From Balamuthia mandrillaris (taxonomy: Eukaryota), in assembly GCA_031835245.2 (NCBI GenBank), contig JAVKOQ020000009.1, positions 248,001 through 312,000 of the forward strand: a DNA stretch of 64,000 bases, given 5' to 3'. The notes under the pieces were generated by a model, which saw only the letters and a program-made list of their open reading frames with translations, had not been told where the DNA came from and made no database searches. Below, in pieces: positions 1-64,000 of the stretch. The stretch's first letter is position 1, and every line of letters begins with the position of its first letter. Both the position numbers and the translations under genes were made by a program.

Positions 1-33
1 GTAGACAAAAGAAAAAAAAAAGGAGGAAGATCA

Positions 34-1656
34 TCACTTGGGTTGGGGAGGCTGGTAAGGGGTGAGCAACATTTGGGAGAAAGCGCGAAGGGACTCCACC
101 CCGCGAATCTCCTCCTTTTGCAAGGGAAGCCTCACCACGTGGAAGTCCTCGTAGAGGTCATAGATCTGCTCTATATACTTGGATTGCATCCGTGAACGAG
201 CAATACAAAGGTCACAATCCTCTGCGATAGGTCATTGGCAAGTGAGAAACGCGTTTTTGTTTAAAGAAAAAAAACAAAAGTATTGAAAAGAAGAGGAAGA
301 GAGAGAGAAAGAGAGAGAAAGAGAGAGAGAAAGTGAAAGAGGGAGGGAGAGAGGGAGAGAAGCAATAGAACAGCATAATTACTTTTCTCAGGAAAGAGGA
401 CTTGGTTGATGATGATGTTTTGCGTGTCGATTTCAAACTTGTTCAGCTCCTGAACAAGACGTTCTGTTTCATAGAGGGACAAAAACTCAGGAATACAGAC
501 GCAAATGAATGTTGTCATGTCCTAATTAAAAAATAACGCGTAAGAACATAGAAACATTTTCTTGTAGAAATGAGAAAGCAACAAAGAGGAAAGAGAGGAA
601 AACATACAGGATTCTTAAATTGGGTGTTCACTTCCTCGATGATCTTCTTTGTTTGTTCCATCTTGCCGGTCATGAGTTCCTCACTATCGCCCATGTTGAA
701 CATTGATGTTATCTGGTTTTATGTAAAAGTTAGAAAATAGCAAACCCAAGGTTACAAACGAACGAAATGGACAGGAACAAAAGCAAGATAGAGAGAGGAA
801 GATATAAGTGGCAAGAAGAAGAGAGAAGGCAAAAATTTGAAGGACCAACCTGTTGGAAGAGGCCGCCAAATTTGGACTTGAGGGACATGAGCTTGCCAAT
901 TCCTTTCTCCAACAAGCTGGGGAAAGATAACAAGCGCAGCGTATGGCCAGTTGGCGCTGTGTCGAACACAATCACGGAAAACTTCATGCTTTGTACCAAT
1001 CTAACAGTGGTGTTTAAAAGAAATAAGAGGGAGCAAAGAACACAGTCTGAGGGAACGAAGAAGAAGAGGGAAGGGAACAGAAAGAAGTGGGGAAAGGAAA
1101 GGGAGCACTTACTTCATTACTTCAGCAAAGCCCATGGCCTCGTCAATGCCAGGCAAGGAGTTTGTGAGCTCCTCCAACATGGCGCTGCCTGCCTGTACAC
1201 CCAACATAGACTCCAGCTCTTCCGACTCCACAGTTGGATCGATTTCCTGTCGTTTTTTATTTTCCACAGGAAAGTGACAAAGAGAAAGAGAAGTAGAAAA
1301 GAGAAAAGAGAAAAGAGGAGGGAGAGGAAGAGCGTTAGTGAAAGGAAATCAGATTGAAAAAAAAAACGCACCATTGCAAAGAGGTTATCAAAGCCATGCA
1401 CAGCAGTGGGCTCCTTGGTGAACTTCTGTCCAAAGGCGTCGCTGAGGTTGTGAGCAGGGTCCGTGGAGATGATCAGCACAGACTCCCTGCGCTTGGCCAG
1501 CTGCACGGCCACGCTACAGCTGCACGTGGTCTTTCCCACGCCTCCTTTGCCCCCCACAAAGATCCATTTGAGTGACTCCTTCTCCACCAGGTTCACCAAC
1601 GTGGGCTCAAGCTCTTCGAAATCAGAGTCTTCTGCATCGAGTTGTGGCTTCTCCAT
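34..1656 (-). CDS. ASNA1: GET3/ASNA1 (ArsA-family) ATPase for tail-anchored protein targeting, multi-exon
   Basis: [15 protein letters not shown]-loop, [51 protein letters not shown]. The last exon reads [31 protein letters not shown] with its stop at 34-36. Confidence 0.95.
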
Positions 1657-1978
1657 TTTTTTGATTTATTTTTTTTTCTACTCGCTTCTCTCTCCTCTCT
1701 CCTCTCTCTTGTGCGCTTCGTTCGTTGCTTGTATTTTTAGTCGACCCAAACATTTTTTGTAGACCAACAACCGATGACGTGTTGGCTTTCGAGGTCAAAT
1801 TCATCTGCAGGTCTGAAGGATTCGTGCTGTTTTTTGAGGGGAATTTTTTTTGAAAAATGGTTGGACAGAAAGAGATCGCTAACACACAAGTGTTAGTTGA
1901 ACGGTAAAACATGTTTGGGCGAGTTCTTCTTCCAGTACCTCCCCGAAGGCCGGGCTTTGTTCGTTCGAGAAGGTTGTC

Positions 1979-3504
1979 TTACGATGAAGGAGTGACTTGT
2001 ACGCGAAGAATGACAAGAGGGGCATCGGATGGAAGCGTGTCCGTAGTAAGCAATGGCTGATGCAGCGGCCAGAGTCTCATGTCTCTGTCGACGAGCCCGC
2101 ACTGAATTATCACCACGAAAGACTTTGATTGTTGGCTCCTGTTTTGTTTCCCTTTTTCATCTTCATCTACTTCTTCTTCGTCTTCGTCATCTTCCTCTTC
2201 TTCCTCTCTTCGTTCACTTGGATGGGAGCTTGTTGGAAAATGCAACAAGCAAGTGGCAGTAAAGGAGTCATCGCGAGGTTTTACGTGCAAAAGTTTCACG
2301 TCCTCTCCAGAAAAATCCATTCGTTCCTTTTGAAGAATATAAATTAATGATAACGAGAAGAGAGAAGAGAGAGAAGAGAGAGAAGAGAGAGAAGAGAGAA
2401 GAGAGAAGAGAGAAGAGAGAAGAGAGAAGAGAGAGAAAGAGAAGAGAGAGAGAAAGAGGAGAGAGAAGAGAGAAGAGAGAAGAGAGAGAAGAGAGAAGAG
2501 AGAAGAGAGAGAGAAGAGAGAAGAGAAGAGAGAAGAGAGAAGAGAGAAGAGAGAAGAGAGAAGAGAGAAGAGAGAAGAGAGAAGAGAGAAGAGAGAAGAG
2601 AGAGAAGAGAGGAGAGAGAGAGAGAGAGAGAGAAAAGAAATGAATACAGAAGGGAGCAGTTTGGCTTGGGCTTGTTGGAGTTGTTTAAAGGCCTTTTCTC
2701 GCATAGTGCATATCCGAAGTTGCACATTTTGAATTTCTTAGGTTTCGTTAGTTAGCACTATAAACACAAGCAAATAGACATTAAACATGTAGAGGAGGAG
2801 GTACTATGTTTTTGTGGGACAGCAGGAGCAGCATTAACAATCAGACCAGAAATGTCCAACACCAAACCCGAAGTGCTTGATAGTTGATGAATCGTGCCTA
2901 CGCTTTGGGTGACCGTCTTAGATTGTAGCGTTGTTGATAGCTTAAAACCAAAAGAGGTGAACGAGTCAATGTAAAGAAAGCAAGAGGAAGCGAGCAAAAG
3001 AGAGACAAACCTGAACAGAGATGGATGGTTTGCAACAAAAGAAATATGGTGGATAGCAAGCGGGTACTTTACAAAGCAATTCATAAACGATTTCCTCTAA
3101 ATACTTTGCACAATCAAGCCGACTAAGTGAGATACTTCTGAAGCTGCCATGGATAGTTCTCTGCGAATAAAAGAAAGAATCTATCAACTATTTCGAAAAA
3201 TCAATGGAAAATAAAAGCTGAAAAAAGATCAAACATGTTGTTCTTGGGAGCGGTGCTGGTAGAGTTTTAAGATCATTCGAGAACAGGCGTGGTAGAGAGG
3301 GGGCTGGGCGCTAGATGATTCTTCGGTACCAAATGCTTGTGGTAGGCTTTGTAAAACAAGAACACATTATTAGTTCGGATACGTTAGTACTCGCGGAAGA
3401 TAAAAGTCTTACCTGGCTTTCCTGATTTCATCTTCAGCTAGCATCTCCATGAGAAACGCTAGAATGGAGCATGCAGTTGTGTGCCTAAAGCGTGTATAAC
3501 AAAA

Positions 3505-3541
<37 letters not shown>

Positions 3542-5774
3542 AAAAGTAAATATAAGTAAAAAGGAAAATGCATACGCTTCAAGCAGCAAGTAGCTGCTCT
3601 GATCAATATCAAAAAAGGAATGCTTGAGATTGGCGAAAGTTTCAGCAAGACGGAGAAACATATTGGCAGCAGAGCGTGCCGAGGAAGAGAGATATCTGCT
3701 CAATGGCGCCTGAAGAGGGATTTCACGGATGACGGCCAGCGTGGTGATCAATGTTTGCAGGTAGTTTGTACGAAGTTCTAAATAATGTTGCTGGAAATAA
3801 AGAGGGCTGGATGGTGTAACTGCACTCTGTTTGAGCAGCATTTTTCCAAAGAAAAGGTGTTAAAAAACTGACACCCCAAAAAACGTAGTTTTTGGTTAAA
3901 AAAAGAAAGAAGGCAGTGATACCTTAATAAGCGTTTGAGCGCGATGAAGCGAGACCAACACATTATCCATGGTGATGATGTTTCCAGACATTGCTTCTGA
4001 GCTTGAGGCGGAGGTCTGGTTATTTGTTTGGCGACAAAGAAAGGATGAGGCATTAGTCTCTGCCTCAGAGATGATAGCAAGCGCTTTCAGCCAATAAAAG
4101 AAGAACTCCGATTCCACTCTTTGGCTTAGGGCTTCGAATATATCAGAAGAAAGAGCGTGGTATGCATGACAAAAGGCGTGGCGACCGATCATGAAGCAGC
4201 TCCAGTCGTAGTTGTCGTTTTTCCTTAATAACTCTTCCGTTAGTGGCAACAATAACTTCATTGGATCGCATTGCTGTTGTTTGGTATTGCCGTAGGCTAT
4301 GAAGAAAACACGAAAGAGTGTGTGCTGATGCAGTTTGAAGGACACATACAATAAAATGAGATAGCGAAGAATAGGTGGATAAAGGAGCAGGAAGCAACGT
4401 ACCAATAAAGAAGAGGGCAACACAGAAGGTCCAGAAAGACATTTAAGTACATAAGACGTGAGGTGTGGCAAATAGGGTAGAAGAATAGAGGCTGCTGAAT
4501 TTTTGGAGTCGTGGAGCTCCAGTACACCAGCTGAAACATTGATACAACACTTGAGTAAACATTTACAAAGCAAAACAGCGGAATCATCTGAAGTTTACAA
4601 AGCAATGAGTTGAAAGAAAAAAGAATTATAAGAAAAAAGAGAAGAAAAGCGCGTACAAGAGACGGAAGGTAATAGTGACACAGTCATGCGAGCCACATCG
4701 GAAAGAACGGACGGTTTGCAAGTTACCAGCCGCGTCAAAGAAGTCAAGTAGCCTTTCAATGCCGAGTTGGTAATCGCTTGTTCCTGACGTTGCTTTAGTA
4801 CTGTTTCGTCGTCACTATCTCCTTCTCGTCTTTCACCTCCTTCCGTTCGGTTCTTGTTTTCTTCCAGTTGCATGTCTTCCTGTTCGATTGTTGTTTCTCT
4901 TCCTTTTCCTTGTTCTTGTACCTTTTCTTCCAACAGGCAGCAGCTAACAAGCGTACAAAGTGAATCCGCCAAAATATACAACAACGGATCGTCTGTTTCT
5001 TCTTTTTTCTGCTCTTCCTGTTCTTTGACCTTTGGGTTTTCCACATCCATCATTATTGCAGCTCCCATTTTCTCCTTTCTTTCGCTGTTTCTGCGTTTTG
5101 TCGGTTGTGAAATGAAGATCGTTGTCACCACTTCTGCAGCTAGCGCACTGAGTATCTTGTCGTGATGGTACATCAACTCTTCCAACACATCAAACGGAGG
5201 AGGTAACAACGCCAGTAACTCATCTTCTTCTCCACGTTCTTTTTCTTTGTCGTTCTCTTTTTCTTTTCGTAGGCTGCTACTTTGTTGCTGCGCTTTTCGC
5301 AAAAATGGAGAATCATACTGCTTCGAAAGAGTCCTTAGCAAGACGAGAATGGAGCGCAAGACGGGAGTGTAAGCCGAACGGCTCAACATGTCTATCAAGT
5401 CGGACGTTCGGAAAGGATCGTGATCCTCGTCTTCGGTTCGAGTGATCCATGTGCTGTGGCGAGCAGCGAATTTGTTAAGATTGCTCAAGCAAAGCAATTT
5501 TGCGCTCAATCGTGGATCTTCTTTCAAGTATTTCAGCAGCAGCTCTATCTATGGAGAGTGAGAAAAAGCCCTCTTTGTAAGAACTGAAGGGAGGAGGGAG
5601 AGCGAGAGAGCGGAGAATTGAATGGTGCTAACCTGTGAGGGCACGTTTAATAAAGATCTGTGACTGAGACATGAAAGAGTGTCCAATGTCGTTAATACGA
5701 ACTCTTTTGTTGGAAATACGTCCAATAACTGTGTGCAAATCGTTCTCGCCTAACCCAAGAAAATCCATCAGACC

Positions 5775-5819
<45 letters not shown>

Positions 5820-6308
5820 GGAGAGGGAGAGGGAGAGAGAGGGAGAAACAAAGGTTTGAAGAAAACCTTGGCAGACATTTGAGCATCATGGTGCATGTGC
5901 CGAAAGATGCGTATGATAGTAAGCTTGGTTTCAGGAGGAGTGGTAAGCGCGTGTATCCTGGTGGCCAGCTGGTCGATGACACTGGTCGCAAACACAGGAG
6001 AGTGGGCACAGATCCTGTCCATGGCGAATAACGTGGCCTGCAGCTCAAGCTCGTGGTATGACCCCAAACAATTTCGTATCCTATAGCATAGAATAGTGGC
6101 TTAAAAATAAGAATACAGAAAAGATGAAAAGGAGCAAGAGCAAGAGCAAGCACAAACAACAGGGCCAACCGAGAACAAAAGAGAGAAAGGGACAGGAGAG
6201 AGCTAAATACCCATGCTGAATAAGAAGGTGGTTTGCAACAAGGTGAGGAACACTGGAAAGGGTTCTGCAGTGCAACAACAAGTTAGTTCGTGATAGTACA
6301 GGAGGTGC

Positions 6309-6345
<37 letters not shown>

Positions 6346-6952
6346 AGATGAGAGTAGATGTGTGTGAGGGAGAGAGAGAGACAGAGAGAAAGTGTGGGAG
6401 CATGGAGAACGAGAGAGCAAAGAGAAGAAGGAGGTATTCACCGTAGAGTGAGGGCACGTGCAATGGGGTCATTGCTCTGCAACACGCTGTGTATGCGACG
6501 CAGGACGTCCTCTATGCTGAGTATGTTGCTCAACTGGGACTCGCTCCTCCGCAAAATGAGGCAAATGCAATACCTCACAAAGTTTGTCCTGTTTGTTTTT
6601 TGGTGTTGAGATGAGCGGTGGGATGAGCTGTTGATCCCTTTTTACTGGGAGAGCTGAAGGTTTACCCAGTTCTGAACAAGTAAGAAAGCTTCAGGGCAGC
6701 GGTGTTGACAATGATGGGCCAAGGAAAGCTGGACAGCAGCCTGCCAAAGAAGATGACGGCCTCCACCTGCTCCCCGCTCTTCTCGGAGCGAAGGCCTCGA
6801 TCCAGCTCCAGCAAGATCTGGAGCGGCTCCACCGCATTTTTCTTCTCCGAGAACAAAGGGAACAGCGAATTCGGAGGCAAGGAAGTGGAAGCAGAGGAGC
6901 CCGCAGAGCGCACCGCCAGCGCGGAGGAAGGCGCACTCCCTCCTCCTTCCAT
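1979..6952 (-). CDS. INTS7: Integrator complex subunit 7, multi-exon
   Basis: N-terminal LLELDRGLRSEKSGEQVEAVIFFGRLLSSFPWPIIVNTAALKLSYLFRTG, SNDPIARALTLR and KLTIIRIFRHMHHD match the recalled INTS7 N-terminus. GT-AG introns join the exons; the C-terminal end is approximate. Confidence 0.88.
2355..2635. repeat. (GAGAA/GAGAGAA)n intronic microsatellite
   Basis: Visible tandem purine repeat inside an INTS7 intron. Confidence 0.9.
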
Positions 6953-7141
6953 CACTTTTTTTTTTTTGGAGTAATTTGGACAAAATTTTCTTGTGTTTGC
7001 ATCCATTTCAAGTAACACAACGCTCTGATGACGTCACTAGGGTCAGCGGAAATGGAGTGCAGGGTGCTGATGTCATGCGTTTTTTTATTCTATGTAACGG
7101 GACAAAAAGTGTCTAACATTGGCTTGCCTGCATTCCTCTCT

Positions 7142-7927
7142 CTAGTGCATCTTTTCTTGCACCTTGCCGCTGGTGCTCGCGGATGAGCTGGAAGAGGAGG
7201 AGCTGCCTTCCTCCAAGCCGGACAATCTGTCCTCCCTGACCAGCACCTCAAACACGTCCTTCTGCACCTCCTCCCCATTGAAGGCCAGGGTCATGCCGCC
7301 TTTCAGATGGCTGCCAGCCTTGCCGGGGTGCACGCCCCCTGCGTGCTTGGCCCTGGCGATGAAAAGGGGCTTGCCGTCCTTCTCCTGACCCGCCTGCAGG
7401 GCTCCTTTCGGCATGTCCACCAGCGTGGCCAGGTGTTCCCCCAACGGCCGTCCCAAGGGACCCTTGTACCTGTCCCTCCAATCATGCAAGCCGGTCGTGG
7501 CGGCTGCGGGTCGTCCAGAGGGAGCCGTGGCCTCTTGTTGTTGGCCGCCATGCTCCCTCCTCCATTGGAGCTTCTCCCGTTCCAGCTTCTTGGAGGGCAC
7601 CCTCTTCCAGTGCAGCTCCACCCAGTCCTTCGGGTCCTCCACGCACAGCACCTCGTACTCCCCCCCTTCGCCCGCTGGCTGCGCAGGAGGAGGCCTCCTC
7701 TCCGCAGCGGCGCCGCTCGTGGCCATCATGGGCCTGCCCCCCACGAGCTCCCTCCCCCCAAAGCCGAAATGGCAGTCCTTGAGGTGCGGCCCGGCTTTGC
7801 CCAGGTGCACGCCCCCCTCGTGGGGCTTCCTGGCGATGTAGAGCGGGGTCCGCCCGTCCGCCTCGTACCCCGCCACCAGGGCGTTGGCCGGCGGCGCCTC
7901 TCCCGCTTTCACTTTGCACCAACTCAT
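7142..7927 (-). CDS. DM9-repeat (DUF3421) protein, two repeats, intronless
   Basis: ALVAGYEADGRTPLYIARKPHEGGVHLGKA...YEVL and ALQAGQEKDGKPLFIARAKHAGGVHPGKA...FEVL. Confidence 0.85.
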   Translation of the reverse strand: MSWCKVKAGEAPPANALVAGYEADGRTPLYIARKPHEGGVHLGKAGPHLKDCHFGFGGRELVGGRPMMATSGAAAERRPPPAQPAGEGGEYEVLCVEDPKDWVELHWKRVPSKKLEREKLQWRREHGGQQQEATAPSGRPAAATTGLHDWRDRYKGPLGRPLGEHLATLVDMPKGALQAGQEKDGKPLFIARAKHAGGVHPGKAGSHLKGGMTLAFNGEEVQKDVFEVLVREDRLSGLEEGSSSSSSSSASTSGKVQEKMH

Positions 7928-8428
7928 GTTTTTACTTTCTCTGGTGGTGTGTTGTTGTTGCTGCTGTAGCTTTGGTTGTTATAAAAAAAGTTTGAAACTG
8001 TGAATGTTTAACAAAAGAGAGAAGAGAGAGAAAGAGAGGTTGAACGGTGGAAGAGAGAAAGAGAGAACTGAAGAAGAAGAAGAAGAAGAGGTTTTGAAGA
8101 AAAGTTCAGAAAGAATGCAGAAAATCGGAGTGGAAGTGCTGAGCATTGCACAGACAATTCCACACATGAAAAAACAAAGAAAAGAAAAGAAAAGAAAAGA
8201 AAAGCAAAGCGTTGAGAAACATTAGGCATGAGGAAGAAACGACATCAAAGAAAGAAAGGAAAGAAACAAAGAAACAAAGAAAGAAAGAAAGAAATAAACC
8301 ACAAGAAAGAAAGAAACGACAAGCAAGCAAGACAGAAACAACAAGAAAGAACCGCAGAGCAGAGCAAAGTAAAATAGCTATCTATGTTACGGGAGCGATG
8401 ATCGCAACGCTGCAAAGCAAGAGCGCTT

Positions 8429-9528
8429 TTACCACCCGGTCACATGATGGGCGGGAAGAGGGGCATCCGGACGGAAGGAGAGGTTGACTCCATGACAGCA
8501 CATCTGCACGGCGGGATACAAAGGTCCCTTGATCCCACGAAGCGGCTCGTCCAGCAACGGCAGGCCGTTGTGGTAAAAGTTGAGAAGGCCTTGCCCGCTG
8601 GTGTTGTCGTAGAGGACTCCCACCCTGCTGCCCGAGCGGAAGGTTATGGGCTTTTTTGCCTTGTTCAGGGTCTTGCCACGGTGTTCCACCACCCCAAAGT
8701 TCAGATTGAATGCCCATCCTGTTGTGTTGAGTGTGCTTGTGTGTAAGCAAGAAAGGAAGCGTGGTCATGATCAAAAGGGTTTGCAGTTGCGACGCAAGCA
8801 GGGGTACCTTTTTTGCTAAAGTTCAACGGATAGACCCGAGCGCCTGCATAAAAGGGCAGGTCAGACCTCACCGCGATGGGCAGGTCCTTCAAAGGGACCC
8901 CCGTGACCACCCCAACAGCCGTCTGACAGCCCCAACCGTCCTGCCTGGACTTTAGCCTGCAGAGCACCTCAAAGTAGGTGACACAGTTGCCAGGCATCCT
9001 GGTGGTGGCGGTCACAACGCAGCCGAGAGGCAGGGTGTTGCCGCAGGGAGAGGGGCGTTTTACGACCGTGCGCAGCGTCTTGGAAAGCGCGATGTACTCG
9101 GGCTCGCTGACGTCGTTGGGATTCCAGGTGGAGCGGTGAAAGAGGGCCGCCCACAAGGCAGGGTCATTGGCGTCGCTGAACCAGGTCTTGCAGGTGCGAA
9201 GGGCTGCGGCCAGGCCTCTGTCGTCCAGGAAGGAGAAGACGTGTTGCCTGATCTCGGGAAGAAGGCATAAAATGCTGAGAGCAGGCTTTGATGAAGCGGC
9301 TTTGACGGGCGCAGCGGCAGCGGGAGGAAGCGGGGAGGAAGCGGGACAAACGTGCTCGGGGTGTGGGCGTGTGCCGCAGCAATCGGGGCAGGTGCACAGC
9401 GGAAGCAGGCCCAGCTGCTTCATGCGTTTGGAGTAGCACTGCGGCAAGTGAAATAGCAGGACCTCATTCGGCAAGACCTGCTTGCACAACGGGCAGGAGA
9501 AGGCACTGGGGTCCTGTGGTTCTTGCAT
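8429..9528 (-). CDS. Zinc finger + F-box + SPRY-like protein
   Basis: CPLC-x11-H-x3-C at the N-terminus; F-box LLPEIRQHVFSFLDDRGLAAALRTCKTW; SPRY-like YFEV...VGVV and FRSGSRVGVLYD...LNFYHNG...LYPAV. One intron. Confidence 0.75.
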
Positions 9529-9920
9529 TGCTCGCTCAGAAGAACTCTTTGCTGCCTGATGTCGACATAAATTCCCCAGTTCGACACCCACCAACAACAA
9601 CTACCAATGCCGACAGATGAAAAGAAATGGCAAGGGAAAAACGGGCAGCGAAAGAGTCCTGCGCTTCCCTGCTACAGGTTGCGGGGAAAATTAGTGTCGA
9701 CCAGGACCACTCTCAAACCAAACCATTGCGCGTTTGTCGGAAATTTAAATATTTCGAAAAATATTGTCCAGTATTAAATAATTCGTGATTATCGCTCGCT
9801 TAATTTGAGTTTAACAACTTTTCGTGGAAGAATCCAATTCTTTGATACAAAAAGGGAACTTGTAACGCGTCGGCCAGTCTTTCGTTTCATCACGCTGGTG
9901 CGTAAGTTAGTTTTTGACGA

Positions 9921-11330
9921 ATGCACCGGTCACGCCAGAAACGTAAACGCAGGGACATAACCCCGCCCAAAGCGCATGACCAAACGGAGGAGGAATCCAG
10001 CGAAGAAGAGATTGACCAGGCTTCCTCGCTCCGCCGTTGCTTCACCCCGCTCTCCACTGCCGCCAAACTCCAAGCCGTCGGAGAGGTAGAAGCTGGAGCC
10101 ACACAAGACTACTGGTTCCATCCAGGTGATGACTTTGAGGAGGTTCCACTGCCCAACCATCGTGATGACTACCTCGCGCAGCACAAGGTCAGAGGACAAC
10201 CATTCGACAAATGGAGAGTCATCAACTTCACCCCGGTCGCACCTGCCAAGTCCACCATTTATCTGGTTCCAGTGGGAGAGTTCTCCGCAGAAACGCAAAA
10301 CCTGCAGTTTGACTTTTTGGAGGCATTGAAAGACTTTACCAGCCACTTTTATCTAGGAATGAAAGTCACTCTTCTGCCTCCTGTCGACTTGTGCTTCATC
10401 AAACAAGAAAACGAAGAGGAGGAAGAAACGTTGTCAGCTTACCTTGAATATTCGCCCCCTGCCTCATCGTCCTTACGGAGACGAAAGCATCGGGCTGACA
10501 TCGTGGCGAGACGTGCTCATGAGTATGACATCGAAGACGCCTTGCCGGATGCACGTCAGCTGTACATCGATTCGGTGTGCAACTTTCTGGTCAAGATAAA
10601 GCCGAAGGATGCACGGTGCTTGGTGGGCGTTACCATGGAAGATCTTTATTGCTCCACTGATGACTCCTTCACGATGGGGCTTGCTCATTCAGGCAGAGTT
10701 GGGTTGTTTTCCTTTGGTCGTTATCATCCTGGCAAGGTAGAGCAGCTTCTTCATCCTCTCCTTTTATTCGGATACGTTTGCCTTATTATTATTTAGGTTT
10801 GGAAGCAAAGCGACCTTGAGGAAAGAGAAAGAGCAGAAAGACGAAAAAGAAGAAGAAGAAAAGGAAGACCCACCAAAAAACAAAAGCAGAAAGCTGAGGA
10901 AGCCACAGCAACTAAAAAGCAGCAGGAGCTCTATGTCCTGTTAAATAGGAGCTGCAAGGTGTTGGTACACGAGTTAGGCCATCTCTTTGGCATTGGTCAC
11001 TGCATCTTCTGGAACTGTTGCATGAACGGCAGTGGTCACTTGGAGGAGGATTACCGCCAGGCCATGCACCTCTGTCCAGTAGATCTCCACAAGCTGCAAC
11101 ACTGTCTAGGTTTCGACGTGGTGGAGCGGTATCGTAGAATGGAGACCTTCTACAGGCAGCATGTAGACGGCTTTGAGGAGGAGTTGAAGTGGATCCAACA
11201 ACGGTTATGCTTCCTATCGGAGCAACAACAGCAAAGAAAAGAAGGAGAAGGAGAGGAAGAGGAGAAAGATGAAAAGAAAAAGAAAGGGAAAGAACCAAGT
11301 CCTACGAGTAAACTGATAGTGTTGGAGTAA
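9921..11330 (+). CDS. Archaemetzincin (peptidase M54, AMZ2-like) zinc metalloprotease, 2 exons
   Basis: HELGHLFGIGHCIFWNCCMNGS...LCPVDLHKL metzincin plus Cys motif; GVTMEDLY; GT-AG intron at about 10737-10796. Confidence 0.9.
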
Positions 11331-11361
11331 TAACAAGTTACAAAAAAAAAAAAAAAAACGA

Positions 11362-12423
11362 CTAGACTCCTTCGTTCCTTTGCCAGTCCGATGGAACGCT
11401 GCCCACGGACTTCATTCGCAACCTGACGGCAACGCCCGAGTTATAAATGTTGGCCATCGGCCACAACCTTTTGCTTTGCGGATGAAGCGGAACGGTCTCA
11501 GCCCACTGGCCATCAAGAAAGTATTGGATCTCCCTCCGGGCAAAGTCCAACAACGCGCCCACCACCTGTCCTCCCTTCCACCATTGACACACCCTGCGCG
11601 TCCCCGAGAAGGAGGTTGGCCTCCCAAGCACTTCATCATGGCGCACAGAAAATAACGTGGATGAGAAAGGAGCCACTAGAAATGGACCCTTAAGAACGAA
11701 AGCCATGGCCATGAGGAAGCGTACCGCTGTGTGAAGCGCTCCTGTTGTTGCCCCAGCTGTAACATACCTGGCTTTGTTCGGCATGGTCCGCGAATTCACG
11801 CCTACAAGGGTCAAAGCCGTCGTCTATGAAGCCCACGCTCCAGATGTAGTCGTTGCACTTCTCGATGTGAAACTCGAGAGCGACGATGCCCGAGCTGAAG
11901 CTCTGTTTGCTGCGTATCGTCAAGTACGCGGAGGGCTCTGCGCCTCTGATGAGGAAGATGAGTTGGAGTACGGTGCGACGAGAAGGAGGGAGGAAAGGTA
12001 TTACTGTGGCCAAACCAACAAACTGGGGCTGGGAAAGGAGAGCCTGTCTGCCAGGTGCTTGGTAGCTCCCTCTTTGGGATCCCAAGCCAAACAAGAATCT
12101 TGAAAAGAAAAAAAAGTGGTTGTAGAGAATGAGAAAGAGAAACACGACAGAGAGAACGAGCGAAAGAGATGGAGAAGCCACGCATAGGAACCTCGATAGT
12201 GGTGGAACCAGGAGGGTTGCTCCTCCGTAATGTTCAGCACGCCGAGGTCCCGCTCGCAACGAGCCCGCCACACGGTTTCCTCCAACACGGCAGCCAAACA
12301 GGTGGAGGAGAGGAGGAAGCAGGAGGGATAAAGCTCCTTGGTGGGAACGAAGCCAAAGATCATGGCCAGGACCTCCCTGGGCAGCTCCTCCAGCTGCACC
12401 CCTTCTTCCTTGTTGCTCTCCAT
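11362..12423 (-). CDS. F-box/SPRY-domain protein, tandem copy 1
   Basis: F-box LEELPREVLAMIFGFV; SPRY-like IRSKQSFSSGIVALEFHIE, WSVGFID, VVGALLDF...IQYFLDG, LWPMAN. Confidence 0.85.
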
Positions 12424-12499
12424 TTTCTTTATTGCCTGTATCCTATATTGTTCAAGACGTCATGAATGTCGACGACCATGGCTGCTGGTGCCGCTTGTG

Positions 12500-13686
12500 C
12501 TACTGCCACTCGGGAGGCTTGGAGCCCATGGACTTGAGTCGTATCCTCACGGCATTGCCCGTGCTGTACATGCTGGCCATGGCCCACAATTCTTTGGACT
12601 CGGGGTCGATGGGCAAAGTCTCGTTCCATTTGCCGTTGAGGAAGAATTGGAGCTCGCGCTTGTCAAAGTCCAACAGAGCTCCCAACACGTCCCCTGCCTT
12701 CCAGCCTTCCAGCGGTTTGCGTTGTAGAGCGAAGCCGGTTCCGCTGCCAGTTACTGATGCCAGTTTAACGTTAGGACACAGAAGAAGAAGAAGAACAGGA
12801 AGAAGAAGAACAGGAAGAAGAAGAAGAAGAAGAAGAAGAAGAAGAAGAAGAAGAAGAAGAAGAAGAACAAGAAGAAGAAGAAGAAGAAGAAGAAGAAGCA
12901 GAGAGCAAAACAAATGTTGTACCAGTGTGTGAGGAAAATTTCTTATTGCACCAAGTGTAACAAACCTCGCGACGTGGATGGGTGAACTTACGTCTACCCA
13001 CATCAAAACAATCATCGATGAAGCCAACGCCCCATGTGAATTCGTTGCATTGCTCGATGACGAACTCCACCGCCACAACGCCAGAGCTGAAGCTTTGTTT
13101 GCTCCGGATGATAAAATAAGTGTGGCATCTGTGTTGGATGTGCACAAGGATGATGAACCACGTCAAAGAGGAAGCATAGGGAAAAAAAAAGAATAACGAG
13201 AATGAACAAGGGTACTCTGACGTCTTGGGCCAAACAACCAGGTCAGCAGAGGGAAAGGTGATGCCGATCTCACGCGCCCAGCAGAAGGTGTGAGGCTTTT
13301 TCGGCATCTCGTTGTCCCACTGCAAACAAGAGTCTGGTGCTTCGTGAGTTGCTCGGGTAGTTATGTTGTAAAAAAATAAGAAAGAACTGAAGACAAGAAG
13401 AAGAACAAGAACAAGAACAAAAAGAACAAGAAGAAGAAGAAGAATTAAGAAGAAAGAATAGCAAGACAGGAGCGAGGAAGGAACCTCGGTAGTTGTGAAG
13501 CCAGGAGGTCGTGCCCTGAGCAAGCTGGGTCAAGCCGAGGTCCTGCTCGCAACGGGCACGCCATGCAGCCTCGTCCAAGACAGCCTTCAAACAGGTGGAG
13601 GAGAGCAGGAAGCACGTGGGGTAGAGCTCTTTGGTGGGCACGTACCCAAAGACCATGCCCAAAACCTCCACCGGCAGCTCTTCCAT
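12500..13686 (-). CDS. F-box/SPRY-domain protein, tandem copy 2
   Basis: MEELPVEVLGMVFGYV; IRSKQSFSSGVVAVEF; GWKAGDVLGALLDFDKRELQFFLNG. Confidence 0.85.
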
Positions 13687-13842
13687 GCTCGTTTCTCACT
13701 AGTTGCTTAAAGCACACAAAATGAATAAGAGGTTGAAAGAGAGTCCTTGCTTTTCTTTGTTAATGAATGAAAGACTTGGTTAATTCATAAAGCACCACAA
13801 ACCCAGGTTGAGCAGCCTGTATCAAACCAGAGCACAAGAGCA

Positions 13843-15338
13843 TCAACGCAACTCCCATTCTGGAGGCCGGGAACCAATGGACTTGAGCCTCACCCTCACA
13901 GCGTTGCCCGCGTAGTGCATATTGGCCATGGCCCACAACCTTTGGGATGCCATATGAAGCCTCACGGTCTCGTTCCATTTGTTGTTGCGGAAGTACTGGA
14001 TCTCTCGTTTGTCAAAGTCCAACAAAGCTCCCAACACGTCCCCTTCCTTCCATCCCTCCAGCACTCGACGTCTCTGAGAAAAGATAGTAAAGCTACCGGT
14101 CACTTATAATGATTTTGTATGTTTGGAAGATGGAACAAAACAACGTTATTAACAACAGGTTAAAAGAAAGCAAAAGAGAAAGATAAAGTTACCACTGTGT
14201 GAAGCGTAAGCCCTATTGCACCAACTATAACAAACATCGCGAAATGGCTGTATGAACAGCCGGCTGCAAACATCAAAGTTTTCATCGATAAAGCCAACGC
14301 TCCATGTGCAGCCATTGCATTGTTCGATGAGGAACTCCACCGCCACCATGCCCGAGCTGAAGCTCTGTTTGCTCCGTACTGTGATGTATCCGAGTCCGCT
14401 TTTGTGAGTTTGGAAACACAAGTCAAACAACCCATTGAAAGAGACAACAGTACAAGGGGCAAGGTACACTTTGGGTGGCCAAACGACCAAGTCGGCGGTG
14501 GGAAATGAAATGCCACTAACCCAGGAGAAGGGCGGAGCAGTCTGTTTCAGTTTTTCACTGTCCCAAACCAAAAGAGAGTCTTGCAAAGTTGTCAAGTGAA
14601 GAAGAAGAAGAAGAAGAAGAAGAAGAAGAAGAAGAAGAAGAAGAAGAAGAAGAAGAAGAAGAAGAAGAAGAAGAAGAAGAAGAAGAAGAAGAAGAAGAAG
14701 AAGAAGAAGAAGAAGAAGAAGAAGAAGAAGAAGAAGAAGAAGAAGAAGAAGAAGAAGAAGAAGAAGAAGAAGAAGAAGAAGAAGAAGAAGAAGAAGAAGA
14801 AGAAGAAGAAGAAGAAGAAGAAGAAGAAGAAGAACAAGAAGAAGAAGAAGAAGAAGAAGAAGAAGAAGAAGAAGAAGAAGAAGAAGAAGAAGAAGAAGAA
14901 GAAGAAGAAGAAGAAGAAGAAGAAGAAGAAGAAGAAGAAGAAGAAGAAGAACGAAGAAGAACAAGAACAAGAAGAAGAAGAAGAAGAAGAAGAACAAGAA
15001 GAAGAAGAACAAGAACAAGAACAAGAAGAAGAAGAAGAAGAAGAACAAGAAGAAGAAGAAAGGAGAACAATAACAAGAACAAAGAACGAAGCAAAAGAAG
15101 ACAAGAAAAACATAAAGCGAGGAAAGAAACCTCGGTAGTTATGAACCCAGGAGGTCTTTCCCTGCGCAAGCTGGGTCACGCCGAGGTCCTGCTCGCAACG
15201 GGCACGCCATGCAGCCTCGTCCAAGACAGCCTTCAAACAGGTGGAGGAGAGCAGGAAGCACGTGGGGTAGAGCTCTTTGGTGGGCACGTACCCAAAGACC
15301 ATGCTCAAAACCTCCACCGGCAGCTCTTCCATGCTCAT
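13843..15338 (-). CDS. F-box/SPRY-domain protein, tandem copy 3
   Basis: MSMEELPVEVLSMVFGYV; VRSKQSFSSGMVAVEF; GWKEGDVLGALLDFDKREIQYFRN. Confidence 0.85.
14597..15060. repeat. Long (GAA)n trinucleotide tract in intron 1 of F-box copy 3
   Basis: About 460 bp of near-perfect GAA repeats with occasional CAA. Confidence 0.95.
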
Positions 15339-15430
15339 TTCTTCTCTCTCTTGTTGCAACAGAGAAGAATACAAACGCAGATGTTCAACTATCATGACGC
15401 CACGAGGCGTGTTTACAATATAAGACACCA

Positions 15431-15904
15431 TTACACGCAACGTAACTGCCATTCAGGAGGAGTGAAGCCCACGGCCTTGAGTCGTATCCGTACAGCGTTG
15501 TCGGGGCCGAACATGTTGGCCACAGCCCACAACCTTTTGGACTTGGGGTACATCTTCAGCGTGCCCTTCTGTTTGCCGTTGCGAAAGTATTGGATCTCTC
15601 GCTGGTCAAAGTCCAACAAAGCCCCCAACACGTCCCCTTCCTTCCATCCACTTCTCTCCAGGCGTTGCTGCGAAAAGGAGCATTTGGAACTGTACCAGCT
15701 GTAACTAACGGCGCGGTCTCTTCGAAGGGACCCATGCGTTGCGATGGGGAAGATCTCATCGATAAAGGCAACTCTCCAACTGCATTGGTTTTGTTGTTCA
15801 ATGATGAACTCTATCGCAATGAGTCCTGTGCTGAAGCTTTGTTTGCTCCGCACGGTTGCGTATCTTGGTCTCAACCTAAGAAACGAGAAAGAGAAAAGAG
15901 AAAC

Positions 15905-15947
<43 letters not shown>

Positions 15948-16177
15948 GCAAAAGCCTATAAGGATAGAGAAGAGAAAGAAAGCTGAAACAAAATGAAGAC
16001 ATGCAAGCAGAAAGAGAGAAACAGAACCAAAAACACAAACAAGAGACAGCCCAACGCATACCCGTCTTTGGCTGATGGGCAAACAACCAGATTGGGACTG
16101 GAAAAGCTAACAAAGGGAGGCCTATCCAACTGGTCCCATACCAAGCGGGAGTCTGCAAAGGTTTGTCTTGTCAGCAC

Positions 16178-16218
<41 letters not shown>

Positions 16219-16457
16219 AAAGAACAACCTCGATAGGTCCAATACCAGGAGGACGTGCCCTCGGCATGCTCCGTCACGCCAAGATCCCAGGCACAACGAG
16301 TGCGCCAGGCAGGCTCGTCCAACGCTGCCTTCAAACACGTGGTGGACAGCAGGAAGCATGACGGATACAGACGATTGGCGGGAATGAACCCAAACACCAT
16401 GGCCAAGACCTCCCCTGGAAGCTCCTCCAACGACACCACAACCTTTTTCGTCTCCAT
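15431..16457 (-). CDS. F-box/SPRY-domain protein, tandem copy 4
   Basis: SLEELPGEVLAMVFGFI; VRSKQSFSTGLIAIEF; GWKEGDVLGALLDFDQREIQYFRNG. Confidence 0.85.
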
Positions 16458-16539
16458 CTTTTTGCTCTTGGTTCCTTTTTTTTTGTTCTTCGCGTTACAG
16501 TCGTGACGTCTCGAAGACCGTCTACTTCCAGCTGGAAGA

Positions 16540-16660
16540 ATGGCCATTCGTGAGGGATGGAACCCAAGGGACTTTGTTCGAATCCTCACGCCGTTGCCCG
16601 AGTTCAACACGTTGGTCATGGCCCATAACCTCTTGGACTCTGGGTGAAGCTCATTCGTTG
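16540..16660 (-). pseudogene. 3'-end relic of a further F-box/SPRY copy with a frameshift
   Basis: LHPESKRLWAMTNVLNSGNGVRIRTKS, then a frameshift to LGSIPHEW. This matches paralog C-termini such as VRIRLKSMGSKPPEW. No F-box or SPRY N-terminal part lies upstream. Confidence 0.7.
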
Positions 16661-16849
16661 TTGTGGAAGTACGGGAATTCACTTCTTCCAAAGCCAATGC
16701 TAGCGCATCCCCCCCCCCCCCCCCTCCAGCACTTTCTCGACAGTCACTGAGGTGAAAGAGTGAAAAGAGACAAGAGAGAAAAGTGGAGAGAACAGTGCGC
16801 CCTTTCCTTCCCCTTCCCTCTCCTGCCCAACTCATTGTTAACCCTTCTG

Positions 16850-16905
16850 TCTTTTTCTCTTTCTCTTTCTCTTTCTCTTTCTCTTTCTCTTTCTCTTTCT
16901 CTTTC

Positions 16906-16948
<43 letters not shown>

Positions 16949-17020
16949 TTCTCTTTCTCTTTCTCTTTCTCTTTCTCTTTCTCTTTCTCTTTCTCTTTCT
17001 CTTTCTCTTTCTCTTTCTCC
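16850..17020. repeat. (CTTTCT)n microsatellite, probably within a + strand intron (GT 16795 ... AG 17026)
   Basis: Visible hexamer repeat flanked by a GTGCGC donor-like and a CTCAAG acceptor-like site. Confidence 0.8.
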
Positions 17021-17298
17021 CTCAAGAGCAATCCTGGGCACGACATGAGATATCGGGATGAAAGAACTTAACAACGTATACCAGAGCGTGCTCAAATATC
17101 TCTTTTTGGAGAACAGTTCGCCGTCGGAAAAGACTCCGTGGTGGTGCAGGTTGAAGTAGTCTTCGTATATTTGGCTAGAAAATAAGTCAAAATAACTCCT
17201 CATCAAGCACCTCAAGTTAAGTTGGATTTGGTGGCGGAGTGCCGCTCTGCCAGGTTGGGTTGAAACTGCGAAAGAAGGAGCACACATCAACAATACCG

Positions 17299-18228
17299 AT
17301 GGAACGCCCTCGCAAGAGAAGATGTATCCAATCAAAGCTGAACGGCTCGTTTGTGAAAACTTCAACAAATGCAGGGCCTTCCTTCTCTAGGGGTACGACT
17401 GAACCTGCAGAGGCGGAAGAAATAGTACTTTTGGAAGGAGACTGTGCTGAGAAGCTTTCCGATTTGCCAGACGAAAGCTTCCAGTGTTGCATTACCAGTC
17501 CGCCCTATTGGGGCATGCGGGACTACGGCGTATCCGGTCAAATAGGTTGCGAGAAAGACCTCAACGACTACCTTTCCAAGTTAGTGCAGATCTTTGCAGT
17601 AGTGCGGCGCAAGCTGACCAAGGATGGTACGCTGTGGCTTAACATCGGAGACACCTACACTAGCGGCAATCGGGCCACCAGAGCTACTGACCGAAAGAAC
17701 CCAGCCAGAAAGATGAACCATCGACCTCCCACCCCCGCGGGGCTGAAACCAAAGGACTTGGTGGGGCTCCCCTGGCGGCTGGCCTTTGCTTTGCAGAGTG
17801 AGGGGTGGTACCTCAGGTCAGACATCATATGGGAGAAGCCCAACTGCCAGCCAGAGTCAGTCAAGGATCGGCCCACTCGGTCTCACGAATATGTCTTCCT
17901 CTTCAGCAAATCCAAGAATTACTATTATGATGCTGCTGCAGTACAAGAGCCATCTGTGGATGCAAAGAAGTCCACCAGAAACCGCAGGACTGTGTGGAAG
18001 GTCAACACGAAACCCTACAAAGGCGCTCACTTTGCAACCTTTCCTGAAGAATTGGTGGAAATATGTTTAAAGGCTGGAACAAAGGAGGAATCTTGTGTGT
18101 TGGATCCCTTTTGTGGGACGGGAACAGTGGGTGCAGTGTGCAAGCAGATGTCCAAACGGCATTTTGTGGGTATTGAACTTAACCCAGAGTACATTGAGAT
18201 GGCAAGGGAACGTATCTCAAGCAACTAA
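17299..18228 (+). CDS. Beta-class amino DNA methyltransferase (N6_N4_Mtase family), likely N4-cytosine specific; intronless, bacterial type
   Basis: Catalytic motif IV TSPPYWG precedes SAM-binding motif I VLDPFCGTGT. Also GTLWLNIGD, PKDLVGLPWRLAFALQ, WYLRSDIIWEKPN.PESVKDRPTRSHEY, HFATFP and GIELNPEY. 309 aa from ATG 17299. Confidence 0.95.
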   Translation: MERPRKRRCIQSKLNGSFVKTSTNAGPSFSRGTTEPAEAEEIVLLEGDCAEKLSDLPDESFQCCITSPPYWGMRDYGVSGQIGCEKDLNDYLSKLVQIFAVVRRKLTKDGTLWLNIGDTYTSGNRATRATDRKNPARKMNHRPPTPAGLKPKDLVGLPWRLAFALQSEGWYLRSDIIWEKPNCQPESVKDRPTRSHEYVFLFSKSKNYYYDAAAVQEPSVDAKKSTRNRRTVWKVNTKPYKGAHFATFPEELVEICLKAGTKEESCVLDPFCGTGTVGAVCKQMSKRHFVGIELNPEYIEMARERISSN

Positions 18229-18263
18229 CCTGTTTTTTCTCAGAATAAATCTCACCGTTCACA

Positions 18264-18284
18264 CTATTTTGTTTCACCTTTCAA

Positions 18285-18325
<41 letters not shown>

Positions 18326-18353
18326 GAGAGAGACAGAGACAGAGAGAGCGAGC

Positions 18354-18402
<49 letters not shown>

Positions 18403-18996
18403 TGTCTGGTTGAGAAGGTGTTATACTCCAACGGGTGTCTTCCAGTCTGTAAAAAGGAGGGGTTTTTGTTGGTGTTTTAAGAACTATCTGCCACGTGATA
18501 CGAACAGACACAGAAGGGTCTGACTTGCCTTCTTTGGAATAGTCTCGCCATTTGCCTTTTGTTCTGAACCTACCGTACACGTCTCTCATTTTCCAGCTGC
18601 ATCCGCATCGCTTCGTTTGAAACCAAAAGTTATCGTCAACACGGGTGGTAGATATGAGCAACATACAAACCTGAAAGCAAAAGCCCAGCGTCAGCAAAGC
18701 AAAACCAAAAGATCCAAATGAAGATGTCCGCAATGAACGTTATGATAGTCATGATAATCATCAGCAGCGTCGAACAAGGACAACATAATGTCTTGAAGCA
18801 TGCACCGTGTTTCTTCGCCGTCTTTCCTTTTCATTGTTTTTGGCATGAAGTTATATTGTAAGCATTTTGCCACTGATGCTAAGCAGCTTTTGCAATACAG
18901 ACCGCAGCAGCATTGCATCCATACGGACAGACAACAGCAAGGTACGCCACCGCAGCAACCGATCTGGTGGCCGGTGAGAGCGTCGCTCTTCCCCAT
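18264..18996 (-). pseudogene. Cys-rich putative membrane protein, apparently frameshifted (pseudogene or assembly errors)
   Basis: MGKSDALTGHQIGCCGGVPCCC... continues plausibly only by changing frame into CFKTLCCPCSTLLMIIMTIITFIADIFIWIFWF and again into LLTLGFC...DNFWFQTKRCGC. The 3' end is uncertain. Confidence 0.35.
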
Positions 18997-19191
18997 TTTA
19001 TTTTTTTTGTTGCTTCTTTCTTGTTGTGCCAAAAGGCATCTGGTTTCTTTTTAACAACACACATATGATGTTACTGGAATTCGATATGCGAAGCTACGAG
19101 GTGTCTGCAATATCTCTGTTCATGTCGTCATGATAAGACGTCCACAAAAGAAAAAATTACATCGAAAGAGAGAAAGAAAGAAAAGCGAAAC

Positions 19192-20592
19192 ATGGAGAAG
19201 TACAAGAAGCCCTGGACCTTCATTGGGCAGGGAACCTACGGCGTGGTTCACAAGGCCGTCCAAAACGAAACCAAGCAGGTGGTGGCCATCAAGAAGATCC
19301 GTATGGGCAACGTGAGCGAAGAGGGCGTCCCCTTTGTTGGCCTTCGTGAAATCAAAATACTGAAAGAGATTCATCATCCAAACGTTGTTGGCGTACGTTT
19401 TTTTGCTTCTCCTTCTTCATCTTATTCTTCTTCTTTTCCTGTCTTTTTGATTGGTAAGTTCAACAAACCAGTTGCTGGACGTGTTTGCTCACCATGGTTC
19501 CATTTACCTTGTATTCGAATACATGGAAACGGATTTGGAGGCCATCGTCAGAGACGAAAACATTGTGCTCTCCCCGGCTGACATCAAGGCTTACATGTTG
19601 ATGCTGCTCCAAGGGCTGGAGCACTGTCATACCAACTGGGTTCTTCATAGGGTAATTCCGTCTTGTTGTTGTTCTTCTTCTTGCTCTTACTTTTCTCCTT
19701 CTCCTTCTCCTTCTCCTTCTCCTTCTCCTTCTCCTTCTCCTTCTCCTTCTCCTTCTCCTTCTCCTTCTCCTTCTCCTTCCCTTTCTTGCGTCTCCTTCTT
19801 GTTTCTCTTTCTCCTTCTCCTTCTTGTTTTCAGGACTTGAAGCCAAACAACTTGTTGATATCACCAAACGGAGTGCTAAAGCTGGCTGATTTTGGTCTGG
19901 CTCGCTTTTGGGGCAGCCCTGACCGTCGGTTCACTCACCAAGTCGTCACCAGGTTCTCTTCTTTCGTCTTCTCTAACTTATGATTTTTTTTCTCTCACTC
20001 AATTCAACCCGTACAGATGGTACAGAGCGCCAGAGCTGTTGTTTGGAGCACAAGCGTACAGCTCGTCGGTGGACATATGGGCTTGTGGCTGCATCTTTGC
20101 AGAGCTGATGTTGCGGCGGCCGTACTTTCCTGGCGACAGCGAAATCGATCAGCTTGGCAAGATCTTTGCTGCTCTTGGCACTCCCACAGAAGAGATTTGG
20201 CCGGTTCCGTTCTCTCTTCTTTCTCCTTGTTGTTTTCCGTACCTCTTCTTTCTTAACGTTATCTCTCTCTCTCGACATTGGATGATTGTAGGAGATGACT
20301 TCGTTGCCAGACTATATCGCGTTTGATCCATGTCCGGCCACTCCTTTCAAACAGCTGTTCACGGCAGCTGGAGACGATGCCATCGACCTCCTTTCACGGA
20401 TGTTAAAGTTTGATCCTGCTCAAAGAATCAGTGCTTCTGAGGTGTGTTTCTTCTCTCTTTCGCTTTTCTGTTTTTGCTCACCAAAAAAAACCATAACAAA
20501 AGGCGTTACAACATCCATACTTTAGTAATTCCCCAGCCCCAACTCCATCTGAACGACTCGTTCTTCCTAAAAAGAGCGTTGTCGCCAAGTAA
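19192..20592 (+). CDS. CDK7: Cyclin-dependent kinase 7 (CAK/TFIIH kinase), multi-exon
   Basis: [64 protein letters not shown]; the T-loop and C-terminus are CDK7-like. Confidence 0.88.
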
Positions 20593-20649
20593 TGTACATC
20601 CGTGCCTCTAAAGAAAATACCGAAGCAATAAAAGTAATAAAAGACCAAT

Positions 20650-21594
20650 TCATTCTTGCTTTTTGTCAGCAACAACTGTGGAAGAAGCATCTTCATTTGT
20701 TGTCTTTGAAGGTGTTGGTGCTGTTGGCTTTGGAGCGGTTGTGTAGAGAAAAGTGCCACCAAAGACCAGAGCAGTGCCCACCCAGTGATACACCGTGAAA
20801 GGATTGCCGAAATAGTTTACACTCACCAACAAACTGATAAACTTGCGAATGCTTATCACCAACGTCGTCGATAAGGAAGACAAGTTTCCTGTTTTCAGTT
20901 GCTCAGTAAGTCAGGTTACCACAAAACATGTGGAAGAACGAAGAGTAGAAAGACGAATAAACCTGTAAGCAAGAAAACACCACGGATGCAAATGTACTGC
21001 GTGACAATGTTGGCAAAGAGATAGACCCACATTACGGATAGGCTGGTGCCAGTGCCGGGAATGGTGACATGCTCCATTGTGTTCCAAAGGTCAATGTGCG
21101 TTTTCATGTCTCCCACCAGAAACACAAAGAAAGGCAATGCCAAAGCGTGCTGTTCCATATGAAAGTTAGAGAGAGTGGGAGAGAGAGAAGAACCGAAAAA
21201 TGAAAAAGAGAAGACAGAAGCAAACCGAATAAAACATAGTTTCTCGGTGAGGCTTTTCTTTGCCAGGTTGCTGGAATTGGATGTACGCCCATTCTTGGTA
21301 GAGGCCAAGAACAGAAGAAAGCAACAGAGCAGCTAACAGCATTGTTATGCCTATGAGAAACGTGGACATATGAAACGGCACTTTTGCTTGCGTCTGTATT
21401 GAAGATTGTGTTTTGTTTTGTCATAAATACGATTAACAAAAAACACCTAAAGAAGTGAAAAAGAAAGAACACGTACAGACTTCTGTTGGGCAGAAGCAAG
21501 AGTAGCAGTGATGATACCAACAGTGACTATCACTGCTGCCACGTATTGTTGCTTTGTGTACCTACAAATAGAAGTCGAAAGATTAAGGAGAGAA

Positions 21595-21639
<45 letters not shown>

Positions 21640-21854
21640 CGACAAAGCAAACCTTTTATGGAAGAACACGTGGCCCAACACAGCAGTCGAAATGAGAGAG
21701 CCAGAACGGAACACCATGTGCAACGGAAGGGAAATATGGAAGCCCAACGCCGCATTGTTGATGTTCGCGATCATGAAGAATATAGTTACCTATATAATAT
21801 TCATCTCATCAGTTGGACGACTTTAAACAAAAAACAAGAAGGAAAACAAGAACA

Positions 21855-21901
<47 letters not shown>

Positions 21902-22327
21902 GAGCAGAATTGTAGAGAAAAGACAAGAGAAGCAGAAGCAGAAAACCAAGAGAAGCGGAGAAAGTCTCCGGGACGAACCATAGCTGCGTAGTGAATGAAA
22001 GGAATCTGGTTGGGCTTTAGCCGTGGCAGGAACGATGGCAGGAAACTGTTGTTTCCTTTCTTCTTTCCCTCTTTTTGGCTTCCCTCATCCTCCTCATCCT
22101 CAGCTTTTTCTTTCCTCCGACCCGCTGTCGAAGAAGGAAACTCCAAGTGAATGATAAAACCCTCCAAAGCTATCACCAAAAACTGTGCAAACGTGATCAC
22201 ACTGGCTGCTGAATCATCTGCCCTGTTTTTTTTTTTTTTTGTTTTCACTGTTACAACATGAAGCAGAGGAAGTGGAGAGAGAGGTAGAGAGAGCAGCGGA
22301 AGAGAGAGAGAGAGAGGGGGAGGGAGG

Positions 22328-22391
<64 letters not shown>

Positions 22392-22564
22392 GAAGAAAGA
22401 GAGAGTAGAGAGAAAGCAGAGAGTGGGAGTGAGAGAAAGAGTGAGAGAGGAGAGACTAACCGTACAAGAAACTCCAGTGATACGTTGTTGAGGCCACAAC
22501 CGACCAGGACGAGGGTGATGGCCAGCACTATCGTCCTTCGTTTCTGTGCGTTGCTCGCTTCCAT
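20650..22564 (-). CDS. SLC35B4: UDP-GlcNAc/UDP-xylose nucleotide-sugar transporter (SLC35B4/YEA4-like), multi-exon
   Basis: GCGLNNVSLE, ITFAQFL, NNAALGFHISLPLHMVFRSGSL, GLYQEWAY, TQYICIRGV, SSLSTTLVISIRKFISLLVSVNYFGNPFT. Confidence 0.88.
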
Positions 22565-22780
22565 CTTTTTTCTGTCTTTCTTTTCTATTCGTTTTTTTTT
22601 TGTTCGGCGTCATCGATTATTGGTGAGGTAACCGATTTTTCACAATAACAATTCGCGATAATTGGTAGGCAAGAATGACCTCAAAAAAAAAACAAACTGT
22701 CAACAACCAGTGTCGAACGTATAAAGAGCAAGTTCTGTTAATTAATTCATGTCTAAAGAATCCAAAGAATGTGCATTCTT

Positions 22781-25428
22781 TCACTCAAACATGGCGGCAA
22801 GGGCGAGACCCACGTCCCCATTGTACGCTCGCAAAAGGTTGATGGCCTCTGCTCGAGGAAGGGCGAGTATGTCCATGATGGACGCTATCTTGTCGGCAGA
22901 GAACTCAGCGCTTGAACTCCCTGCTTCTTCTGCCTGTTGGTCTGCAATTGTCCGCCCATCGCCATCGTCGGTTGTTCCATCATCGGAGGACCCTGTTTTG
23001 GGAGACACGTCGGCTTCCACTTTGTTTAGCTTTGTGACTTCCGCTGATTTCAACACGTCTATTGGGAACAGCTCATCAAACCTTTTAAAAAATGAAGTTG
23101 GTAAGAATTAAGAGGGAAAATAGCAAGAGAAGAAGAAGAGGAGAGCGTACGGATCATTATCAGCATATTGGTTGTTATAAGATAGAGTGTGAATGTGCAA
23201 TAAATATTTGAGGAATTTAACAATGGTGGGTTCATCAAGGCCCAGAGAAGAAGTAAGAACGGAGAAGAGAGGTCCAGCCACCGCAGTAGCCTCCCGTTTG
23301 ACGTGGCTTAAACTATCGTTGGGTAGGGTGGCAAGCATCATCATCGCATCTTTGAACGCAGGAAGTAACTCTGGATAACTTATCGTCAATGGAGCTGTAA
23401 TAGGAAGTAAAAGCAAGTAAATCAAAAAGATACAAATAGCAAGAAATGTAAAGAAAAAAATGCAATACCAAGTATGCTTTGAGCGACAATCAAAGCTTGT
23501 TCGGGTTGATGGTTACACACACGATACATGAACTCGCAGCGCTTAAGCTTGAAATAAAGGTCCACATGCTCCTCTTTTAAAGCTGGATAAAGCTCAACCA
23601 CCAACCTGACCACCTCCGGGATGTTAGGTAACGTTGTTGCCATTTCCATATCTGATGTAGCTGTTTCTTCTTCATCATCAGAGGTGAGCAGTAACCGTAT
23701 TCGTTTGAGGGTATCGTGTTTGTCCTGATAGTTGCTGAAAGAGGCTTCGTGTGTGCGCATGTCTTTTGGAATGTGAGCCCATCTGTCTGTTAACAATCCC
23801 CTGAACGCACAATATCTGTTGAACGAAATAGTGAGTAACATAAATGAGAGGAGAAAAGATAGTAACACATACTCTATAGCCCAAGAGGCTGCTAATCTTC
23901 TATTTATCTTTTGGCAAGAAAGCATGTAATGAAGAGCATTCGCGAAGTTGGGAATCCGCTGTAAACAAGCCTTGGCTTCCTCGCTAGGAACTCCTACCAC
24001 CTTTTCGCTGATGAGTCAACGAAAAAACGGTAAAGAAAAAGAAAAAATTACCAAAGCTAAAGAGCGAATTTGTCGGTCAAGTTGCTCTTTTGTTAGAGAA
24101 GAGTTATGCTTTTGAATCTTGGGAAGAACCGATTCAATATCCATTGGTGTTGTTTCTAATGTTGTCTTTCTTGTTACACTTGGAGAGGAACAGGAGGATG
24201 AGGAAGGAGAAGAAGAAGCAGAAGAGGAAGAAAAGAACGCATCTGAAGAAGATGGAATAGGAAGGTTCAGGCGAGAAGGCAACAAGATTTTCTCCGCTAG
24301 TTCAGCAAAAGGAGAATTGAGTCCGCGAATGATGTGATAGAGGTTGTGAGTGGTGGCCAAGTGCCGAAGTAGAATGGGGAATAGAGGTTCTTGAACGTTG
24401 AGGCTGGCTAGTAACGCAACATGAAGGTCCTGTGCCAGCTCCATGTCTTGTTCGGGATTACTGTTTGTAACAGGCACATGAGAAAGAAGAAAGGAGAGAG
24501 AAAAGAAAGTCAAGGCTTTACCGTTGGGAAAACCCATCGTTCGTTTGAAGAAGCAGCATCAGAGTAGTTTTGTATTGTTGGGAGGCTTGGGGATACAGGT
24601 TAAGGACATGCGGTGCCAAATGACTCTTACAAAACTGGAGTGCTCGCTCTGCACCTTCTGTACGTAGAAGCTCCACAAACTGTTAAAAAAAAAAAAACAA
24701 CAACGAATGAAGAAAAAAATGAGCAGGAGAATCGCGGCATAAAACAGAATGCAGAAGTGCAAATATTAGCAGAGAGGAAAAGTTCAAGAAGAACCTGGTA
24801 TTGCAGCAAGTGAAACCATAGGTCAGGTTGTTTGGCAGGAAAACTTGGGCAGAGTTTCTGGACCAGCGGAGTAGCTTGTTGAACCCTTCCTTGACGTACA
24901 TGCTCTCGAATGTCCTGTTGTGACGTTGGTCATCCACAATGTAGCCTCCAAGATAGAGAAAAAGCAGAGAAGAGAACGAGAAGGGCAACGAGAGCAAAGG
25001 AAGCGAGGACGAGAGGAAGAGCGAAAGAGAGAGAGAGAGGAGAGAGAGAGAGAAAAAGAGAGAGAGAGAGAGAGAGAGAGAAGAGAAGACGAGAACGAGC
25101 AAAGCAGAGGGCGAGCAAAAAGAAGAAAAGGGAGAGCAGCTCACGCACTCGAAGAATAGTCATGTAATCGGGAGGACACTGAGCGATGGCAAAATTCTCC
25201 TGAGCGGGAGTGATGGAGGGCGCCTCTTCCAGATAGCTTTCGTAGTACAAGAATTCGAGCATCAACCCATCTGGCCATCAGTCCAACAACACCACCGGAA
25301 TGAGGTATGTTAGCATAGCCCAACCCGGAGAGTACAGAGTGAAGAAGGAACAATGCTTTTGGTTTTAAAAAAAAAGTACCCAACGTGCTCCATCGAACGG
25401 TTTGAGTTTCATAACTATCTTCCGTCAT
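22781..25428 (-). CDS. LisH/CTLH-CRA-like protein with a C-terminal UBA-like helical domain, multi-exon
   Basis: VRWSTLDGLMLEFLYYE; YFKLKRCEFMYRV...ALIVAQSIL; C-terminal IMDILALPRAEAINLLRAYNGDV. Recalled resemblance to plant tandem-CTLH/CRA proteins. Confidence 0.55.
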
Positions 25429-25969
25429 GATAGTCTCAGTCACTTTTTGTTATTTTCTCGTTCTTTTATTCTTTTTCCTCACGTTTGATAGTACCACAAA
25501 GAGGAAAGTGAAAGAGAGAGAGGGGAAAAAACGTAGCGGCGGCGGCGGGGGGGTCCAAGTTCTTGTTTTCAGTGTGGCTTCCGTAGTTTCTCCTTCGCCT
25601 TTCTCGCTTGTGCGCTCTTCGTTCTTCGAAGTTTCCAATCTGTCGTCAAATAATCACCAAAAACTATCAATTTGTCGACAAATAACTACATAAAAAATGT
25701 CGAAATTCCCTATTTGACGACAAATAATCGCAAAAAGCTGTAGAATGTGGCCAAATATCGGCAATTAATTGGATATGTCGACATAAATGTCCTTAATTAA
25801 TTTAATCGAATTTCCCGATAAATCTATTTTTTTTTGTAGCGAAGAAAAATTCAAAAATAAAAAGAAAGAAAGAAAGAAAAAAGGGGAAAGAAAAAAAAAG
25901 GAGGGGGAGAAGTGCGGGAGGGTGAAGCAAAGAAGAAGGACCCACCCAAAAACCAAACAAACAAACAAA

Positions 25970-27173
25970 ATGGGCAACGCTTTCAAAAAGATCTTTGGCA
26001 ACAAAGAGGCCAGACTTTTGGTGCTTGGTTTGGACAATGCTGGCAAAACAAGTTTGACCTCTCCTCTCCCTTTCATCTCCTGTTTTAAAAGTCGTGGTGT
26101 GAGTCTTATTCGTTCCCTCCTCTTCTGTTTTGTTCTTTTTTGGTTTTTTCAGCTATCATACATGCTTTGAATGGCGAGGAGGACTTCAAGAGCAACCCGA
26201 CGCTCAGCTTTTCTGTGGAGACTATAGAGATTAACAGAATAACTTTGCACATATGGGTTTGGTCTCCTTCTTGTTTTTGCCTCTCTTCTTTTTTTCTTCT
26301 TTTTCTTTTCTTCTTCTCTTTTTTGTTCTAAGCCCTTACTCTTACTCTGCCTTGAAGGATGTGGGAGGACAAAATAAACATCGGCAGCTTTGGCGGCACT
26401 ATTTTATGGGCACCTCTGCACTCATCTTTGTAATAGATAGCACCGACTCGGAACGGTTCGACGTTGCAAGGTTTGTTTTTGTTTTCCATGCGGTGCAGTT
26501 GTTGCTGGCCTGTATTTCTTTGCCCTCATCCCATCCGGCCCTTTCTTTTTCTGTCTTTTTTTTTTCTTTTTTGGGTCTCTTTGAGCTTCTTTTCCCTTCT
26601 TCTCTTCTTCTCTCGTTTTCCTAGGCTAGTTCCATTCTTTTTTTGTTCTCTCCTTTCTTCTCTTCTTTCCTGTCTTTCATGCCATGTGATGGTGTGATGG
26701 TTGTTTTTTGTAAGTGTTGTTTGGTCATTTCTTTCCCTTTTTTATCTATGTTAGGTGTTTGTTCTTCTTATTGTTATTTCTATCTCTTTTTTTTTTCTAT
26801 ATGGTGTGAAGTTCTCCTTTCCTTTCTTTTTTATTGTTGTTTCACACTCTTCTTGTTTTTTTTTTTTCTCAATAACAAAACGAAAAGGGAAGAGTTCCTG
26901 AAAGTAGTAACGGACAGCACAATGCAAGCCTCCATCGTTCTCATTCTAGCCAACAAATGTGACTGCGAGGGGGCCGCCAGCGAAGAGGAGCTCAGCCAAG
27001 CGCTCCTGCTTTCCTCCTCCTCTGGCGACATTCTGCAGGGAAGGCTGTGGAGGATTCAGCGGTGCTCCGCCCGCACGGGAGAGGGCCTGGAGGAGGGCTT
27101 CCGGTGGGTCAGTGATGCGCTTGCCAAACCGCCCAGCAAACGAAAGGATAAGCAAAAGAAAGGGAACCATTAG
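25970..27173 (+). CDS. ARF/ARL-family small GTPase, 4 exons
   Basis: Myristoylation-type start [49 protein letters not shown]. Confidence 0.92.
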
Positions 27174-27307
27174 AGCAAAGTTTGTTGTTGTTTTTTTTTA
27201 AAAAAAATAAGTAGTGTTTTTTAATTTTATGTTATCTTTTTTTTTATTTTAGTTTTCCGATAAAAAAGACCTTCTGGATTTATCTTTAGTCAAGTTTTAA
27301 TCAACAA

Positions 27308-27378
27308 GCATCCGTAGTCTAGGGGCATGATTTCCGCCTGCCACGCGGGAGGCCCGGGTTCAACTCCCGGCGGATGCA
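27308..27378 (+). tRNA. tRNA-Gly(GCC)
   Basis: Acceptor stem GCATCCG/CGGATGC; anticodon arm TCCGC-CTGCCAC-GCGGG; T-arm GGTTCAACTCC; T-runs follow downstream. Confidence 0.95.
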
Positions 27379-27464
27379 CATTCTTTTTCATGTTTTTTTT
27401 TTTGCAGGTTCAATTCTTGTCGCAAGACACTTTTTTTTTTTCTTTCCGATTAGTAGTCCTCACT

Positions 27465-28422
27465 ATGCAGCCAGAGGAGGAGAGGTTGGCCAACAACAAC
27501 AACACAAGAGAACAGCGGTTCATGCTGCTGGCCCTTGAGGAGGTTCGCTTTTTTTAAAAAAAAAAACGTTTGTGACACGGTTTTGATATGGTTCAAGGCT
27601 TCTTGATGCGTAACAGGGGCGGAAAGCGTTAGCGGAAGGTGAGGTGCCCGTTGGTTGTGTGTTTGTCTGCAACGAAAAGGTCATCGCGGCCGCGGCCAAC
27701 AAGACCAATGCTCTGCGCAATGTATGGTGTGATCACGACCCTTTCACTTTCACAGGCTCGTCAGTGTTTTCTTAGCTCGCTGTTCCTTTGCAGGCAACTC
27801 TACATGCTGAGATAGTGGCTATCGATCAGATCATGGAACTTGATGCTGAGGCCACCACAAACATTTTTCCTCAGTGCGAGCTGTTCGTCACGTGTGAGCC
27901 TTGCGTCATGTGCGCTTCTGCTCTTATGCAAGTCGATATCCTGCTTCGTCCACGCTTCCTTCCATTTGCTTCTTCCTTCCTTTTTCTTTTAACTCCTACA
28001 CACGAATCAAAAAAGTTTACTTTGGCTGCAGGAACGAACGGTTTGGCGGCTGCGGCTCTGTTCTTAACCTTCATCTGCCAAATGGGTACCTATGCTTTAC
28101 AACGCTCCAAACGAACAGAGAGAGAGAGAGAGAGAGAGAGAGAAGAAACAACTCGAAGAGAGAGAGGGAGAGAGAAGGAACAAGAGAAGAGTTTTGCTGA
28201 TATTTGAAAAACAAAGTGAAGGGATAAGGCAAGCAGGGTATGAAGTGGAAAGTGGATTGTACGCGGAAGAAGCCATTCAGCTTCTCAAGGAGTTTTATGA
28301 AGCAGGGAACCCAAACGGTACGCTGTGCTTTGCCGTTACTGATCGAAAGAGATAACTCACTCCTTTATCAATAAGCTCCAACGCCAAAGCGGAGAGTCAT
28401 CGATAAAGAAATAATGGAATAA
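27465..28422 (+). CDS. ADAT2: tRNA-specific adenosine-34 deaminase catalytic subunit, multi-exon, including one AT-AC intron
   Basis: [64 protein letters not shown]. Confidence 0.92.
27936..28003 (+). other. U12-type AT-AC intron in ADAT2
   Basis: 5' ATATCCTG, branch-like TTCTTTTAAC, 3' ...CAC. Removing it restores the frame ALMQV-G-IKKVYFG. Confidence 0.85.
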
Positions 28423-28535
28423 ACGTGAATACAAGAAAAAGCTATTTACTTCTTTACAATGCACAGCAATTATTCACAGCAGAAGTAAGAAACAAAGATA
28501 ATAAATAGGGAGAAGAATGTACAAAGCAACCCTTT

Positions 28536-31500
28536 CTACTTATCATAATATCGCCGTTGATACTATTTTACGAGAGAAAAAAGTAGTGGGTGAGAGAGAG
28601 AAGCGGAAGAAGAATAAGAAGCAGAACAAAGAACACAACCGAACGAACAAACGAACAAAGAAGAAGAGCAGAGTACAGCAAGAAAGAAGAGAGAGAAGGG
28701 AAAGGAGATGGTAACACGTAACTAACCTCAATTTGTATCTGACGAGATCTTTCTACAGGCGACCACCACGGTCGAGTGAGAGCGTAAAAAAGGTCGTATC
28801 CATCCGCAAAATTCTGGAAAGGTGGTTTCTCCGAACCATAAGCAAACTTGATTTTCAGAAGATTGATAGCGCGAGGGATTAAGTAGAAGAGGAGCAAGCC
28901 CAAAAAGCCGAGAACCATGGTCTTGAGAATGAGCCAAAAGTACCAAAGGATGGAATCCAGTTGTTGGTAGGAGGGCTCAAACTCAGCGAACTTGTTTCGC
29001 AAGAACTCCTCCATGTTTTCTATCCGGACCAACAGATCTTCCACCTCCTTTCGAACGACTCTCACCGCCATTTCGGCTTCATTGCCTGCTGAATCCTTCA
29101 CGCTATAAAAAATCTGTTTGCAAGTAACAAAATTGTCAGCTGAATCGTCAAGAGAGAGAAGAGAAAAGAGAAGGAACAAAAAAAAAATAAAAAGGAGGTA
29201 TCAGAAGACTGTCGTGAAATAAAGCTCATCACATTAACCCTTCAGAGTGAGCTGAGTTACGGTTTCATCATTACAATTTCCTCCTTCAAGACAGAAGAGA
29301 GAGAAGAAAGAAAAACTCCCTCTCCCTCCGGCTCGGCCGAAAACAAGTTTCGCAAATCTAAATTTTCGAAACCATTTTTCTCCTTTCGAGAAAAACTGCA
29401 ATTTGGAAAATTTAAAATGGGGGAAACCCCCTATCGCTTCCCATTATGGGACAATAAAATTTGGAAGCGGACAAGAGAGAGGACAAGAGAGAAGAGAAAA
29501 AGAAGAGCGAAGAAAAGAGAGAGAGAGGGAGGGGGAGAGAGAGAGAGAGAGAAGAGGAGAGCGGGAGAAGCAGCGAGCGCTTACCATCCATTCGTTAGGA
29601 GCTGTGGTGCGATTGGTGATCATCACCTTGTGCGTGAGGTCGATGGCTCTGCCGTCCGGCAAGGGGTCATAGGCATGAAAGCCTCCGTGCTTCCACTCGT
29701 CGTAATCCTCGCCTGGATCGAACCACTGACAAACGCGGCAGGCTCTCATGACGACCACTTCGCCGTTCACCAGCTCGATAACGGGAGGGATGTTGTCCTT
29801 GCACACCGTTTCCCCGGTCTCCTCGTCCACGACCATGTCGAACCCCTCCATGCATTCACAGCGATAACTCTCGCCAACGCTTCTTCGTGTTGTGGCATCA
29901 GCGCGATCGTCATTCACGTACACGCAGCGAGCAAAAGGGTGACACTTGTGGCGACACGGATGGCCTTCCGGAAGGTCACAAGGATTAATCGGAAGAACGG
30001 TCACGTTTCTAATGACGGTGCTGACGGTCTGCCACTGCTGCTGTTCTTCATCTGATCGTTGAAGCGCGTCGTTGGATGAGGACGGAGCAGCGAGGGAGGA
30101 GAGGTCGAGGCTGCGTTTGGGATTGATGACGGTGTATTTGATTTGAAAGAGACCCGTTTCCATGACACGATCTGCCATGAGAGAAGGCGGTATGGATACA
30201 CTCACATGAAGTTTGTCGTCCATCATGGAAGAAGAGAAATATCCAGAGGACGATGAAGACGAAGAAGGCATCATCTTGTTTTCGTTGAGGGTGAAACCTT
30301 CCTCCACGTAGCTCTCACATTGACGGATGGCGACTGGATTTCTCCCTCTCAACAGGATGGCTGGCGGTTGTGGCATCGGATAACAATCTCTGCCATCGCC
30401 CACATAGCCCTCTTTGCATTGGCAGAGATACCCGCCCTCCGTGTTAGTGCAGTTAGCGAGAGGGGAGCAGCTGTCCGTCTCTCTTGCACACTCATCAATG
30501 TCGATACATGAGTAGTAGTCATCCGCTTCCTCAAAGCCCTCATCACAGAGGCACTTGTAGGAGCCTATGGTGTTGCTGCAGTGAGAGTGAGGAGGACAGG
30601 TGAAAGCTCCTATGCGGCACTCGTTCACATCCTCGCACCAACGACCGTCTCCCTGAAAGCCCTGCGCACACTCGCAGCGATAACCTTCAGGTAAGCTCGA
30701 GTCTTTGACGCAAGTGGCGCGCTCATGGCAGTCATGTGTCTCCATCTCGCAGCTGTTTTGGGGCTTGCAGAAGAAGCCGTTGCCTTCATAGTCCTCCTTA
30801 CAGGTGCACGAATAGCTTCCCTCCAGGTTGTGGCATATAGCGTGCTCATGGCAGTCGTGCAGGTTGCGCTCGCACTCGTTGACATCTCGGCAGACAAAGC
30901 CATTTCCCTCATAGCCTTCGAGGCAAGAGCATGAGAATCCACCCTTGAGGTTGGTGCAGGAAGCAAAGCTGTGGCAGGAGTGGATACCTTCCTTGCATTC
31001 GTCCACGTCCACGCACTTGAAGCCGTCCCCACTAAAGCCCCCCCGGCAGCTGCAGTGATAGTGCCCTGGCATATTCTCGCAGTCAGCATTCTCGGAGCAG
31101 GCATGCCTTCCTAGAGCGCACTCATCAATGTCCGTTACAATCACTGTTCTGTTCTTCTGGGCTACCACCGTGCTTATCGTTCTCGAAGAAGAGGAAGAAG
31201 AAAGAGCATTAGGCTCGATGGCTCGGTACTCGAGGATGTAAGTGCCCATTATGCCCGCGTTCATGCCAGCTGGTATCTCGTAGAAGACGTTCGCTTCCCG
31301 TAGGTTCGTTTCCTCCGCCTCTCCTTCTGTGCCTCCCGTTCGTTTTTGGGTACTTCTTTTTCTGCTCTTCACCACAAAGCCAGGGTCGATGTAAGACATT
31401 GCCTCCAGTTGGTTCAAATAAATAACGTCTCCCCCTCTCAACTCCAAAAAGATGAGCTCCGCTTCCTCCTCCTCTGCCAGGACCGCCTTGTGTTCTCCTC

Positions 31501-32149
31501 CTCTGCCTCTTTCGTCTCCTGCTTTTGCTCCACCCTCATCTCGCTCCTCCTCCCTCAAAATAGGGGAGAAGCGACCGGCCTGACCATAAGTGCAAGTGAA
31601 GCCATCCCCCTCGAAGCCTTCCTTGCAGAGACACTCGTAGCTGCCCAGCAGGTTTCTGCACTCTGCATTTCTATCGCAGGGCTGCAACCACAGTTCCCCT
31701 CCCTCACTCCTTGCTGCCTTCTTTCTTTCTTCTGCTTTCTTCTCTTCTCCGCCATGTTCTTCCTCTTCTTCTTTGGGATCTTGTTGGAGTAAAACACATT
31801 CATCAATGTCGTAGCAGCGTTGATGGCCATCTCCATGGAAGCCCGCACGACAGCGGCACTCAAAGCCAGCGAGGGCAGGCACGCAGTCGGCATGAGGGGC
31901 ACAAGGGCGGTCCCTACAACGGTCGCTAAAGTCCCTCGTGGTAAGAGGCTTGTTCCTTTGCAGCTGATGGTGGCGCCAATGATGCGTAGCAGCAGCAGCT
32001 TGAGGATCGACCCCCGCTGCTTCTGCTTGCTGTTGTTCGTGGTGGTTCGGCCTTGCCTGAACCACAAGCATAACAAGCCCTGGCAGCACGGCCAAGAAGA
32101 GCACCAGCAGCAACCGTCTCGCAGAGCCCTTCACGTCTGCTGTCCTCAT
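28536..32149 (-). CDS. Type I membrane protein with multiple Ca-binding EGF repeats and three DUF5011/Ig-like modules, 3 exons
   Basis: Signal peptide; repeated D(V/I)(D/N)EC...C..GF.GDG..C EGF units; PP.I.L.G...Y.(D/E)PGF and YSVKDSAGN modules; TM segment ILWYFWLILKTMVLGFLGLLLFYLIP. Confidence 0.85.
29198..29274 (-). ncRNA. Intronic box C/D snoRNA with two LSU rRNA guides
   Basis: Minus strand reads GTA-ATGATGA(C)...AACTCAGCTCACT-CTGA(D')...GTGATGA(C')...TTCACGACAGTCTT-CTGA(D)-TAC, with a GTA/TAC terminal stem, on the host gene strand. Confidence 0.88.
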
Positions 32150-32310
32150 CTTTGCTACTCCAATTCTTTTCTGTTTTGTTTATTTCCCTAATTATTGTCG
32201 CAATATTTTGAAAATTTGCGTTGTTATTGTTTATTTACACTTATTTCGTAATATTTTGATATTTACGCCAAATATTGATAAAATGATTCCACTGCGCAAA
32301 AAGAATTGCT

Positions 32311-35300
32311 TTACAAGAAGAGGAAGAGCGCAAAAGGACGAAGGAGGCGAACGGCCCACAGCGAGACGGCGAAAAGAGCGGCGGCTCCGCTTCCTTCCTC
32401 TCCTGAAGGCGGAATGTACGTATACAAGCAGCTGTCCTCATACTCGGCCACATACCCGTCCACGCCCATAAACTCTTCCTCCTCCCCTCCCTCCACTTTC
32501 ACGAACCTCAGCTCGTCCAAGTAGAGCACGATGGGGTCGGAGCTCCAAGGGCGCCCCAGCTGAACGGAACGAAGCTCCACCGAGTTGCCTTCTTTGTGGA
32601 GAGGGGCTAACCACTCATCGCTCAGTGGGACACGAACGCGGGTCCACCTGTGCTCGTCGATCAGGTAATTGTGGACATATTCCGCCGTCAGCTCCAGCCC
32701 TTCTGTTTCTTGACCCTCCTCATAGCCGCCAAAACGAAGCGACAAAGAAGAAAGGCGGCCGTAGCCTTCTCCCACTCGGATGAAGAACTCAAAATGGTCG
32801 TACTGGGCGAGGTCCAGGAGGAAGCGAGGCTCGTGGTTGGCGTCCGCGCAGTCGGGACAGCTGTGGTGGTAGAAGCCAAAGGCGCCGTTGGCGATCTCCA
32901 GGCGAACGGCATGCTCCCCGCAGAGCACTTGCTCCGTGTGAAGCCAATCGACAGTGGTGTTGCCTCTATCGCCGCTCCATTGAAGCGGGCCCCAACGAGG
33001 CCAGCCAGGTGGAGCTTCCTCTTGATACATAACTAGCACGGATGCATCCGATGCATCCTCCAGGCATTCCTCCACAACAGGAACTGGGTCAGGAGGGGCA
33101 CAGCTCAGGGATTCACAGCCTATGCGTCCTCCGATCCATCTGTCGTCGTGCAAACGAATGGCCACATAGAGACGGCCTGTGGCGAGGGCTTTCCATGCGT
33201 CGTGGCTCAAAGGGGTAACCCCCCGAATGGGGGATTGGGCGCTCTCCAAGCGAGCGTGCTTGGGATAGTCTTCCCCAAAGCCGCCCTCGCAGAGGAAGGC
33301 CTCTGCAGCGAGGTTTCCAATGTCATAGGGCACGTTCCAATGCAGCTCTTTGGTGGCTCTGTCAAAGTAGAGGAAGGCGTCTCCATTGTGACACAGGCTA
33401 GCACGATACTTTTCCTCCTGGAAGGTAGGAATAGGAATGCTGGGCACTTGGAAGTGCTTTGGGGCGCATTTCTCCTTGGTGGAGCAGGAAGTGAGGATGC
33501 GAAGGCTTAGGCCATCGTAGGCCCAATCATTGAAGTTCCAGCGATGGCTCACACCACCATACACATTTCGGAGATACACAAAGAGATGCTGAGTAGTGGT
33601 GTTGTAGAGGTACGTGTACGCACTTAGCTCGTCCATAGAGTCCACCTCGGTGAGTTCGAAGGGGTTGCTGCCCCATTGCGTCGAGGTAATTTGGAACGGA
33701 TAGGCGGCGAGCGGATAGGGTAAAGCAAAGATCATCCAATCACCGATGGCAGAGGAAGTCATGCTCAACGTACAATCAGCTGGAGTGGGGGTGTTGAAGG
33801 TGAAGCGAATGGTATAGGCACGACGAGGTTGCAGGTTCACCATGTACTGGAACTGATCCGCAGCGACAGCACGACCGGAGATCATGAGCTGATAACCGGC
33901 GGAGGCGTCCAGCTCTCCTTCATGAAGGGAATGGAACGTTGCTCGAATGGTCTCTCCTGAATGAGGGCCGAAAAGATCTGAGCTATAGTCTATTCCATTT
34001 TCACCTTTTCAATAAACGAAAAAGAAAGGTTTAGAAAAACAAATAACACAACAAAACAAACAAAACAAAACACGAGAGAGAGGAGTACCGAGAATAGGAA
34101 CATCAGGATCAAAAGTATTGTCAACGAGTTTGAACTTAACATATCCCTCTCTGAACGAATGACAAGCATAGCCATTCCATTCCTCTCTGTGCTCGCAGCC
34201 ATCATTGATCAAAAAGGTGCGATTGGAAACTACCCAACCTCCACCATAAAAGCCTGTAACGCTTCCATCCACGTCCAAAAAGTTGACACCTTTGGGACCG
34301 TCATAGAGTGTGTCAGGAACGGCGACAGGGTTGGCATTCTCGAAGCGAAGCTTCTCGTACTTGTTCCTCGTTTCCAGCATGAAAGGACCGTGAGTGAGGC
34401 AGCTGAGTGCTCCAGCAGCTCGTTTTTCGTTGGAGACAAAGTTGCGGAACTCGACGTTGCGAACATATTGAGGTCCGCCGTTGTCGTAGGACTCGTGACC
34501 CTTGATCACCCAGGTCTCCCATGGATAACGGATCGGTTGGCTTCTGTTGAAGTAATCTATCTTTCGTGATGGATTTCCTCTGTATTTTTATTTCATAGGT
34601 GTGAGAAAACAACGAGGAGAAGAGAGCAGAGAGCAGAGAGCAGAGAGCAGAGAGCAGAGAGCAGAGAGCAGAGAGCAGAGAGCAGAGCAGAGGCAGAGAG
34701 CAGAGAGCAGAGAGCAGAGGAGGAGAGAGCAGAGAGAGCAGAGAGAGCAGAGAGAGCAGAGGGGGAAGAGAGAAGAGAGAAGAGCAGGAAGGTACGAACA
34801 TGTTATCGCTTTCACCAACGATAAGAGAGTCTTCCAATAGAGAAGGACCCGGCACAGCGTTAAAGCCATGACGATTGTCCATCAGGACCAAGTCCACGAA
34901 GCGAAGTGGACCTCCTCTTGTCCAGACACCATATTCTCTGTTTTTATAGGCGATAATGCCCTCAAAGATAGCATCTATGAGGTCGTACTGCCACGCGTTG
35001 GGCTTGGAGACGATGTTGTAGGGTCCCAAGCGTGGATTGTAGGAACCAAGCTCAGTTGTGCCATCAGAACGCAACATGTCGTCTATTTGAACTCCTGTAT
35101 CTCCACAGCTGTATGTTCCACGAGTATTTATAACAAAGAATCAGCAACGAATAACACTTCAAAGGGAAGAAAACAAACCAACCTATGAGCAACGTTATCA
35201 GCAAAAGAGCCAAGTGGCGTCCATCTCGGTCTGACCTCCGGATGATTGATGTAATCTCCTTCCGAAACTCCCACGGGTGCATTTGGCAGAATGTACCAAA

Positions 35301-36780
35301 AGCCAAACTTGCCTCCCACGGCAGCGTTGTTGGTGACCACGTTATCAGGATTTGTGATCCAAAAGATAGAAGGTTCGGTGTCGGTAGGGATGACGGAACG
35401 GTCGGGGAGTTCAGTGGGCATGGGCTTGACGAGGATGCCTAGGTTGTGATGAAGAATGTTGTTGCGCTCTCCTCCTTCTTCGAGGAAGTAGCAGTGACCA
35501 AAGTTATCGAAAGCGACATTGTCTTCTACCTGAATGCCTTGTCCGTCTTTTTTGTTTCGTTTTTTGTGAACAAAAAGCATATAAATAAAACAAGGAAATG
35601 AAGGGTGTGAACGTACTATGAATAACAATGCAACGCTGAAAGTTTTGATAGAAAGAATTGCCTTGAACGACATAGTCACGTGCCTCCACGTCCAAAACCA
35701 GATGAAAGTGAACGGGATAGCGACCAAGCACTCCCTTTTGTCCCATTTTGGTGAACTGCACTCCCACTATTTCGAGCTGTTTTGCAGCTCGGATGATGAC
35801 ATGTCCTCCAAACTCGCTGTCGTCGGAGGAAGCATCTCCTGCAATCACTATTCTTCTCGATAGTAACCTTTTATTTGTTTTATTTGCGGTGGTATGGTGA
35901 GTTCAAACCTGAAGAAAGCAGTAAGAAGAGAGAATAAAACAAACCCAACTTCAGCTCGTTGATAGTCCTGTCCCCAATGCATAAATTGCAAGCCATCACC
36001 TTCCAGCGTGACACTATCACCATCCACGCTAGCGATGGTGTGTACCTCGCTCTGCTCCGGAAAGCTCTCGGAACCCAACATCCAGTTTAGAGAACAGGTG
36101 ACGCCATTGGGAAGCTCGTTGCAAACGGGTACCTCCTCCTTCTTGTAGATAGCAGAAAAGTCGGTCGAGGCAATTACGATCTGATCCCCGACTCTCCATC
36201 CTCCCTCCACAGCGTCTTCCAATCGTAAAACGGTGTCTCCTCGTTGAGCGGTCGCACGGAGACGAGTCCAAGTGGGAATGGAAGAAGACAAAGGAAGCTC
36301 GCCATAAAGTTGCAGAGAGGCACCAGAGGCAATGGCCAGTCCTTTGCTGCCGTACTCTCCATCCGAGCCGTCGACGTAATCCGGATGAAACATGGTAGTG
36401 TTCAGGGTGCGTTCTCCATGAAAAGTGAGGCGGATGTTGTGCGTGATGGGACAGTCGCTGCTGCCCATGATAAGCTTGGCGTTCTTATTGACCAGCAGCC
36501 AGTCCACCTCCAACGCGAGGCCCTCCACGTCGTCAAAGATCAGTTCGGCGCCAGAGTCGACGATGAGGTAGCCTAACTTGTGGGCTGGCGAGGAGCTGAG
36601 CTTTACTTTTTGGCCGGAAGTGAGGACGACGTTTTGGTTGGGAGAGGAGATGGTAGGGAAGGCGGTGAGGTCGGAACGGTGGTGCGGGCAGGCCGCGAAG
36701 GAGGTGGAGGTGCCCCAACCAAGAAGAACCACCACCAGGAGAAAAAAGAAGGGAAGCATAGGAGTGATGATGCTGCCCAT
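32311..36780 (-). CDS. Secreted or GPI-anchored G8-domain/parallel beta-helix protein (CEMIP/TMEM2/fibrocystin-like) with CHRD-like and CBM-like C-terminal modules
   Basis: G8 region (LIMGSSDCPI...ITFHG-like, WTRLRAT), GWRVGDQIVIASTD, FGGHV, GQKGVLGRYPVHFH, GHCYFLEEGGE, FWITNPDN, NAAVGG.FGFWY; hydrophobic N- and C-termini. Confidence 0.85.
34620..34785. repeat. (GAGCAGA)n intronic microsatellite
   Basis: Visible tandem repeat in an intron of the G8 gene. Confidence 0.85.
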
Positions 36781-37216
36781 CTTTTTTTTTGTTTGTTAAG
36801 CTTGGGTTTCTCTTTTGCTGCCCTTTTTTCTTGTTTGTTGTATGGTACAATTGGGAGGCAAAAACGAAGAAGAGGAGTTGCTTAAAATATTAGTACAAAC
36901 CGTCCTTGGCAGCAGGGTCGGGGTAAGTGTTACTTCCTTCTGGACGATCAGTAAAGGCAAGTGTTTCAGTAACGATGTCCAGAAACGCATAATGCTAATT
37001 CCCGAAAAATCCCGATGATGATGATTGCCTTTATAATGTAGGAATCCAAATAATAATAATTAATAAAATCAATGCATTTGATTGGTCCATAATAATAATA
37101 ATTCTGATTAATACAAAAACCAAGCTGGTGCAACGAGAAGGGAAAGTTTACAGAACGGGCTCGAGTCGTGAAAGAAGGAGACAGAATGAATGAATTTCCT
37201 TGTTTTTTTGTTTGCA

Positions 37217-38833
37217 TTATTCGAAAGATAGACCAGTGACATGTTTGTTCCGTCCCTACAAAAAAAAAAAAAAGTCAAAAGCCATGCCCCATACCAAGAA
37301 CATAGAATATGTGAAATGCGGAAAAGAGAAGAAACAAAATGTACAAACCGCTCGTTCGTTCTTTTTAAGCCAAGCAAGCACAGCTGGAGTACCCCTGTTC
37401 TGCACAGGACGCGGCGGCACCACCAATGGGTTGTGGTTCAAATCCAAGACCTGCAACTTAGGCAGGTGTCCCAGCTCCCACGGCAACGCCGTCATCATGT
37501 TGTGGCTCATGTCGATCTTCTCAATGGAAACCAGTTCTCCGACCTCAGCGGGCAGTTCGTGGATCTCGTTGGAGCGAATGTCAAGAAAAGTGAGATTGGT
37601 GAGGGCGGCGATGGTAGGGGGCAAAGTGAGGAGGCGATTGCCAGCAAGGAAGAGCTTTTGGAGGTTGACGAGGTAACCAATCTCTTCGGGGACTTCTTGC
37701 AAGAGGTTGAAGCTGAGGTCAAGCTCGCGGAGCGAAGCCATGGTTTTGATCTCGGGCAAGAGGGAGGAGAGCTGGTTCTTGGCGAGGAAGAGCTTCTCGA
37801 GCTTTTGGAGGCGGCCCAACTCGGGAGGGAGCAACTCAGCAGTAAGAACGTTGTTGCGGAGGTCCAGCTTGACGAGGTTCTGGAGGAGGCCGATCTCGGC
37901 GGGCAAGCTGGCCAGCTTGTTGCCGAAAAGGTCCAACTTCTTGAGGTTGACAAGGTAGCCGATCTCGCGGGGGATGCCCTCAAACTGCACGTTGTCCCGC
38001 AGGTCCAGCTCGGTGACGTTGGCCAGGTAGCCAATATCGTGGGGCAGTTCCGGCAGCTGGCTGTTGCGCAGGCTCATGTAGGTGATGTTGCGGTAGTTCT
38101 GGAGGGGAAAGAGAGTGGCTAGCGTAGGGTTGTCTCGGGCATTGAAGTGCTCCAGCGCGGCCAACTCGCCCATCTCCTCCGGTAGCTCTATCATCTTGTT
38201 GAACTCAAAGTTGAAGACCTTGAGGCAGGTGAGGTTGCCGATCTGCTGAGGGAATTTGGTGAGGTTGTTGTAGGAGATGTCCAGCTCCACCAGGCTGGAC
38301 ATGTTGCCAATCTCGGGGGGCAACGCTCGCAGCTTGTTGTGGTCCGCTTTGAAGGTGATGAGGTTGCGCAACCGGCCAAACTCGGGAGGGAAAACCTCCA
38401 AGCTGTTGTTGCTAATGTCCAGGAACTGCAGGGCGATGCAGCTGCCGATGGCCGCCGGCACCTCGTCCAGCTGGTTGAAGGAAAGGTCCAGCTTTTGGAG
38501 GCCGGTCAGCTTGCCCAGCTCCGGCGTGAGAGGAGCCCCAAAGAAGAGCTTGTTGTGGCCCAGCCAAAGCTCTCTCAGGGTCTGTCCCAGCTCTCCAAGC
38601 GCGCCGGGCAGCTTCGTGATCCTGTTGTTGCCCAGGTCAAGCACCTCCAGGTTCCGCAGCTTGCCAATCTCGTCGGGAAGGCTGTTGATGTCGTTCTCGG
38701 AGAGGATGAGCTCCTTGCATTGGAGCTGGCGGATGGAGCTAGGAATGGCGGTCACCCCTCCCTTTTGGAGGTTCACCACTTCCATCTTTTTGTACTTTTT
38801 CTTCATAAACTCTTTGCCGATGTCGTTACCCAT
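37217..38833 (-). CDS. lrrA: LRR-only protein, Dictyostelium LrrA-like, 2 exons
   Basis: MG start; about 20 LxxLxLxxNxL repeats; LQCKELILSEND, ELDLRDN, KIDMSHNMMTALPWELG and WLKKNE match the recalled LrrA. Confidence 0.8.
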
Positions 38834-39458
38834 TTTGTTGTGCTGCTGACTTTGTTTGGCCCTTCTTCTGAATTAAAAACGAAGTAACAAAAATAAATCA
38901 GTGATCATCGAGGCACCAACCCGCAAATGTTTTGTTACAAAAAAAAAAAATGAAACAAAGTGGAAAACGATTGAATGACAATGTAGTCACAATCACAAAT
39001 CAACAACAAAAAAAAAAACATCGAATCCAACCACACAAATCAAAAAAAAAACCACGCAGTTTGTTTTAAACACTACACTTCTCTTGTTAACAAACAAACA
39101 AACACACACGTACGTTGGCAAAAAAAAAAAATACACACCGATTCGCTTGCTACTCGCTTCAATCTACTCCTCTCCTCTCTCTTTCCTCTGCGGGGCTCTC
39201 TCTTTCCGATGCGCGGCACTTCGTTTTTGTCACTACTTTTTTTTGTTTAATTTTTTCTCTTCATTTTCGATTTAAATCGGGGGGATCCTTTACTGCTCAA
39301 ACACAGCAGAAAAGCTGTACAAATGGGTTTTTTTTTTTCCGTTCGAAACGTCAATAAATAGAGCAGCAAAGTTGCTGGAAAGCAGCAACGCTGCTGCACA
39401 AGAGAAAAAAAATAAACAAAAGAAACAAAGAGGAGAAAGAGAAAGAGAGGCATCCGTC

Positions 39459-42400
39459 TCAGATGGAGAAAGAGAGGATGGTTTCCAACTGCTGCGACAC
39501 CCGCTCCTTCTGGTGGCGATGGTGGAGCAGGGGCAGAAGGCGGATGTCGTTGAGGATGAAGGGAGCCACCTCCTCCCCAAACTTCTCCTCCAGAAAGGCC
39601 AGGGCGTGCTCCTTCAGCACCGCGAACGGAGCCACTATGAACGTGCACGCTTTGTCCCCCGAGCATTCATCCCCAAAAGTCGCCGTGGAAGAGGTTGCTA
39701 TAGCAAAGTTAACAAACAGAAAAAAAAAAGAACGTGAATTGAAATAGTACCTTCGCTGGGTCCTTCACCGTAGTAACTATAAGTACTTTCGGAGTCATCT
39801 TCATCGCCGTAATAGCCGCCATCTTCCTGTCTTCGTTTCCACAAGTTATTCGTTGACATCGTATCATAATCATACGGATGAGCAGGTTTATGGTGAAGAA
39901 TATTGGGTTGCTTTTTCTTTTTGTTCTTCTGCTTGCGGCGCTGATGGCCAGTGGTACCACCGCTTTTCTTCAAAGGTTTGGTGCTTGTTTTCGTTGTTGT
40001 TTTGGGTTCTCCTCTTACATGAGCTTCAACACTGTCAATCTCCGCTTCATCCTCCGTGTCGACCGATCCTTCTGTGTGCTGAAACCGGGCATCCTCTTCC
40101 TCTACTCCACAACCACTATCATTTTCGTTTCTGAATCTTTCCTCCGCATCATCGCTAGACTCGTCGTCGTCATCAAACGAAGCAGTCGTTGTGGCAGTGG
40201 TATCATCATCATCATCATCATCATCAGATGTTGTTCGTGATGATGAAGAAGACATTGTTGCTGACCTCGAAGATGTTGTGGATGTTGAGGATGAGGTGGT
40301 TGTCGTAGTGATGGAAAGGTCATCCTCCTCAGCAAAGAAATGATGTGGATGTTGGTGATGATTGGGGAAGTGGTGATGGCTGCTAACAGCGGTAGACCAC
40401 GAGGGAAAATAATCTTCGGACAAAGGCTCTGCATCGATGCCTGCTCCTTTGAATAACAAAAGATCAGTGTCGACGTCATCCTTTTCTCCTCTGCTGGCCA
40501 TGTCCTCTACCTCCTCCATAAACGCCATTTCCGCTAGCTCTATTGCCGAGTTCTTTTTCTTGTTTGTGTTGTTGTCCTGTTGTTTCTTTGTAACGTGTTG
40601 TTTCTCTGAATGCTTTTTATCGTTTTTCTTCCGATCGTGCCCTTTGCTCTGTTGGTGATGAGCCCGAGAGACGTGCGAAGCTTTCTTTTCCCTATCTTTT
40701 TCTTTCTCTTTTTCTTTCTCTTTCCCCATCGCTGCCACCACACCAACCGAACCGTAAGGAGGGGACGCCAAGTCCATCCCATCCCAAGACCGATCCTGAG
40801 GGCCACCAAACTCCACTTCAGCATCCCAACTTTCACTGTCCAGCAGGTGTTCGAAGTCGAGGTTGAGAGACACATCATCGATGTTGTCCTTAGGGCTAGT
40901 GCCCGAAACAAAAGAGTGCTGGCGATGTTGACGCTGTTTGTCCATGGAGTCATTATGTTGATGGGTAGAACGTTTGTTGCGCTGCTGATTGCTGTTGTTG
41001 CTTTGTTGGTGCCGACCACTGTTGCCGCCTCGTCGAGATCCGCTATGATGATGGCGTGAAGAAGAGGCACGATTGTTATGCTTCCCGCTTCTTCCTCCAC
41101 CACTGCCGCCTCCAATTTCCCCAGAAGAGACCATAGCAGCCATTTGCCTTTGATAGTAGTCCTCTAAGGCCGCACATTTGGCTTCCACCACTGCAATCAT
41201 GTTCTCTGTCTCTTTGAGCTCACTGTTGATGCACTCCTGAATGAAGCCGCTGACGTAACCAGCCGCCATCACACAAACCGGAGAATGAGTCTCACTGCAA
41301 CTATTAGCTGTCGCAGTTGGAAGTCTTCCTCCGCATTTTGGACAAACACGAAGAGAAGACTCACGCGAGACCTTGTCTCGGCGATTGTCTAAGGCACGAT
41401 CTTCCTCGGAGCTGCTTCTGTCCTCTCCGGGCAAGCTTTCCGAGTCGCTTTTACTGCGTTGCACTCTATCAGGAGAAGAATGTTTCGCCCGCGTGGGGAC
41501 GCTGGATTGAGAAGAAGAAGCAGAGAAAGAGGGGAAAGAAGAAGTCGAAGAAGTAGCGGAATTAGAAGTCTGTGTGGACGTGGAGGTGTGTTGAACTTGT
41601 GGTCTTCTGGGATCTGGTGTGCTGCCTCTTCGTTTGGGTTTGACAGCGTCTTCTTGTGATTGTGGTTGTTGTTTTGTTGAGCCTTGGGGAACGAAGGCAC
41701 ATGTGCAGTCCTTGGACGAAGATGAATTCTGAGCGTTGCTCTTGTTGTCGGTATTGATATTGCTATTGTGTTCCTTATGGCAGCAAGCTTCTATGCTATG
41801 ATAGATGGTAAATCTAAAATACATACAGGAACAATCATAAGTAAATGATAAACAGGAAGTGTGACAAACAAAGCCAAGGACTGTAGGTTACCTGAAGAAA
41901 AAGTCATTGGGTGATTTCGGTTTGAAGACCGCCGATTGCTTCTCAATGACCACTCGGCCCCATCCAAGATTGGCCATGATGGAAGGCAAGCTCAGAATCT
42001 GCGCTTCCATGCCTTTGGTCCGCAAACCGGTCTTGCGTGAGAAGTGTCGATGGTCGCTGTTGCCGATGCTGCGACCAAGGTCCCACAGGAAGTTGATGGC
42101 AAAGTTTGTGGCCTCCTCTCGAAAGTCGCAGTGGGACGGATAGGTGGATTGAATAAAAGACAAAAAGTTGGTGGAAAAGGTGTGGCCCCTGAGGAAGACA
42201 TATCTCTCGCGTCTCACGCGGACGTAGCCTTTGGTGGGGTTGCAAACTTTGCCTTGCTGAAAGATCTTGTTGACAAGCAGGCTGCTGTGGCTTTGGATGT
42301 AGCCTAGTTGATCGTAGCCGGGAATAACTCCTTCGTGCCGTTCTCCAATGGTGGAGGCAAATGCGGCGGAAGTGGAGGGCAAGGAGGCCGGAGAAGTCTC

Positions 42401-45043
42401 ACTATTTTTTTTGTGCTTCACTTTGGTATGAAATTTGTCGCCACTGCTGCCGCTGCTGCTTCCTACAGCTGACAATGAGGGCGCTTTGTTCTTCTTTTCT
42501 TCTGGTTTTTCCACTGCGCTCAAACGGAACAAGGTTTTAAGGGCATCCAACCGAAGACCCCCTTTCTTGTCGATAGTTTGGGTCATGAACCGTATGCTTG
42601 GCATCATGAGGCTTTCTTTCTGTTTGCGTGTGAGTCCAAAGGCTTTCACACATTCCTTTATCTTGTTCGGAGAAGTGAGAACGAATTTGCAAGTCTTGTC
42701 CTCTGGATGTTATTTAAAGAAAAACGGGTGGTAAGGGGAAAAACAAAGCAATGAGGAAGGTTAAAAGGAGGATGAAGAAATACCTCGTGCTCTGCACCAC
42801 AACTCGGCGGCAACAAGCTCTCTACCAAAGCTCTCAGCAGCCCAACCACTGAGGTACCCACAGATCATAGCACACACTGGATGCTTGGGGGGCCGCTTGA
42901 CTTTGTATCGCCAGGCGGTAGCCTCAAAGCTGTAACTACAGTCAAAGTAGAGCACAAAGTCCTCGCTGTCCACCAAATTCGAGCGTTCGTACATCGGTGT
43001 TAGGTCCACAAACGCCCAACCTGTGAGAAACAATCTATGAGGTAAGAAGGGACAAGAAGTAACGATAACAGTGAAAAAGCTAACGCGTACCAATATATGC
43101 GACGTAAGAAAGGCCCATACAGAACAACTTGAGGGAAGACATATCTTCCAGCAGTTTGTTGCGCAGGTTGCTACAATCAGCTTTGCCGATAGCATGAGAA
43201 AAATCAAAGAGAAGCTTGTGGGCAAGTTTTGGGCCATGAAACTTTTTCGTTGCTAGCTCGGCAAAGTTCATGTTGATGGCGTAAAAGAAGTCCACAGAAA
43301 GAGATATGGATCTGGGAGGGGATTAAGATTGGGAAAAGAGAGAAAAAAGGAGTAAAAACTTACCTCATAAGTAAGTGTCTTTCGTTGAATACCTCGATTG
43401 TGCCAAAGGAAGACTACAGGCAGTATAATAAAATTAGGAATGAGTTGCAGGTCAACTACAAGGAACGAGAGAGAGAGAGAGAGAGAGAGGCGAAACAAAT
43501 AAAGGAGAAACGAAGAACTTACTCTGCTTTGGGACATGTGACCGAAGCACTGATCTACGACCTCTTCTGTCTCCTCAAAGAGTGGGAAGAGCGCTTCGGG
43601 CACGCGGACAGTTTGTACGGCCTCTTCGTCGTCATCAAGACAGCTCTCTGCCAAAGTCTGGGCGACCTCTGAGACTTCTCCGTCCAAAGCTTCGTTCTGT
43701 CTCGAGGAATGACGACGTTGCTCGTTAGCGCCAGCTAAAGTATCTTCCCTCTCTTCTTCCTCTTCCTCCTCCTCGGAACGTCTAGGCTTGTCCCTCTTGC
43801 GTTTGACCTTGGGTGAGGTAAAGGAAACCAACGCGGCGGTGATAGAAGCAGGACCAGAGCTCCTCTTTTTCGCAGCGGCATCTTTTTTGCTGCTTCCTGC
43901 TCCTACGCCTCCTCCTCCCCCACTGCCTCCTTCCGCTCCAGACCCAGGCGAACTATACGCCCCGAAGCCCTTCGAGGGAGAGAAGGAAGGGAGTGGCAAG
44001 CCAGGATCGCTTATGCTCAGCAGAGAAGAAGTGGCGTGAGCACGTCTGTTTCGCCGCTGTTGCCTGGCCAGCAATTGTTGGTGCAGTGGGTTTATTGTAG
44101 TTGTTACGTCAGAACCTGCGTCTCGCTCATGGCGAGCTGCTTTGTTGTAGCTGTGGCGAGTGAGCCGTGCCAGGGTGTAAGAGCCAGAAAAGTGAAGAAG
44201 GTGGTGGTGGCCTTCTTCTTTGCCGTTGCTGTTGTCAGGGCTGTCGACAGGGGGCATGCTGACGTGGCGTTGGTTCGGAGAGTAAGCTGGGGTACTGGGC
44301 GAAACAAAGGAAGAAGAAGAAGAAAGGAACAGAGAGGAGGCAGAAGAGGCGGGGTCCCACGTCGTTGGCAGTGCTGTTTGTACAGAAGAAGAGGCGCTGT
44401 CCTCGCGAGCGGTTGCATGCGAAGAAGAGGAGGTGGCAGAGCTTTTGCGGAGAAAAGTAGGTGTTCCGTTCATGAGAGGTTCCAACATGACAGAGGGAAA
44501 GCCTCCAAGAATACGTCTCTTCTTGTCTTTTTTCTCCTTCGCAACTTCGCCTCCCTCGTCGGAGGTAGCAGACGGCCGTTCCTCTCTACCGCTCTTGCTA
44601 TTGTTACTGTTGCTGCTCAACGTAGGGTTGTGTGCTTCTCTCTTGCTACCTTTTGTCTTTCTCTCACCACTTTTGCCACTGATAGTGTTGTTGTACGTCT
44701 TCTCCTTGGTTTTTGCCTTGTGGCTTCGGTGGTGGTGGGGGTGGTGTTGCTGCTGTTCCATCTTGCTGAGCGCTTGTGCAGGCATGGAAGCGGAGGAAAA
44801 AGAAGAAGCAGGGGAAGACACAGAAGCGGAGGTATTCGAAGAAGAACTAGGATGGCTGTCGGTGTGAACGATCCTATCCTTGTTGCTGCTGCTTCCCTTG
44901 TTGTACGGACCTTTGTCCGCTTTGACCGCTCCCCCTTTTGGGTGCTGCTGTTGTAAAAGTTGTTGTTGTTGGGAAGGAGGCGGTGCTGAGGTGTGTTGCG
45001 CTACAGCAGGCTGATGATTAGGTGGGTGGTGGTGGTGGTGCAT
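39459..45043 (-). CDS. Large low-complexity protein with two bacterial-type V4R sensor modules, multi-exon
   Basis: Module 1: GTIEVFNERHLLMRSISLSVDFF...GWAFVDL...YSFEATAW...PVCAMICGYLSGWAAESFGRELVAAELWCRAREDKTCKFV. Module 2: ERYVFLRG...LGWGRV...PVCVMAAGYVSGF...VEAKC...GDKACTFIVAP. Confidence 0.8.
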
Positions 45044-45904
45044 GACACGAAGACAGGTAACCTGTCATACAGTGTTTGTTTGTTTGTGTTTTGCTGGTGG
45101 TGGTGCTGTCCAATGACAAGGTGAAGCCCGGTTGTTGTTTTCTCTTTTTTTTGTTTCTGTTTTTTTGAATGGGTTGAACTCCTTTTTTTCTTGTTTTCCT
45201 CCTCTCTTCCCTTTTCTTCTCGTTCTCCTTCTTCGTTGTTTTGTTGAGAGGTAGCGTGGGTGGGCGAGTGGGGATGACGCTAGCTGAGGAAAACGCGTAG
45301 CAGCGCACGATGATGGTGATGGTCTTAATGGGTTGAGTAGCAGGATACCAACTCGAAGGGCGATGTTCGTGGAGGAAGGAGGATGGATGGACGCACAGAG
45401 AAGATGAAAAGCAAAAAGAGGATAGTCGGCTGGGAATAAAAAAAAAAGATAAGATGGATGCGATGGAAGTGGGATAGACCAGCGGACAGATAGTCGATGG
45501 GAGTGGGATATGTAGCAAAGCGGATGGCCTGCGTGATAAACAAACAGGCTGCGGGATGAAGATGGATGTGGGTTCAACCCTCTCTACTTGGATGCTACAA
45601 GGAGGGAAAAAGTGCTGTCTAGGTCCTGGACAAAGGTGCACCACAGCCCATGCCTTCACCCTTCCGTTTGTTTTTTTTTAATACTTGGCTATGCTACGTA
45701 AAATAAAAAGCAAAGAAAATAAACTTGGAGAATGGTCAAAGAAAAACCAACAACAAACAACGTACTGCTTGCTCCTTCGGCACCGCTCACTGCGGTGCTT
45801 CAAAGATATTGAGAGTTGTTGAACAAAAAAAAGATTATCAAAAATAAAATAAAAAGCACCGCTTCACGAGGTGTGATCGCGGACACTTGTTTTTAAAGAA
45901 AAAA

Positions 45905-46130
45905 AAAAACACCGCGGTTCCTTGGCTGGTCTCGCTCGCTCTCCGTCCTCCTCGCTATCTAGCGCGCAACCCACTGACGCTCCATGCGGACTACGCGGTT
46001 CAGGGCGAGGTCCCTCCCTCAAAGGAACCAGCACTTCATAACGTGCACCCCGTATGCGGCGATATGGAAGGCAATGCCCTGCTTCGTGCGGCCACAAAAG
46101 CATGACTCTTAACGAAATTTCTGTAACTTG
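45905..46130 (-). ncRNA. Candidate structured ncRNA of unknown family
   Basis: GC-rich intergenic island with complementary segments (GGTTCCTT/AAGGAACC, CCTCGC/GCGAGG) that ends in a T10 run on the minus strand. Confidence 0.3.
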
Positions 46131-46780
46131 AAGGCCTCCTTCTCTTTCCATTTATGATGCTGGAGATCTAAATTTGAAAATCTGAGTATTTATTTTATCT
46201 CCGCAAATATCTATGAAAGGAAAAAGTTCGTCGGGTAATTATTACCCAGCGGTGCTTTGTCAGCACAGAATCATTAATTACCCCCGAAAAGACGTTTGCA
46301 TAATTTGCTTTATTAGCGATTTTTTGCTTTTGTTTTTCTTTTTTTACCCCAAAAACGACTTCTCATCGAGATAGCGACGGACTGCCACTGCTCGCGTTTT
46401 GTGTCCTCGGCCTTGATGTCTAGTTCTTTGTGCTTCCATCTTAGTTTTATTTAAAATAGCCCCTCTTCTTGCTCGGTAGGTAACCTTGTTCTTCAAGCTG
46501 CAGCTTCCCTCCCGCTGCTGTCTGTTGTGCACTAATATGTTTGACCGTGATAACATAGCGATAGGGAATGCTCACGCAGGGGGACCGGTGCGATACCGTC
46601 GGGGTGATCAGCGTAGAATGTCTACGTAAAAGTAATTCTCCGGTTTGCTTGAGGGGTTTGTTATCGCAGTATTTTATGTCGACAATTTCCGGTTATGCCG
46701 ATAATTGTCGACCTATATCGCCTTTTATCTTTCTCCATTACAGAGTTTGAAAGCGAGCGCTTAATACCAAACAGAGCGAG

Positions 46781-49056
46781 ATGGACAAGGCTGCACACCC
46801 CAAGGAGAACATCGATGAGCTGTCTTTCAAGCAGGCAGTGATCACTGTTCCTGTACCTATTCCTCCAATTTTTCTCTATTTTTTTTCCTAGCCTACCCAA
46901 CACTGTTCATGATTATTTTTTTTTGATATAAAGGATCAGGTTGGCGCTTTGGCCAAAGTTTTGGACCTCTTCACTGCCCGTGGCTATAACCTCAAACGCA
47001 TCGAGTCGCTCTCCTCCCGCGTGGAGAAGGACAGCTACGACATGTTTGTGGATTTTGATCTCAGCGGCCACACCGAGGAGGAATTCCAGCAATTGCTGAA
47101 GGACCTGCAACCCATCACCAAAGCCGTCAGCATACTTTCCAAGGCACCGAGCACCCCTCGCGGCAACACCAAGTCCCGCGTTTCAGGTTCATTTCTCTCG
47201 TTCTCTCGGCTCGCGTTATTCTCTCGTCTTGCTTTTGTCTTTTCGTTATAGGCAACAACTTATTTAAATACCACGAAATAGAGATGATTTGGTTCCCTAG
47301 GAAAATTGTGGACTTGGATGGGTTTGCAGGTTTGGCATCCTCTCATTCGCTGTGTTCTTTTCTTTGCCTGTCCGTTGATTCCTCGTGTCTGTTCTCTCTC
47401 TCTCTCTCTCTCTCTCTCGTCGTTTCTCTTTCTCTTTCTCTTTCTCTTTCTCTTTCTCTTTCTCTTTCTCTTTCTCTTTCTCTTTCTCTTTCTCTTTCTC
47501 TTTCTCTTTCTCTTTCTCTTTCTTGTCACGTTCTTTTCTTCTCATCTCTCTCGCTCTCTCTCTCTCTCTCTCTCCCTTCCTCCCCAATTCTGCATTTCAT
47601 CAACAACGAATACCAACAAACTTGCTGCTTTTATTACAACAGAAAAGACTCTTGAATTCGGAGAAGAGCTGGACGCCGACCATCCTGGTTTTCACGATAA
47701 GGAATATCGTGAGAGAAGGGCCGAGATCACGCGCACAGCGAAACAGTACAGGTTCGAAGTTTTTACGTTTTTTTTTTCTTTCTTTTTCATCTTTTCTCGT
47801 CGCGTCACTGTTTCGTTTTTTCTTGTCAAGAGTTTATTTCCTCAGCTTTGCTAACGAGTTGAGAGGCAGGCACGGCCAAGAGATTCCTCGCATCGAGTAC
47901 ACCGAGCAGGAAAAAGAGACTTGGGGTATTGTGTACCGCAAGTTGAGAGGACTCTATGCCACGCATGCTTGCTCTCAGTTCAATCACATCTTCCCTCTCT
48001 TGGAGCAGAACTGCGGTTACTCTGACAAAGATATTCCACAACTGGAAGATATTTCCAAGTTCTTGAAAGGTATTCTTTCTTACAGTTTCTTCTTATCTTT
48101 CTTCTCGGTTCTTCTGCGATGATAACCAAGTTCTTCTCTACCTCGGCTTCAGATTGTACTGGTTGGCGGTTGCGACCAGTGATGGGTCTGCTCAGCTCTC
48201 GCGACTTCCTGAATGGCCTTGCGTTTAGGGTCTTCCACTCCACCCAGTACATTCGCCACCACTCCCGCCCTTTCTACACGCCCGAGCCTGATGTCTGCCA
48301 CGAGCTATTGGGTCATGTCCCCATGTTTGCTGATCCCGCCTTTGCTGATTTCTCCCAAGAGATTGGTTTGGCTTCCTTGGGTGCCAGTGATGCTGACATC
48401 GAAAAATTGGCCACGGTTAGTTTCTTTCTCTCTCTGCCCATTTCTCACTCTCTCTGCCACTCTCTGTCTCTATTCTCTATTCTTCCAATTCTCTTTCTTG
48501 GGCGCGTTGTTATCTTTTCTTTTCTTATGCTAATGTTTTCCTTCGTCTTCCAAACATTTTATTCACAAAACAAAGTGTTACTGGTTTACAGTAGAGTTTG
48601 GTATTTGCAGACAGAAAGGAGAACTGAAAGCCTATGGCGCTGGTCTTCTTTCTTCTTTCGGAGAACTGGAGGTATGTTGTGTTCTCTCTCTCTCTCTCTC
48701 TCTCTCTTGTTGTTCTATCGTTTGAAAAAATCAACAAAACAACAAAACAACAACAATAGTACTGTTTGACGGACAAACCAAAACTGCTTGACTTCAACCC
48801 GTTCGAGACTTGCAACACCAAATATCCCATTACCGAGTATCAGCCGCTCTATTATGTGGCCGACAGTTTCGAGCGAGCCAAGAATCAGATGCGCATGTTT
48901 GCCCAGTCCCTGGATCGTCCCTTCACCATACGTTACAACCCGTACACCGAGTCCGTGGAGGTGGTGGACACCATGGACAAGCTCCTTCACATCGCCACAA
49001 ACTTGCAAAACGAGGCCAGCCTTCTGGTGAGCGCAATGTCGCAGCTCTCCTCCTAA
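46781..49056 (+). CDS. PAH: Phenylalanine 4-hydroxylase (ACT domain plus biopterin-dependent hydroxylase domain), multi-exon
   Basis: VGALAKVL...NLKRIES ACT domain; [71 protein letters not shown]. Confidence 0.93.
47390..47575. repeat. (CT)n/(TCTCTT)n intronic microsatellite
   Basis: Visible tandem repeat in a PAH intron. Confidence 0.85.
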
Positions 49057-49307
49057 AAATCGCACAAAAGAAAATATATCCGCGCAATATTTTTCGAAAA
49101 ATAGTAATTTTTATCGGTGAACTTGCTACATATAAGGAAAAAGTGGGTTTAAAGTATCTTTAAAAGGATATTATTTGACATCTAGTTTCAAAAATTATTG
49201 AAACAACAAAATAAAATATAAAGAAAAGTGGAGCGACAAAAAAAAAGCCAACAAGAGAGAAAGCAACCAACTGCCTTCTCTTTGTGGTTGTGGTGGTCGA
49301 ACGAAGA

Positions 49308-49751
49308 ATGATGCGAACTGCAACTCTTTCTGGCTTTCGTACGTTTTTTCTACCACCCTCTTCAAAAAATAAATAAATAATAACAATTCCATCAACTCTG
49401 ACAAAAAAATTTTTTTTCCAATCGACAGGAAATGCGCCAGTGTCAAAAGCCTTGTTGATTGGCACAGCGGGAGCCTCCATCTTGGTGTCCATCGCGGGGG
49501 TGCGCAGCAGGTTCGTGTTGGACAACCTTCAGGAGAACCTCATAAGCCTCCAGTGGTGGCGTCTCTTCACGCACAAGTTCTTTTTCTCCAACCCAGGAGA
49601 GCTCCTTCTTGGCCTCATCCTCATCTACTACTTTCGACTGTTTGAGAGGCAGATGGGCTCCTCCAAGTTTGGCGTAAGTATCGCCAATTGCCTTGTTTTT
49701 TTTTCTTCTCGCTTTGGCGGTGTCAACCACTCCTTTGGGTTAATCGTGTTT

Positions 49752-49808
<57 letters not shown>

Positions 49809-49963
49809 GGCTTTTGTCGTTCTTTCAACTTTTATCAGTTTCTTGCTTGAACTTTCTTACCTGGTTCTTTTTGGTCGGATAAACTCTCCCTACATCTCTG
49901 GCCCGTATGTTGCTGCCCTCTCTCCTCCTACCTTCTCTTTCCGTTCTCTCCTTCTATTCCCTG

Positions 49964-50012
<49 letters not shown>

Positions 50013-50839
50013 TCTCGTTTTCCCTATAATTCAACTTTGATTCCCTCTCATTGGTACAGGTATGGCTTCATCTTCGCCTGCGTTGTGTTATTCTACTACT
50101 ACGTGCCCGTCAGCTCTTCCTTCCCCTTTTTCGGCGTTACCATGACCGACAAAACCTTGACCTATCTTCTTGTGATACAGGTTGCTTTCTTTTTTTATTT
50201 TTTGTTTTTTTAAACAAGAGTCTTTTATTTTTATTAACTTGTTTATCCTCTCTTCCTCGTTTTATCCTATACTTATGACCGCAGTTGATGATGAGCAACA
50301 TGCCACTTTCTGGCGTGGCCGGCCTCTGCGGGTTGGCCAGCGGCCTTGCCTACTGCTCCAACACGCTGCGGCTAAGCAGCTTCCAACTGCCCTCTCTCCT
50401 CACTCGCTTCTGCAAACGGTTCCTGCTGCCTTTTCTTCAATCCTCCTCTTCTACCACCAGAAACAACAGAGCAGCCAGACGTCTTCAACCTACCCCATTT
50501 GGTGGAAGAGGAGATGGCGCAGGAGCAGCGGCGATGTATGGAGGAGTTGGTGACGGAAGAGGAGGAGCGACCACTGACCAGCTCATTCCCAACATGAATG
50601 ACCTCTGGGCGCAGGCTGTTGCCAGAAACATCGCTGCCAGCGCTCCTCCTCATTTGCAAGGCGGAGCAGCTGCAGGAGGAAGCAGCACCAACAATAGCGG
50701 ATTGTATGACGAGGGAGAGCCATCGCCGGAAGATGTGGAGCAGCTGATGAGCATGGGCTTTGATCGTAACCGAGTCATAAGGGCTTTGAGGTCCAGCGGT
50801 GGTGACTTGCAAATGGCCACCAGCTTGTTGCTCGAGTGA
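49308..50839 (+). CDS. Rhomboid-like pseudoprotease with C-terminal UBA (UBAC2/Dsc2-like), multi-exon
   Basis: GFRNAPVSKAL; QWWRLFT; YYFRLFERQMGSSKF; SGPYGFIFA; UBA EQLMSMGFDRNRVIRALRSSGGDLQMATSLL. Confidence 0.82.
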
Positions 50840-51045
50840 TGGAGAACGTTCAGACTCTCCAATTTCTTCTTTTCATTTCTTTCATCACTTTTTTTTAAGC
50901 TTCAAAAAAACAAACGCAGCTTAGTGGCGCGGATGTATATAATACGTATCTTTTTTAAACACTTCACTTTCTCTCTCCTCCTCCTCCTCCTCCTCCTCTT
51001 CTCTCTCTCTCTCATTTCTTTGCGAGGTATTTATTTTCATCGTTG

Positions 51046-51555
51046 TTAAGTCCAAGGATAAAAGTTGCAGAAGAGAAGAGTACCCACAAATATGTACAAC
51101 AAGAAATAAGCCAACAGCACTCTCTTCACGAACCATCCACGCGACCACTTCTCCTCTTCTGTTTCTTGTCCATCCGCAACAACAAAGAGAGAAGCAGAGA
51201 ACCACCAAATCGGAGGACATGATGAACACAGGAATCTAGTAATGACTTGAACGTGCATGAACAACAAGCCCATCAACAAAAGTCCTGTCCAATACACCAC
51301 ATAAACGAACACATCTTCTCCGTAATATCCTCCAAAGCTCCTTTCTCTTCTTTGTTGCTGTTTTGTATGGCTAATTTGTTTTGAAGAGGAGAAGAAAGGA
51401 AAGAGGCGATGAAAGGAATAGTTGTGCCAGAGAAAGTGGGAGAAGATGCCGCAGAAGGAAAGGAATACCATCGGAGCGGCTAACAAGAAGTTTGGGGCTT
51501 GTTTCCATTCGTAATAGTGAAGTAAGCCATTATTCCTTTTGTTTTGTGTTTCGTT

Positions 51556-51599
<44 letters not shown>

Positions 51600-52461
51600 A
51601 TCAAAATAGAACAGAAGCAAAGAGGAAACGAATACAAACCAGTATTTAGCTTGAACGTAAGAGTAAACGTTGGGAAGAGAGGAAGAGCACCACGGAGAAA
51701 GAGAAGATGCTGTGGCGTAGGAAACACAGAATTGAGAGTAGGCGTAGTATAAGTATAGCGCCATTGAAGAAAGAAGGATAAGGCATTGAGCTGCTGCTTG
51801 AGCCCATACGAAAAGACACTATGGAATATGAAGAATGAGAAGAAACAGCAAAAGAAAGAGGAGGAGGAGGAGAAGAAGAAGAAAAAGAAGAAGAAGAACA
51901 ACAACTACAACATCAACAACAACAAGACATTCAAACCTTCAAAATAGCAGAGAAGGAAAAGGAACGGGGATAATGATGGCGAAAGGCAGCAAACAGGAAG
52001 AAGCCACAAGCAATTATGCCATTGGATCTCACCAAGCAGGCCAAACCTCCACAAATGGCAGCAGCCCATGTCTTCCAATGAAGCAACATCTGCTGTGTAT
52101 TCTTGTTAACAGAGTACCCTTCTTCTAACAGCCGCAAAGCAGAGAACAAAAGCAACGCGAACACGCTTTCCGTGTAGCTTACATAAGAGAAGAGAAGAGA
52201 CAGTATGAGAGAACGGAACGAAGAAAGAGGAAAAAAAAGAAAGAAGAAAGAATGGAAAGTGAAGAGTAAAGATAGGTACATGGCAGACATAAAGATGCTG
52301 GCTGGGTTGATGCAGTAGAGTAATGTAGCCGTTGTGGCCAAGCGGTTGTCTTTTAGAACCAACACACTCAACCTGAATGGAATGAACAGGTTTAGATAAT
52401 TTAAGATGAAGAAAAAGAAGAAGTGGAACAAAAACAATAAGTTAGGAGAACAAAGAGTTAC

Positions 52462-52511
<50 letters not shown>

Positions 52512-52883
52512 AGGAGGAGGAGGAGAGCAAGGATAACATACTTTTGCAGCTGCAAAGCAGAAAGAATGAAACATGCATTACACAGCAAGAAAGAGACGAG
52601 AAGTAGCAAATAAGCCTCACTCAACAAACCAGCCCAACCAACGACAGTCCAGACTTGAACAAGGTCAGAAGAAAAAAATGAGAGAGGGTGAGAGAGAGTG
52701 AAAGAGGAGAGCTTTCTTCCAACCTATTCGTTGAAGCAAAGCAGCAAGAAAAGGTAGACCTGGGAAAAAGGCATGAAAATGTTCATATTCATAAGTTTGC
52801 TCTTCTGCTATTCTCAAAAAATATACAGAGTCCTTTTGTGTGTTAGCCAACACAAAGAAGAAGAAGAAGAAGAAGAAGAAGAA

Positions 52884-52915
<32 letters not shown>

Positions 52916-53179
52916 AAAAGAAGAAGAAGAAGAAGAAAAGGAATAAGAAGAAGATGAGAGACAGAGAGTTACCCAACGAGCAAAGGGATCAAACAGAATG
53001 GAGATCCAAGGGTCGAGCGGCTTGGTGGGTGCGACCAAAGGGAAGAGAAAGGCTGAGGTGTCGTAGTCACTCACCAGCGCCCCCAAGACGCATCCTAACA
53101 GCCACACCGCCACGCGTGAGCCAACCGCCCACCGAAGGACGGTTCTCCCTTGCTCGAAGCTTGGCCTTGCTCTCTCCAT
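51046..53179 (-). CDS. PIGV: GPI mannosyltransferase 2, multi-exon
   Basis: DYDTS; RWDSVYFLRIAE...YEYEHFHAFFPGLP; NPASIFMSA; YTESVFA; RSNG; YSYVQAKYW; MHVQVITRFL; LFCNFYPWT*. Confidence 0.92.
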
Positions 53180-53578
53180 GGACTGTCTGGGTGTTCAACA
53201 AGAATGCAAAATATGCGAGCAATGTAAACAATGCAAGGCACGCTAAACCTTCGAAAAAATCTCAAGAATGTGGAGCCCGAAATTTCTCTGTTGATATGTC
53301 GACAAAATGTCGATTTTTGGGGAAGTTTCCAGTTTTCATCGTCCGTTTGTTGTCGCAGCGGAGAGAAGAGAGGAAAGCAGCAGAAAAAAACCCAAAAACA
53401 ATAAAAGAAGAGCAGAGAGAAGAAGAGAAGGGGGAAAACGTTGCTGCCTTCCGTTGGCCAAAAGTAGAACAAGGGGGAGTCCTTGTTGCGTTGGGAATTA
53501 ATTCCACTCCCTCCTTTTTCAATTTTATTTATTTAAAGACAGTTTTTTTTTGGCTGCGGATTTGGTTGGTTGTGGTTG

Positions 53579-54758
53579 ATGGCTTCCATTGCAATTGGGT
53601 TGGCTCAAGGAGCTTCCTCTGCTCTCATCTCTACTATTCCTGTCTCCAGCTTGTTTCAGGTGGCTGTTGTTGCAGCAGGTAATTTTTTTCCCTTAATACT
53701 ACTCGAAAAAACAAAAGATTTTCATCCAAAACTTAAATTCTTCTACTTCGATGGAATGAATCGATCGAACCTGTAACAGCTCCGTCGGTGGTTAGCTACT
53801 ATGTAAGAAGAACTCTTCTCGGCGGGCTGCCCAACGCCCTTCGCGGCCTCATAAGCTACAGCTACTCCACCGCCTCCTCCCGAAGCGTTCCCATGCTCTT
53901 CTTAGTCTGCTCCAAGAACCTTGTACTCTACGGGGCCTGGGCCTCTGGCAAACTTGTTTTTCGAGGTTTCTTGTTCTTCTTCTTCTTCTTCTTCTTCTTC
54001 TTCTTCTTCTTCTTCTTCTTCTTCTTCTTCTTCTTCTGCTTCTTCTGTGTCCGACAACTGATCTAATATATGACCAACATTTAAAAAAAATAGGAGGGAC
54101 GTACATCATTCGATTAACCGGAAGTGCAACATACCACGCCATGGCAGCATTGCTCTCTAGCAAGAAGGAGGAGGACATTTGGGACGAGTGGGAAATGATG
54201 GACTATAGCGAGTTTGGCAGAAAGCAGGACAGCTGTCCTGATGATGGTGACGACGGCAGTACTTCTTCCATTAGCATCTCGCCATCCGCTTCTTCCAAAT
54301 CACTCCCTTTGTCCGTTCTTGGAGGAAGAGACTCTGATGAAGAGGAACAAGAGGAAGAAGAACACAAAGAAGAGGAAGAAGAGGAGCCAACGAATAGTTA
54401 TGAAGAGGATGAAGGTTTCGTGTTGGTACCACGAAGGAAGGGAAAGGAGGTATTGGAGTTGCAGTTTGGCGAGAAGGACGTTCAGGCATTGATACAGAGC
54501 ATGCATGAGGATGGAGCAGCGTTGAGCGCAGAGGTGCATTGTGTGGAGACAGGGGACACTGTTCCTATCTCTCCTTGTGAGGTGGAGAGGCTGTTAAGAG
54601 AAGAATTGGAGAATCAAAATCATAGAATGTCTTCCGCTGCTGTAGTGAATCCATCCTCTTCATTGCTTGATGGCGGCTATGAAGAAGAAGGGGAAGATGG
54701 AGTGACTATTGTACAAAAATGTGGTGATGAGGAAGAGGAGGAAAAAACATGTAAATAA
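53579..54758 (+). CDS. Hypothetical protein with a hydrophobic N-terminus and acidic C-terminus, 3 exons
   Basis: Three segments join in frame across two GT-AG introns. No family recognised. Confidence 0.5.
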
Positions 54759-54833
54759 AAATGCCAACTCGGAAGATAAACAGAAGAAGAGACGAGGCAT
54801 CCTGTTCGCTCTCTCTCTCTCTCTCTCTCTCTT

Positions 54834-57299
54834 TCAGTGGAAGGAGGAGCGCTGTTGGGTGACATCGAGGTGATACAACCCAGTGCGCTTTCTTTTGTGA
54901 GAAGCGGTGGGTACCGGAGGGGAAGGCTGTACAATGGTGACCACATCTGTAGAACTCTCGGAGGAACTCTTTCCTCGCCCTCTTCCTCCTCTTCTTCCTC
55001 TGCCTCCTCTTCCTCTACCTGCTGTTCCTCTTCCCCCTCTTCCGCTTGTTGACGTTGTTGACGACTCACCATCGAGCATTGTAGCTGACGAAGAGGATAC
55101 TACTCGTGTTTGCTTTCGTGGATGTTTTAAAACGATTGGAGTCGGGCCAAGGCGTACTAGTTCTCTGACCCGGTTTTGGAAGCCAATAGAGTAGTCTAGA
55201 GGATTAAATGTTGTCTGTTCATCCACCTTTATAGAGTTTTTGTAAATACATTGCTGTTAGTTGAGCTTGAACAAAGTAGAAGGATGAAGAAGTAAAGAGA
55301 AAGGAGGGGTGAAAAGGGTACCGCGTCCAACAGTGCTGACATTCGTTCTGTGCATTCGATGGATGGAGAAGTTGCTCCACACGTGATATTGCTGCCATCT
55401 GCAAGCAACTGCTCCCCAACGGCCACATTCTATGTTTAAACGAACGTAGGTACAGGAAAATAAGATGTGGATTGAAAGCAGTATGATTTTACCTTCAGTA
55501 GAAAAGAGAATTGGTCGCCACCAACTTCTGGAATGAGGAGGTAATGGTAAGAGAGTGTGCAGGTTGAAACGGTTGGTTGGACTTCGTCTCGGTTGAGCGT
55601 TAGAGAGGGTTTATCAGAGGTAACTAACAGGGCTTGATTCTGGTCGGAGAGGAGGGAGGGAGGGAGAGAGAGAGAGAGAGAGTGAGAGCGATGAGTAAGT
55701 TTGAAACGAAAGTGAAGAAATGATAAGTACCGAAGAGGAGAGTAAAGACCAGAGTGCACAGAGTTTCTCTTCATTGTCAAGGAGTTCTTCCCATTCATGG
55801 CTTTCATTGCAAGACGCCGATACGAGTAAAGGCTTTCCATACACAAGGCTTAAAAAGGGCGTGGTTAGGAGGAAAGGATTGGACAGGTAGAGCTAACAAA
55901 CCTTTCGCTGATAGTTTCCAAATTGACTTTTTTGCAAACGCTCAAGACAAAAGACTCTACGGAACTTGAGCCTACGGATGATGTTGCTTGTGAGTTTTTG
56001 TGCAATACCTCTGCCCTGAATAGTGATGATCCCACACAATGAACCGCGATGGGTTTCTCCATTAGAAGACAGGACATGGAGTTTGAGCAATGGTCCACTG
56101 ACGTTGTTTTTGTATAGCAACACCCACATACCTAATAAAAATGTAAATAGTTGCTCCAAAATGAAGAGAGAGGGAGAAAGAGAGTTTGCCCTACGTTCTG
56201 AGAGGAAATCACCATAAGATCAGGCATAACGGTTTCATGTGCATCACACAAAAGTTGCTCATCGCTGCGGACTTCATGAAGATCAGTACGCAAGTCCAGT
56301 AGATTCTCGTCATCATCTTGAGCAGGAAATCGCAGGACCAAGGGAATTGGTCTCGCAATTAACCATCCACGAAACAACTTTTGCAACGAAAAGCGATCTG
56401 AGTTTTTGTTTAGTTAGTATACAATAAAAATCAGTATTGCTTCAAGTTAGTATACAATTGCTTCAACAGCGCTCCGTAAGCAGCACCTGTTTTGATCCTT
56501 TGAATAGTGCAGTTGATCCAGTCTCTAAGAAATAGTGCGACCTCTGCAAGACTCGTGTTTGCTTCTATACTTCTTTCCTCGGTTGCCAGATATAGAAACT
56601 CGACCGTACTGTTTGCTTCGTAAAGAAACTGCCATTGGACAGAGAGGATCATCAGAGGACACAACTCTGGGACAAAAAAAACGTACCTGTAAAGTTTTCG
56701 AAAGCTGCTCTTCATTAACTGATGAACAAGGTATACATCGAGGGGACATAAAGGTGACCTTCAATTGGAACTGGTTGAATGTCTGTGAATTGGTCCTCAT
56801 GTTCTCGATAAGCTTTGCCAACACGTCTAGCGCCAATATTCCTTCATTTTGTTGGGTCGTTCCACGTTGTAAGTTCAATAACAGAATGCGAATTGCTTCG
56901 TTACAGAAACAAAATTCAACCCATACCATTGTCTTTGCCATTTGTCTCATCGACGCCTTCGTCGAGCTTCAGAGCGGATAGCTTTTGCAGCGCCGAATAA
57001 CATGTGAACAGTGAAAACTGTTGTGGCTTGATCAATACCTTTTTTATGTTGTTGTTGATGTTTGTGGTTTCGCTCAGCCAACAACTGAAGTGGAATACGC
57101 CAGCACGTACCTCCACTGCCCTTGGGGTAGCGACGACCAACGAAAAAACGAGGAGAGGCAGGTGTTCCTTTTGCGTGGCCGCCACCAGCGATGCGAACTC
57201 GTGCAGGCCCCTCACCACGCGTTGCTTCAACGCCAGCGCCTCTTCCAACTCGCCAGGAGGAGCACAAAAATCCAACACCAGGAACCGTAGCGTACTCAT
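54834..57299 (-). CDS. M1AP-like (meiosis 1 associated protein) homolog, multi-exon
   Basis: Colinear similarity to recalled M1AP motifs: VFSLVV, LFRGWL, LLCDAHE, VYGKPLLVSAS..HEWEELLDNEEKLCAL, YLLIP, LLKNVAVGEQLL, MSALLDA..TFNPL. RGG-rich tail. Confidence 0.6.
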
Positions 57300-57679
57300 C
57301 TTTCTCTTTCTCTCTCTCTGCTTTCTTCTTCGTCTTTTTTTGCTACTTATTTCTTGTTGGAGTAACTAACGCACAAGAAAAGAAACGCTACATTTTTTAA
57401 GAGACGTTTGATCGAGTTTGTTGTTGTTGAAACTGCATTGTGGAAAAAACCGTCCTCTTTGCTCATCGCCTCAGTTGCTCTCCCACTCTTTTTGTTTGGA
57501 GTAAAAAAGGCGGGAAAAATGGTCCGCAAAAATTAATTTGGCGTGATGCCATGTGGACGGACGTTTTTGGAATTTATTGGCATTTTTGGGCCACAAAAAA
57601 GAAAGTAAAACGAAGAGAAGAAAATAAAGGGGAGAAGGAAGAGACATCCATTCGGAAGGGCCGCGCGTGAGACAGAAAA

Positions 57680-58846
57680 ATGGTACGCGCTACCAGTGTT
57701 GTTCGTGGTTCTTTTTCGTTGGGACTAACTATATGTGATACACCTTTCTTCGTACTTATCAAACAACGTCTGCTACCTGATATACTTCGCTTTGGGGGGG
57801 ATTTCTTTTTTTTTTTTTGTTTCGTGAAACGAAAAAAAGCTCGTTCTTGTGATTGGAGATATGAACATCCCTCATCGGGCTCATGGCTTGCCCAAAAAAT
57901 TCAAAAAGCTTTTGGTCAGTAACTAACATACCCTTTTTTTTGTTTTCGTTTATGTTTCGCGCTTGTCTAAAGCTTCTTTCGCTTTTCTCTCTCTTCCTCA
58001 CTTCTTGCTGCACAACAAAAAAAAAAGGTACCTGGCAAGATCCAATACATCCTTAGTACGGGTAACCTCTGCACCAAAGATGTGTACGACTTCCTCAAAA
58101 CTCTTGCCAACGAGGTCCACGTCGCACGCGGTGACTTTGACGAGGTACGCCAACCCTACTTTACAATACGACGCCCCAATTAATACTTTTCTCACCACCA
58201 CCTTTCCCTTATCTTCTTTGCTTCTCCGTCCTTTCTTTTCCTCTCGTCCTCTCTTCGCTTGTTCTCGCTCTTCTCTTCGCTCTTCTCTTTCTTCTGTTCT
58301 CTGCTCCATTCGCGCTGCAACAGAACACAAGCTATCCCGAACACAAAGTGCTGACCCTCGGGGAATTCAAGGTCGGAATTTGCCATGGCCACCAGGTAGT
58401 GCCTTGGGGAGATAGGGAGTGCCTTGCCATGTTGCAGCGTCAACTGGACGTTGACATCCTCATCACTGGACACACCCACAAGTTCGAGGCTTTTGAGTAC
58501 GAGAACAAGTTTTTCATTAACCCTGGTTCTGCCACCGGAGCATACAGCGGCCTCACACAGTACTATCTCCTCTTGCTTTCTTCCCTCTCTTCTTGGATGC
58601 TTCTCTTTTTTTGTTCCCCCCTCTTCTCTTTGCTAATTCGTTTTACGCTCTGAAGCGATGCAACACCCACGTTTGTGTTGATGGACATTCAAGGCGCTCA
58701 CGTTATCACATATGTCTACCAACTCCAAAACGATGATGTCAAGGTAGATTCTTTTCTTCCTTCTTTTCTTTCTCTCTCCGTTCCCTTCTCATTCGCTTTT
58801 CAAACAGGTGGAAAAGATCGAGTTTAAGAAGAGTCCTTCCAATTGA
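57680..58846 (+). CDS. VPS29: Retromer subunit VPS29, multi-exon; first coding exon is the ATG only
   Basis: [63 protein letters not shown]. Confidence 0.95.
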
Positions 58847-59010
58847 TTGAACAAAAATGTCTCTTTTGTTTCTCCTTGCCTGTCTGCTCTTTCGTCGTTT
58901 TCTCTCATGTTTTTTAAACATCGAATCCACTTTTTTTTTGTGCTCTTCTTTAAGTTTTTTTGTTTTCTCTTTTATTCTGCGGGTTGTAACACTTTTCAGG
59001 TTCAACATTG

Positions 59011-59436
59011 CTATACTTTTTCCAAAGGCTCTATCATCGTAACGCTGTTCCCTCGTATTACCTGTTTGGGGGACCTTGGGTAAGCTCTCCTTCGTTTGTT
59101 TCCACCAAAATAAAGTAGAAAGAGAGAGATGAAACCAAAAAATAAAAGAGAGTGGATTAAGGATTACATACCACCATGCCAATTTCGTTCCTTTCTGTGG
59201 CGGAGACCTCCTCGATGGTATCTTCCAACACAAGGTTCATGAACTGATCGTAGCCCCGAAGCACGCCCGTCACTTTGCGATTGGCATTCAGCTTAACTGT
59301 TTATCAATCGATTCCAAGTTAGTTTGGAAAAAAAAAAGACGATTGTCCACACAAATGTATGCACGTGGTGACAGCACTTACTGGAAAGTTTTTTGTCCAT
59401 GTACTTCTTCAACTCTGGTGCCGCCGCTTTTGCCAT
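59011..59436 (-). CDS. SNRPG: Small nuclear ribonucleoprotein Sm G, 3 exons
   Basis: MAKAAAPELKKYMDKKLS|IKLNANRKVTGVLRGYDQFMNLVLE...IGMV|VIRGNSVTMIEPLEKV*. Confidence 0.93.
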
Positions 59437-59499
59437 GGTCGTTCGGGTTTGGTTGCGTGCGTGAAGAAGGCTGAGTTAAAATCTGTTCTACCCTCTTTC

Positions 59500-59720
59500 T
59501 TTTTCTCCTACTTTTTTCGTAGCGCTTTGGCTCCTCGTTTTTGTCGACTGAGATGCATGAGGGGTAGAATTACTTATTTTTTGTCGACGTGGAGTATTTA
59601 TGTCGACATTTGGCTGAGGGTAGAAAGTAACATTTGTTGTCGACATTTCGTTGAGGAGTCAAATGAATCTCCCAGTGGCTGACGTGGCGGGGCGACGTCG
59701 AAAAAAAAACCACAAAAACG
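59500..59720. promoter_or_regulatory. Bidirectional promoter region (SNRPG/ArfGAP) with four TGTCGAC motifs
   Basis: TGTCGAC at 59542, 59582, 59601 and 59638 between divergent start codons. Confidence 0.5.
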
Positions 59721-59853
59721 AAAAAGAAGGAAACAAACAAACGAATTTTGTGTGAGAAGAGGTTCATCTGTTGAGGACGTGCTTTTGTTTTTTTAACTTG
59801 AGAGAGGAAGAAGTTGAAGAACCTGCACTGCAATAAAAGGGAAGGAGAAAAAA

Positions 59854-60243
59854 ATGAGTTTGGATTCAGAAGTAAGCAAAGTGGAAGCACAAAAGGTCTT
59901 TGCCAAGCTTAGGACAAGATTGGACAACAAGGTTTGTTTTTCTTTTAAGTTTTGAACAGCTCGCTCCTTTTTTTTTGTTCGTGTTTTTCTTCCCTTTTCT
60001 TTTCTTTTCTTTTCTTTTTTTTTGCAAGCACAACACGAAGTATCTAGTCCCTCTTCCCAACCAAAGTCAACTTTTTTTCCCTTTTCCATAAACGAAAGGT
60101 ATGCTTTGATTGTGAGGCCAAAAACCCGACCTGGGCTTCCATTCCCTATGGCATTTTGATCTGCATGGACTGTGCTGCTCTCCATCGAGGGCTTGGCGTT
60201 CATCTCAGCTTTGTTAGGTTTGCATACTCTCTCTCTGTCTCTT

Positions 60244-60286
<43 letters not shown>

Positions 60287-61844
60287 CATGTTCCTCTCTT
60301 CTCTTCTCGCTTGGCTCTTTCGTCCCTCTCACCCTCAATGTTTTTTTTCTTTCCTCTCTTCTTTTTGTTTTTTTCTCTGACCCTTTTTGCTCTCGTTATG
60401 CCAGGTCAACTCAAATGGATGGTTGGAACCTAGGGCAGTTGAAGACCATGCAAGCTGGAGGCAACGGACGAGCCAGGGCCTTCTTCCGAAACCACGGCAT
60501 CGAGACAGTGAAGAGAGAGGACATTGACTCCAAATACAAGTCCAGAGCAGCGGAACTCTATCGTGACCAACTCAAGTCGGAGGTCTTTGGCACGCCCAAA
60601 CGAACGTGCGCTTCCACTTCCTTCTTCGCGTTTTTTTTTTGTTTTTCGCTTCAGTTTCATCTGATATTTTATCTTGTGAAGGTCCACGTTCGCAAAGAGA
60701 GACAGCTCAACACAGTCATCAAACGAACAAGATAGCTTCGACGTGGCCCCATTGAAAAACAGTCTTTTGGCCTCCTCCAATGACCAAAAGGAAAAGCAAA
60801 AGGAGGTTGTCGTAGAAGCCGTAGTGCCCTCTCGAAAGCCCCACCCGGCCTCCGTGCTCTCCTCTCGTCGCACAGCAGAGCAAACACCCAGCTCTAAGTT
60901 TGGCACCAAGAAGGTGGACACCTCCTTTGACTTTGATAGCTTTGATGATTGGGGCAACGATGCCTCGGAGGATGAGGACAAGGAGGACACTCCGCCCGTC
61001 AACGTAGAGGAGGAGCGACGCCAGGCTAGAAGCCACAATGCCAGCGGATTTTCAAGCCGTTTTGATTATGTGGAAGAAGACCAGCCCCTCTATAAACAGC
61101 AACAACCAAAAGTTGAAGAAGCGCCCACGTACGTCCATTTTTGTGTTCGACTATTTCGTCTTTCATCTTTTGCTTCTTGTTTTTACTTGTTTTTATTCTT
61201 CTCCCTCCCTTCCTCCCTTCCCTTCTCCTTCTTGTTATACTAATTGTCTGTGCCAACACAGGTACAAGCGCTCAGCGAGTCCCCCTTCTCGTTCCTTTGG
61301 AGCTAGTGCTAGCAGAGGAGGATACGCCTCTTCCAGGTCCGCAGCGGCTCCCTCCTCACAAGAGGCCACCTACGCCAGAGACAGATTCAGCAACGCGAAG
61401 TCCATCAGCTCTTCCCAGTTCTTTGGCGATGAGAAGAACGAGGAGGATGAAAGAGAGAGGAACGAGCGGATGTCGCGCTTCCAAGGAGCTCAATCAATCT
61501 CCAGCGCTGCCTACTTTGGACGAAATGAGGAAGAAGGTTTGGCTGATTTTCATATTTATCTTTTTTTCCCTTGCTTATCTCTTTTTTTTCGATCAAAATA
61601 AGAGTTTGGAGGAAACGATTTCGCCTCGAAGCTAGGCTCCGCTGACTTTGATGCCATCAAGGACGCTGCCATTCAAGCCACACAAAAGGTTTCTTTCTCT
61701 TTCTATTTGCGTCCTTCTTTGCTATTCTGTCTCCCTTTCCTTTTCTTGTGACAGTTTTTGTCTTATTTTCTAACTAAACACATAAAACAGTTGAGCTCTC
61801 TCACAAGCGAGTTTTTCAGTGCTTTGGAGAACTATGGCTCTTAA
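59854..61844 (+). CDS. ArfGAP2/3 (Glo3-type) ARF GTPase-activating protein, multi-exon
   Basis: [12 protein letters not shown]...[22 protein letters not shown] zinc finger; GGNGRA; duplicated Glo3 motif SISSSQFFG / SISSAAYFG. Confidence 0.92.
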
Positions 61845-62018
61845 ACTTCCTTGATCTTTTATTTACCTTTTTTTTAACTGTTACTTATTAAAAATTGCTT
61901 TGCAACTGCCTCCGATTCTCGTCTCTTGAAGCCGAGGGAGAGTGTTCTGTTGCTTGGGCGTGCCCGCAAGGCGTATCATTTTTCTTCCAGAATTTGGTTT
62001 GTTGTTTGCGTTCTTATT

Positions 62019-63056
62019 TCAAACCGGTATTCTGGGTTTCTTTCGTTTGGGTGGTTGCGATGGATCTGCTGGCTCTCGTTCTTTCGCTTCGTCTTTCTCT
62101 TTTTCTTTGCGTTGTTGTCGCTGGTCATCAATGAGCTCTCTCTTAAGTTTCCTTCGTTCATTCTCTTCCTCTTTTTCTTCCGCAAGGGCACACGACATAG
62201 ACCACATTTGGGTAGGCGAGGAGTATTCGTTTTCATTCGTTGGAGCTGAAGAGGTTATTGCCGCTTTTGGAACCACATTCATAACGCTTTCTTCTTCTTC
62301 TTTTTCTTCTTCTTCTTCTTCTTCTTCTTCTTCTTCTTCTTCTTCTTCTCGTGGAGAAGGAGCAACAACTGAAGGAGGAAGATAACAAAGCAAGACCCGT
62401 TGTACATTCCACGATGATGGCGACGATGGTGATGACAATTCAACGTCCGTTGATTGTTCAGAAGAAGTAGAAATAGGGTGAAGGACAAGGAGAGCATGAT
62501 TAAAGATAGGGTGTATCTCTCCTGTTCTAGTCTCCTTGAGAGCAACCAACACGACTCTATTCTTTGCGTTGTCGTTCGTTATTGAGGCGGAGGAAGAAGA
62601 AGGTTTTGTCTGATTTGTAAGAGAGAAGGGCCGAAGTTGAGAAAAGAGCTCATAGTCGTCGTCATAGTCGCTATCGTTGTTCTCTAGAAGAAGAGCAGAT
62701 GGTGACGATTTGAGTCTTGGAGGTTTGTTCAAAGCTCCGCTGTATTCCCTTTGTTTGACGCTAAGAACGAACTCTCCTTCTTCTGGGCAAGATACTTGCT
62801 TTTATTGTTAATACATAGTGAGTTGGTATGTTTTCGAATAAAGTGAGAAGAGAAAGAATAGAGGAACATAAAGATAGGTTGAAGAGAGGAGAGACGAACG
62901 CATATGGGATCTATGGAGGAAAGACAAAGGCGCCAGTAACGCGGTTTGCCACTTTGCGCAATGCTTGTGACGGAGTAATTGTCCAGGCGAGGTGGTTCCA
63001 CTATAGCTTTGCTATTTCAAAAGGTCAGCAAAACAGACAGAAAATGAGAAAGAAAC

Positions 63057-63117
<61 letters not shown>

Positions 63118-63200
63118 CAGAGCAGAGACAGAGACAGAGCAGAGCAGAGCAGAGCAGAGCAGAGCAGAGACAGAGCAGAGCAGAGCAGAGCAGAGACAGA

Positions 63201-63240
<40 letters not shown>

Positions 63241-63762
63241 CAGAGCAGAGCAGAGCAGAGACAGAGCAGAGCAGAGCAGAGAGAGAGCAGAGCAGACAGA
63301 GCAGAGAAAGAGGCAAGAGAGACAGAGAGACAGAGAGAGAAACAGCACGAACACAGAAGCAGAGAGGAGGAAGAGAAAGAAGGGCGTTACTTTCTCGTTA
63401 GGGAAGAAGGGATGCCTCTGAAGCAAACGTTCACGAAACGTACGACGTCAGCACGTTTGCGCCTGCTCTGCGTTACTTGTTGGCTTTCAGCAAGTTTGTG
63501 CTCCAGAAAATCGTGGGGCAGTATTTTAGGATGCGCTGTAAGGGAGAACTGGTCCAGTTTGCCTTGAAGCAGAAGAGGGTGAGCAAACAAACACAGAAAG
63601 AGAGAGAGAGAAAACAGTGATGAGATCTTGCTATAACGAATCAATAACAAGTGAACGAAAACAATTTGCTTGCATTCATTGGTACAAACCTTGGTTCAGA
63701 GACTGTTGCTCCAAAGCACTCCTACTCTCATGGATGTCCATGGCGGGCCCTCCCTCTTCCAT
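62019..63762 (-). CDS. Hypothetical multi-exon protein
   Basis: Several minus-strand open segments separated by CT-rich intron-like tracts. No family recognised; the start is uncertain. Confidence 0.4.
63060..63340. repeat. (GA)n/(GAGCA)n compound microsatellite
   Basis: Visible tandem repeats. Confidence 0.85.
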
Positions 63763-64000
63763 CCTTTGGCTGCGCTCTTTCTTCTGATGTTTGCCAGTTC
63801 TTCATGTAATTTCGATAAAATTTCCACAACCACCCAATCAGCACCTGCCACGTCGCCTGATCGAGTTTTTCGCAGATCAAGCCGCCCAAAAGAAGAGGAG
63901 GAGGAGCAAACATGGAGAGGAAAGCTTCCCTGGAAGAAATAAGAAGGATATTCTCTGAGCTCAAAAAGGAGGAGGAAAATAAGGTCTGGTGCAACACTCT

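Follow-up and report, generated by a model that had tools for sequence, protein, structure and literature searches.

What is an intact DNA methyltransferase gene of a bacterial type doing in a chromosome of Balamuthia mandrillaris, a brain-infecting amoeba, where did it come from, and which sequence would its product mark? We addressed these questions by analysis of a 64,000-nucleotide stretch of DNA around the gene, referred to here as the window. The reading that we favor, at a probability of roughly 0.55 for the whole, is that the gene is an intact, nuclease-less member of the SmaI/Pac25I family that was gained horizontally from a stock held in common with pandoravirus enzymes, that it has been kept by selection, and that its product would place N4-methyl groups on cytosine at CCCGGG in the nucleus. 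The features of the gene are as follows.

16850 to 17027, + strand: predicted intron end in the 5' leader, a 175-nt pyrimidine tract ending in AG (from the sense-strand bias of such tracts)
17299 to 18228, + strand: N4-cytosine DNA methyltransferase ORF, 309 aa, beta class, SmaI/XcyI/Pac25I family (translation, Pfam, homology, and fold)
17308 to 17322, + strand: basic N-terminal peptide PRKRR, predicted nuclear localisation signal (sequence, with a putative function)
17497 to 17508, + strand: catalytic motif IV, SPPY, residues 67-70 (sequence)
17656 to 17760, + strand: YTSGNR...KPKDL stretch, putative specificity region (alignment with the pRA2, Xanthomonas, and Aeromonas methylases)
18103 to 18126, + strand: SAM-binding motif I, DPFCGTGT (sequence)
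18244 to 18249, + strand: possible polyadenylation signal AATAAA, 16 nt past the stop, weak (sequence)

Translation of 17299-18228 (+) gives 309 residues with zero stops from an intronless coding sequence, and the TSPPYWG motif precedes DPFCGTGT (residues 269-276), which is the beta order that the original prediction had described. Pfam N6_N4_Mtase (PF01555) matches the protein at an E value of 1.5e-52. The structure model has a mean pLDDT of 68.8, with values below 50 at residues 1-39 and in several loops, and its Foldseek matches are CcrM, the rotifer enzyme N4CMT, and M.PvuII (E 5e-19 to 1e-16, 21-24% identity). Pfam and the model reveal no extra domain in the 309-aa protein, and no chromodomain or other chromatin-reader domain. 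The YTSGNR...KPKDL stretch is common to CCCGGG-family enzymes; model pLDDT is low at residues 120-146. We prefer the ATG at 17299 over an in-frame GTG upstream at 17239 because the ATG agrees in the alignment with the start position of a second Balamuthia copy and of the pandoravirus proteins, both described below. Of 21 long microsatellite pyrimidine tracts inside assigned genes of the window, 19 lie on the sense strand, which makes such tracts a handy strand marker in this genome. Since such a tract lies on the + strand before the methylase, with its AG at ~17027, 272 bases before the ATG, this bias suggests that the transcript may carry a host-type spliced 5' leader. An adenine-methylase identity was also considered and set aside, the NCBIfam matches being sub-threshold and too distant.

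The flanks of the methylase are spliced eukaryotic genes, namely, F-box/SPRY copies (SPRY E 3.4e-5) and a CDK, so that the intact intronless ORF does sit among intron-rich eukaryotic genes as had been proposed. The two nearest of these features are given below.

16490 to 16730, - strand: final SPRY exon, degenerate, of an additional F-box/SPRY copy (tblastx against the other four copies, E 3e-10 to 4e-8)
19192 to 20700, + strand, end approximate: spliced CDK gene, CDK7/CDKD-like, used as a synteny anchor (domain and homology matches)

The F-box/SPRY-like genes form a tandem array of four, with the degenerate fifth last exon adjoining the methylase (11362-16730, - strand). For this fifth copy, we found no upstream exons, and 17020-17300 gave no tblastx match; the methylase sits in their expected place, and its insertion may have truncated the copy. 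On the other side, 18260-19050 (-) may hold a small unannotated gene for a Cys-rich or membrane protein, convergent with the methylase, in which a - strand pyrimidine tract at 18353-18397 suggests an intron; the small ORF at 18694-19002 had no useful Atlas match. Farther along, at 29444-36795 (-) and 39698-45064 (-), lie long-exon genes that, from their translations, we take to encode an EGF-repeat protein, a G8/TMEM2-like protein, and a V4R-like protein. The window holds no XcyI-like nuclease (tblastn, best E 0.98) and no SmaI-like nuclease (tblastn, no match at E<=1), which bears out the earlier statement that the methylase has no restriction endonuclease beside it. The cognate nuclease neighbor that characterizes a Type II restriction-modification system is therefore absent at the scope of 64 kb. 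Nor is the gene neighborhood that of a virus: the flanks are host genes, and in a comparison with two pandoravirus loci the methylase was the sole match, besides three weak pieces at E 2e-5.

The coding sequence is intronless and has microsatellites on either side, at which assemblies can be wrongly joined; this raises the concern of a contaminant or a chimeric join with bacterial or viral DNA. The best protein match, KAL6059288.1, is a second Balamuthia mandrillaris copy, 92% identical, on a contig of 130,949 bases; the protein of 17299-18228 is listed on a separate contig of 464,424 bases. Consecutive accessions place KAL6059286.1 and KAL6059287.1 (CDK) directly before KAL6059288.1 on the 130,949-base contig, and an exon of the CDK gene neighboring our methylase finds a B. 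mandrillaris CDK on that same contig. Two divergent methylase copies therefore each adjoin a CDK gene; they may stem from two strains or be haplotypes within a single assembly. Sequencing run X2, from another study, also carries the gene, in three overlapping contigs over 17030-18285 at a depth of about 9. These contigs differ from the window by a single synonymous change within the ORF and by 4 inserted bases upstream, and no one contig spans the whole interval. The composition of the gene is host-like: GC is 0.51 and GC3 0.57, compared with 0.48-0.57 and 0.47-0.82 in seven host exons and 0.64 and 0.72 in the P. neocaledonia gene. The best nucleotide match among the loci compared is about 71%. 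Because a 92% identical second copy has its accession next to a CDK and because run X2 comes from another study, a chimeric join, the assembly artefact that might have undone the original prediction, is very unlikely.

CCCGGG is the sequence cut by XcyI, and M.SmaI and M.Cfr9I mark its second cytosine. SmaI also cuts CCCGGG, and a phage homologue marks the first cytosine of the site (PMC4936722). Over residues 35-309, the Balamuthia protein is 60.4% identical to the methylase of plasmid pRA2, a record that we infer to be M.Pac25I, the pRA2 m4C enzyme for which the CCCGGG target was found experimentally (PMC4936722). The pRA2 methylase adjoins an XcyI-family nuclease, and the same holds for the Xanthomonas and Aeromonas matches that were checked. 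Among the 80 closest prokaryotic loci from a scan of 59/64 parts, an XcyI-like gene neighbors the methylase at 28; one downstream ORF per locus could be tested at 50 of the other 52 (two have no such ORF, and upstream ORFs lie outside the count), and 38 of these 50 match Pfam SmaI. A SmaI- or XcyI-family nuclease is thus found beside 66 of the 80. The protein also keeps 117 of the 120 family-conserved columns (those conserved in >=90% of 189 homologues), departing only at C84, H141, and E168. Taken together, the identity to the pRA2 enzyme, the nuclease-paired loci, and the retained columns lead to a strong prediction of CCCGGG as the target, in line with the likeness to CCCGGG enzymes noted in the original prediction and the target proposed from it. 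Many of the prokaryote-like homologues (P0008, P0015, P0021, and others) are fusions in which an XRE-type HTH domain precedes the methylase.

The original prediction had left room for a relaxed CG context, that is, a broad epigenetic mark like those of rotifer N4CMT and Marchantia DN4MT1. CpG is the site of action of the two eukaryotic 4mC writers known so far (N4CMT: PMC8885841, PMC10406627; DN4MT1: bioRxiv 2021.02.12.428880), and the Balamuthia protein has a predicted nuclear signal. With so many of the family's conserved columns kept, no added chromatin-reader or other domain, and only a distant likeness to N4CMT (E 1e-14, 21-23% identity), we regard this relaxation as improbable and do not carry it further. 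The comparison of observed and expected CCCGGG counts could be made in the 64-kb window, where one site was observed versus 2.1-3.8 expected; this depletion is not significant. With one CCCGGG in 64 kb, any mark would be sparse. The predicted mark is accordingly not a genome-wide CpG mark, and the predicted mode of action would be that of a restriction-system methylase minus its nuclease, outside the N4CMT family and unlike a rotifer- or Marchantia-style system.

Raw identity does not separate prokaryote-like from pandoravirus matches, both being at about 59-67%. In trees, the pandoravirus proteins are joined by the two Balamuthia copies and the metagenome proteins P0122 and P0016 in a single group that excludes every prokaryote-like row. 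The support for this group is SH-aLRT 99 in a quick tree of 126 rows (one 49-aa fragment dropped), 95/81 in a tree of 51 hand-picked rows with a phage outgroup and long outgroup branches, and 100/95 in a tree of 32 hand-picked rows with no outgroup. Five residues common with the pandoraviruses are rare in 168 prokaryote-like rows (C49, D55, T127, L157, and C272), the last being the Cys of DPFCGTGT, which is common to the pandoraviruses and absent from the 168. Among 191 proteins, 19 have a cluster of basic residues at the N-terminus, and 14 of these belong to the amoeba/pandoravirus group; this cluster might act as a nuclear localisation signal, and we hold nuclear import to be a weak prediction. 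An ancestry common with the pandoravirus enzymes is likely from these patterns. Of the three donors that had been put forward, bacterial prey, an endosymbiont, or a giant virus, the giant virus would fit best in all three trees, although the Balamuthia proteins are not nested in the viral clade.

That position, sister to the pandoravirus clade rather than within it, would be compatible with transfer in either direction. The gene may have passed from a bacterium to an amoeba long ago and then from amoebae to pandoraviruses, or the two may be separate gains, in which case P0122 and P0016 would belong to other amoebae. This route bears on the origin alone, leaving room for an active enzyme, and would account for seven columns that Balamuthia has in common with prokaryotes and not with pandoraviruses. 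It also agrees with an AU test in which joining the Balamuthia clade to the Pac25I-type bacterial enzymes was not rejected (p 0.196), with the lack of a close match to P0122 or P0016 in IMG/VR, and with a reading of the pandoravirus enzymes as host-derived (PMC12700378). Weighing on the other side, Balamuthia is the sole named eukaryote among the best 120 matches of a profile search, the A. castellanii proteome has no PF01555 match in the available text of PMC12344493, and virus-to-host transfer has been inferred for Acanthamoeba homologues that nest among pandoravirus and mollivirus methylases, one of them on a short contig (PMC7253447). We consider this reverse or independent route possible but doubtful. 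The same profile search bears on descent within eukaryotes, since vertical orthologs across that domain would have spoken against a horizontal gain, and none appeared in another named eukaryote among these 120 matches. Gain from the stock common to pandoravirus enzymes is the origin that we retain, and it stands apart from that of rotifer N4CMT, as first supposed, the two proteins being 21-23% identical and the Balamuthia one grouping with pandoraviruses.

The closest relatives, P0122/P0003 and P0016/P0186/P0187, sit on metagenome contigs of 1-2 kb, P0003 being 74% identical. P0122 begins with a basic peptide and a low-complexity stretch of acidic residues. P0198, a CDK of 309 aa from a contig of 979 bases, is 78% identical to the CDK exon and has the look of a transcript from a relative of Balamuthia. 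A metagenome scan of 3/64 parts returned zero members of the amoeba/virus group, and a 50%-cluster search with a motif screen added no member except one row of 496 aa.

Whether the gene has been maintained can be judged from the two copies, which differ by 13 substitutions in a 263-residue core. None of the 13 falls at the 120 conserved columns, where about 6 would be expected, and 0 of 20000 random draws were as low in mean conservation. Because both copies occupy the same locus and the substitutions avoid conserved columns, this protein-level comparison of two sequences suggests, with moderate strength, that selection has acted in the amoeba. From this comparison, limited to two copies, and from the linkage to the CDK gene and run X2, the gene appears to be a stable resident of the chromosome under selection.

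An opposing view is that the gene is a silent or decaying remnant of viral DNA, still intact only because it arrived recently, silenced by methylation in the host, and of no further use. Precedent exists in A. castellanii for an unexpressed, strain-specific viral DNMT, and most genes of viral origin in Acanthamoeba are methylated and silent (PMC12344493). CpG observed/expected is 0.58 in the methylase, from 35 CpGs only, versus 0.68-0.83 in the seven host exons, as silenced, 5mC-marked DNA might show. The second copy (P0002) is three residues short; among those missing are Q81, conserved in 98% of homologues, and I82, conserved in 95%. The two methylase copies differ at 8% of residues, while both contigs have one and the same CDK protein sequence on record. 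The three-residue gap, however, coincides with a GT..AG 9-mer at 17537-17545; it may be a gene-model artefact, with a micro-intron drawn around an assembly or real indel, or it may be real damage. The host-like composition, the possible host-type leader intron, the absence of any other gene from the two pandoravirus loci in the flanks, and the 0/13 substitutions at conserved columns speak against decay. RNA reads on 17030-18285 numbered 0, 1, and 0 in three runs, for 12,895,792 records of each (3-5% of the run) and without a control stretch, and favor neither view. We judge the remnant view unlikely, though it retains real weight, and a gene kept by selection remains our preferred reading.

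In the mechanism that we propose, the gene was likely gained horizontally from the stock common to pandoravirus enzymes and then likely kept by selection in Balamuthia. The product may enter the nucleus by way of its basic N-terminal peptide, where it would carry out SAM-dependent, base-flipping N4-methylation of one cytosine in CCCGGG, a chemistry established for the family. As the most speculative step, the sparse self-mark might shield the amoeba's DNA from SmaI/XcyI-type nucleases of engulfed or harboured microbes; the threat of such nucleases to the nucleus is an assumption here, and a protective role has been proposed for the orphan pandoravirus enzymes (PMC7253447). Perhaps the hosts of P0122 and P0016 methylate nuclear CCCGGG likewise. 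CCCGGG sites in A. castellanii resist digestion, which has been ascribed to CpG methylation (PMC7253447), and 1.3% of CpGs in that species are methylated (PMC12344493). The resistance is a puzzle given that figure and the lack of an annotated PF01555 protein, and a CCCGGG mark, instead of CpG 5mC, might explain it.

These findings place the Balamuthia gene next to several known systems. The nearest are the orphan CCCGGG methylases of pandoraviruses (P. neocaledonia AVK75685.1, P. salinus AGO84931.1, and P. dulcis AGO82875.1; 62-64% identity), which we infer to be the CCCGGG enzyme of PMC7253447. According to that source, all five surveyed pandoraviruses carry 4mC from orphan methylases, and the CCCGGG enzyme is kept in most. 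Like these enzymes, the Balamuthia protein has no nuclease partner (within the 64-kb window), a basic N-terminal peptide, and the common diagnostic residues; unlike them, it is encoded in a host chromosome among spliced genes, with host-like GC and no long C-terminal tail. With the Acanthamoeba homologues, it has in common that a giant-virus-type DNA methylase gene lies in an amoeba genome, but those homologues nest in viral clades, whereas the Balamuthia gene is syntenic in two copies and has a selection signal. Since Acanthamoeba copies of pandoravirus methylases were already reported in PMC7253447 and since the predicted target is rare (1 in 64 kb), the novelty of the locus is lower than assumed. 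We found no paper on a Balamuthia DNA methylase in the literature searched, in which subscription journals are thinly covered, and the available portions of PMC10471605, PMC8569187, and PMC12695648 make no mention of a Balamuthia methylase gene.

To the M.Pac25I/M.XcyI/M.SmaI/M.Cfr9I family, the protein is tied by 60% identity to the pRA2 enzyme and by the same motifs and inserts; it differs in having no nuclease in the window, a eukaryotic host, and an added basic N-terminus. The link to M.SmaI and M.Cfr9I is through neighboring nuclease families, not through their own sequences. Bdelloid N4CMT is likewise a beta-class N4-cytosine methylase of bacterial descent in a nuclear genome with the SPPY motif, which N4CMT needs for 4mC addition (PMC8885841), and Marchantia DN4MT1, compared by description only, is also a eukaryotic nuclear N4-cytosine methylase of bacterial descent. 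N4CMT, in contrast, has a chromodomain and introns (PMC8885841, PMC10406627); the Balamuthia enzyme is not its ortholog, has no chromodomain and no coding introns, and is predicted to recognize 6 bp in place of CpG. Rotifers and Marchantia are the only eukaryotic acquisitions of bacterial 4mC writers named in the available text of PMC12344493. If active, the Balamuthia enzyme would be an amoebozoan case of 4mC tied to giant-virus gene traffic, in an early state of domestication with the bacterial 6-bp target still kept, and the prediction is sharp: one motif and one modification. Tentatively, and with clearly less confidence than in the main reading, we suggest that it could represent an independent eukaryotic 4mC system, the third of its kind and the first in common with giant viruses, in which a domesticated methylase with its 6-bp target retained would serve as a "shield without a sword", next to the CpG-directed writers of rotifers and Marchantia.
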